Assembly: GCA_021498095.1 (NCBI GenBank)
Contig: JAIZWK010000001.1
Location: 1,080,001 to 1,112,000, forward strand
Direction of reading: 5' to 3'
Length of the DNA: 32,000 nt
Source of the DNA: Candidatus Harpocratesius repetitus
Lineage (GTDB): Archaea > Asgardarchaeota > Lokiarchaeia > Sigyniarchaeales > Promethearchaeaceae
Below, in pieces: positions 1-32,000 of the stretch. A model generated the notes under the pieces. That model was not told the origin of the DNA. It worked only from the letters and a program-made list of their open reading frames with translations, and ran no database searches. How positions within the stretch are numbered: the first letter of the stretch is position 1; every line of letters begins with the position of its first letter. The position numbers and the translations under genes are program-made.

Positions 1-2685
1 TAATTCAGTTAATGAGCAATATTTTTCAACTTCTTCAGATACATCATAGGTTATAATTAAAGTCTGAGTAATTACGTAGTATATAGCACAAAATTCTAAA
101 AAATGATGTGATTTCCAATTTGATTCTAATTTCTTCATTTTATGGGCTTTCAACCAATTTTTCATTATAGGTACACTACCAATCTTGAAATTCCATAAAT
201 TTAATGGAAGTTGTATGCTAATTTGCCTTTTTTTTGAAATGTTTTTTTTAATGAAGAAAAGATTTAACTGTTGCTGAACAGGTTCATAACGAAATGAATG
301 CAAAAAACGTTCCTCGGGGAGTTTATAGAAAAATTTTGCGAGTAATTCTTTTATTGCTTGAAGGTCTTGAGCAGTAAAATTACCAATATGAAGATCTTTG
401 CATCTTTTACCCGAGATAGCTATTAATTTTATCAGCTTTTCTGATTTAGGATGAGGGATTATTAAGATTTTCGGATATTCGTGCAGTAGAAATGGCAAGA
501 AGTGTTTTCCATAATAATCAGACAGAAGTAATCCATATATAAAATTCAATATTGTATCCAAATTTATATTCGGGATTATATATTTGAATTTTGAAACAAT
601 TTCATCTTTTAAGTTTGACTTTCCATCGATATACCAAGGTGCGACCTTTGATGTTGAATATCCAAATAATCCTGAGTCTACCATGCCATACGTTATCCAA
701 AAATGTCTAAAAGGTGGTTTTTGAACGGATTGGACAAAATTAAATGCTAATTTTTCTTGATCCACAAGGTTTTCAAAGTATTCTGAATGTTTTGTCTTTT
801 TCTTTTTACTATATGACAATTCTTGAAATCTCTCTGACCAAAATATTTTTTCAGAAAAAATGTGATCTAAAGTAATTGATTTACCGCATCTTCGGTTTAT
901 TGTGTAAAAAATCGTTGACCTTATATCTAAAGGGCGATAATTTATGGGAGAAATACTCTCTTTCATCTGAGTAAAATTAAAAGATTGGAGCGTTGATTCG
1001 TTTTCTAATAGTGGGTCAAATGCTTTTCGAATTCGTCCTAATTTACGTAACTTTGAAAAATCCTTCTGTTTGAGAAGTCGAATATTTTCTTGAAGTTTTT
1101 TAGCATCTGAGTGCACCATAAATCGATCTCGTGATGATATCATTGCTCGATTTGATTTGAAAAAGCATTCTGGAAGAGAAATACCGAATTGATTCCATAA
1201 ATGTTTGAAATTTAACGGAATATCAATGGGTATATATAAGAATTTTGGAGGGGTTAAATCAAATTCTTGGAAAGTTAAGGATTGGAATCCATTATGAAGA
1301 TGTTTTTTAATTTTTTGAATGGAACCTGTAAGCATTAAGTAATTTACTTTACTGGTATTCATGTTTTGACTGAAATTAGATTTTTTAATTCTTTGATTAC
1401 TTTTTTCTTTTTTTCTTGTTTTACAAAAAAAACTTATGCACACACCAGTCTTAATATTAAAAATGTTGGTATTTCCTTCATTTGAGCCATTTTTTGGGTT
1501 TCGTACATCTCCAAACAGATCAATTATATATATTTTATCAAATGAATTTGCCATTGCTTGACGAAATCCATAGAAAATCTTACCATCTAAAAATTTCCTA
1601 TTAGAAATGAAAGCAATTATTCCCAATCCATGTTGTTCCAACAACCAATCACTATATCTAAAGAATTTTACGTAATCATCATACAATCTGGTTAAATTTG
1701 GTTCTGGAACCGCGTATTTCTGCATTAGTTCTGTTATCCAACCTTCTTTATTGGCACTCGAAACCGAATATGGGGGATTTCCAACTATTATTAAAGGAAT
1801 TGTGTCAGATGTGTAATCTTCTCGAAACAATTTTAAGTTGATTGGCTCTAAAGCAGAATTGAATGAAATTTTTAAAATTTGGTTTAATTCCTTAATTTTA
1901 TACAATGACTTTAGATATTCAGTCAATATCATGCCAACGAAATAGATTTCTGGTTTAATCTCATTTCCATACATTTTTATATTTATTTGAGGTGAATTAA
2001 TGCCTTTATTATATGAATTTAGCCTTTGCATGAATCCAATTTCAAAACTTAGTGGACCAACGGCAGGATCATAATAAATGTAGTTTGATGAAGCTAAGCC
2101 TTCTGGTAGAGCGAATAGTTTCTTTAACAATGAATCAATTGTGTCAAGAATAAACAAAACAATAAATGCTGGAGTGAAGATTATTCCTAATTGTTGTCTA
2201 TGTTGACGATCATATTCTTTTAAAAAAGGGATGTATATCTCATTAAGAATAAGTTCTGATAATTTTGTAATAGATATTTTTTGCAAGTTAGAAAATATGC
2301 TATTATTCTTATTTTTTGTATTAGTATCTTTATTAAGAATAAAAGAAATAATTGGAAATTCATTAAGTTTGTCTATAAATTGTTTCTTTTTTTGTATAAT
2401 TTGTGTATATCCTTGATTTTTACACCAAGTTTCAAATTGGATAAGAAATTTCGATAATTTATCTGATTCAAGATAGAGTGAATTGTTTAATATAGAAATA
2501 AAAGGAATTATATGAGCAAAAATTTTTGGAAACTGAGATTTCTCGCATTTCGTCAATTCTATAAATGGAAAGATTTTGATCAATTGAATAATGGGTGAGT
2601 CATCTGATTTTGATATTATATCATGAATGACTTGGTCAATACTCTCTGCATATTCAATAACGATATGCAAAAGTTTTTTTTCCAT
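1..2685 (-). CDS. Type ISP-like N6-adenine DNA methyltransferase with C-terminal specificity domain; 3' end lies beyond the window (>=895 aa)
   Basis: Translated by hand: ATG at 2685 (in-frame TAA two codons upstream), no stop down to base 1. Motifs: EYDRQHRQQLGIIFTP, motif I-like YDPAVGPLSF (DPAVG at 2056-2070), motif IV IVGNPPYSVSS (NPPY at 1768-1779), LYDDYVKFFR, NIFNIKTGVCI, YRPLD and C-terminal LWNFKIGSVPIMKNWLK, all typical of type ISP MTase-TRD regions. Not in the ORF track, presumably because it has no stop in the window. Confidence 0.85.
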   Translation of the reverse strand, partial: MEKKLLHIVIEYAESIDQVIHDIISKSDDSPIIQLIKIFPFIELTKCEKSQFPKIFAHIIPFISILNNSLYLESDKLSKFLIQFETWCKNQGYTQIIQKKKQFIDKLNEFPIISFILNKDTNTKNKNNSIFSNLQKISITKLSELILNEIYIPFLKEYDRQHRQQLGIIFTPAFIVLFILDTIDSLLKKLFALPEGLASSNYIYYDPAVGPLSFEIGFMQRLNSYNKGINSPQINIKMYGNEIKPEIYFVGMILTEYLKSLYKIKELNQILKISFNSALEPINLKLFREDYTSDTIPLIIVGNPPYSVSSANKEGWITELMQKYAVPEPNLTRLYDDYVKFFRYSDWLLEQHGLGIIAFISNRKFLDGKIFYGFRQAMANSFDKIYIIDLFGDVRNPKNGSNEGNTNIFNIKTGVCISFFCKTRKKEKSNQRIKKSNFSQNMNTSKVNYLMLTGSIQKIKKHLHNGFQSLTFQEFDLTPPKFLYIPIDIPLNFKHLWNQFGISLPECFFKSNRAMISSRDRFMVHSDAKKLQENIRLLKQKDFSKLRKLGRIRKAFDPLLENESTLQSFNFTQMKESISPINYRPLDIRSTIFYTINRRCGKSITLDHIFSEKIFWSERFQELSYSKKKKTKHSEYFENLVDQEKLAFNFVQSVQKPPFRHFWITYGMVDSGLFGYSTSKVAPWYIDGKSNLKDEIVSKFKYIIPNINLDTILNFIYGLLLSDYYGKHFLPFLLHEYPKILIIPHPKSEKLIKLIAISGKRCKDLHIGNFTAQDLQAIKELLAKFFYKLPEERFLHSFRYEPVQQQLNLFFIKKNISKKRQISIQLPLNLWNFKIGSVPIMKNWLKAHKMKKLESNWKSHHFLEFCAIYYVITQTLIITYDVSEEVEKYCSLTEL

Positions 2686-2822
2686 TACTTATTTTTAAGA
2701 ATATCAAGAATTTAAAATTTAATGAACATATGGGCAAAATGATCAAATTTTAAGGTATATATGAGAAATTTTGCTTGAGTAATCAAGATACTATAATGCA
2801 TTGATGATTATTGGTTGGAATT

Positions 2823-5219
2823 ATGGAAGAATTTAAGAATATCTGGCATGAATGGCAGGAACACTTCCAAATTTCATCTTCTCTATCTGAATATGAAGAT
2901 AGTGCGAATAATCGCTCCTTTAGATTTTTCTTAATAATTATTATACTATTAAAGGTAGAAATTATTTCATATAAAAATAAGAAAATCTTGTCGAATGCTG
3001 CTTATTTACTTCACACTTTTCAAGAACTTTTAAAACAATTGGGTGGAGATCCATCAGATTTTCGTGATCTACTTTATCCTCTTATAACAAGTAAAAAAAA
3101 AGTGGATAATCTTGAGAACTCTGAAAAATTTGAAAAATCTGAAAAATCTGAAAAATCGGAAAAATTTGATGAATTGCATATTTTTTATCAAAAACTCCAA
3201 CAACAGGTAAAAAAAAATAGTCTACACGCGCTTTTTTCATACTATTATCAATGTTTTTTGGAAGATCGCCATAATCAAGGTAATTTCTTTACTCCTTCTT
3301 GGCTGGTTAATTTTCATTTAAAACAACTTGTCAATATTATTAGTCAACATTATGGAAAATCGACTCAAACCTTGAAAATAGCCGATATTTCATGTGGGAC
3401 GGGTATTTTTTTACTCGAATCTTGTTCTTATTTTTCTTCTCATGAAATTTACGGCTTTGATCTCGATCCACTTGCTGTCGAACTTTGCCGCTTAAATTTA
3501 CTATTAAAGCAAAAATCTTTTCTTATTCAAGATTGCTCGAAATTGGGACAAGAACCTCAGATATCTTCCAAATCTAATCGTTCTTCGAATTTTCGATCTT
3601 GGAAAATATCATGTCAAGACTCAATTAAGCATCCGATCATTCCCAAAAAATTTCATCTTTTAATTGGAAATCCTCCTTGGGGTATTTCATTAGAACCTTA
3701 CAAGCATTTGTTCTCTCTTCATTTTCCATTTCTCCTTAGGAATTCTAAAAAATCTTCTAAAAATATAACTTATTCTAAATTTTCGAATAATCGACATAAA
3801 ATCTCTTCCTATTTTATTCGAGAGCAGGTGGATAGTGCAGCTTTATTTTTATGTCGAAATTTACAGTTGTTAATTAAAGATGGGATTTGTTCACTTATTT
3901 TACCTAGTAATCTTCTGTTAAATCCGAGTTATGAAGCTTTTCGCGCCAATATTCTCAGTCATTATTCATTACTGCAGATTTGTTATTTGGGTGAAAATAT
4001 CTTTCCAGAAGTCACTCTTCCTTCGATGATCCTTACGATTCAAAACAGAAAAGTGTCATCTAATCATATGATTGAAATTATTCAAATTGAAGCACCTAAC
4101 TTTTCTTCGCCCAATTTGGATGAATTACAACCTAAAATTCTGCAAAAATATCTAATATCACAATATTCATTTCAAAATAATCCTTTTTCAAACTTTACCA
4201 TCTTTCTTCATTCTCAAAATTATGAAATTATTAGAAAAATTCAACAAAATAGTATTTATCGTGTTGGTGATTTTCTGAAAAATAGCAGAGGTGTCGAATT
4301 GGGTAAAAAAGGAAAAATTTGTCAATGCCCTCACTGTTCTAAATGGAATCCACTTCCTTTATTTTTAAAACGCGCTAAAAATGGTCAACAAACTGCTAGA
4401 TGTAACAATTGCGGCAAATATTACAGAAAAGATCAAATAAGAAAACATAAACAAATAATTTTTCAAATAGATACTAAAAATTCAGACAAATTCCTTACTG
4501 ATTCCAAGCATCCGGTTCGACCCTTATTGGTTGGAGAATCAATTGGAAAATTTTTTCTGCAATTAAATCATAAAATTATATTAGGATACCCCGGTATAAA
4601 ATATAAATCTACTGAAATTTACAAACCACCTAAAATTCTCTTGCGTAAAACTGGTCGTGGAATTATTGGGGCAATTGACTATAAATCTCGTTATACATTG
4701 CAGGTTGTATACCAATTTATACAGAAATCTAATCTTTTTAATAAAAAGAAATCAATCTATTCTAATCAATTAGTCAATAATCAATCTATATCTCATAATC
4801 TTTCAATTCTTTCTGAATTTTCAGATAAGAAACCATTATCTACAAGAAAATCTAACTTTCCACCATTTACCTTAGAATTTCTATTCGCAATTATTACTTC
4901 TAAGATGATGGAATTTTATTATTTTAATGTATTTGCAAATCCAAAGAAAAAAGCATTTCCTCATTTACTGCAAGCAAATATCCTTGCATTACCTATCCCT
5001 TTCATTGATTTAAATGATCCTAAATCTAAATTCACCCAGTTATATCACCAAATTGTTTCATCTGTTCGCCAACTTAATTTTAAATGGATAAATCAAATAA
5101 ACTTAAATGTTAAAGAATCCTCTCAAAAAGATCTTATCGATTCAATAAATGATGCAGTGATGAAGATTTATGGTCTGAATTCGCATGATCAAGAAATAAT
5201 TCGTTCATTTAAAATATAG
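2823..5219 (+). CDS. N6-adenine DNA methyltransferase (Eco57I/TaqI-like MTase plus target-recognition domain)
   Basis: GNFFTP, motif I DISCGTGIF, YGFDLD, motif IV variant GNPPWG, and TaqI-C-like PKILLRKTG. The ORF track starts at TTG 2811; the first ATG is 2823. Confidence 0.85.
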   Translation: MEEFKNIWHEWQEHFQISSSLSEYEDSANNRSFRFFLIIIILLKVEIISYKNKKILSNAAYLLHTFQELLKQLGGDPSDFRDLLYPLITSKKKVDNLENSEKFEKSEKSEKSEKFDELHIFYQKLQQQVKKNSLHALFSYYYQCFLEDRHNQGNFFTPSWLVNFHLKQLVNIISQHYGKSTQTLKIADISCGTGIFLLESCSYFSSHEIYGFDLDPLAVELCRLNLLLKQKSFLIQDCSKLGQEPQISSKSNRSSNFRSWKISCQDSIKHPIIPKKFHLLIGNPPWGISLEPYKHLFSLHFPFLLRNSKKSSKNITYSKFSNNRHKISSYFIREQVDSAALFLCRNLQLLIKDGICSLILPSNLLLNPSYEAFRANILSHYSLLQICYLGENIFPEVTLPSMILTIQNRKVSSNHMIEIIQIEAPNFSSPNLDELQPKILQKYLISQYSFQNNPFSNFTIFLHSQNYEIIRKIQQNSIYRVGDFLKNSRGVELGKKGKICQCPHCSKWNPLPLFLKRAKNGQQTARCNNCGKYYRKDQIRKHKQIIFQIDTKNSDKFLTDSKHPVRPLLVGESIGKFFLQLNHKIILGYPGIKYKSTEIYKPPKILLRKTGRGIIGAIDYKSRYTLQVVYQFIQKSNLFNKKKSIYSNQLVNNQSISHNLSILSEFSDKKPLSTRKSNFPPFTLEFLFAIITSKMMEFYYFNVFANPKKKAFPHLLQANILALPIPFIDLNDPKSKFTQLYHQIVSSVRQLNFKWINQINLNVKESSQKDLIDSINDAVMKIYGLNSHDQEIIRSFKI
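3120..3169 (+). repeat. In-frame 9-bp tandem repeat (TCTGAAAAA-like, about 5.5 copies) encoding SEKFEKSEKSEKSEKF
   Basis: Read directly: tctgaaaaa tttgaaaaa tctgaaaaa tctgaaaaa tcggaaaaa tttga. Confidence 0.85.
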
Positions 5220-5315
5220 ATCAACTAGATTTAAAATAATTAAAATTCATATAAATAAGATTGGAAAAAAGAATCGAAAAAAGCTGTGATAGTTCAAAAA
5301 CTGAAATTTTCTGTT

Positions 5316-5567
5316 TTAATACCCGCCAGCTTGTGTTGCCATGACTGTTACAATATCAGTCTTGGGATTTAACCCAATTTTCGAGAATTTAATATCATTT
5401 GCCAAAACTTTACCTTTGAAAATGAATTGGATGGCTAAAATTGGGTTCAACTTATATTCTTTTTGCACAATTTTCTTAATTTCTGCTACATTCTTACTTT
5501 GATCAACATCAATTAATTTAATGGCTTGATCAGGTGGTACTCCGGTTAAACGAAATCGCAGTTTCAT
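5316..5567 (-). CDS. Ubiquitin-like protein precursor (ends Gly-Gly-Tyr)
   Basis: 83 aa with a beta-grasp-like pattern. IQFIFKGKVL aligns to ubiquitin QRLIFAGKQL, and the C-terminus is AGGY*. Confidence 0.85.
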   Translation of the reverse strand: MKLRFRLTGVPPDQAIKLIDVDQSKNVAEIKKIVQKEYKLNPILAIQFIFKGKVLANDIKFSKIGLNPKTDIVTVMATQAGGY

Positions 5568-5703
5568 GTTAAAATATGAGGCTTTGGTTACTTAAATTTT
5601 TTTGCTTCGCTTTTGGCGAAATTCAAAGCGTACTAATGCTTTAGTAAAAGAATTGAAAAATTTAATTTTCCACCTATAATAGTTTTCTCCAAGGTTATCT
5701 GAT

Positions 5704-7869
5704 ATGAAAATAAAATTAATTGATGGATATGAAAAGATTGCAGCGGGAGAGGTTATTGAAAGACCTGCTTCTGTAGTGAAAGAGCTCGTTGAAAATGCCA
5801 TCGATGCGGGTGCTTCAGAGATTTTTATTTCCATAAAGAATGCTGGTAAAGATCTCATTCAAATTATTGATAATGGGAGTGGAATTGAAGCGGATGATCT
5901 TGAAATTGCTTTTCATCGACATACATCATCAAAAATCGAAACTGCAGATCAATTAGATTCAATCGGAACCTTAGGATTTCGAGGGGAAGCTTTAGCAAGT
6001 ATTGCAGCAGTTTCACAGATAGAAATCACTTCGCGCCCTGCCACTCAAGAAAATGGAATGCGATTGCAGATGGAAGCAGGAAAAGTGCTTTCAAAAATTC
6101 CATGTGGTGCACCTGTTGGAACAGAGATAAAAATTAAGAATCTATTTTTTAACTTACCCGTCAGAAAGAAATTTATGCGCTCCAATAGGGTAGAACTTGG
6201 TCATATTACAGATATTGTAACCCGTTATGCTCTTGCTTACCCATTAATTCATTTTAAATTAGATCATAATAATCTTACTCTTTTAAATTCTCCACACTGG
6301 AGGGGAAAAGTAAAAAAAAGAACTCCAAATCAAGTAGATGTTTCAATTCCTGATCAAAATCTAATAGATATTTATGGTTATAGTATACAAACAATATATG
6401 GTAAGAAAATACAATCCCGCCTTATCCCAATTGATATTGTTGGAGATAATTATCACATTTTTGGATTTGTTGGGCATCCTGAAATTGCACGCTCAGATAA
6501 AGGGGCTTCTTCATTATTTGTTAATCATCGCTTCGTAATCAGCAAGGAATTTTATACAATGTTGGCAGATATTTATAAAGATTATTTGATGCGCCACAAG
6601 TATCCTTTTTTCATTCTATTTCTAGAAACTCCCCCAGAAAATGTTGACTGTAACGTTCATCCCACGAAAAAAATAGTAAAATTTGTTAATCCTTCCCAGT
6701 TTTTTTCACTAATCCAAGCATCCATAGGGAAAGTAATAAAAGACCATCTACAACAAGCATACAGGGATGTAAATGCATCTAGCAAGAAAAAACCTTCTTT
6801 ATCAGAAACAGCAATGGATTATTGGACACCAAGTTCAGTAAATTCAAGTGATTCAAGTGTTTCAATTAATTCAACTAAGATTAATGCTTCAAGTATATCT
6901 ACTGACTTAAATGTATCTACGGGTTCAAAAAGTTCTAAATCTTCTAATTATTCCCGATCTTCGAGGTATATAAATAATAATGATGATATAGGTGAAAAAA
7001 CTCCAAATATTTCAAAAAGAAAATCACAACCACCACAGCAAACCCATTTTATCTCTCCCTTAAAAAGAAAAAATGAAATACTTAAGCAAAAAATTGCAGA
7101 AAATAAAAGCTCATTTGTTGATCTATCAAGAGTATACAAAAAAATCGATAAATCTGGAGATCTCGATGATAAAATACGCACCTTAAAAGAGGGAAATATA
7201 GTTCAAGATGAATCAGCATTTTCTTCCCAAATAAAGCCTGCTTTTTCTGAATTACCATATATTGCGGTCAAAAATCTTCCAACACTCTTTAAGTTAAACA
7301 GCGGAATTCAAGCTGGAAAAAATTATTTAGTTTTTCAAAATGAAGATTCTTTGATTTTAATTGATCAACATGCTGCACACGAGCGAATTAATTATGAACG
7401 CGTTCAAAGATGGCAGAATTTGGATCAAGTCCCTATTCAACGCTTAATTCTCCCCATTCAAATTGAAGTGGCACCTAATGAAGTAGATTTTGTCAAAGCG
7501 GTACTTTCAGATATGAAAAAGTATGGATTCGAAATGGATTTCTTTGGAGGCAATACTTTTTTACTCCGTACAATTCCTGCAATTTTACAACCAAAACATT
7601 TGAATCCCCAACTTATTATAGATCTTTGCTTAGAAATTATTCAAATGGGGAGAGAAAAATCGTTCTCTGAAATAAAACGGGAGATATTACAGTACATTGG
7701 CTGTCATCAAAGTGTACGAGCTGGAGATGAAATCTGGGATGAAGTAAAAATAAAAAAAATAATCAAAGAATTGGATTCATGTGAAAATCCTCATCATTGT
7801 GCACATGGACGTCCAACATACATTAAGATCCCATACAAAGATATTGATAAATGGTTTCACCGCACTTAA
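5704..7869 (+). CDS. mutL: DNA mismatch repair endonuclease MutL
   Basis: GHKL motifs IAAGEVIERPASVVKELVENAIDAGA, DNGSGI and TLGFRGEALASI; Ser-rich linker; C-terminal endonuclease motifs DQHAAHERINYE, GCHQS and CAHGRP. Confidence 0.97.
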   Translation: MKIKLIDGYEKIAAGEVIERPASVVKELVENAIDAGASEIFISIKNAGKDLIQIIDNGSGIEADDLEIAFHRHTSSKIETADQLDSIGTLGFRGEALASIAAVSQIEITSRPATQENGMRLQMEAGKVLSKIPCGAPVGTEIKIKNLFFNLPVRKKFMRSNRVELGHITDIVTRYALAYPLIHFKLDHNNLTLLNSPHWRGKVKKRTPNQVDVSIPDQNLIDIYGYSIQTIYGKKIQSRLIPIDIVGDNYHIFGFVGHPEIARSDKGASSLFVNHRFVISKEFYTMLADIYKDYLMRHKYPFFILFLETPPENVDCNVHPTKKIVKFVNPSQFFSLIQASIGKVIKDHLQQAYRDVNASSKKKPSLSETAMDYWTPSSVNSSDSSVSINSTKINASSISTDLNVSTGSKSSKSSNYSRSSRYINNNDDIGEKTPNISKRKSQPPQQTHFISPLKRKNEILKQKIAENKSSFVDLSRVYKKIDKSGDLDDKIRTLKEGNIVQDESAFSSQIKPAFSELPYIAVKNLPTLFKLNSGIQAGKNYLVFQNEDSLILIDQHAAHERINYERVQRWQNLDQVPIQRLILPIQIEVAPNEVDFVKAVLSDMKKYGFEMDFFGGNTFLLRTIPAILQPKHLNPQLIIDLCLEIIQMGREKSFSEIKREILQYIGCHQSVRAGDEIWDEVKIKKIIKELDSCENPHHCAHGRPTYIKIPYKDIDKWFHRT

Positions 7870-7894
7870 AAAAACAAATGCTTAATAGAAACGC

Positions 7895-9004
7895 TTAAGA
7901 AAGTAAATTTTGCATAATAATTTTTGAACTGCGGTGTTTTTGCCAAAGGGTTAGAAAATTTTTGAGAGATTCATCACTTTGAAAAATCTTTGCTCGAAAT
8001 TCGCGCTTTTTTCGTAATACAGTTAAAAAAGCCCCATTTAAACGATTTTGATATATATCTCCCATTTTTTCTTCTTTCCCCTTTTTCTCACAATAATGAA
8101 TAGTTTTTATGGCTATTTCTGCGGACATCATCGCATATGGTATCCCCTTACCGCTAATAGGATCTACAAAACCAGCGACGTCTCCCACGGCAAATACTGA
8201 ATCTCTATAGACAGATGATCGAGTTCCAACGGGAATTAAATGCGGTGTAAATCGTATTTTTTTAGTACTTGAGAGTGCCTGTTTAGTGAAGGGAAGATTG
8301 ATGAATTTTTGAAATTCTTTGCGTGAATTTTTAATTTTAGTGAGATTATTGCCCCAACCGACAGTGATCACCTTATTCTTGGGAAATAACCAAGCATATC
8401 CTAAGGGGATGAAATTTTGAATACCGAAAAAGAGATGTACTTCTTCTTTTCCCAATGAACTTTCAATTTTTTGTGGAGTTGATTCCATTTCTTGAGTAAT
8501 TGTTAGAACTAAATCATTGGGAGAAAAATTTGGCCAATCCAAAAAATGAAGGGTTGATGAGGTAACTCCATCTGCTGCGATTACATATTTCGCTACTATA
8601 TGTTGGTGAGGGGTTCGAATGATGTAATGATTATCCACTTTCTGGATAAATTGAAGAGGTTCATTAGAAAATAATGCTGAGCCACTTGCTAATGCCATTT
8701 TGGTGATAAAGAAATCTAACTTATTGCGCCATAATACTGCTCCTTTTCCTTTTTTTGTAAATATACTACCATCAATATGGTGAAGAATAAGATTCTCAAT
8801 AATTCGATCTATTTGATCTTCTGGATAATGGAGTTTTTCAATTAACTCCCACGCAACTGCACCACCGCATGCTTTATATCTCCCATTTTGAGAAAGATTT
8901 TCCTTTTCCAGAATTACGGTTGAATATCCTTTATCTGCAGCAACTTTAGCGGCAATCGACCCTCCAGGTCCTGCCCCTATTACTGCTATATCAAAATCTT
9001 GCAT
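7895..9004 (-). CDS. Geranylgeranyl reductase family FAD-dependent oxidoreductase
   Basis: GAGPGGS Rossmann motif, KACGG, AADG, YAWLFP and VGDVAGFVDPISGKGI. Confidence 0.9.
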   Translation of the reverse strand: MQDFDIAVIGAGPGGSIAAKVAADKGYSTVILEKENLSQNGRYKACGGAVAWELIEKLHYPEDQIDRIIENLILHHIDGSIFTKKGKGAVLWRNKLDFFITKMALASGSALFSNEPLQFIQKVDNHYIIRTPHQHIVAKYVIAADGVTSSTLHFLDWPNFSPNDLVLTITQEMESTPQKIESSLGKEEVHLFFGIQNFIPLGYAWLFPKNKVITVGWGNNLTKIKNSRKEFQKFINLPFTKQALSSTKKIRFTPHLIPVGTRSSVYRDSVFAVGDVAGFVDPISGKGIPYAMMSAEIAIKTIHYCEKKGKEEKMGDIYQNRLNGAFLTVLRKKREFRAKIFQSDESLKNFLTLWQKHRSSKIIMQNLLS

Positions 9005-9102
9005 TGCTTAAAGATTAGAATAATGTAAAAAAAAGTTCTTCTTTATTTTTAATGAGTGTGAGTTGTCGGTTAGCTTAAATCGATGGATTTTGTTCAAATC
9101 GC

Positions 9103-10563
9103 TTAATTTCTTTGAAATCGTTTTACTATAACGTAGAGTGAGCCAATGATGCATAAACCGATAAAATATTCGCTTGTCCATTTATATACTGCGATATTCC
9201 GAAAAATCGGAATATCATACACCGAAATTGTGGTGGTACCAAGCCGTGAAATGTTTGAGGGAAATATTTCGCGCCTAAAAGCGTCACAAGCTATAGTTTT
9301 TCCTTGAAATGTCGGTTTGATTAGTGCATATCCATTTTCCACTGCTCGAAACGTGGCTAATTTTGAATGAGATGGATCGATCTGTTCCCAATCAAATGAA
9401 GGTTGGATTACCAAATCTACTGAATTAGGAACGCGAAGATTCACAAAACTGTTAAATGCTCCATCAAAACAAATGTATGTTGAAACTTGTATTGAATCGA
9501 CCTCAATTTCTGGAGGATAACCTGATTGGTGTTCAATATATGCAGCTGTTTCAATTCCAGGAATGAGGTTGTGTTTATTGTATTCTGCAATAAGATTTCC
9601 CTCAGAACTAAACCACCATAACTGATTTTTACTGGAACTTAATCCATACTCTTTTCCTGCTATGCAAAGATCGAAATTATAGGTCTGACATGCATTTTCA
9701 AATCTACTAAAAACATCATTTTTCTCTGTAGTATCAAAATAAAAACCGTATTCGTTATTTGAAACAATATCAGGTTTATAAAGGGGACAATAAGTCTGAA
9801 ATATATTCTCAAAATCATCAAGAGATCGAGACGCTCTTTCATCATCTATAATGGTCATTACCCGAATTGTTGTAGTTGCATGATGAGGAATTGATAGACG
9901 CACCAAACCAAAACCAAAAATCGAAAATATGCATATTGCGAGAACTTTAACCTGTTTTGATTTTAATATTTTCATCAATTTTAGTTTATATGTTGGTATA
10001 TTATGGAATTCTGCATTATTAATCATGTATACCAAGATTTCTGAAAATATACCATTTACAAATGCAATACTAAATACCAATCCCCACAATCCTGTAAATG
10101 AGATAATTTGCATTGATATTTTCCAATCAAATTGAGAATAAGCTATTGAACTCCATGTTCCAAATGGTGTTACTAAGGAACTGATAAATTCAAAAATGCT
10201 GAAAAAGGCTGCAAAGAGAAAAGATTTCACAATTAAAGGTACTTTTTTGGTAAAAATCGAGAAAACAGCAATGGGGATAAATTTTAGGATAATATAACCT
10301 AAAATGGCTGCTGCTTGTAGAATTGGCACTAAAAAATCAATCATAGGTAGATAAGCCCAAGTGATTGCCCCTCCCAAGAGAATAAAAGCAACAGGTAAAG
10401 AAATGATTTTCTTTTGAGTTTCTATTAGATAGATAATTCCAATAAAGCCTATCCATGCACAAGCTTCACAATTTATCTCTGAATAACATAAATATAGCAT
10501 GATGAAGGATATTCCTGCCAAAAGGATATTTATGCACATTGTGTGAATGATAGTCTTTGACAT
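9103..10563 (-). CDS. Apolipoprotein N-acyltransferase (Lnt)-like membrane protein with nitrilase domain
   Basis: About six N-terminal TM helices with FGTWSSIAYSQ and TGLWGLVFSI (Lnt-like). Candidate nitrilase triad E (NNEYG), K (YNKHNLIPG), C (ICFDG). RAVENG motif and a C-terminal TM helix. Confidence 0.8.
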   Translation of the reverse strand: MSKTIIHTMCINILLAGISFIMLYLCYSEINCEACAWIGFIGIIYLIETQKKIISLPVAFILLGGAITWAYLPMIDFLVPILQAAAILGYIILKFIPIAVFSIFTKKVPLIVKSFLFAAFFSIFEFISSLVTPFGTWSSIAYSQFDWKISMQIISFTGLWGLVFSIAFVNGIFSEILVYMINNAEFHNIPTYKLKLMKILKSKQVKVLAICIFSIFGFGLVRLSIPHHATTTIRVMTIIDDERASRSLDDFENIFQTYCPLYKPDIVSNNEYGFYFDTTEKNDVFSRFENACQTYNFDLCIAGKEYGLSSSKNQLWWFSSEGNLIAEYNKHNLIPGIETAAYIEHQSGYPPEIEVDSIQVSTYICFDGAFNSFVNLRVPNSVDLVIQPSFDWEQIDPSHSKLATFRAVENGYALIKPTFQGKTIACDAFRREIFPSNISRLGTTTISVYDIPIFRNIAVYKWTSEYFIGLCIIGSLYVIVKRFQRN

Positions 10564-10643
10564 TTTTACAATTAAATAAGAAATTCCTTCTTATAATTCT
10601 TAGGTATATTAAAAAAAGTATTTTATTTTAACTAAAGTATCTT

Positions 10644-11132
10644 TTATTCATGTGATTCTTTTAATTCTTTAACATCTTTATAATATACATTACGAATTTG
10701 GGCTCTTATCACAAAATGCACAATGACATTAAGAATTAATAATCCAAACTGCACAATTAGAGCATAAATGATCACATAATTAATTGTTTGTGTTTGAATT
10801 GTGTTATTATTAGATGTTTGCGTGGTTATTTCGAATTGATCGAAGTAATGTGTAAAAACTAATATTAGAAACAAAATAAAACATGATAGCAGTAATACAT
10901 TAAAAAATTTATCAATTATTTTTAGTCTTTCAACTTTTTTTTTCCCTAAATCGCTTAATTTACGATAGTGAGTTGGGCAGAGTTCATTTTTATTACAATC
11001 TTTACACAATTTGGATTTACATACAGAACATCTTATCATTGAAAATGATTTTACTTCAATTTTACAATGTGAACAATTATAATGGTGTATTATAAAAAAA
11101 TCTAAATCAATTACATCTTCCATATCTATCAA
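10644..11132 (-). CDS. Membrane protein with N-terminal Cys/His zinc-finger and two TM helices
   Basis: CSHC...CSVC-x4-CKDC-x5-CPTH followed by two hydrophobic segments. Confidence 0.7.
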   Translation of the reverse strand: MIDMEDVIDLDFFIIHHYNCSHCKIEVKSFSMIRCSVCKSKLCKDCNKNELCPTHYRKLSDLGKKKVERLKIIDKFFNVLLLSCFILFLILVFTHYFDQFEITTQTSNNNTIQTQTINYVIIYALIVQFGLLILNVIVHFVIRAQIRNVYYKDVKELKESHE

Positions 11133-11379
11133 TCATATTTTAATAATATAAAATTTTTTTGTGATTTAAATAATAATCTTGAAGTAAATGCTTTGATTTA
11201 CATGTTCAAACAATTTTTATATACATATCGTTATGTAACATGCATATTAGAAGGACAAAAATATAGTATTTTAATTACAAAACATAAAAATCTAACAAAA
11301 TTAAATGTAATAAAAAAGAATGCAAATGTTGAGAAAAAAAGAAAATAAAGCTGTTACCTGAAATTAAAAGATTATTAAA

Positions 11380-11679
11380 TTAAGAAATAATCGAAACCAT
11401 GGTGCATTCTGCTCGTTGTACTTGTTCAAGACTCGCAATAGCATCTTCCAGAGGTTGGGTTCCACCTTCACGTTCTTTTAATAATATTCGAGCAATAATT
11501 TTTTTTGCACCAAATGCAATTGGTTCAATTTTGAATGTTTCGACCATTCCACCTTCTTTTTCAACAATAGGTTTTACCACGTTATTCATTAAATCTTCCA
11601 AACCTTCAAAATCTTCTGGGATGATATCAAAAATACCTAATAAGGTCTTTGGGCCTTTCTTTTTCTTTTGTTCTGCCAT
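11380..11679 (-). CDS. ef1b: Archaeal translation elongation factor 1-beta
   Basis: EPIAFGAKKI motif, size and fold pattern, GGTGA SD upstream of the ATG, and the usual adjacency to the zinc-ribbon gene. Confidence 0.92.
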   Translation of the reverse strand: MAEQKKKKGPKTLLGIFDIIPEDFEGLEDLMNNVVKPIVEKEGGMVETFKIEPIAFGAKKIIARILLKEREGGTQPLEDAIASLEQVQRAECTMVSIIS

Positions 11680-11697
11680 TATTTTTCACCAAATGTT

Positions 11698-11871
11698 TTA
11701 TGGTCCTTCAAATCCACATTTAGGACACTTATAAGGTCGTGCAAAGCGGCGACATCTTTCACAGCGCCATAAGAGTACATCTCCACAGTTTGGACATGCA
11801 AAATGCACTGCATTTTCGTTGGGTTGGATCATTTTCCCACACGAGGTGCATGATTCTTGATTATAACTCAT
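11698..11871 (-). CDS. Small conserved archaeal zinc-ribbon protein (DUF1610 / HVO_2753-like), 57 aa
   Basis: Translated by hand: [57 protein letters not shown]. Four CxxC motifs, a GAGGT SD upstream, and a position directly upstream of ef1b. Below the ORF-track size cutoff. Confidence 0.92.
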
Positions 11872-12136
11872 TATTTATTAACCTCAAAAGGGCTACTTCT
11901 TGAGAAAAAAAAGCAGAGATTCTAAATTAATTTTATGGTATAAATTAAAGAATTTCAAAAATTTGATAATAAAGTTGGAAAAAAGGCGGGATCACATTTT
12001 TATCTAAGAAACAAAATTCAAAAAGAAAATCAGTAATAACTTTTCTTAATTGGTCCATCTTCATCAATTTTTTTTAATCAGCGCTTTCATGAACATTACG
12101 ATATGAGTTTTTAAGATAGGAATTCATTGTTTTTTT

Positions 12137-13294
12137 ATGCATTGTCAAACTTCAGATGAGCCTTCAAATGGTACTAGAGATATCAACCAAGAAATTCATC
12201 GAAATATTCCTGCAATACTGCTGGCAGGATTATTGTCTATGTTTTTTGCCGAAGTTATGGCGGGATCTTCTAATTTATGGTTTTTCGATCCGTTTGGATT
12301 GGCTCTAACTCTGATTCTTTATCTCATGCATCTTCTTTTTTATCTGAATTTGGCGATTCGCACGAAGCGCACATCTTTGGTTCATCTATATCTTTGGGGT
12401 ATGCTTTTTGCATTATATGAAGCACCCATTACACAAGTTTTATGGAGCGGCTATATGGATGCAACTGAACAACCCACACTTCTGTTTGGAATCGCCATTA
12501 TCGAGTTTATTGTGTTAGTTTTCTTTTGGCATCCTATAATGTCTTTTATTATTCCCATTTTGGTTTACGAATCATTGGTGCTCCATTTTGCTAAAATTGA
12601 AGGAAAAATCGAAGAAAATACTCTCCAAGATCAACTTTTACCCGGGCATTTCCTAATTTTGAATAAAATGAAAACCAACCTGATCTGGATTTTAATTGTA
12701 TTCTTTTTACTGAGTATAAATCAAATAGCTGCCGATGGTTATAATATTCTTAAAGCAGAAGGGGCATATATCGGTACAATATTTCTGATTTGGGTTTTCT
12801 GGAAATGGGCAGCTTATAAAAGCCGCGCTCACCACCAACTGTTAAGCATTCAAGATTTATTCATCAAATCTAAGAAATTTAAGTTGTTTATTGCCGTTTT
12901 GGTGATTTATGTTTACATTATAGGAAGCTTATTGATTACAACATTCTTACCTGGACGATGGCCTACTAATCCTATACCATATTTATCAATCATAGTTTTT
13001 GCTGGTATTGTAGTTTTCATGTTAAAAATATCCGGATCATCCCCTAAACCGGACGAGAGTACGATTCGAGCATTATTCGAGAAGGATCCTGCGCTTAGCA
13101 GAGTATTTAATATCAAAGATCTCACAATTCTCTTTAGTGTATTGGTGATAGGCGAGATAGTTTTCGGAATTTTAGGGGAGATCTCTTCAATCCTTTATGT
13201 TATTATTTATTTAAGTTTAATATTAGTAGGGCTTGTGTTTTTCATTATGAGTATAATTACATTGGTGAAACAGCGAAAAAAGAAGAAGAATTAA
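12137..13294 (+). CDS. Uncharacterised polytopic membrane protein (about 9-10 TM helices)
   Basis: 385-aa ORF with repeated hydrophobic segments and a basic C-terminal tail. No family recognised. Confidence 0.75.
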   Translation: MHCQTSDEPSNGTRDINQEIHRNIPAILLAGLLSMFFAEVMAGSSNLWFFDPFGLALTLILYLMHLLFYLNLAIRTKRTSLVHLYLWGMLFALYEAPITQVLWSGYMDATEQPTLLFGIAIIEFIVLVFFWHPIMSFIIPILVYESLVLHFAKIEGKIEENTLQDQLLPGHFLILNKMKTNLIWILIVFFLLSINQIAADGYNILKAEGAYIGTIFLIWVFWKWAAYKSRAHHQLLSIQDLFIKSKKFKLFIAVLVIYVYIIGSLLITTFLPGRWPTNPIPYLSIIVFAGIVVFMLKISGSSPKPDESTIRALFEKDPALSRVFNIKDLTILFSVLVIGEIVFGILGEISSILYVIIYLSLILVGLVFFIMSIITLVKQRKKKKN

Positions 13295-13373
13295 AAAATC
13301 ATTATTTTAATTAGAGAATCTGAATGATAAAAACCTTCTAACTCCGATTTTTTATCAATTGTACTCTGATCTA

Positions 13374-13711
13374 TTATGGGAACGCAAAAAGATTTTGTTT
13401 CTTCCTTCTGATATGTATTAATCTCCAAAAGGAGATTCCATGAATTAGAATCAGAAGAATACCAGTTATTCCACAATAAATATGAACATATCGAAGATAT
13501 TTTCGATATTTCTTTTTAAAATTTCTAAGATAAGGGGTAGCATTAGTATCTTTATATTTTTTTATATATTTTCGCTCCAACTTTATAGGCTTAATAGAGG
13601 GTAGAGAATGCCTATTGCTAATAAAATTGCGCCTGCAACCCCTAAACTGGTTAAGCCTTCTGGGCCTTCATTATTATTTTCATCAGCATTTACTAAAATA
13701 AGAGTTCGATT
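13374..13711 (-). pseudogene. Frameshifted, 5'-truncated remnant of a small membrane-protein gene
   Basis: After the racemase TGA the same frame continues without a start codon (NRTLILVNADENNNEGPEGLTSLGVAGAILLAIGILYPLLSL*, stop 13583-13585). An adjacent frame then gives LERKYIKK...RYVHIYCGITGILLILIHG. Joined, this reads as an acidic loop, a TM helix, a basic loop and a His-flanked TM helix. Confidence 0.45.
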
Positions 13712-14413
13712 TCAAGCACTTTGGTTGATAATCAAATCAATTGCATATTCAACATGCAGCCGTGTAGTATCAAAAATTGGAATAAAAACATCTGAAGGGC
13801 CTATTAATAAAGGAATTTCTGTACACCCTAAAATAACACCTTGTGCTCCATTTTCATGCATATTGTTGATAATTTTTTGAAAAATTCTACGAGATTCAGG
13901 TCGAATAATCCCACGAACTAATTCTTCAAAAATTATTTGGTTAATCTGTTTTCTTTCTGATGATTCAGGTATTATCGTTTTAATATTAAATTTACTTTCC
14001 AAACGTTCGCTAAAAAAACCATCTTCCATCGTTATCTTAGTTCCCAATAAACCTACTTTTTTTATGCCTAATTCTTGAATTTTTAAAGCAGTAGCATCAA
14101 CAATGTGAATTATCGGAATGGAAAGGTGTTGTTCCATTTGTGGAACGATTTTATGAATGGTGTTCGTGCAAATTAATAAGCAATCTGCTCCAATTTTTTC
14201 TATCTGTTTCGCAATTTTTGTTAAAATATCTGTTATTTCGCTCCAATTATCCGTATGCATTAAATTCACAATTAGATCAAAATCTACCGAATAAATAATA
14301 CACCTTGCTGAATGAAATCCTCCTAGTTTTTTTGCAATTTGCTCATTAAGTAATCGGTAATATTCAGCTGTCGATTCCCAACTCATTCCTCCAAGAAGTC
14401 CAATGGTTTTCAT
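13712..14413 (-). CDS. PLP-independent aspartate/glutamate racemase (YgeA/RacX-type)
   Basis: MKTIGLLGGMSWEST, ICTNTIH and LGCTEIP motifs. Confidence 0.93.
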   Translation of the reverse strand: MKTIGLLGGMSWESTAEYYRLLNEQIAKKLGGFHSARCIIYSVDFDLIVNLMHTDNWSEITDILTKIAKQIEKIGADCLLICTNTIHKIVPQMEQHLSIPIIHIVDATALKIQELGIKKVGLLGTKITMEDGFFSERLESKFNIKTIIPESSERKQINQIIFEELVRGIIRPESRRIFQKIINNMHENGAQGVILGCTEIPLLIGPSDVFIPIFDTTRLHVEYAIDLIINQSA

Positions 14414-14467
14414 ATTATTGAAGAAATAGAATTTCCAAATTTATAATTTACGGAAAATTTTTGAAGT

Positions 14468-15838
14468 TCAATCTTTGATCGATGGAATATACTCTATTTC
14501 GGAAAAGTATTTTACTTCTATTACTCCAGGAAAAGTTTGAATTTTTTGTACAATCTGGAATAGCCGAATAACTGAGCGAAAAGAAGCATGAAAAATAACG
14601 CCAACTCTGCCGAATGTGAGATAAACATCATTTATTTCCCGAAAAACACGAATATATTTGATAAATGAAGTTATTTGAGAGTTTTTTATACGAATTTGGA
14701 ACAATATCAAACGGAAATTTGCACTCTCATGTAAATAACGAATAATAATGGAAGTTATTAAAAAAATTGAAGTAATAATGATATAATTAATAGAAATCGG
14801 TTCGTTCCAGATGAACGTTCCAATATACAACCCGATTAATGGTTGTAACACCGTCAGAACGGTATTCCATGAACCAAATCCGAGTTCATGACGGGGCCAG
14901 TTACTTGAAGAAATGATTTGAAACGTATAAGGTAGTAATGTACATATAATTGCTATGCAAATGATAAAAGGATTAAGAATATATTGTGATATGTTTGGTA
15001 AATCTTCAAAAATAAATCGATGGGCTTCAAGTCCTGCAAGAGTTGTACGATCGCTTATCCCTAAAATCAGCATTAAAATTACAAAAATCAAAGAACCAAA
15101 AAAATGAATTCCAATAAGTTTATAGAACGAACGAAGTAAGCGAATATCTTTACGTGCCTTCTTTGGGACCTCCATTGGAAACAAAGCGGGAGGTAAAAGT
15201 TGAATTCCACGCAACGAATCTTGACTAATGTATACGGAATATAAAATAAATGCTAAAATTGTGATTATAAGAATTAGAAATCCAAAAAAGCTCAAAGATG
15301 CGCTTGGAATGGATCCATAACTCAAAGTAATTGATACAATACCTGCATTAAGCAGAAACAAGTAAATTATTTTGAATCCATCCATTTCTTCAGTTCTTTT
15401 TGCCCAATTAAGGATGGTTATGAAGAGAATGGGGAGCGAGTTAACTATTATTGTGGTAAATATAACTCCAACAAGTTGAAAGCTCAAGTAATAAAAAGGA
15501 ACCACGATTCCAACAATTAAAAATCCAAGAAATGATAGATAAAGAAATTGATATTTACCACGAAAAAAGAAGCGATTTTTACCAAAATAGTAATTTTTCA
15601 ATGAAATCCATACAAGCTTAGATAGTTTTCGTGCAGAAAGGTTTGGTGAAACTTTTTTTAAGTTTCGATAAATTCGGAACCATAGAATTAAAATTACAAT
15701 AAATTCAAAAATTGTTGATAAAATGAATCTGGTAAATCCAGTGGTAAATGGGCTGATTTCAGGGATAAATTTGATAAAAAGGGGCCCCAATCCTAAAGCT
15801 ATATTCCCAATGATTAATAAAAGAAGGAAAATATTCAT
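14468..15838 (-). CDS. EamA/DMT-family transporter with C-terminal Lrp/AsnC-like ligand-binding domain
   Basis: About ten TM helices with EamA-like motifs (FTRFILS, PFYYLSFQLVG, LTVLQPLIG). The soluble C-terminal ~80 aa (DVYLTFG...IQTFPGVIEV) resemble a RAM/AsnC domain. Confidence 0.7.
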   Translation of the reverse strand: MNIFLLLLIIGNIALGLGPLFIKFIPEISPFTTGFTRFILSTIFEFIVILILWFRIYRNLKKVSPNLSARKLSKLVWISLKNYYFGKNRFFFRGKYQFLYLSFLGFLIVGIVVPFYYLSFQLVGVIFTTIIVNSLPILFITILNWAKRTEEMDGFKIIYLFLLNAGIVSITLSYGSIPSASLSFFGFLILIITILAFILYSVYISQDSLRGIQLLPPALFPMEVPKKARKDIRLLRSFYKLIGIHFFGSLIFVILMLILGISDRTTLAGLEAHRFIFEDLPNISQYILNPFIICIAIICTLLPYTFQIISSSNWPRHELGFGSWNTVLTVLQPLIGLYIGTFIWNEPISINYIIITSIFLITSIIIRYLHESANFRLILFQIRIKNSQITSFIKYIRVFREINDVYLTFGRVGVIFHASFRSVIRLFQIVQKIQTFPGVIEVKYFSEIEYIPSIKD

Positions 15839-15898
15839 TTTTTTTCACATCATTGTAAAAACTTTCAAGAAAAGAATCTCAAAATTAAAAAAGAATGA

Positions 15899-16150
15899 TT
15901 ATTTTAGTGTAAACTTCTTAACAACTACTTGCGTGTAGGTTTCTTGAATTCCGGGTAAATTGTCAATATGTTTGCTGTACAATTCATAAATACCATCTGT
16001 ATCTTCAACTTCAATTTCAATCATTCCATTATAATCCCCTGTTAAACGATAATATGCCTTTATTTGTGGGATCTTCAACAAATAATTTTGCACTTCATCG
16101 CGCTTATTGCGCTCAATTTGAAGAAAACAAAAAGCGGTTAATTTACCCAT
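15899..16150 (-). CDS. Stand-alone Lrp/AsnC ligand-binding (RAM) domain protein without HTH
   Basis: 83 aa with YYRLTGDYNGMIEI and IDNLPGIQETYTQVV, the characteristic AsnC C-terminal pattern. Confidence 0.85.
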   Translation of the reverse strand: MGKLTAFCFLQIERNKRDEVQNYLLKIPQIKAYYRLTGDYNGMIEIEVEDTDGIYELYSKHIDNLPGIQETYTQVVVKKFTLK

Positions 16151-16195
16151 TTTTTTCTCTAATTACATTAGTATTCTAAATTCAAAAACTTTTTT

Positions 16196-16741
16196 CTATA
16201 TAAGATCATGATTTTTCTTGAGTTTTTTATGCTTATCGAGAAATTTTTTTAATTTTTCGTCCATTTGATTACGAAGCTCTGAATCGTAAAAGGTTGCTAA
16301 TTCTTGTTGAGCTTTTGGGTAATATTGATTATTGAGCAATTCTTCTTTTCGAGAAAAGTATTCGAGCAATAAGCTTAAATTTTCGTCCATTATGTGAGCT
16401 GAGATCGAAGGAGATTCAAGCAATCGCAGAATTTTCATCAAGAGATCTAAAAAATGATAGGAATAGCCTAAAACCGCTTTTTTTATTGCTTTTTTTTTAG
16501 GTTCTTTTTTGTAATCAATATTGTTGTATTTTTGCAAGATTTTATTGAGAATTTGATTATATTTTCGACTATATTCAATAATGTACTCATGAAAGCCATT
16601 TAATGCTATTTTATCTTCTTGTACATCGGATAATTGGAAATTTTTCACTTTCTCTGAAATAATTTGCTCCAATTGATGTAGAGATTCAAAAGATGGGGAT
16701 GAGGAATTCACGTTTAAATAAATATTAGGGAGAATGTTCAT
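16196..16741 (-). CDS. Hypothetical helical protein
   Basis: 181-aa ORF, co-oriented with and upstream of the RAM gene. No motif recognised. Confidence 0.6.
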   Translation of the reverse strand: MNILPNIYLNVNSSSPSFESLHQLEQIISEKVKNFQLSDVQEDKIALNGFHEYIIEYSRKYNQILNKILQKYNNIDYKKEPKKKAIKKAVLGYSYHFLDLLMKILRLLESPSISAHIMDENLSLLLEYFSRKEELLNNQYYPKAQQELATFYDSELRNQMDEKLKKFLDKHKKLKKNHDLI

Positions 16742-16863
16742 AAATGCATTTGGTTTTTAAATTATTGGCCAAGTTATATACCGAAAATATGTTCATATTA
16801 CATACGATTATATGATTATTGTTATTTTTATGCTTTATATTAGATTTGAGGACTAGACATCCA

Positions 16864-19341
16864 ATGATTGGTGAAAATTCCGGTTCGTTAACAGAAGTTC
16901 ATATTTTAGAACAGTTTGAATTAAGAAAGGAGATTGTTGGGTTTGAATTTACTAAGAAACGATTTACGGAATTCTTTCACGAAAACTTAAAAATTGTAAA
17001 AGCAGAATTACTTGCATTTTTTAGTCAAAATCCTGCAATCTTTTCCAGAAATAGTGAATTAAAGGAATTTTTAATTCGTGAAACGGATCTTTCTCCAGAT
17101 CATGAAGAATTTTTGGTTCAAGCCGTTGAAATTGGTGCTTTTTTCATTTTAAGTAAGCTTTTTACATATGAACTAATTCGGCAACAGGTAAGATCTTCCT
17201 ATTCAATTATTCTTCCTCCTGTTTATTCGAACAAAAATTCTGAGCGCTTTCAGAACCAAATCATACAAAACTATCGAAAGATTATGGATCTTTTTGAATT
17301 TGCTCCAATTTTCGCAATTAATCCTTTCATCAATTCATTTGATTTTTCTCCTTCTTTAATTTGTACATTAAAGGATTTCATTCATAAATTGCAGATGATG
17401 AATCTTCACCAGCTTAGCTTGGATTCATTCGGCTCGCTATTTCAAGATTTAATTCCCGCTATGGATCGAAAATTGCTTGGTCAAATTTATACACCCCCTG
17501 AAATCGCTGAATTTATGGCCAAATTAGCCATAAGAAATCCTGGAGATGTCATTTTAGATCCTGCTTGTGGATGCGGTAGTTTACTCTTACAGAGTTATCG
17601 TCGTTTATTTTCTTTACAACGAAAGGCAGATCCGAATTTATTGCATGAAAAAGTCCTTCATCAACTATGGGGAATTGAAATCAACGTGTTTCCCGCCTAT
17701 ATATCCATGCTTTCTTTGTCTTTTTTGAATTTAGCGACCATAACTGAATTTGTTGGAGTTTTATTAGAAGACTTTCTCCAATTGGGTCCATTGAATACTT
17801 ATATGGTTAAATCCAAGAATTTACAATCTGGAGACACCATTTCCCGTATTCTTCCTTCTTATTTTGATGTAATCATTGCAAATCCCCCATATATAAAACA
17901 GGAAAAAATACCCCGCAAAAAAATCATGATGAAGCAGTTACCTGAATTTGCAACCCAAAGAATTCAGCATAATGTAATAAAATCAAATCTTGATTCAAAA
18001 AAAAACGTAAAGAAACTTAAATTAGAGTTATCTGGAAAGACTGATTATTATGGCTTCTTTTTATGGTATAGTGCTTACTTTCTCAAAGAAGGAGGGCGTT
18101 TATGTTTCATCATTCCAAATAAATGGATGGATGTGAAATATGGAGAAAAAATTAAAGCCTTTCTTATGGAAAATTTTCAGATTCGGGCAATTATTAGCTT
18201 TGATCAAAATATTTTTAGATCCGCACAAGTTTCAACTGCAATTCTCGTTGCAGATAGATGTTCATCCCAAAAACAGCGCGAAGCAACTATTGTACAATTT
18301 ATTCGATTACAAAATAAAAATGCAATTCCATCTGTCTTGAAATTGGTTAACTCTACGAAAAATAATAAAGATTTCAATCAAATAAGGAGATTAACTCAAG
18401 AAAAATCAAATTCATATTTTTTTGATAATTCCATACAAGGAATTTCGAGAACTGCTGTTTTACAGAAATCGCTTCTACCAGTTGAAAAGTGGTCCATGAA
18501 ATATCTGTATCAAAGTCATTTTTCACAGATTCTCTCGAATCGAAAATTAATCTCCTTAGATAACCGTATTTTTTGCAGAGTTGTGGGTGGAATCAAAACA
18601 GGTGCGAATGATTTTTTCTTCCCATCCAAAGATATCTTGAACCACTTTAGAATTCCTTCTGAATTTTTGAAACCTGGAATTCGTTCTGGTCGCAATTTGC
18701 CTTCAACTTTTCTTATTCAAGAATCTATTAACCCATTTATTTCCATTCCTCCTGAAATCGAAGTTAATGATGAATCTAGGATTAGTGAATATATTCGATT
18801 TGGGCAAGATATTTGTCATTATCCTGATCGTCCTTCACTTCATTGGAAACCTTGGTATTCTATACCAGAAACACAGCAAGATTCTCCTGATATTTTATTT
18901 CTTCGACATATTGATAAGAGTTTTCGGGCTTATTGGAATAAAATTGGCGCGATAGTAGCTGATGGAATACGAGGGATTCAAGTATTAGATGATGAATGGT
19001 TGCTCTTTCTTTTAGGTGTTTGTAATTCTACATTTTTTTATTGGCAAGCTCACATGTTAGGTCGTTGGGAAGGTCAAGGCGACTTGCAGTTATTAGTTTA
19101 TGAATTACGTCGATTTCTCGTTCCTAACATGGGAGAAATTACAATTGATCAGAAAAATCAAGTAATTCAAGCAATGAAAAATATTTTACAAAATTCTCCC
19201 CAGATTGATCAAGTAACTGAGCAGCAGCAAGAAATATTAGATCGTGCCGTATTAAATTGTTTGGATTTAGAAGCTGAATATTCTTTACTAATTAAAGAAA
19301 CACAAATGATGGAACAGAAAAGATTATCAAAAGGGCTTTAA
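16864..19341 (+). CDS. N6-adenine DNA methyltransferase (type IIG/Eco57I-like MTase plus TRD)
   Basis: LGQIYTP, motif I DPACGCGSL, motif IV ANPPYIKQE, GRLCFIIP and VVGGIKTGANDFF. The ORF track starts at 16819; the first ATG is 16864. Confidence 0.88.
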   Translation: MIGENSGSLTEVHILEQFELRKEIVGFEFTKKRFTEFFHENLKIVKAELLAFFSQNPAIFSRNSELKEFLIRETDLSPDHEEFLVQAVEIGAFFILSKLFTYELIRQQVRSSYSIILPPVYSNKNSERFQNQIIQNYRKIMDLFEFAPIFAINPFINSFDFSPSLICTLKDFIHKLQMMNLHQLSLDSFGSLFQDLIPAMDRKLLGQIYTPPEIAEFMAKLAIRNPGDVILDPACGCGSLLLQSYRRLFSLQRKADPNLLHEKVLHQLWGIEINVFPAYISMLSLSFLNLATITEFVGVLLEDFLQLGPLNTYMVKSKNLQSGDTISRILPSYFDVIIANPPYIKQEKIPRKKIMMKQLPEFATQRIQHNVIKSNLDSKKNVKKLKLELSGKTDYYGFFLWYSAYFLKEGGRLCFIIPNKWMDVKYGEKIKAFLMENFQIRAIISFDQNIFRSAQVSTAILVADRCSSQKQREATIVQFIRLQNKNAIPSVLKLVNSTKNNKDFNQIRRLTQEKSNSYFFDNSIQGISRTAVLQKSLLPVEKWSMKYLYQSHFSQILSNRKLISLDNRIFCRVVGGIKTGANDFFFPSKDILNHFRIPSEFLKPGIRSGRNLPSTFLIQESINPFISIPPEIEVNDESRISEYIRFGQDICHYPDRPSLHWKPWYSIPETQQDSPDILFLRHIDKSFRAYWNKIGAIVADGIRGIQVLDDEWLLFLLGVCNSTFFYWQAHMLGRWEGQGDLQLLVYELRRFLVPNMGEITIDQKNQVIQAMKNILQNSPQIDQVTEQQQEILDRAVLNCLDLEAEYSLLIKETQMMEQKRLSKGL

Positions 19342-19404
19342 ATTCTCTTCATTATTAATATATTATTCAAAAAGTATATCTATAGAAGGAATGCATTAAA
19401 AAAC

Positions 19405-20319
19405 ATGGAACTTACAGAATTTGTTGATGATAATAAAGAAAAGAGAACTCAAAATTCTGTACTTATTGAAAAGAGAATTAAGAATAGAAAATTCAAAAAA
19501 ATTGTTGGTAATCCTCATCCCTTCCTTAAATGGGCTGGAGGGAAAAGGCAATTAATAGAACAATATGATGAATACCTTCCTAATGATATTGAAGAATATA
19601 TTGAACCATTTGTTGGTGGAGGTGCAATGTTTTTCTATTTGCTTCCAGATTTCGCTATACTAATTGATAATAACCCTGTTTTAATAAATACCTACAATGT
19701 CATCAAGAATAATGTGAATGAACTACTAAAACTATTAGAAAAGCATGAAAATAACTCTGAATATTATTATAATATAAGAAGCTTAGACAGACATCCTGAT
19801 TTTGATAAATTATCAGATATAGAAAAAGCATCCAGGACAATTTATTTAAATCGTTGTTGTTATAATGGATTATATCGAGTCAATAAAAAAGGGCAATTTA
19901 ATGTACCATTTGGGCGATATAAAAATCCCATTTTTTGTGATAAGGAAAATTTACTCGCTGTTCACCAATCTCTGCAAAATGTCGAATTAATTTGTGATTC
20001 TTTTGAAAAGGTAACAGAATTTGCTACAGAAAATTCTTTTATTTATATGGATCCTCCATATGTTCCAATTTCTGATACTGCAAGTTTTACTAGTTATACT
20101 AAAGAAGATTTTGGAAAGGAACAGCAAATTAAATTGAAAAAAGTATTTGAAACTTTGGATAAAAAAGGGAGCAAGGTAATGCTAAGTAATTCTTACTGTG
20201 AGTTCATTTTAGATTTATATGAAAAATATAAAATTAAAATTGTATATGCAACCAGAGCAATAAACAGTAATGCTAGCAAACGTGGAAAAATAAAAGAGAT
20301 ATTGATTTTAAATTACTAA
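19405..20319 (+). CDS. dam: Dam-family (D12 class) DNA adenine methyltransferase
   Basis: PFLKWAGGKRQLI, EPFVGGGAMFF, YNGLYRVNKKGQFNVPFG, DPPY, MLSNS and EILILNY. Confidence 0.92.
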   Translation: MELTEFVDDNKEKRTQNSVLIEKRIKNRKFKKIVGNPHPFLKWAGGKRQLIEQYDEYLPNDIEEYIEPFVGGGAMFFYLLPDFAILIDNNPVLINTYNVIKNNVNELLKLLEKHENNSEYYYNIRSLDRHPDFDKLSDIEKASRTIYLNRCCYNGLYRVNKKGQFNVPFGRYKNPIFCDKENLLAVHQSLQNVELICDSFEKVTEFATENSFIYMDPPYVPISDTASFTSYTKEDFGKEQQIKLKKVFETLDKKGSKVMLSNSYCEFILDLYEKYKIKIVYATRAINSNASKRGKIKEILILNY

Positions 20320-20477
20320 ACAATAAAAAGCTCCGGATATATCTGAAGTTAATTCATTCTACTCGTATTTTTGTTAATTTCAAATGCACGAAAGATTAAT
20401 AAGTATTTCTCTCTTAATTAATCAAAAATTGTTTTTTCTATGACAAAATAGATTAAAGATTAAATAAAAGTGATTAA

Positions 20478-21422
20478 ATGAATCAAGAAATGATTAAAAA
20501 TAAAATAAATTCAATAATAAAAAAGAGAAGATTTTTAAAAAAAAACTGGATAATCTTCTTTATTCTCGGAACTTCATTAATTTTGTTCCCTCTCGGAGTA
20601 ATTGACGGAAATATTTTTTCAAAATCGAAATTACCTAAAGAATTTCACCTTTACTATGGGTTTTGGGGTGCTGAATTCATCGTAGAAAATCAATATATCT
20701 TACGAAATGATTTACAGGAAATGTGGGATACTAATTATACTTCTGATTACCGATGGCAATCAGTTGCACATCTATTCTTAGATTTTTCCTATATCTCGGA
20801 TGGAAAATATACTTGCTCAGTTGAATTTAAAATATTGAATATTACAAGACACGGTTCACTGATATATGATTTATTTCAAAATCTTTTTTACATGCAAGAT
20901 AACGCCAGTAATGGTGTCTATGTTCCACTCTTCTTTAAAATTTCTCAAGTTCATCAAGATCAAGAGATCTTTTGTTCAAGGGACGCCACATCAAATATTT
21001 TTATACAAGATATTCACTATAATGGAATAAATGACTCTGTTAAAGGATTAGATTATACTTTTTATGATGAAAATATCTATTTATCAAAAGTGGATGTATT
21101 TTCTAATTCAATCCTGTATTATGATAATTTGAATGGATTTTTACTTTCTGGTAATTTACCTTTCAATTGTTTTGAAAACTTTTGTCAGTTAGCAATTCCT
21201 ACTTTTAACCGTACTAATTTTAGCGCAAATCCAGAATTAAAATTAGCAGATACTAATTTAAAATTCTCAATTTCCAATCTTGATGATGACCTGAACTCAC
21301 TAAATTCACCAAATGGAAATTTAGAAATTGTGATTTTTATTATTGCAGGAATTCTTGTTGGAGTTCCTATAATTGTAGTAATAAAAAAATCATATCAAAA
21401 TAGGAAAAAAAACTTTAATTAA
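20478..21422 (+). CDS. Membrane-anchored surface protein (N-terminal signal/TM, C-terminal TM anchor)
   Basis: Basic N-terminus plus hydrophobic stretch, Asn/Asp-rich ectodomain with several N-x-S/T sequons, then IVIFIIAGILVGVPIIVVI and a basic tail. Confidence 0.75.
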   Translation: MNQEMIKNKINSIIKKRRFLKKNWIIFFILGTSLILFPLGVIDGNIFSKSKLPKEFHLYYGFWGAEFIVENQYILRNDLQEMWDTNYTSDYRWQSVAHLFLDFSYISDGKYTCSVEFKILNITRHGSLIYDLFQNLFYMQDNASNGVYVPLFFKISQVHQDQEIFCSRDATSNIFIQDIHYNGINDSVKGLDYTFYDENIYLSKVDVFSNSILYYDNLNGFLLSGNLPFNCFENFCQLAIPTFNRTNFSANPELKLADTNLKFSISNLDDDLNSLNSPNGNLEIVIFIIAGILVGVPIIVVIKKSYQNRKKNFN

Positions 21423-21650
21423 ATGATTTTTTAGTTTTTTTCAATTTTTTTAATGCTTCTGTGAAATGTGGATGAATAAATTCCTATTTTTGCTTTTCTT
21501 AATAAAATGGATACTTTTCCTTATTATCTGCTTTTTCTTAAGATGGAAATTTGATAGTTCTATCATTTTTTTCAAATATGAAATCTTGATAATATAAAAT
21601 TGTTTTAAAAAGAGTTTTGAAAAAATTTCTTATTATTAAATTCCAAAAGC

Positions 21651-21703
21651 TTTAAATACTCATTTTGACTTTAGTTATTCAGAGATGACAACTTAAAGTT
21701 GTC
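21651..21703 (+). promoter_or_regulatory. Putative hsp20 promoter: TATA box TTTAAATA plus perfect inverted repeat GACAACT-TAA-AGTTGTC
   Basis: TATA-like box at 21651-21658 preceded by A-rich CCAAAAGC; palindrome at 21687-21703, about 45 bp upstream of the first hsp20 start. Confidence 0.55.
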
Positions 21704-21747
21704 TTTAACAAAATATGGAAAATTAAAAAATAAATCAGGTGAGCAAC

Positions 21748-22101
21748 ATGACTGACAGTAATGAAAACACAAAAAATCAATCCGAAATTGCTTCAAAAGA
21801 TGAATTTCGACCTAAATACCGAATTACTCCAAAATACGGAGTTTATACAGAAGATGATAAAGTCATTCTCCAGATCGCAATTCCAGGGGTTAAAAAAGAG
21901 AATATTCATATGAAAGCTCTTAAAGATTACTTCACACTTCGTGCACAGCGTGATGAAAATACAGTGTACATGTTAGATTTAGACTTTGGGGTCAAAATTG
22001 AACCCGAAAAAACTTCCTCACGTTATGAAGAGGGATTACTTCGACTTGAATTCAAGAGATTCAATCCTTTGGAACATGCATACAATGTTCCAATTCAATA
22101 A
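21748..22101 (+). CDS. Small heat-shock protein (Hsp20/alpha-crystallin) paralog 1
   Basis: QIAIPGVKKENI and YEEGLLRL motifs. GGTGA SD at 21738-21742 favours ATG 21748 over GTG 21739. Confidence 0.85.
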   Translation: MTDSNENTKNQSEIASKDEFRPKYRITPKYGVYTEDDKVILQIAIPGVKKENIHMKALKDYFTLRAQRDENTVYMLDLDFGVKIEPEKTSSRYEEGLLRLEFKRFNPLEHAYNVPIQ

Positions 22102-22180
22102 TCTTTTTTCTTATCATGCACCCTTATAAATTCATAGAAATCTAAAATATAAAATACAAACAATCAACAGGTGAAGAAAA

Positions 22181-22540
22181 ATGGCATTAGTAGAAAATGA
22201 AAAAAGTCAAGCTATGCAAAAATCCGAAAATCAAGAAGAAAAAGATGAAATTTACTATCGTGTCTTCCCAGACATGAGACGTCGAATTAATTATGAAGAT
22301 AATACTATCTATATCGAAGTTTCGCTTCCTGGAGTTAAAAAGGAAGATATTACACTTAAAGCCTTACCTACTTGGTTCCACTTAGTAGGAAAGCGTGGTC
22401 ATATGGAATATTCCGCCAATCAATCATTTGGTGCAGAAATTGTACCTGAGAAGACTGAAGCAAAATATGACAATGGATTACTCCAAATAACAGCTCACAT
22501 CCGAGATCCAATGGATGATGCAAAAGAAATCGAGCTTTAA
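22181..22540 (+). CDS. Small heat-shock protein (Hsp20) paralog 2
   Basis: EVSLPGVKKEDI, AKYDNGLLQI, C-terminal EIEL, and an AGGTGA SD. Confidence 0.88.
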   Translation: MALVENEKSQAMQKSENQEEKDEIYYRVFPDMRRRINYEDNTIYIEVSLPGVKKEDITLKALPTWFHLVGKRGHMEYSANQSFGAEIVPEKTEAKYDNGLLQITAHIRDPMDDAKEIEL

Positions 22541-22638
22541 TTCTCTTTAATCTTTTTTTATCGAAAATTTTCAGTAAATTACACAACAAATGAAATAATA
22601 CAATAATATTGAAAAAATAATAAAAAAGGTGATAAAAA

Positions 22639-23004
22639 ATGTCAATGGTGGAAAAAAAGGAAGATATGGTGGAAAAAAAAGATGATATCAAAGAAAATGA
22701 AGAATCTAAAATCAAATATCGGATTAGACCAACTCGTTACATTAACTATGATTGTGTAGATAATTCTTGGGAGATGGAATTTCATTTACCTGGTGTAGCA
22801 AAAGAGAATGTCAAATTTAAAATCCTAAAAGATGCATATTCATTAGAAGCAACTCGTGATCAAGCCCTTTACCATACAAGTGAATATTTGCCATTTGAAA
22901 TTGATTTAGATAGTGTAAAAGCGGAGTATAATAACGGACTTTTATATGTTTCTGGAAAGATTAAGGACCCCATGGCAGATGCTGTCGAAATTAAGTTAGA
23001 TTAA
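22639..23004 (+). CDS. Small heat-shock protein (Hsp20) paralog 3
   Basis: EFHLPGVAKENV, AEYNNGLLYV, C-terminal EIKL, and an AGGTGA SD. Confidence 0.88.
   Translation: MSMVEKKEDMVEKKDDIKENEESKIKYRIRPTRYINYDCVDNSWEMEFHLPGVAKENVKFKILKDAYSLEATRDQALYHTSEYLPFEIDLDSVKAEYNNGLLYVSGKIKDPMADAVEIKLD
22645..22686 (+). repeat. 21-bp tandem duplication in the hsp20-3 N-terminus (MVEKKED MVEKKDD)
   Basis: atggtggaaaaaaaggaagat followed by atggtggaaaaaaaagatgat. Confidence 0.8.
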
Positions 23005-23026
23005 GCTAGATTAAGTTAGATCAAGT
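22991..23026 (+). repeat. 10-bp tandem repeat spanning the hsp20-3 stop codon
   Basis: ttaagttaga ttaagctaga ttaagttaga tcaagt. Confidence 0.8.
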
Positions 23027-23165
23027 ATTTTTCTAAAATTTCAAAAATCAATTTTTTCTTCTTTTTTATTTATCCCTTTATTTATTTAGTTTTGGCAAGA
23101 TTTAGTGAATTTAATTGTACCTTTTGGTCAGAAAATAGAAAAATAATTAAGATTTCCGCATTTTA

Positions 23166-23201
23166 TTTAAATATCAAAATTCCTTAATATGTAATAAGGA
23201 A
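23166..23201 (+). promoter_or_regulatory. Putative asparaginase promoter: TTTAAATA box followed by inverted repeat TTCCTTA-N8-TAAGGAA
   Basis: TATA-like box at 23166-23173; 7-bp inverted repeat at 23180-23186 / 23195-23201. Confidence 0.4.
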
Positions 23202-23230
23202 AATTCTAAAATTCTTTGGAGAATACATTT

Positions 23231-24289
23231 ATGCAAACACGCCCTAAAATTCTATTAATTGGAACGGGTGGAACCATCACTGCTCAAAAGATAGATGGTG
23301 CTTGGACTCCAGGAAAGTTTTCTGAAATTGATTTACTGCATTTTATTCCAGAGATTGAATCTTTGGCTCAGATTGATACTATAAATCTGTTTAACATAGA
23401 TTCTGTATGCATGCAGCCGAAATATTGGGTTACAATTGCCCAAACAATTCAAAATGAATATGATAATTACGATGGTTTTGTAATCAGCCATGGAACCGAC
23501 ACTTTGCATTACACTGCTTCAGCCCTTTCTTTTTTAATCCAGAATCTCACAAAACCCATCGTCCTAACAGGATCAATGGTTCCACCACACGTAATTGGAA
23601 CTGATGCCCGTCGAAACTTAACTGATGCGGTAAGGGTGGCTGCAGAAACGAATATTCATGAAGTAGTAATTGTTTTCAATCGAAAAATCCTAAGGGGAAA
23701 TCGTACAAAAAAATTCAGAGAGGTTGAATTCGATGCATACCAATCTATCGGATTGCAGCCTATTGGAATAATTGAACAAGATATTCGTTATACAGGAGTT
23801 TCTTATTTTAATCGATCATTATCTGATCGCCCTCATTTCTTTGATAAAATGGAATTAGAAGTCTGTATTCAAAAGATTACACCAGGTTATAATCCAGAAA
23901 TTATTGCAAAACTTCGAGAAATTGGTTACAAAGGTATTGTGACAGAAGGATTCGGTGCAGGTAATATTCCTATCTATGAAAATTCGCTAATTGAAGAAAT
24001 TGAAGCCGCTACAGATGCAAAAATTCCTGTAATAGTTTGCTCACAATGTGCTATCGGATTCTCATGGATGGATTTATATGAATCTGGAAAAATGGCGTTG
24101 AATGCTGGAGCAATTCCTGGATATGATATGATTTCTGAGACAGCAATGGTTAAACTGATGTGGATTTTGGGAAATTTTCCCAATTTCTCGATGCAGGAAA
24201 TTCGCGCCAAGATTTTAGAGGATGTTGCAGGAGAAATATCTAACATTAAATCTCCAAAAGAGAAACGGGCTTGGGAATATGCTTTTTAA
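23231..24289 (+). CDS. ansA: L-asparaginase, type I (cytoplasmic)
   Basis: GTGGTIT, HGTDT, PIVLTGS, NRTKK and EGFGAGN motifs; lacks the GatD N-terminal domain. The ORF track starts at TTG 23216; ATG 23231 follows a GGAG. Confidence 0.9.
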   Translation: MQTRPKILLIGTGGTITAQKIDGAWTPGKFSEIDLLHFIPEIESLAQIDTINLFNIDSVCMQPKYWVTIAQTIQNEYDNYDGFVISHGTDTLHYTASALSFLIQNLTKPIVLTGSMVPPHVIGTDARRNLTDAVRVAAETNIHEVVIVFNRKILRGNRTKKFREVEFDAYQSIGLQPIGIIEQDIRYTGVSYFNRSLSDRPHFFDKMELEVCIQKITPGYNPEIIAKLREIGYKGIVTEGFGAGNIPIYENSLIEEIEAATDAKIPVIVCSQCAIGFSWMDLYESGKMALNAGAIPGYDMISETAMVKLMWILGNFPNFSMQEIRAKILEDVAGEISNIKSPKEKRAWEYAF

Positions 24290-24413
24290 TTATTAAAAAT
24301 CTTGATTTTTTCACAATATTTCATACAAAAAGGAAAAAAAAAATGATGGCTATTGCATTTAAAATCTTAAATTTTTGATTCATTATAGACAAATTATATT
24401 AAAATTATATTAA

Positions 24414-25868
24414 TTATCGATATGCATCAAAACGAGGATTAGGATCGAGTTTTTTCATCATTTCTTGCAATCCTGGTTCAACCCCCTGCATGAACATATA
24501 TCCCTTATTTGGCTCTCTTTTTGTAATTTCTCCACGAAGATTGGTTGTCATAATTTTTCGAACTTCTTCATAATTACGAGTCTGACCTAAAGTCCAAATC
24601 ATTTTTGAGTAAGCTGCAGAAGGTAACATATTTGCACCTTCAATCACACCTCGTGCCAGCATATCTCTACCAGTTTCATATACACGTAGATTGGTAAAAC
24701 CAAATAAAGGTTCAACAACAATCACAACTGGAATTTCTTCTTCTTGGGCTCGTTCCAAAGCATTAAACAAATAAGAACTAACATGACCCAAGCCTGTACC
24801 AATAATAACCATGCCGTGATATTTTTTGTCGATAACAGAATGTATCAAATCTTCATCCATGCCCGGGTAGAAATAGAGCATGGCAACACGTTCATCGATT
24901 TTGTCATTTAACCAAGTATCTTCAATATTCCCTCTTCGCTTAACATCTTGCTTAAGCCAAGTAATATTTTGATTAGCATCGATATAGCCTAAGGGAACGT
25001 CACTCAAAGTGCGAAAGGCATCTCGTCTGCTGGAATGCATCTTCCGGACTCGTGTTCCTCGGTGAATAAGGTTATAGGAGTCACTAGTGTTTCCGTGCAT
25101 AGAAACTACTACTTCGGCTAGATCAGCATGACCCGCAATAGTACTTGCATCAATAATATTCAACGGGCCGTCACTGGAAGGTCTGTCGCTGCTTCGTTGA
25201 GATCCAACACATACAATTGGGCGGGCTAAATCTTGAAACATAAAAGATAGTGCTGAAGCTGTAAAAGCCATTGTATCTGTTCCATGCCCGATAATGACTC
25301 CATCAGCGCCACTCTCAAATTCTTTCATAATTTCACGAGCAGTTTTAACCCAATATTCTGGTTTGAAATTTTCACTTAAGATTCCATAAATTTTTCGAGG
25401 TGTAAGATTACAAATATCCATTAATTCTGGAACGGCTGAAAATAACTCTTCTGGAGTGAATGCGGGCAGAACTGCACCAGTACGATAATCCAACCGACTT
25501 GCAACTGTCCCTCCTGTGCCAAGAAGCGTTACATTGGGTAAATCTGGTTTATATTTTACTTTTACTTCGGGTAACTTGTATTCTCCTTTACGAAAGCCTA
25601 ATTCTTCAATAGTACAATCATCAGTAATTTTTACTCCCACATTATAGCCTGTATCGACTTTGATTACCAAGTAATCTTCTGACGTGTGTTCACTTCGTGG
25701 TAGGATTACTCCTTCATACACTGCATTACCACGAGAAACCTTAACAACACTCCATACACCAACTCCTTCTCGAAGTAATCTTTCTCGGAGTTTGCCACGA
25801 TAACCGGTGGGTTCTTTTTCTATAGAAATATCTTTATTTTTTTGAATTGGTTCTGTCATTTGATTCAC
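24414..25868 (-). CDS. gatD: Glu-tRNA(Gln) amidotransferase subunit D, copy 1
   Basis: N-terminal YEGVILPR...GYNVGV domain, GTGGTVASRLDYRTGAV, HGTDT, GSQRSSDRPSSD and RVRKMHSSRRDAF. The start may be ATG 25859 (GGAGG upstream); the GTG at 25868 overlaps the gatE stop. Confidence 0.95.
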   Translation of the reverse strand: MNQMTEPIQKNKDISIEKEPTGYRGKLRERLLREGVGVWSVVKVSRGNAVYEGVILPRSEHTSEDYLVIKVDTGYNVGVKITDDCTIEELGFRKGEYKLPEVKVKYKPDLPNVTLLGTGGTVASRLDYRTGAVLPAFTPEELFSAVPELMDICNLTPRKIYGILSENFKPEYWVKTAREIMKEFESGADGVIIGHGTDTMAFTASALSFMFQDLARPIVCVGSQRSSDRPSSDGPLNIIDASTIAGHADLAEVVVSMHGNTSDSYNLIHRGTRVRKMHSSRRDAFRTLSDVPLGYIDANQNITWLKQDVKRRGNIEDTWLNDKIDERVAMLYFYPGMDEDLIHSVIDKKYHGMVIIGTGLGHVSSYLFNALERAQEEEIPVVIVVEPLFGFTNLRVYETGRDMLARGVIEGANMLPSAAYSKMIWTLGQTRNYEEVRKIMTTNLRGEITKREPNKGYMFMQGVEPGLQEMMKKLDPNPRFDAYR

Positions 25869-27886
25869 ATTCCTCCTGTAATTTTTTGATAAACAAAATC
25901 TGCTACCCGTTTCCCTGATATTGCATGATTAATTTTCCTCATAATCAAACCGGTTATTTGATTACATTGATATTGTAAATCATCAACACTTATCTTTACA
26001 GATTCTCCTTTTTTTGTATCTGAGTTGGTATTTTGGATTTGATATTTTCTTGATTTTCGCTGAAATGCATTAAAGGCCTCAAGTGCGTAAGCATATTCCT
26101 GTTCTAATTGGTTTTTTAATTGATTTTCATCGATTTTCTTTGCTCCAAAGCTGTCTAAAATTTGATTGAGCGAGAAAGTGGGGTGCTTGAGGGTAGAAAT
26201 AACTAAATCTTGTAAAAGTGCCCAATCATAGCGCTGATTTTGGGCCATTAACAATAATTCTGTTATTTTTTCATTCGAAAGCTTAAGTACATCAATTCCA
26301 TCCCGTTTTAATCCTAAAAGCGTCTCTTCTAAGAAGTGATAGACTCGTTTAGGTGGGATATGATGAAGATTCACCAAACGTTCAAATAATTCTATTCGTT
26401 CATGGCGGATTAATTCTGTCAACTGGTTAAATGTAATTCCATCTTTTCCACAATATTCTTTTTCATATTCCCAAGGGCGTTTTCTGACTTTGGAAGCCAA
26501 TTTTTCAATTGCATCCATGTCCATATCAAGGACTGGAGTATCTGTATCAGGATATAATCTTTCTTTTCCATGGATTACACGTAGAAATTCAGAATTTCCG
26601 TTGGGAAGTGCTTTTCGGGTCTCTTGGGGAACTCCATCAAATGCCATTTTAATACGTTCAATTACTTTTTTCATTGCATGAATTGTCCATTTTTGAGATC
26701 CTAAAGCGATCACATATGCATCATTTCCGCCGCATCCAAGAGTTTGAGTAATTTCATTATGTAATGAATCCGTGATACGTTGTTTAAAGTAATTATCTTC
26801 TGAAATGAAATTTGATTCAATCGCATCGGAGTGAAAGAGGTGTTTGATAGGGACTCCACTAATTAGCGATGCCTTTTCTAATATATCTTGGCCAAAATCT
26901 TTTCCTGGTTGTTCTTCTCTTCCCAAAATACCTTGAAGTTTGGGTAATCTAATTCCCATTATGATTGCCTTCTCTGGTATATCTGAAAAAAGATGGCTTA
27001 TATCTAAATATGTATGTTCAAAATCTTCTTTATGAAGTCCCCTTTGCTTTAATTCTTGAGCAATTTGTATAAGTGTATCTTGCCTGCAAATTTCATGACG
27101 GCATAATCTATCAAAATTTTCTAAATCTTGCACACCTTTCAATTCTACTCGGTCTCCCCCTTTAATACTGATATTTACATCTTGTCGGGCAGAACCAATT
27201 CCACGTCGTCCAATACCACTCAATCGCAAGATTAAACCTATAGTTTTAGCAGTTTTAATTAATTCTTCAGGGGTCGAAACATCCAAATAATCAGTAATTA
27301 CTTCTACTAATGGGATTCCTAATCGATCAAGGTTATAATAAACTGTTCGACCATTATTTTCAGTGCGAATTTTTCGAGCACTGTCTTCTTCAACTGTTAA
27401 ATTTGTGATTTTAATCTTTTTTCCATCAACCATTACCCATCCATCTCGGGCTACAATGGTTGTTCGTTGAAATCCAGTGGTAATACTTCCATCTAGATAC
27501 TGCTTCCGTGCAAAAATTATTTCATCTACCAATGCTTGACAATTTAACCAATGGGCTAATTCATAGCCACTCATTAAGGCTTCTTCATCGGGGTGCATAG
27601 GTGGTTGCTCATCTTGTTCATAGATGCAATCGCATTTTTCAAAAGCATGATATATAACCCGATAACCTTTTTCATATTCAATCAGCATTCCGGGGTCAAA
27701 ATCGCCCATTTCACCCAATACTGGTCTGAAATAGCGTTCAAATCGGTAATCTGGTGGAGTGGCGTTGGAAACCATGATTGGGGGGCAATGGCAAAAGAGT
27801 TTTCGTCGGGCATTGATTTGGTGATGAATTTCGAGTCCGGCATGAAAACCAATTTTAGTAAAATCAATTTTAGTTGGATCAAGCAT
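25865..27886 (-). CDS. gatE: Glu-tRNA(Gln) amidotransferase subunit E, copy 1 (divergent)
   Basis: GLEIH, KLFCHCP, DGSITTGFQRT, EEDSAR, DRLGIPLVE, RQDVNISIKGGDRVELKGVQ, insertion (GAD) domain, and RLYPDTD. Confidence 0.92.
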   Translation of the reverse strand: MLDPTKIDFTKIGFHAGLEIHHQINARRKLFCHCPPIMVSNATPPDYRFERYFRPVLGEMGDFDPGMLIEYEKGYRVIYHAFEKCDCIYEQDEQPPMHPDEEALMSGYELAHWLNCQALVDEIIFARKQYLDGSITTGFQRTTIVARDGWVMVDGKKIKITNLTVEEDSARKIRTENNGRTVYYNLDRLGIPLVEVITDYLDVSTPEELIKTAKTIGLILRLSGIGRRGIGSARQDVNISIKGGDRVELKGVQDLENFDRLCRHEICRQDTLIQIAQELKQRGLHKEDFEHTYLDISHLFSDIPEKAIIMGIRLPKLQGILGREEQPGKDFGQDILEKASLISGVPIKHLFHSDAIESNFISEDNYFKQRITDSLHNEITQTLGCGGNDAYVIALGSQKWTIHAMKKVIERIKMAFDGVPQETRKALPNGNSEFLRVIHGKERLYPDTDTPVLDMDMDAIEKLASKVRKRPWEYEKEYCGKDGITFNQLTELIRHERIELFERLVNLHHIPPKRVYHFLEETLLGLKRDGIDVLKLSNEKITELLLMAQNQRYDWALLQDLVISTLKHPTFSLNQILDSFGAKKIDENQLKNQLEQEYAYALEAFNAFQRKSRKYQIQNTNSDTKKGESVKISVDDLQYQCNQITGLIMRKINHAISGKRVADFVYQKITGGM

Positions 27887-27891
27887 AACTG

Positions 27892-27974
27892 CTCACAATG
27901 AACCACGATAAGGTAATATTTGTGTTAAGATCGGAACCTTTTTGAAGTCGTGGTTTTCGAGGAATGGAGGTGAG
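27892..27974 (-). promoter_or_regulatory. Candidate structured 5' leader of gatE1 (nested stems with an anti-SD-like sequence)
   Basis: Inverted repeats: AACCACGA/TCGTGGTT (27901-27908 / 27948-27955), AAGGT/ACCTT (27910-27914 / 27936-27940) and CTCAC/GTGAG (27892-27896 / 27970-27974). Confidence 0.3.
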
Positions 27975-28032
27975 ATGAAAAGGTAAAGAATGGGAAAAGA
28001 AGGGGAAAAGAATTGGAAAATATGAAAATAGC

Positions 28033-28443
28033 TTAAAGTGCTTGGAAATTCTTGAATTTAATATCGATTAGTTGATTGACTTTTTCTTCAATTTTCTTAG
28101 TATCAAAATTTGAAATATTCAATTGGGCTTTATTTTCTATATAAAGAGTGGTTGCAATCTCTCGTATAGACTTAATTTTGAACTCTCCCTTTAGATAAAA
28201 TACAAAATAGATTGATTTTTCAGCAAAAAAAAGATCTTTCGCAATTACAACCATGTATGTCAAATTTTCTCCCGAACCGAAAGTAATTGTTGCAATATCT
28301 TGCTTGAAAAGCTTTCTTCCCAGACTTCCAACCGCTGATACCATTCCACTCAGAAGAACAGCGTTAATTTCAATAAAACCTGCAAATGAACGAGTATAAA
28401 AGGGAAATCCTTGTGAATCACAAATTTGTATGCACAAAATCAT
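28033..28443 (-). CDS. Longin/roadblock-like small domain protein (Asgard type)
   Basis: 136 aa: N-terminal beta-hairpin ILCIQICDSQGFPFYTRSF, then helix LLSGMVSAVGSLGRKLF, the pattern typical of Asgard longin-like domains. Pattern recognition only. Confidence 0.6.
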   Translation of the reverse strand: MILCIQICDSQGFPFYTRSFAGFIEINAVLLSGMVSAVGSLGRKLFKQDIATITFGSGENLTYMVVIAKDLFFAEKSIYFVFYLKGEFKIKSIREIATTLYIENKAQLNISNFDTKKIEEKVNQLIDIKFKNFQAL

Positions 28444-28554
28444 GATATTTCTATGGAATTAAAAGAATGGCAAATTCATTAATATTTCTGTGATTTGTAA
28501 TATTATTGATTGATGATATATTAACTATAAAAATTATCGAAACCTTATGGTAAT

Positions 28555-30606
28555 ATGGGAAAAAGCATTGATTATAACGCGGTTGGGTTAAAATGTGGTA
28601 TTGAAATCCACCAACAGCTCGATTCTGCTACAAAACTCTTCTGTGCTTGTCCAAATCAACTTCAAGGTACGCGCGAACCTGATTTTCGAATTTTACGAAA
28701 GCAACGACCTGTTTTAGGGGAAGAAGGAAAATTCGATGAAGGTATGTTATCTGAATTTCTTAAGGGCGGTTCTGTCATTTATGAAGGCTATTATGATTGT
28801 ACGTGTACCTATGAATTGGATGAGACACCTCCTTTTAAATGTGATGAAGAGTGTATTGATATTGCGCTTGAGATTTGCGCTTTATTTAAAATGAATATTG
28901 TGCGTGAAATGCATGTTTGTCGGAAAAATTATGTTGACGGAAGTGTTCCTGCTGGATTTCAGAGAACTATGGAAATAGGTTATGATGGTAATCTGGATCT
29001 AAAAAATGGAAAAAAAATTGGAATTGAAAACATTTTTTTGGAAGAAGATGCAGCAAGGCGAATAAAAACACAAGGAAAGACTTCTTATTTTCGCGTTGAT
29101 AGATTAGGTATTCCTTTAGTGGAAATTACTACTACTCCTGATATACATGATCCAGAAGAAGCGAAAGAAACAGCTTATCGAATTGGGTTATTGCTGAGAT
29201 CGACGAATAAGGTCAAACGAATTATTGGGTCAACACGCCAAGATATTAATGTTTCAATTGCAGGTGGAGAACGAATTGAGATTAAAGGAGTGCAAAAATT
29301 GGATTGGATCCCAGAACTGATTCACAATGAAGTAATTCGTCAGCAAAAATTAATCGACATTAAGAATATTCTCAATCAAAAATCAATTTCACCAGATGAT
29401 ATTAGACGAGATCCTGTTGATTTAACGAAAATCTTCCAAAAAACAGAATGTCGGTTTGTAAAAGCTGGTATTAAACGAAAAGAAAAGTTCGTTGGTATGA
29501 AAATACCCGGATTTCATGGTATTTTTGGAACAGAGGTGCTTCCTAATCGAAGATTTGGGACAGAAGTTGCAGATAAAGTCAAAGTAATTGCAGGCTTGAA
29601 AGGATTAATTCATTCTGATGAAAATTTACTGGAGAAATATAATTTTTCACCGGAAGAAATCGCTCAAACTCGTCAAAAATTGAATATTCAAAACGATGAT
29701 CTTTTTATTTTATTACTGGCTTCAGGACAGGCATTAGAAACTGCTTTAGATGTAATCGTCGAAAGGTGTAAACAGGCATTCATTGGTGTGCCTGAAGAAA
29801 CACGACAAGCTAAAGAAGATGGGACTCATGTATTTTTACGGGAGTTGGGTGGTGAAAAGCGATTATATCCAGATACCGACACACCTCCTATCCTACTTTC
29901 AGAAGATCGCATAAAAAATATTAAAGAAAACATAGGGCCATATCCATGGGATATTATTGATGAATATGCGAAAAAGTATAATTTAGATCCTTTTCTGGTT
30001 GAAGATCTGATTATGGATGGAAAAATGGCTCTATTTAATGAGCTTATCGCAAAATATCCTGAAAATCCTATGTTAGTCATTCGGACAATTACTGATATGC
30101 TTAAAGTACTGCATAGGGAAGAAAAAAATATAAATACGCTCAAACCTTCGCATTTTCATGAATTATTTGCTGGTCTAAAGCAAGGAATTATTGCTAAAGA
30201 GGCAATGTTAGGTGTTTTACGAATTTGGACCGATTTTCCAGAAATTTCTCTAAAACAAGCAAAGAAAAAAATGGGAATAAAAACTACGGATTTAACTAAG
30301 TTAGATGGTATTATTGATGAGCTAGTTCAAAAAAATATGGAACTCATTAAGACAAGAGGCCGAGGTGCAATTGGGCCCTTAATGGGAGATCTAATGAAGA
30401 TTGTTGGGAGAGGTGCTGTTGATGGTAAGGTTCTATCTTCTAAATTGGCTCAAGCTATTGGTAAATTGATTTCCCAAGGAAACTCTACATCAGCAAATGA
30501 GAAAACAAAAAAGAAACAAAAAACAAAAAAACCTACAAAAAAAATTTCTCAATCCCCAAAAAATAACCCAAAGAAAACCACAAAAACAATTAAAGGTGAA
30601 AAATAA
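28555..30606 (+). CDS. gatE: Glu-tRNA(Gln) amidotransferase subunit E, copy 2 (closer to canonical, Lys-rich tail)
   Basis: GLKCGIEIHQQL, KLFCACP, DGSVPAGFQRT, EEDAAR, DRLGIPLVEITT, RQDINVSIAGGERIEIKGVQ, RRFGTEVAD, RLYPDTD, and a Yqey-like GPLMGDLMK...VDGK. Confidence 0.95.
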   Translation: MGKSIDYNAVGLKCGIEIHQQLDSATKLFCACPNQLQGTREPDFRILRKQRPVLGEEGKFDEGMLSEFLKGGSVIYEGYYDCTCTYELDETPPFKCDEECIDIALEICALFKMNIVREMHVCRKNYVDGSVPAGFQRTMEIGYDGNLDLKNGKKIGIENIFLEEDAARRIKTQGKTSYFRVDRLGIPLVEITTTPDIHDPEEAKETAYRIGLLLRSTNKVKRIIGSTRQDINVSIAGGERIEIKGVQKLDWIPELIHNEVIRQQKLIDIKNILNQKSISPDDIRRDPVDLTKIFQKTECRFVKAGIKRKEKFVGMKIPGFHGIFGTEVLPNRRFGTEVADKVKVIAGLKGLIHSDENLLEKYNFSPEEIAQTRQKLNIQNDDLFILLLASGQALETALDVIVERCKQAFIGVPEETRQAKEDGTHVFLRELGGEKRLYPDTDTPPILLSEDRIKNIKENIGPYPWDIIDEYAKKYNLDPFLVEDLIMDGKMALFNELIAKYPENPMLVIRTITDMLKVLHREEKNINTLKPSHFHELFAGLKQGIIAKEAMLGVLRIWTDFPEISLKQAKKKMGIKTTDLTKLDGIIDELVQKNMELIKTRGRGAIGPLMGDLMKIVGRGAVDGKVLSSKLAQAIGKLISQGNSTSANEKTKKKQKTKKPTKKISQSPKNNPKKTTKTIKGEK

Positions 30607-31997
30607 TGGTAGAAGAACAAGATATGAAGGATTACAGTGGATATAAACCCAATTCTGTTGCAATTATGAAGAAATTTGGTGTGAAATTATGGTATAAAAT
30701 CGAAATATTGTCTTCTAAAGGAACTGTTCAAGGTGTTGTCCTCCCCCGTAATAAATTTGCACCAGATGGATTTGTGGAGATTAAGCTTAAAAATGGTTAT
30801 AATATTGGGGTTCCTCTGGATAAAAATACTAAAATTAAGGTTATTGGTGAAGTTCCTCCCATGAAAGTTTCATTTGATCAACATATTCAACCAAAAAACA
30901 AAAATCTTCCAACTGTGTGTCTTTTAGGTACAGGGGGAACAATTGCTTCTCGATTGGATTACACAACAGGAGCAGTTATTCCAGCCTTTGAACCTGGGGA
31001 ATTATTTACCGCTGTCCCAGAACTGGCAAAAATTAGCAATATTGAAACTGAAGTTGTTTATCAACTCCTTTCTGAAAATCTTACACCCCAGAACTGGCTC
31101 GAATTAGCGAAAAAAATAGTAGAATTAGCGAAAACTAATATTGATGGTATTGTTATTGCCCATGGAACAGATACACTAAGTTATGCTTCTGCCGCTCTTT
31201 CTTTTCTTTTGAAAAATGTCTCAATTCCAATAGTTTTGGTTGGTTCTCAACGATCAAGTGATCGACCATCTTCTGATGCAGCTTTAAATTTAATTCATGC
31301 AGTTACTATTGCCAGTAAAGCAAATATTGGAGAAGTTGTTGTCTGTATGATGGGTTCCTCAGCACACGATTATGGATTCATTCATCGAGGTACAAGAGTG
31401 AGAAAAATGCATTCTTCTGCAAGACACACCTTTAGATCTATTGGAATTACACCTTTAGGTATGATCCGAGACGATGAAATTAAATACTTTTCTACAGAAA
31501 TCAAGCCAAGAGATTCAAAAAATCGTAAAAAAATGGAATGTTGGTCATCAATTGAAGAAAAAGTGGCTCTTATTTATTCCTATCCTGGAATGAAGGGCGA
31601 TATTCTTGATTTTTACTTGAATTCAGGATATAAAGGCATAGTATTTGCTGGTTCAGGGCTTGGACATTTACCAAAGACAATGTATCCTGCTTTGAAACGA
31701 GCATATGATGCAAAGATTCCGATATTGATGACTGTTCAAACGCTTTGGGGGTATACTGGAATGGATGTCTATGAAAGTGGCCGAGAATTGCAAGATTTAG
31801 GTGTTATTCCTGGAAAGAATATGCTCCCTGAAGTAGCATTTACCAAAATGTGTTGGGCATTAGGTAATTTCAATGAATATGAGAAGATTAGAGAAGTATT
31901 AACAACCAATATTGCTGGTGAAATTACATCAGGAGAATCAATGAATGGTTTTCAAATTTTTCAAGGCGTAGAACACACAATTTCACCCAAAGAATAA
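30606..31997 (+). CDS. gatD: Glu-tRNA(Gln) amidotransferase subunit D, copy 2
   Basis: GYNIGV, GTGGTIASRLDYTTGAV, HGTDT, GSQRSSDRPSSD and RVRKMHSS. TAATG stop/start overlap with gatE2. Confidence 0.95.
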   Translation: MVEEQDMKDYSGYKPNSVAIMKKFGVKLWYKIEILSSKGTVQGVVLPRNKFAPDGFVEIKLKNGYNIGVPLDKNTKIKVIGEVPPMKVSFDQHIQPKNKNLPTVCLLGTGGTIASRLDYTTGAVIPAFEPGELFTAVPELAKISNIETEVVYQLLSENLTPQNWLELAKKIVELAKTNIDGIVIAHGTDTLSYASAALSFLLKNVSIPIVLVGSQRSSDRPSSDAALNLIHAVTIASKANIGEVVVCMMGSSAHDYGFIHRGTRVRKMHSSARHTFRSIGITPLGMIRDDEIKYFSTEIKPRDSKNRKKMECWSSIEEKVALIYSYPGMKGDILDFYLNSGYKGIVFAGSGLGHLPKTMYPALKRAYDAKIPILMTVQTLWGYTGMDVYESGRELQDLGVIPGKNMLPEVAFTKMCWALGNFNEYEKIREVLTTNIAGEITSGESMNGFQIFQGVEHTISPKE

Positions 31998-32000
31998 ATC

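Follow-up and report, generated by a model that had tools for sequence, protein, structure and literature searches.

A widespread and apparently undescribed sister family of the GatDE amidotransferase, encoded back to back with canonical GatDE in Candidatus Harpocratesius repetitus

The pairing of GatD with GatE belongs to the textbook knowledge of archaeal indirect aminoacylation. The stretch of 32,000 nucleotides analysed here (the window), which comes from Candidatus Harpocratesius repetitus, contains two intact gatE-gatD operons in divergent orientation, pair 1 on the plus strand and pair 2 on the minus strand, and these are exactly the two GatDE pairs found in the genome, a single contig of 4.36 Mb. 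Pair 2 is not a local duplicate of pair 1 but an old, separately evolving GatDE family, which apparently represents a widespread and hitherto undescribed sister family, referred to here as GatD2E2. With respect to its function, the amidation of Asp-tRNA(Asn) is the leading hypothesis, suggested on purely comparative grounds. The two operons comprise the following genes:

24414..25868, minus strand: gatD2 (P0001, 484 aa), glutaminase subunit (asparaginase type) of the divergent pair 2
25865..27886, minus strand: gatE2 (P0002, 673 aa), kinase/transamidase subunit (GatE type) of the divergent pair 2
28555..30606, plus strand: gatE1 (P0003, 683 aa), canonical GatE
30606..31997, plus strand: gatD1 (P0004, 463 aa), canonical GatD

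The open reading frames lie exactly where an initial annotation of this DNA had placed two intact pairs with overlapping codons. The genes of pair 2 overlap by 4 nt at a GTG start, with an ATG occurring 8 nt past the gatE2 stop, and those of pair 1 by 1 nt. According to the curated equivalog cut-offs of NCBIfam (NF003107 for GatE, 456 bits; TIGR00134 for GatE, 319.55 bits; TIGR02153 for GatD, 324 bits), all four proteins qualify as members of their families: GatE1 and GatE2 score 656.6 and 484.7 bits with NF003107 and 574.9 and 416.1 bits with TIGR00134, and GatD2 and GatD1 score 520.1 and 490.6 bits with TIGR02153. The catalytic motifs listed in the annotation are present in both copies. The Thr, Thr-Asp and Lys motifs of the asparaginases align in both GatD proteins, TGGT, HGTDT and RKMH being kept in GatD2, and Pfam detects the GatD_N domain in GatD1 as well as GatD2. 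GatE1 matches GatB_N and GatB_Yqey, together with a GAD match of 22.1 bits that falls under the 23.4-bit gathering cut-off of that family; it possesses a YqeY-like tail (PF02637) carrying the GxxAxGP motif and a Lys-rich extension of some 45 aa at the C-terminus.

Identities of 37% between GatE1 and GatE2 and of 43% between GatD1 and GatD2 exclude an assembly duplicate, in line with the annotation. Both pairs are under purifying selection. Compared to a congener, dN amounts to 0.057 for GatD2 and 0.174 for GatE2, and since synonymous sites are saturated even inside the genus, dN/dS is limited to dN and an upper bound. A duplicate in decay or without expression, or else an error of assembly or binning, is an extremely improbable explanation of pair 2: the lower HMM score of GatE2 is the sole observation in its favour, and it is countered by the intact frames in a single-contig genome, the low dN at saturated dS, the stronger conservation of GatD2 than of GatD1, and the orthologous pair 2 loci occurring in more than 60 genomes.

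In phylogenetic trees, GatE2 and GatD2 fall within an E2 and a D2 clade, respectively, each with an SH-aLRT support of 100. The members of these clades originate from Lokiarchaeia, Heimdall-, Hod- and Thor-labelled MAGs, Bathyarchaeia and Thermoplasmata, and the gene order is gatE2 followed by gatD2 in every case. Outside the Lokiarchaeia, the orthologues of pair 2 share 45-77% identity with it. For GatD2 alone, the identity to its D2 orthologues from the different phyla lies at 64-92%. GatE1 branches inside the GatE clade of the Lokiarchaeia order and GatD1 groups with the single-copy GatD of sister families, in agreement with the idea that one pair is the housekeeping enzyme. Owing to the distribution of pair 2, a duplication within the lineage, as the initial annotation had supposed, can no longer be maintained. 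GatD2E2 descends from Asgard GatDE. Similarly, the signatures regarded as unusual and shared by the two pairs (RPVLGEMG.FD, RLYPDTDTP and the G[YF]xxxQG[VI]E tail) turned out to be general in Asgard GatE and GatD. Textbooks and reviews present GatDE as an enzyme restricted to archaea, occurring in a single copy and serving only the formation of Gln-tRNA(Gln) (PMC2811023, PMC9499178); because pair 2 has orthologues outside the lineage, the single-copy claim, repeated in the annotation, does not hold for many genomes of Asgard archaea and Bathyarchaeia. Full-text searches of an incomplete body of literature brought up no account of a further GatDE family.

A probable structural basis for a functional divergence resides in GatE2. 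When the columns invariant among E1-type GatE and GatB were checked against the consensus of a 40-member E2 clade, 42 of the 51 columns invariant across both protein types were kept, and none of the cradle and catalytic invariants (ExH, EED, LVE, RQD and others) showed a differing consensus residue. Five of the nine columns lost belong to the tail, including those of GatE1 G611, M614, G620 and D623. Two regions of GatE2 are concerned by these changes:

25868..26128, minus strand: rebuilt GatE2 tail, about residues 587-673
26687..27019, minus strand: remodelled AspRS-like insertion domain of GatE2, about residues 290-400

A Pfam search of GatE2 gave GatB_N only, with no match to PF02637, and the NF003107 match stops at profile position 579 of 630. 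The GxxAxG ... RGK.DG signature of the YqeY-like tail is missing; NQITG replaces the GxxAxG motif and is preceded by a Lys-rich insert. The canonical motifs replaced in this way are those that read the tRNA D-loop. Helices are nonetheless predicted in the tail, and the AF2 model of GatE2 (pLDDT 89.6) displays a long helix at residues 587-619, a low-confidence stretch at 620-633 and helices at 634-651 and 658-669. Its best Foldseek matches are GatE structures (1ZQ1_C, E 2.5e-43; 2D6F, E 2e-40), so that, as modelled, GatE2 is folded like GatE and has its AspRS-like insertion domain. In the latter, 93% of the E2 clade carry D330 where the E1 type has the conserved R333, and the net charge of the motif changes from +0.5 in the E1 type to -2.5 in E2. 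The loop beside the first base pair remains basic in E2 and GatE-like (net +3.2), as opposed to -2.5 in archaeal GatB. A Lys-rich KxGKxK motif is the tail feature of GatCAB-type Asp-tRNA(Asn) amidotransferases (PMC2811023); GatE2 of the Lokiarchaeia type carries a Lys-rich insert ahead of the last helices but lacks a conserved KxGKxK, and the Heimdall and Bathyarchaeia E2 proteins are devoid of the insert. In one Lokiarchaeia genus the GatE2 tail has disappeared entirely, leaving a protein of 573-576 aa whose gene is internal to a 427-kb contig. Pair 2 thus corresponds to a selected paralogue with changed tRNA-recognition modules, in accordance with the functional divergence anticipated in the annotation.

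The distribution of GatD2E2 is complementary to that of GatCAB. GatB was not found in the genome of Candidatus Harpocratesius repetitus, and the best GatA-like match is an amidase (210.9 bits against a cut-off of 481.1; 27-29% identical); GatCAB is missing from this genome. Among 14 genomes of its own family within the Lokiarchaeia order, eight possess E2 without GatB and four GatB without E2, while 42 of 47 genomes from sister families carry GatB but no E2, and GatB was detected in none of 26 further E2 holders. Bathyarchaeia mostly lack both. It should be kept in mind that few independent evolutionary events lie behind this and related anti-correlations. The annotation had named the joint absence of gatCAB and asnS as strong support for its idea, and of the two only gatCAB is absent: asnS lies 130 bp past the end of the window (478.5 bits against a cut-off of 414) and thus borders the gatDE cluster. 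In a sister family of the order, asnS is part of an asnS-gatA-gatB operon.

AsnRS exceeds the cut-off in 22 of the 26 E2 holders, the remaining four being fragmentary, and since essentially all of them thus contain AsnRS, E2D2 is never the sole path to Asn-tRNA. GlnRS is absent from the genome of Candidatus Harpocratesius repetitus, for which an ordinary Glu-tRNA(Gln) amidotransferase, i.e., pair 1, is therefore needed. None of the 14 canonical-only genomes of the Heimdall group contains GlnRS, which occurs in most of the E2-only genomes, among them the complete genomes PR6 and PM71 of Heimdallarchaeum; in Heimdallarchaeum-like genomes with both GlnRS and AsnRS, GatD2E2 is the sole GatDE. Neither GlnRS nor canonical GatE was detected in about a quarter of the E2-only Heimdall-group MAGs, which are fragmentary. 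Also fragmentary are one Thor-labelled and one Thermoplasmata MAG in which E2 is the sole amidotransferase and GlnRS is missing; if these two are complete, E2D2 must form Gln-tRNA. Canonical GatDE coexists with GlnRS in six genomes.

Asparagine synthetases display a related pattern. AsnB or AsnA-type synthetases occur in 10 of 13 canonical-only Heimdall-group genomes, and none exceeds the cut-off in the 18 E2-only genomes of this group (sub-threshold matches in three), neither AsnA nor AsnB being found in PR6 and PM71. An AsnA-type enzyme occurs in Candidatus Harpocratesius repetitus (NF005054, 360.9 bits against 309), P. syntrophicum MK-D1, L. ossiferum and two of six Bathyarchaeia E2 holders, so that one cannot speak of a general need for asparagine synthesis. 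The contrast is not found in Bathyarchaeia, where six of 17 non-holders compare with these two of six holders.

The tRNAs and AspRS were less informative. The AspRS was aligned to that of T. kodakarensis (1B8A), whose W26 and K85 we take to be the positions tied to discrimination; their role is reportedly described in papers from the Söll laboratory. Candidatus Harpocratesius repetitus has Pro at the K85 position, as do 16 of 21 E2 holders and all 26 GatB holders, and equally 15 of 17 Bathyarchaeia controls without GatB and E2, which makes this residue uninformative and led us to discard it as a sign of non-discrimination. The first pair of tRNA(Asn) is G1-C72, which is likewise uninformative because archaeal GatCAB leaves the first pair of tRNA(Asn) unread (PMC2811023). 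Two tRNA(Gln) genes occur in the genome, with identical acceptor stems and near-identical D-arms, and a specialization of GatDE for one isoacceptor is accordingly disfavoured. One of the two contains a D-loop intron and was miscalled by ARAGORN. No tRNA(Asp) was found by ARAGORN or an Rfam scan, probably due to introns.

Two further genes adjoin pair 2 in the window:

23216..24289, plus strand: type I L-asparaginase, 357 aa, adjoining gatD2 (TIGR00519, 291.3 bits against 260.5)
28033..28443, minus strand: small open reading frame (P0005, 136 aa) located between the two operons

The L-asparaginase scores under the GatD cut-off, and its adjacency to gatD2 is limited to the genus Harpocratesius. 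P0005 has no match in Pfam or NCBIfam and occurs at the same position in two other genomes of the genus (59-69% identity) and was found nowhere else; it probably stands outside the GatDE system. No neighbour of gatE2-gatD2 is common across phyla: lineage-specific neighbours are a Ras-like GTPase and a cytidylyltransferase in Heimdall, an actin-family gene in a further group, and glutamine synthetase in five Bathyarchaeia loci.

Taken as a whole, these data would fit the following scheme. Pair 1 would act as the ordinary archaeal Glu-tRNA(Gln) amidotransferase. In pair 2, GatD2 would release ammonia from glutamine or asparagine, and GatE2, whose pocket is complete, would phosphorylate and then amidate an acidic amino acid esterified at the 3' end of a tRNA. 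As the modules expected to hold the tRNA body, the YqeY-like tail and the AspRS-like insertion domain, have been rebuilt, GatD2E2 probably takes a different charged tRNA from pair 1. The likeliest substrate would be Asp-tRNA(Asn), alone or besides Glu-tRNA(Gln), GatD2E2 performing next to AsnRS the tRNA-dependent formation of asparagine that is the job of GatCAB in sister lineages. The assignment of the substrate to the tRNAs, and among them to tRNA(Asn) as the leading candidate, is inferred, and the retargeting of GatD2E2 to Asp-tRNA(Asn) as a stand-in for GatCAB is proposed tentatively, at somewhat less than an even chance. In its favour, pair 2 represents a distinct family under selection with an intact core and altered readers of the tRNA body, E2 and GatB were never found together, no asparagine synthetase exceeds the cut-off in the E2-only Heimdall group, asnS is linked to the cluster, and the GlnRS pattern of the Heimdall group indicates that E2 is no substitute for E1. 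Against it stand the constant presence of AsnRS, the AsnA-type enzyme of Candidatus Harpocratesius repetitus, the E2-only MAGs without GlnRS, the small number of independent evolutionary events behind the anti-correlations, the presence of the AspRS signature in holders and controls alike and a first-pair loop that has stayed GatE-like and basic, unlike that of archaeal GatB.

This basic loop, like the descent from Asgard GatDE, would suit a second Glu-tRNA(Gln) amidotransferase sharing chemistry and tRNA with pair 1 and serving another condition, expression level or partner, or else clearing the Glu-tRNA(Gln) produced by a non-discriminating GluRS even beside GlnRS. The six genomes combining canonical GatDE with GlnRS demonstrate that redundancy does happen, and the Thor-labelled, Thermoplasmata and Heimdall-group MAGs devoid of both GlnRS and canonical GatE point in the same direction, but their fragmentary state reduces their weight. 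Such a role is nevertheless rather unlikely, given that E2 has replaced tail motifs common to GatE and GatB, that the near-alike tRNA(Gln) genes leave little room for isoacceptor specialization, and that in the Heimdall group canonical GatE without E2 occurs only where GlnRS is missing, E2 being kept regardless. Also unlikely is a role in which the conserved kinase/transamidase pocket, served by a new docking surface, acts on the carboxylate of some further acceptor, be it another aminoacyl-tRNA, a tRNA-like RNA or a non-tRNA carrier. The retention of E2 beside both GlnRS and AsnRS, the rebuilding of both tRNA-body modules with an inverted insertion-domain charge, the complete loss of the tail in one genus and the unusual conservation of GatD2 speak for such an acceptor; the preservation of all core invariants common with GatB and the lack of a conserved neighbour hinting at another pathway speak against it, and we know of no precedent. 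The stricter proposal that GatD2E2 has abandoned both classical substrates and amidates an acidic residue borne by some other RNA or carrier would explain its high conservation despite GlnRS and AsnRS, and is distinctly unlikely.

With a second GatDE family of such ancient separation, the machinery of indirect aminoacylation would gain a new branch, one that has rebuilt tRNA readers, is distributed over the archaea most closely related to eukaryotes and has been retained even after the arrival of GlnRS. Formation of Asn-tRNA(Asn) by GatD2E2, if true, would make it the first Asp-amidotransferase of the GatDE type and would show that GatCAB is replaceable by a GatDE derivative, which bears on the rewiring of Asn and Gln decoding along the line to eukaryotes. 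The cultured strains P. syntrophicum MK-D1 and L. ossiferum are available for direct testing.

Thermus thermophilus and Deinococcus radiodurans combine AsnRS, a non-discriminating AspRS and an amidotransferase in the absence of asparagine synthetase. The E2 holders resemble this dual route in having AsnRS and an amidotransferase side by side, and the Heimdallarchaeum-like genomes also in that no AsnA or AsnB was found. Candidatus Harpocratesius repetitus differs by its AsnA-type synthetase, and the Pro of its AspRS at the K85 position is common to holders and controls. With archaeal GatCAB, GatD2E2 has in common the catalytic cradle of GatB and GatE2 and the linkage to asnS in the Lokiarchaeia order, and it occurs only where GatB is missing. 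Unlike GatCAB, it takes its ammonia from a subunit with the GatD asparaginase fold instead of the GatA amidase, comprises no GatC, possesses in GatE2 an insertion domain lacking in GatB, and has a basic instead of an acidic first-pair loop. The closest resemblance is with archaeal GatDE (M. thermautotrophicus, PDB 2D6F; P. abyssi, PDB 1ZQ1), to which GatD2E2 corresponds by its two subunits encoded by adjacent genes, the asparaginase-type motifs of GatD, the layout of GatE in cradle, AspRS-like insertion and helical plus tail regions, and all of the core invariants. It differs from canonical GatDE in forming a separate clade on a long stem, in the replaced tail signature and GxxAxG motif with an added Lys-rich insert, in the inverted charge of the insertion domain, and in being kept in genomes that possess GlnRS and have lost canonical GatDE.

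Two intact gatE-gatD pairs, as claimed in the initial annotation, were recovered as four intact open reading frames spanning positions 24414-31997 of the window, which itself covers G000:C1:1080001-1112000. Whole-genome searches of the single 4.36 Mb contig identified exactly two GatDE pairs, beside which a type I asparaginase was found:

23216-24289: type I asparaginase
24414-25868, minus strand: gatD2, intact ORF
25865-27886, minus strand: gatE2, intact ORF
28555-30606, plus strand: gatE1, intact ORF
30606-31997, plus strand: gatD1, intact ORF

In both pairs, stop and start codons overlap between gatE and gatD. All four proteins exceed the NCBIfam equivalog cut-offs for GatE or GatD, and GatD1 and GatD2 alike contain GatD_N and both asparaginase domains. 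GatE1 and GatE2 share 37% identity, GatD1 and GatD2 43%. Upstream of the asparaginase, three HSP20-family genes (119-121 aa) occur in tandem at 21739-23004, the first matching at 20.4 bits, slightly under the family cut-off of 20.8; DNA methylases of the Eco57I/N6-type and of the D12-class lie farther upstream (16819-20319).

The ordinary GatDE has its orthologue in pair 1. Identity to the single-copy GatDE of sister families of the same order reaches ~52% for GatE1 and ~37% for GatE2, ~53% for GatD1 and ~49% for GatD2, and GatE1 and GatD1 occupy the tree positions of the species' relatives. GatE1 scores 656.6 bits with the NCBIfam GatE model and matches GatB_N and GatB_Yqey of Pfam, its GAD match being sub-threshold (22.1 bits vs 23.4). 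Its C-terminus is extended by a Lys-rich segment of ~45 residues, a low-complexity Lys/Thr/Pro-rich stretch (30475-30606) placed after the YqeY-like tail domain, which might add unspecific RNA binding; GatE1 of L. ossiferum has a comparable extension. In loci L115-L120 from Jordarchaeia and Freyarchaeota records, GatE is read as two ORFs (~107 aa and ~530 aa, about 2947-4938) ~75 nt apart, seen in several independent MAGs, which could reflect gene splitting, an intron or recoding. The GatE-GatD pair of locus L124, from a bacterial-labelled MAG (record title Candidatus Deferrimicrobium sp.), groups with the Helarchaeota GatE.

Pair 2 belongs to an old and widespread clade, named here GatD2E2, of which a full-text literature search found no description. 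Adjacent gatE2-gatD2 genes lie close to gatE1-gatD1 in 8 of 14 Lokiarchaeia genomes of the host's own family, distributed over four genera and including P. syntrophicum MK-D1 and L. ossiferum B35; among these carriers, D2 is more conserved (76-92% identity) than D1 (54-78%), E2 ranging from 57 to 75%. Beyond this family, a pattern scan in which each species was represented by a single genome detected E2-type genes in many Heimdall-labelled MAGs and two closed Heimdallarchaeum genomes, in Hod- and Thor-labelled MAGs, in many Bathyarchaeia and in Thermoplasmata, always followed by a D2-type gene (58-77% identity to GatD2). In quick-search trees that take GatB or asparaginase as the root, all E2 and all D2 form a single clade each (SH-aLRT 100 for both; stems of 1.16 and 0.46, respectively), nested within Asgard GatDE beside the canonical clades of the Lokiarchaeia order and Helarchaeota, with a long-branch warning on the Hod subclade. 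The Bathyarchaeia E2 and D2 sequences fall inside a Heimdall/Thor subclade, which points to transfer. The signatures common to both pairs, initially regarded as unusual, turned out to be general features of Asgard GatDE, which is consistent with descent of the family from an Asgard GatDE. Purifying selection acts on all four genes, with dN versus a congener of 0.057 (D2), 0.174 (E2), 0.169 (E1) and 0.166 (D1), dS being saturated. The Bathyarchaeia MAG ERP119294_co4_366 (L088, L106) harbors two distinct E2-D2 loci plus a canonical GatE, so that the MAG either has three GatDE pairs or is a mixture of genomes. In five Bathyarchaeia loci (L080, L082, L089, L097, L106), a glutamine synthetase gene immediately upstream of gatE2 is possibly a supply line for the amide donor.

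GatE2 scores 484.7 bits with the NCBIfam model, whose 630 positions it matches only as far as 579, and has no Yqey match in Pfam. Its AlphaFold2 model (pLDDT 89.6) displays the whole GatE fold, the tail being helical, and its top structural matches are 1ZQ1 and 2D6F. Among 51 columns invariant over E1-type GatE and archaeal GatB, 42 are retained in the E2 clade (n=40), and the consensus residue is altered at no cradle or catalytic position. Five of the nine lost columns belong to the tail, including GatE1 G611, M614, G620 and D623. The canonical tail motif GxxAxGP-LMG...RGK.DGK becomes NQITG-I.MRKI...SGK in Lokiarchaeia-type E2, preceded by a Lys-rich insert of 10-25 residues; E2 of the Heimdall and Bathyarchaeia types carries different residues in its place, and in one genus the tail is entirely missing. 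The tail reads the D-loop of the tRNA, and the first base pair plays no part in recognition by archaeal GatCAB (PMC2811023). Asp replaces a conserved Arg (GatE1 R333) of the AspRS-like insertion domain in 93% of E2, shifting the local net charge from +0.5 to -2.5. The loop beside the first base pair is still GatE-like and basic. The data show that pair 2, predicted to be functional, is part of a family of its own, in which the catalytic core is intact and the readers of the tRNA body are altered.

The host genome lacks GlnRS, the sole match to the search being GluRS (193 bits), and therefore needs a Glu-tRNA(Gln) amidotransferase. The initial annotation had named the absence of gatCAB and asnS as strong support for its idea; gatCAB is missing here, asnS is not. 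The GatB model matches only the two GatE genes, and the top GatA match is an amidase (210.9 bits vs a cut-off of 481.1; 27-29% identity to GatA of relatives), whereas AsnRS is present (478.5 bits vs 414), asnS starting 130 bp beyond the window end, convergent with gatD1. One archaeal-type AspRS and an asparagine synthetase A of the AsnRS-paralogue type (NF005054, 360.9 bits vs 309) occur in the genome, and AsnB is absent. On paper, both Asn and Asn-tRNA are thus obtainable without an amidotransferase. The two genes for tRNA(Gln), one with a CUG and one with a UUG anticodon, share an A1-U72 acceptor stem. The UUG gene (G000:C1:3307938-3308027, host genome, outside the window) contains a D-loop intron of ~13 nt, is miscalled as tRNA-Ala by ARAGORN, and has an anticodon arm similar to that of tRNA-Glu(UUC). 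No tRNA-Asp was detected in the host genome by ARAGORN or by the Rfam scan.

The distribution of E2 is complementary to that of GatB. The GatB signature occurs in 42 of 47 sister-family genomes and E2 in none; in the own family, 8 E2 holders lack GatB and 4 GatB genomes lack E2, and GatB is absent from all 26 further E2 holders. Of 51 relatives of one Bathyarchaeia holder, 4 carry E2 and 9 carry GatB, none carries both and most carry neither; no GatB was found among 51 relatives of Heimdallarchaeum. Reviews still describe archaea as devoid of GlnRS. A passing mention locates it in Hodarchaeales and Kariarchaeaceae (10.1101/2024.07.04.601786). Bona fide GlnRS (630-720 bits) occurs in most E2-only genomes, including the closed PR6 and PM71 of Heimdallarchaeum, and in most genomes holding both types; it is found in 0 of 14 Heimdall-group genomes with canonical GatE only. 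Canonical GatE without E2 occurs in this group only where GlnRS is missing, E2 being retained either way; among genomes G061-G172 of the group, GlnRS is confined to carriers of E2-type GatDE. AsnRS was identified in 22 of 26 E2 holders, the remainder being fragmentary. AsnB or an AsnA-type enzyme occurs in 10 of 13 canonical-only Heimdall-group genomes, and no asparagine synthetase exceeds the cut-off in the 18 E2-only ones (sub-threshold AsnA-like matches in 3); PR6 and PM71 yielded neither type. This contrast was not seen in Bathyarchaeia or Lokiarchaeia. The genomes behind all these contrasts are related and the underlying events probably few; the patterns are suggestive and no statistical proof.

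In the host's genus asnS adjoins the gatDE cluster, and in the sister family it heads an asnS-gatA-gatB operon; at loci L151:960-5358 and L150:1242-5615 the three genes are co-oriented in one cluster, which suggests co-transcription of AsnRS with the Asp-tRNA(Asn) amidotransferase. Many sister-family genomes possess both Asn-tRNA routes. In four GatB holders of the own family (G003, G005, G006, G008), the asnS model found no match at E<=1e-60 and the same search left the archaeal-type AspRS unmatched (~250-280 bits in all other relatives); these genomes may use a different AspRS. G006, with GatB and without E2 and AsnRS, shares its genus code with L. ossiferum (G010), which could mean that the switch is recent or that the binning is faulty.

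With respect to the substrate, we infer that GatD2E2 would still act on an aminoacyl-tRNA, and on a different tRNA. The simplest candidate, held tentatively and at somewhat under even chances, is Asp-tRNA(Asn), to our knowledge the sole other substrate class. It is favored because the family is confined to genomes without GatCAB, outlasts the arrival of GlnRS, and in Heimdallarchaeum-like genomes would be the sole visible asparagine route. It is weakened by the near universality of AsnRS in holders, by the AsnA-type synthetase of the host and by an AspRS signature that failed its control. The GatE-like first-pair loop and two incomplete MAGs without GlnRS, where E2 is apparently the sole amidotransferase, also count against Asp-tRNA(Asn). 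A second Glu-tRNA(Gln) amidotransferase is a less likely reading, and the amidation of a new acceptor slightly less likely again. Compared with known systems, pair 2 is a GatDE in sequence and fold and a predicted amidotransferase, and departs from archaeal GatDE in one defining feature, the conserved YqeY-type tail motif.

Follow-up and report, generated by a model that had tools for sequence, protein, structure and literature searches.

A second GatD–GatE pair, GatE1–GatD1, is encoded in the window (the whole 32,000-nucleotide stretch of DNA that was analysed), and comparison shows it to belong to a long-established second GatDE clade whose members are predicted to be working ATP-dependent amidotransferases. 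In the aligned proteins of this clade the amidotransferase pair appears intact and both tRNA-reading sites are changed clade-wide, so that GatE1, though a member of the GatE family, lacks the canonical tRNA(Gln)-reading features of its predicted tail and loop. The weight of the observation rests on this clade and not on the insertion in GatE1 of the host genome.

Two divergent gatE-gatD pairs in one window

The genome around the window is a single contig of 4.36 Mb, and the window carries two gatE-gatD pairs that diverge from each other: gatE1/gatD1 occupies the minus strand, gatE2/gatD2 the plus strand. GatD and GatE are a textbook protein pair. The gene of the divergent clade, gatE1 (25865..27886, minus strand), encodes 673 aa (TIGR00134, 416 bits), and gatD1 (24414..25868, minus strand), whose start overlaps the gatE1 stop, encodes the cognate glutaminase subunit of 484 aa (TIGR02153, 520 bits). 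The canonical GatE of 683 aa, with a canonical tail plus a Lys-rich extension, is encoded by gatE2 (28555..30606, plus strand), followed by its canonical partner gatD2 (30606..31997, plus strand) and, just past the window end, by the adjoining asnS (AsnRS). A type I asparaginase gene (23216..24289, plus strand) is convergent on gatD1, a linkage restricted to the host genus, and no neighbour gene besides gatD was found to be conserved across the carrier families.

GatE1 and GatE2 are 37% identical, and their BLASTP alignment stops at GatE1 residue 590. An independent assembly (P0002) contains a GatE1 ortholog that is 89% identical and likewise 673 aa long, with matching gene order; its insert is equally long, which rules out an assembly error or frameshift as the cause of the GatE1 insert. 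Among named relatives, the one closest to GatE1 comes from a Ca. Harpocratesius (89%), and proteins of Promethearchaeum, Lokiarchaeum and Heimdall come next, which points to a Lokiarchaeon as the host. The named matches place the clade in Promethearchaeum syntrophicum and Ca. Lokiarchaeum ossiferum, both of which are in culture.

GatE1 keeps the catalytic core of GatE

GatE1 scored above the cut-offs of the curated GatE models PRK04028 (484.7, cut-off 456) and TIGR00134 (416.1, cut-off 319.6). It failed the GatB model (116 bits, cut-off 315), it has an insertion domain, which the GatB/GatCAB type is without, and it is paired with GatD where that type has GatA/GatC partners. This AspRS-like domain, at approximately aa 276-415, was recognized by alignment and is folded in the structure model, but Pfam GAD was not detected in it and three canonical residues are lost. 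By alignment, the Mg-binding residues His21, Glu166 and Glu195 correspond to His15, Glu157 and Glu184 of M. thermautotrophicus GatE (2D6F) and are intact; the catalytic residues are invariant across the clade (41/41), and the glutaminase/catalytic motifs of GatD1 are intact as well. Because the catalytic residues are intact, we infer that GatD1 frees ammonia from Gln or Asn and that GatE1 phosphorylates and amidates a carboxylate.

A second GatDE clade in Asgard archaea

To define the clade, 41 GatE1-type proteins were compared with 58 canonical Asgard GatE. The GatE1-type proteins separate as a clade of their own (SH-aLRT 100), which spans five Asgard families and also takes in three genomes labelled as other archaea; the Loki members group with one Heimdall family. 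The partner GatD proteins form their own matching clade with intact motifs. Both trees were quick searches with no outgroup, and the direction of transfer is therefore left unclaimed. Cradle dN/dS within the clade was 0.008-0.11. Between families, the cradle is 56-71% identical in the GatE1 clade vs 44-50% in canonical GatE, whereas the tail is 17-31% identical vs 33-37%. Neither a second Asgard GatDE nor a Heimdall GlnRS was the subject of any paper returned by our literature search.

The GatE1 tail has diverged but is still related to the canonical tail

The C-terminal Yqey-like tail of GatE1 (aa 584-673; 25868..26137, minus strand) has three predicted helices, at 587-619, 634-651 and 658-670. 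The preliminary description held that GatE2 keeps the canonical tail and GatE1 does not, and our analysis agrees: Pfam GatB_Yqey matched GatE2 with 54.3 bits over model positions 2-147, but reached only 15.3 bits on GatE1, under the cut-off of 27, with a match that ends at residue 596. The canonical tail motif of GatE2 begins at residue 601 (30355-30387). In canonical Asgard GatE the tail residues, in GatE1 numbering, are M645 (56/58), R653 (52/58) and D657 (56/58), together with G654, which is conserved within the range of 52-56/58. M645, R653 and D657 are replaced in GatE1, and the four residues are largely gone from the 41 GatE1-type proteins. The GXXAXGX tail motif described for canonical GatE (PMC2811023) occurs in its strict form in 17 of the 58 canonical Asgard proteins, with A or S at its fourth position in 51, and like the canonical tail residues it was absent from the GatE1 clade. 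The altered tail is thus shown, in the proteins aligned, to be a property of the clade.

The same description called this domain rebuilt. The word overstates the change, because the tail remains homologous to the canonical one. The profile of the GatE1 tail matched canonical GatE tails in hhalign with 97% probability (E 2.8e-11) and Asgard GatB tails with 82%, and its top PDB match was P. abyssi GatE residues 542-629 (1ZQ1, E 0.003); the match to YqeY 1NG6 was weak (E 0.21). AlphaFold predicted a helical bundle in which only 619-631 fell under pLDDT 50, and a second model was similar. Compared with YqeY 8XJE, the tail model gave Z 5.3 and rmsd 2.8 over 55 residues, which is level with unrelated helical proteins, and Foldseek on the tail model returned zero matches. 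A subclade-specific motif, NQITG...GKRV, lies at aa 642-661 (25904..25963, minus strand), and Thr645, Gly646, Met649 and Gly658 do not vary among 37 orthologs from Loki and Heimdall genomes. Tail dN/dS was 0.03-0.38 in the GatE1 clade vs 0.12-0.32 in canonical pairs, values that leave simple decay of the tail unsupported. In view of the homology to GatE tails, the invariant motif and these dN/dS values, the GatE1 tail is best read as a diverged homologous domain still under selection. Acquisition of the tail from GatB was ruled out, since the profiles fit canonical GatE better and convergence is absent: of the tail positions on which canonical GatE and GatB agree, the GatE1 clade has lost 13, and only 2 go in the reverse direction. 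In one GatE1-type family the tail is neutral to acidic. It is lost outright in two branches; the tail-less members (G004, G009, L212 and L213) belong to one Loki genus and two genomes of other archaea.

The polar insertion is a variable spacer

The insertion of about 25 polar residues reported in the preliminary description is real and measures 27 aa (aa 610-636; 25979..26059, minus strand). It is polar to basic with a disordered centre, occupies the site of the canonical GXXAXGX motif, and extends the tail linker to 63 residues, vs 35 in 55/58 canonical Asgard GatE. Other members of the same family have linkers of 46-49 residues, two Heimdall families 38-43 and 38-40, and two further families 30-32, so the long polar stretch is confined to the host genome and its closest relative. 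Confidence was low there in both models (pLDDT <50 at 619-631). Between GatE1 and the 89% identical ortholog the polar stretch is 33% identical and its flanks are 83-86% identical, and residues 613-639 differ by 18 non-synonymous and 2 synonymous codons. These comparisons show the insertion as a predicted disordered, almost neutrally evolving spacer, which taken alone is ordinary. That it instead forms a new tRNA-contact surface setting a new specificity, for example a GatB-like Lys-rich reader of the variable loop, appears highly improbable: it does sit at the site of the extra helix and Lys-rich motif of GatB, and several Loki orthologs are basic in its N-terminal part, but its length and sequence vary among orthologs, its centre is disordered in both models, and little of it is shared even with the closest ortholog.

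Other tRNA-reading sites are changed in the clade

In canonical GatE a short, basic cradle loop adjoins base pair 1-72 (A1-U72) of the tRNA, and its role has been described (PMC2811023). At this position (aa 225-229; 27200..27214, minus strand) the canonical K-V is replaced by I-G in the clade (36/41 and 34/41). Two downstream basic residues are retained in GatE1, and its I225 is the residue found in Asgard GatB. In the helical domain (aa 554-558; 26213..26227, minus strand) the canonical K-E-A (53, 52 and 54 of 58) has disappeared from the clade, whose second cradle segment typically reads V-I-H (aa 437-439; 26570..26578, minus strand; 40/41, 41/41 and 41/41). The residue loss in tail and helical domain, the fixed loop change and the genomic pattern described below support an altered recognition by GatE1. 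The earlier suggestion that GatE1 reads a different tRNA or substrate is therefore plausible from clade-wide changes and genomic pattern, but not by way of the insertion to which it had been tied.

Genomic context of the carriers

The host genome has AsnRS, AspRS (archaeal non-discriminating model), an AsnA-type synthetase and one GluRS; GatB and GlnRS were looked for in it and neither was found. Its tRNA-Gln has A1-U72 and its tRNA-Asn G1-C72. Both are 73 nt long, whereas the two tRNA-Glu measure 75 nt and have a longer D-loop; no tRNA-Asp was located. In 35/40 GatE1 carriers, among them all five single-contig genomes, canonical GatE or GlnRS offers a further route to Gln-tRNA. The remaining 5/40 are fragmented assemblies, in two of which GluRS too was not found. 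The GlnRS of one Heimdall genome that was examined is of bacterial type.

GatB was found in 0/34 Asgard carriers vs 20/46 non-carriers, counts in which related genomes are not independent. It was also missing from three further carriers, giving GatCAB in 0/37 overall, and 26 non-carrier Asgards are without GatB as well. Within one genus, one genome (G006) has GatB and GatE1 was not found in it, and another (G010) has GatE1 and no GatB. In two single-contig Heimdall carriers AsnRS is present, and GatB, the AsnA-type synthetase and AsnB are all missing; Loki genomes with AsnRS but no Asn synthetases retain GatCAB. Asn synthetases were missing in 16/34 carriers vs 2/26 others at a loose post-hoc threshold, and in 18/34 vs 10/26 at curated cut-offs, so the link between GatE1 and absent Asn synthetases is weak.

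Several simpler accounts were rejected. GatDE1 is not needed for want of AsnRS, which carriers possess, nor as a substitute for glutamine synthetase, which was found in 77/80 genomes. Co-evolution with an altered first pair of tRNA-Gln was ruled out by the A1-U72 retained in the carriers examined, and the discriminating/non-discriminating loop signature of AspRS showed no correlation with GatE1.

Possible functions of GatDE1

We tentatively propose, at somewhat short of an even chance, that GatDE1 is an amidotransferase of broadened specificity, producing Asn-tRNA(Asn) as well and taking the place of GatCAB. It would have lost two features confining GatDE to tRNA(Gln), the first-base-pair loop and the Gln-specific tail motif, while keeping a coarse D-loop size filter that would admit the 73-nt tRNA(Gln) and tRNA(Asn) and refuse the 75-nt tRNA(Glu). 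Asp-tRNA(Asn) could then be accepted, probably along with Glu-tRNA(Gln), as bacterial GatCAB takes both, and GatDE1 would substitute for the lost GatCAB. The loss of both checks would account for the persistence of GatDE1 beside canonical GatDE, for its replacement of the latter where GlnRS is present, and for the absence of GatCAB. In favour of Asn-tRNA reading are the distinct clade with its matching GatD clade, the low cradle dN/dS and invariant catalytic residues, the alternative Gln-tRNA routes in most carriers, the absence of GatCAB, the two Heimdall carriers without Asn synthetases and the equal size of the two host tRNAs, and also the linker, which in two carrier families has the length of about 38 residues seen in Asgard GatB (15/16) and not the 35 of canonical GatE. 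Several points speak against it: the tail shows no convergence on GatB, tail-less members would have no D-loop filter, and a host with AsnRS and an AsnA-type synthetase would not need a tRNA route to Asn. In addition, many Asgards lack both GatB and GatE1; the Asn-synthetase link depends on the loose threshold; the AspRS signature fails to track GatE1; the insertion domain, which in GatE reportedly keeps AspRS from binding, is still present; and related genomes do not count as independent cases.

It is possible, if rather doubtful, that GatDE1 serves as an accessory or proofreading amidotransferase for Glu-tRNA(Gln), in which role it would read the tRNA of GatE2 with a weaker or different grip on the elbow, depend on A1-U72 and have spread via transfer and differential loss. 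The same tRNA(Gln) held by a weaker elbow grip would likewise be a doubtful alternative to an altered substrate. Such an accessory role would fit the retention of at least one GatDE in every carrier family, with GlnRS or not, one Heimdall family that has solely the GatE1 type (12/12), and one genus (g53) whose genomes hold either type, with only one holding both, which suggests interchangeability. The A1-U72 pair of tRNA-Gln is retained in GlnRS-bearing carriers, no alternative route was found in the five fragmented genomes, and loss of the tail need not stop an enzyme from reading the first pair. However, eight Loki genomes of four genera retain both pairs at approximately 37% identity under purifying selection, one Heimdall family retains GlnRS, canonical GatDE and GatDE1 together, and the loop adjoining pair 1-72 is itself altered. 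More radically, the clade may have left tRNA(Gln) service altogether and amidate a non-tRNA carboxylate, which we consider unlikely; equally unlikely is a GatDE1 that can do without a complete tRNA, the carboxylate that it amidates then belonging to a free amino acid, to a residue in a peptide or protein, or to a short RNA end. Archaeal AsnA, derived from AsnRS through loss of the anticodon domain, offers a parallel. Such a shift would agree with a cradle better conserved between families than that of canonical GatE and a tail less so, with the tail losses in two branches, the neutral to acidic tail of one family, and the loss of residues common to GatE and GatB tails. But the retained tails evolve under dN/dS near the canonical range and have their own invariant motif, no partner gene apart from gatD is conserved, and the near-universal glutamine synthetase leaves no such gap to fill. 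If the shift were true, GatDE1 would supply the first case of a GatB/GatE-fold enzyme that works outside translation, and the shift would have left its trace in repeated tail loss combined with stronger conservation of the catalytic cradle.

Comparison with known systems

Reviews assign Gln specificity in archaea to GatDE and leave Asn to GatCAB, and one of them regards this split as an open question (PMC2330236). A natural GatDE altered at two tRNA-reading sites, and found together with GatCAB in none of the genomes tested, would show whether tRNA identity alone sets this division of labour, and the canonical copy alongside GatE1 in the cultured P. syntrophicum and Ca. L. ossiferum is an internal control. 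GatDE1 resembles archaeal GatDE (M. thermautotrophicus 2D6F; P. abyssi 1ZQ1) in fold, in the domain order of cradle, AspRS-like insertion, helical domain and tail, in gatE-gatD pairing, in Mg-binding and glutaminase residues, and in curated scores. It differs as a second copy beside a canonical pair or GlnRS, and the GatE1 clade differs by its variable linker, lost tail residues, replaced K-E-A and K-V, and the missing tail in some members. With GatCAB, the archaeal Asp-tRNA(Asn) enzyme and, in its bacterial form, a dual-specific one (3IP4, 3KFU), GatDE1 would share its proposed job, and the two did not co-occur in the 37 carriers tested. I225 and a linker of 38 residues resemble Asgard GatB, but GatDE1 uses an asparaginase-type GatD and not the amidase GatA, keeps the insertion domain, and has a tail that is not convergent. 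A bacterial GatDE-like branch (Bacteroidales, Myxococcota, Zixibacteria and others) is likewise accessory and has a loosened tail; most of its hosts have GlnRS or GatCAB. It forms a separate clade, sister to a canonical Heimdall GatE in a quick tree, and unlike GatE1 it has retained the K-V loop.

Tail variation and gene neighbors of the GatE copies

Loss of the tail was found in GatE1-type proteins of 573-609 aa at four of the compared loci (L073:7313-9034, L074:14756-16486, L212, and L213), which fall in two separate branches, and gatD was still downstream of each of these tail-less genes. The canonical GatE2 of the window carries a Lys-rich C-terminal extension of about 40 residues past the canonical tail, located at the 3' end of gatE2, in the ~130 bases leading up to 30606 (plus strand), and its close relatives also have such an extension, with variable length. 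An internal TAG was seen inside the canonical gatE matches of family f24 (L098 in genome G095, and genomes G086 and G103); recoding, an intron, or splitting of the gene may account for it. Loosened tails were also observed in a separate and large bacterial GatDE-like clade (L214-L287), which includes Bacteroidales, Myxococcota, Zixibacteria, Cloacimonadota, and others, and most hosts of this clade have GlnRS or GatCAB.

The 136-aa gene between gatE1 and gatE2 (window 28033-28443, minus strand) had no match in searches of the Pfam and NCBIfam profiles, and among the loci examined, it was found linked only in the host genus. Three tandem HSP20-family genes (window 21739-23004, plus strand) lie upstream of the asparaginase gene. 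At 11 loci, all from one Heimdall family, a tRNA-His(GUG) gene was located near the gatE1 start (L051, L052, L054-L056, L060, L062-L065, and L084), and this proximity probably reflects synteny inside that family.

Amidotransferase and synthetase genes in related genomes

GatB was present in three members of the host's family (G003, G005, and G008), where a search for archaeal-type AsnRS gave no match and a longer class II synthetase, about 600 aa where intact, was found. Three Heimdall-related families encode GlnRS that scored above the TIGR00440 cut-off, in 26 of the 48 genomes searched; the loci include L330:498-2453, L332:236-2161, L331, and L333, from genomes G084, G252, G273, and G153. 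In two Heimdall-related genomes, glnS adjoins a tRNA-Gln gene, and the tRNA-Gln of GlnRS-bearing Heimdall-related genomes retains A1-U72. The GlnRS copies of two Heimdall-related families have ~100 additional N-terminal residues that resemble archaeal GluRS, and the G084 GlnRS is of bacterial type, judging from its best PDB matches. GlnRS has been stated to be absent from archaea (PMC9499178).

Follow-up and report, generated by a model that had tools for sequence, protein, structure and literature searches.

A paired GatDE in an Asgard archaeon belongs to a conserved subfamily with a remodelled AspRS-like insertion domain

Introduction

The genome of the archaeon Candidatus Harpocratesius repetitus raises the question of why two gatE-gatD operons lie side by side, and why one of the two GatE proteins, GatE1, has rebuilt its AspRS-like insertion (GAD) domain. 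The two operons are divergently transcribed within the window, by which we mean the whole stretch of 32,000 nucleotides that was analysed, and the surrounding genome comprises 4.36 Mb in a single contig of ~30% GC. To our knowledge, GatDE has so far been regarded as one uniform kind of enzyme that serves tRNA(Gln) across the archaea. Modelling by Oshikane (2006), as reported by Rampias et al. 2010 (PMC2943598) and Sheppard et al. 2008 (PMC2330236), predicted that the GatE-specific insertion clashes with ND-AspRS and that the insertion together with the catalytic domain forms a pocket for docking ND-GluRS. The original prediction on this locus was right to cite the insertion as a proposed block against AspRS. 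GatDE binds GluRS without tRNA (Rampias 2010, PMC2943598), with an affinity of ~40-100 nM in the assay of that study.

Our preferred answer, to which we give a probability of roughly 45%, is that the enzyme containing GatE1 is an active amidotransferase that still works on Glu-tRNA(Gln), with an altered surface for docking GluRS. The evidence for this reading is presented below together with three other explanations of the same locus.

Results

Two gatE-gatD operons in one locus

The features of the locus are listed in Table 1. The stretch 26640-27020 on the minus strand translates into GatE1 residues ~289-416, which form the insertion between both halves of the catalytic cradle. GatE1 and GatE2 share 37% identity overall and 25% across the GAD stretch (BLASTP), and GatD1 and GatD2 share 43%. 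All four proteins score above the NCBIfam cut-offs for GatE or GatD, GatE1 by a narrow margin: 484.7 bits on NF003107 (cut-off 456) and 416.1 bits on TIGR00134 (cut-off 319.55), compared with 656.6 and 574.9 bits for GatE2. GatD1 reaches 520 bits on TIGR02153 and retains the TGGT, HGTDT, and RKMH motifs. With Pfam, GatB_N alone was matched in GatE1 (1.8e-43), and GatB_N, GAD, and GatB_Yqey were matched in GatE2. GatE1 does not qualify as a GatB, since its best GatB model gives 124.8 bits, under the cut-off of 338, and the insertion domain is present.

Table 1 Features of the locus, with coordinates counted from the first nucleotide of the window.
Feature	Coordinates	Strand	Description
gatE1	25865-27886	-	E1-type GatE, 673 aa (P0001)
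gatD1	24414-25868	-	cognate D1-type GatD; overlaps the gatE1 stop codon
gatE2	28555-30606	+	canonical-type GatE (P0002), used as comparison; GAD domain at 29392-29778
gatD2	30606-31997	+	partner of GatE2
136-aa ORF			between the gatE1-gatD1 and gatE2-gatD2 operons
GAD (AspRS-like) insertion domain of GatE1	26630-27034	-	residues 285-419
9-residue deletion site in GatE1	26948-26989	-	residues 300-313, FSDIPEKAIIMGIR
Motif EEQPGKDFGQD in GatE1	26885-26917	-	residues 324-334; charge reversal at 330
Extra loop after HSD in GatE1	26771-26824	-	residues ~355-372

The two genes of the first operon occur as a pair. An E1-type gatE is followed by a D1-type gatD in every case examined, a pairing kept in five other genomes, and the D1-type partners share 57-66% identity with GatD1 and 30-40% with GatD2. 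In family f1, both operons are intact and closely linked, at distances from <1 kb to 26 kb. These features would suit sub-functionalisation, in which GatD1E1 and GatD2E2 both make Gln-tRNA(Gln) and differ in their expression or in the conditions under which they act (amide donor, temperature, or growth state): D1 and E1 are always found together and have diverged in parallel. This explanation treats the GAD changes as neutral, or as compensatory co-evolution with GatD1. We regard it as unlikely, for a reason that lies in the pattern of the changes themselves (see below).

The GAD domain of GatE1 departs from the canonical form at three sites

All three differences between GatE1 and GatE2 that had been read from the letters alone were recovered by BLASTP. 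The loss of about 9 residues appears as a 9-residue gap after ISHLF, and the proposed motif replacement appears as KDFGQDILE of GatE1 opposite RRFGTEVAD of GatE2 (with the preceding residues, QPGKDFGQD against LPNRRFGTE). The gain after HSD takes the form of several small insertions, which add up to ~10-13 extra residues. Compared with the solved GatEs, both of which read QPGRRLGTE at the motif site, GatE1 is short by 9 residues (P. abyssi, 1ZQ1) or 5 residues (M. thermautotrophicus, 2D6F) at the deletion site and carries 10 more residues after FH(S/T/I)D. No Pfam GAD (PF02938) match was obtained for the isolated GatE1 domain at a threshold as loose as E<=10; the GatE2 domain scores 25.8 bits on this model (cut-off 23.4).

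The structural consequences were viewed in AlphaFold models of GatE1 (pLDDT 82.8, with 82-95 in the GAD region) and GatE2 (pLDDT 88.5). The GatE2 model places an alpha-helix at residues 300-307, inside the basic stretch RFVKAGIKRKEK, which lies between strands one and two of the domain. The helix is absent from the deletion site of the GatE1 model, and GatE1 residues 357-372 are modelled without regular secondary structure, so that the extra residues form a loop. GatE1 residues 285-419 superpose on the GAD domain of E. coli AspRS (1c0a_A 285-418) with a Z score of 12.1 and an rmsd of 2.8 Å over 113 residues, and the whole GatE1 model matches 2d6f_D with a Z score of 37.7. As far as the models show, the GAD fold is retained in GatE1, as a variant without one helix. 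The possibility that the domain is degenerate or lost was ruled out by the fold match together with the conservation within the clade.

The remodelled form defines a deep clade

An alignment and a tree were built from 205 GatE sequences, including 45 of the E1 clade, 30 of the E2 clade, 103 canonical GatEs, and a further clade, S27. The E1-type proteins are monophyletic with a support of 1.0 and a stem of 0.68 substitutions per site, while GatE2 nests in canonical GatE and the E1 clade falls outside the clade of GatE2. The framing of the two operons as a recent local duplication has to be given up: GatE1 clusters with Heimdall-type sequences in the E1 clade and GatE2 with the canonical proteins, and neither is a recent copy of the other. 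The sister grouping of E1 with S27 is weak (support 0.75), and as both are long-branched, it may reflect long-branch attraction. Homologues of GatE1 at 45-89% identity, well above the 37% shared with GatE2, occur in Loki-group and Heimdall-type metagenome genomes, among which the f30 proteins share 58-61% with GatE1. GatEs at 39-45% identity from f13, f5, and f25 were also considered as E1-type and rejected, as their GAD domains are canonical.

The three changes are highly regular across the clade. The segment at the deletion site is 12 residues long (range 10-14) in 45 of 45 E1 members and 21 residues long in the E2, canonical, and S27 proteins. Position 330 is D in 44 of 45 E1 members and R in 28 of 30 E2 and 77 of 103 canonical proteins, and the segment after HSD has a median length of 38 residues (range 20-53) in E1 against 24-25 in the other clades. 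Within the motif of the E1 clade, E324, Q326, and P327 are invariant, and K329, D330, F331, and G332 each reach a conservation of 90% or more, with K329 the same throughout the clade. The net charge of the deletion segment is +1 in E1 and +4 or +5 elsewhere, and that of the motif is -3 against 0 or +1, giving a local drop of ~7 charge units across two adjacent segments. The f26 branch has the deletion, with K-T or K-L instead of K-D and no insertion after HSD, from which it follows that the deletion came first.

Sequence identity of the GAD domain within the clade is 0.49 for E1 and 0.50 for E2; the equality of these values indicates that the E1 form is constrained by purifying selection and not decaying. 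Pfam recognizes a GAD domain at E<=0.01 in just 1 of 66 E1-clade members, and the precomputed PF02938 annotation is found in none of 120 E1-type database matches, compared with most of the E2-type matches. Judged from these alignments, the GAD remodelling is the signature of a whole Asgard subfamily and not peculiar to one genome.

This pattern is the main difficulty for sub-functionalisation with neutral or compensatory GAD changes: the changes come in discrete steps, alter the charge, and stay invariant throughout a deep clade, more like a new interface constraint than drift. The conserved remodelling strips a basic helix and an arginine from a predicted docking domain, which makes a changed protein or RNA interface plausible. 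To this extent, the idea that remodelling could admit a different synthetase partner is partly supported; the obvious candidate for such a partner would be AspRS, which we consider improbable.

Catalytic residues are kept and the tRNA-reading domains have diverged

H21, E166/E167/D168, E195, R234-Q235-D236-N238, and K250 of GatE1 are invariant in the E1 clade, and the canonical alignment shows no variation at the corresponding H, EED, E, RQDxN, and K positions either. The remaining domains follow a different course. The YqeY-like tail of GatE reads the tRNA D-loop, and the tail and helical domains of E1 have diverged from canonical GatE even more than the GAD domain, which indicates that tRNA specificity may also differ. 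Identity of the E1 tail within the clade is 0.25, and a Pfam GatB_Yqey match is found in 27 of 66 members; GatE1 itself gives no such match, although its model has tail helices and aligns to full-length GatB chains.

E1-type GatE is scattered over five families

E1-type GatE was found in 47 of 301 Asgard genomes surveyed at a completeness of at least 80%: 6 in f1, 8 in f30, 25 in f10, 7 in f26, and 1 in f27. A second GatE match occurs in the f1 and f30 genomes and in G112 (f27), G115, G125, and G263, the second copy being confirmed directly in f1 and G224 only. In f10, the E1-type is usually the sole GatE, and two closed genomes, G064 and G101, have no other gene of the GatB/GatE family. The species of genus g55 (f26) carry either E1-type or canonical GatE, both beside GlnRS, which argues that either type can do the same core job.

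The original prediction held that a similar GAD divergence in single-copy GatE orthologues would tell against a new synthetase partner. The E1 form of the domain does occur where it is the sole GatE, including G064 and G101. The objection is weaker than it looks, because both genomes also carry GlnRS.

Archaea were stated to lack GlnRS in a 2022 review. In the present survey, a genuine GlnRS, scoring 630-750 bits on TIGR00440 (cut-off 426), was found only in f10 (21 of 27), f26 (11 of 19), and f30 (7 of 9), that is, as a full-length protein in 39 of 301 genomes, and two more f10 genomes have fragments at contig ends. Of the 47 E1-bearing genomes, 42 have another route to Gln-tRNA(Gln), through canonical GatDE or GlnRS, in 2 of these 42 through GlnRS fragments only. 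Three metagenome-assembled genomes (80-92% complete) have an E1-type as sole GatE and a GluRS, with no GlnRS detected. If real, they would mean that the E1-type can be the sole route, in which case close work with GluRS is expected. GluRS and GlnRS were both undetected in two E1-bearing genomes.

GatB and asparagine synthesis in E1-bearing genomes

GatB was found in none of the 47 E1-bearing genomes, and within f1 the split is clean: E1-bearing genomes have no GatB, and the genomes that lack E1 (G003, G005, G006, and G008) have it. This distribution invites another explanation, in which the substrate of GatD1E1 has changed to Asp-tRNA(Asn) or now includes it: the shorter and less charged GAD domain would clear AspRS, and the enzyme would replace GatCAB in lineages that have lost it. 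The insertion is the very element that was predicted by the modelling cited above to block AspRS, and the tail domain is remodelled too. The absence of GatB is nevertheless unspecific. Many families without E1 also lack it (f12 0/71, f17 0/14, and f19 0/9), and on this ground we ruled out a specific coupling between E1 and the loss of GatB. In f1, GatB loss also coincides with AsnRS and, where seen, with an AS-AR-type synthetase.

Support for Asp-tRNA(Asn) also comes from G064 and G101, where AsnRS and AspRS are present, E1-type GatDE is the only amidotransferase, and no asparagine synthetase was detectable: searches found neither AsnB nor AsnA, and searches with the AsnRS and AS-AR models found no short AS-AR-type protein. 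In this respect, the two genomes resemble Thermus and Deinococcus, in which Asn is made by a tRNA-dependent route. A general absence of asparagine synthetase from E1-only genomes was ruled out, since at least 7 of 31 f10 genomes encode AS-AR-type synthetases, a count that also weighs against the Asp-tRNA(Asn) switch. The Harpocratesius genome itself has one GluRS, an archaeal AspRS, an AsnRS just past the right end of the window, and an AsnA-like asparagine synthetase of archaeal type (360.9 bits against a cut-off of 309), and so shows no evident need for tRNA-dependent asparagine; GlnRS and GatB were both searched for in this genome and not found. The mutual replacement of E1 and canonical GatE within g55 likewise speaks against a change of substrate to Asp-tRNA(Asn). 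Weighing these points, we consider it improbable that GatD1E1 has made this switch. We are more doubtful still of the wider proposal that the E1-type, its block against AspRS lifted by the trimmed and less charged insertion, amidates Asp-tRNA(Asn) or both the Asp and the Glu substrate and replaced GatCAB in Heimdall-type lineages and some of the Loki group. Were it true, the E1-type would supply tRNA-dependent asparagine in genomes such as G064 and G101.

tRNA identity elements

The A1-U72 pair is the tRNA(Gln) identity element read by GatDE. It is kept in every tRNA(Gln) gene that was examined from an E1-bearing genome, including genomes with GlnRS and E1-type GatE only. In the Harpocratesius genome, the acceptor stems of tRNA(Gln) CUG and UUG are identical (A1-U72, A73), and their D-loops follow one pattern. 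An assignment of one enzyme to each tRNA(Gln) isoacceptor was therefore ruled out, as the two tRNAs share their identity elements; the likeness of the isoacceptors also fits sub-functionalisation, as it leaves the enzymes no tRNA to share out. The tRNA(Asn) of the same genome has G1-C72 and G73, unlike the A1-U72 of tRNA(Gln), which is a weak point against Asn reading, because the tRNA(Asn) of GatCAB-bearing relatives has G1-C72 as well. Scans of the genome with aragorn (38 matches) and Rfam (25 matches) missed part of the tRNA set, tRNA(Gln,UUG) was located by BLAST, and tRNA(Asp) was not recovered.

The retention of A1-U72 bears on a third alternative as well, that GatD1E1 no longer takes part in the amidation of tRNA(Gln) or tRNA(Asn) and works on a different aminoacyl-tRNA or on a substrate other than tRNA. 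The long stem branch, the poorly conserved tail, and the persistence of the enzyme in genomes having both GlnRS and AsnRS could all be understood in this way. We consider it very unlikely, as the full set of kinase/transamidase residues, the glutaminase motifs of GatD, and the four-domain architecture of GatE are kept, beside the identity pair of tRNA(Gln).

Discussion

The observations are best accommodated by continued work on Glu-tRNA(Gln) with an altered docking surface. According to this preferred reading, GatE1 and GatD1 are members of a conserved Asgard E1-type GatDE subfamily that would be catalytically competent, to judge from the residues retained. Conversion of Glu-tRNA(Gln) to Gln-tRNA(Gln) most likely remains the reaction of the E1-type; this substrate is favoured because the catalytic residues are kept, A1-U72 is kept, and E1 and canonical proteins substitute for each other within one genus. 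The GAD surface predicted to seat GluRS and keep out AspRS has been rebuilt by the deletion of a helix, the exchange of Arg for Asp, and, in most members, the addition of a loop. As a result, the E1-type may no longer form the canonical tRNA-independent GluRS:GatDE transamidosome and may act instead on released Glu-tRNA(Gln), or through a modified docking mode. Such a change would be affordable where the main flux can be carried by canonical GatDE, as in Harpocratesius, or by GlnRS, as in Heimdall-type genomes.

Three observations run against this reading. Both GatE types coexist across four f1 genera and f30, which argues against simple redundancy. The helical and tail domains that read the tRNA have diverged beyond the GAD domain. 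The three genomes with an E1-type as sole GatE and no GlnRS detected would, if real, call for close work with GluRS.

The E1-type GatDE subfamily is apparently undescribed, as no description of it was found in the literature searched. A deep, conserved Asgard subfamily has rebuilt exactly the domain proposed to set the pairing with GluRS over AspRS. The coexistence of the direct (GlnRS) and the indirect (GluRS plus amidotransferase) routes in archaeal relatives of eukaryotes provides a natural experiment, and GatD1E1 and GatD2E2 of one organism are a ready enzyme pair for probing the role of the insertion domain.

Comparison with known systems

The closest known system is archaeal GatDE (2D6F and 1ZQ1), which shares with GatE1 the order of cradle, GAD insertion, helical domain, and tail (Z scores of 37.7 and 33.2, respectively) and with GatE1 and GatD1 the same catalytic residues and the same gatE-gatD operon. 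GatE1 is ~34% identical to the solved GatE chains and 35-38% identical to most canonical GatEs in the database search. In contrast to archaeal GatDE, the E1-type lacks the basic helix that separates GAD strands one and two, reads KDFGxD/E instead of RR(F/L)GTE, and has an extra loop after HSD; in GatE1, neither the GAD nor the YqeY domain is detected by Pfam, and the protein falls in a separate long-branched clade. The neighbouring GatE2/GatD2 operon is of the same kind as GatE1/GatD1, and both enzymes seem catalytically intact from their sequences, but GatE2 keeps a canonical GAD domain and tail. The GAD domain of E. coli AspRS (1C0A) has the same fold as the GatE1 domain, although it shares 12% identity, gives no profile match, and belongs to a different host protein. 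Finally, GatB of GatCAB is homologous to GatE1 in cradle and tail (Z score of ~27), but it has no insertion domain and pairs with the GatA amidase, whereas GatE1 carries the insertion and pairs with the asparaginase-like GatD.

Genes around the two GatDE operons

The two divergent GatDE operons of G000, the Harpocratesius genome, lie beside a further gene of amide-aminoacyl-tRNA formation, that for AsnRS. AsnRS also directly follows gatD2 in G002, and in G001 at a contig end, whereas in relatives of family f3 it is gatB that adjoins AsnRS. Genes for amide-aminoacyl-tRNAs thus share a common neighbourhood, whose amidotransferase content varies by lineage. P0005, the ORF that separates gatE1 from gatE2, has no match in Pfam and NCBIfam scans. 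A counterpart 59% identical to it stands at the same position in G001 (same genus, different species) and was not found in six loci of more distant genomes (L036-L042), all short-flanked; on this evidence it does not appear to be a partner conserved with E1-type GatDE, the subfamily to which GatE1 belongs.

Features of G000 discussed in this part
Feature	Position	Strand	Locus	Remark
tRNA(Gln,UUG)	G000:C1:3307938-3308024		L045	14-nt intron in D-arm
AsnRS	G000:C1:1112129-1113397	minus	L004	just right of window, immediately downstream of gatD2
P0005	window 28033-28443	minus		136-aa ORF between gatE1 and gatE2

The tRNA(Gln,UUG) gene was missed by both the aragorn and the Rfam scans. Its anticodon loop reads CCUUGAC and that of tRNA(Glu,UUC) reads CCUUCAC, so that both tRNAs would carry C instead of U at position 33. 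Across the whole genome, aragorn reported 38 tRNAs in total, and many intron-bearing tRNAs were therefore probably overlooked; those reported include a tRNA-SeC and one tRNA, labelled Pyl, whose anticodon is CTA.

Other GatE lineages

A second GatE clade on a long branch, S27 (stem 0.48; 27 representatives, proteins P0257-P0377), was identified in the 205-sequence tree and grouped weakly with the E1 clade (support 0.75). For one of its members, P0258, the label gives a Deltaproteobacteria MAG as the source, a hint either that some bacteria have GatDE-like genes or that the sequence was mis-binned. In six genomes of family f23 (G094, G107, G082, G099, G066 and G075), in-frame TAG and/or TAA codons within the GatE matches suggest stop-codon recoding in that lineage.

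GlnRS and asparagine supply in Asgard relatives

Our profile search found GlnRS, the direct route to Gln-tRNA(Gln), in 39 of the 301 sampled Asgard genomes, including G064, G101, G043, G121 and G224, and only in families f10, f26 and f30. The protein is a true GlnRS, with TIGR00440 scores of 630-750 bits against a cut-off of 426. In G121, glnS has two tRNA(Gln) genes about 600 nt away.

The closed f10 genomes G064 and G101 carry AsnRS, AspRS, GluRS and GlnRS together with E1-type GatDE. AsnB, AsnA and the AS-AR-type protein (a short asparagine synthetase) were looked for in both, and none was detected; these organisms are either auxotrophic for asparagine or obtain it by an unrecognised route, which may depend on tRNA.

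According to a 2022 review (PMC9499178), GlnRS is missing from all archaea; one 2024 preprint briefly notes it in Hodarchaeales and Kariarchaeaceae.
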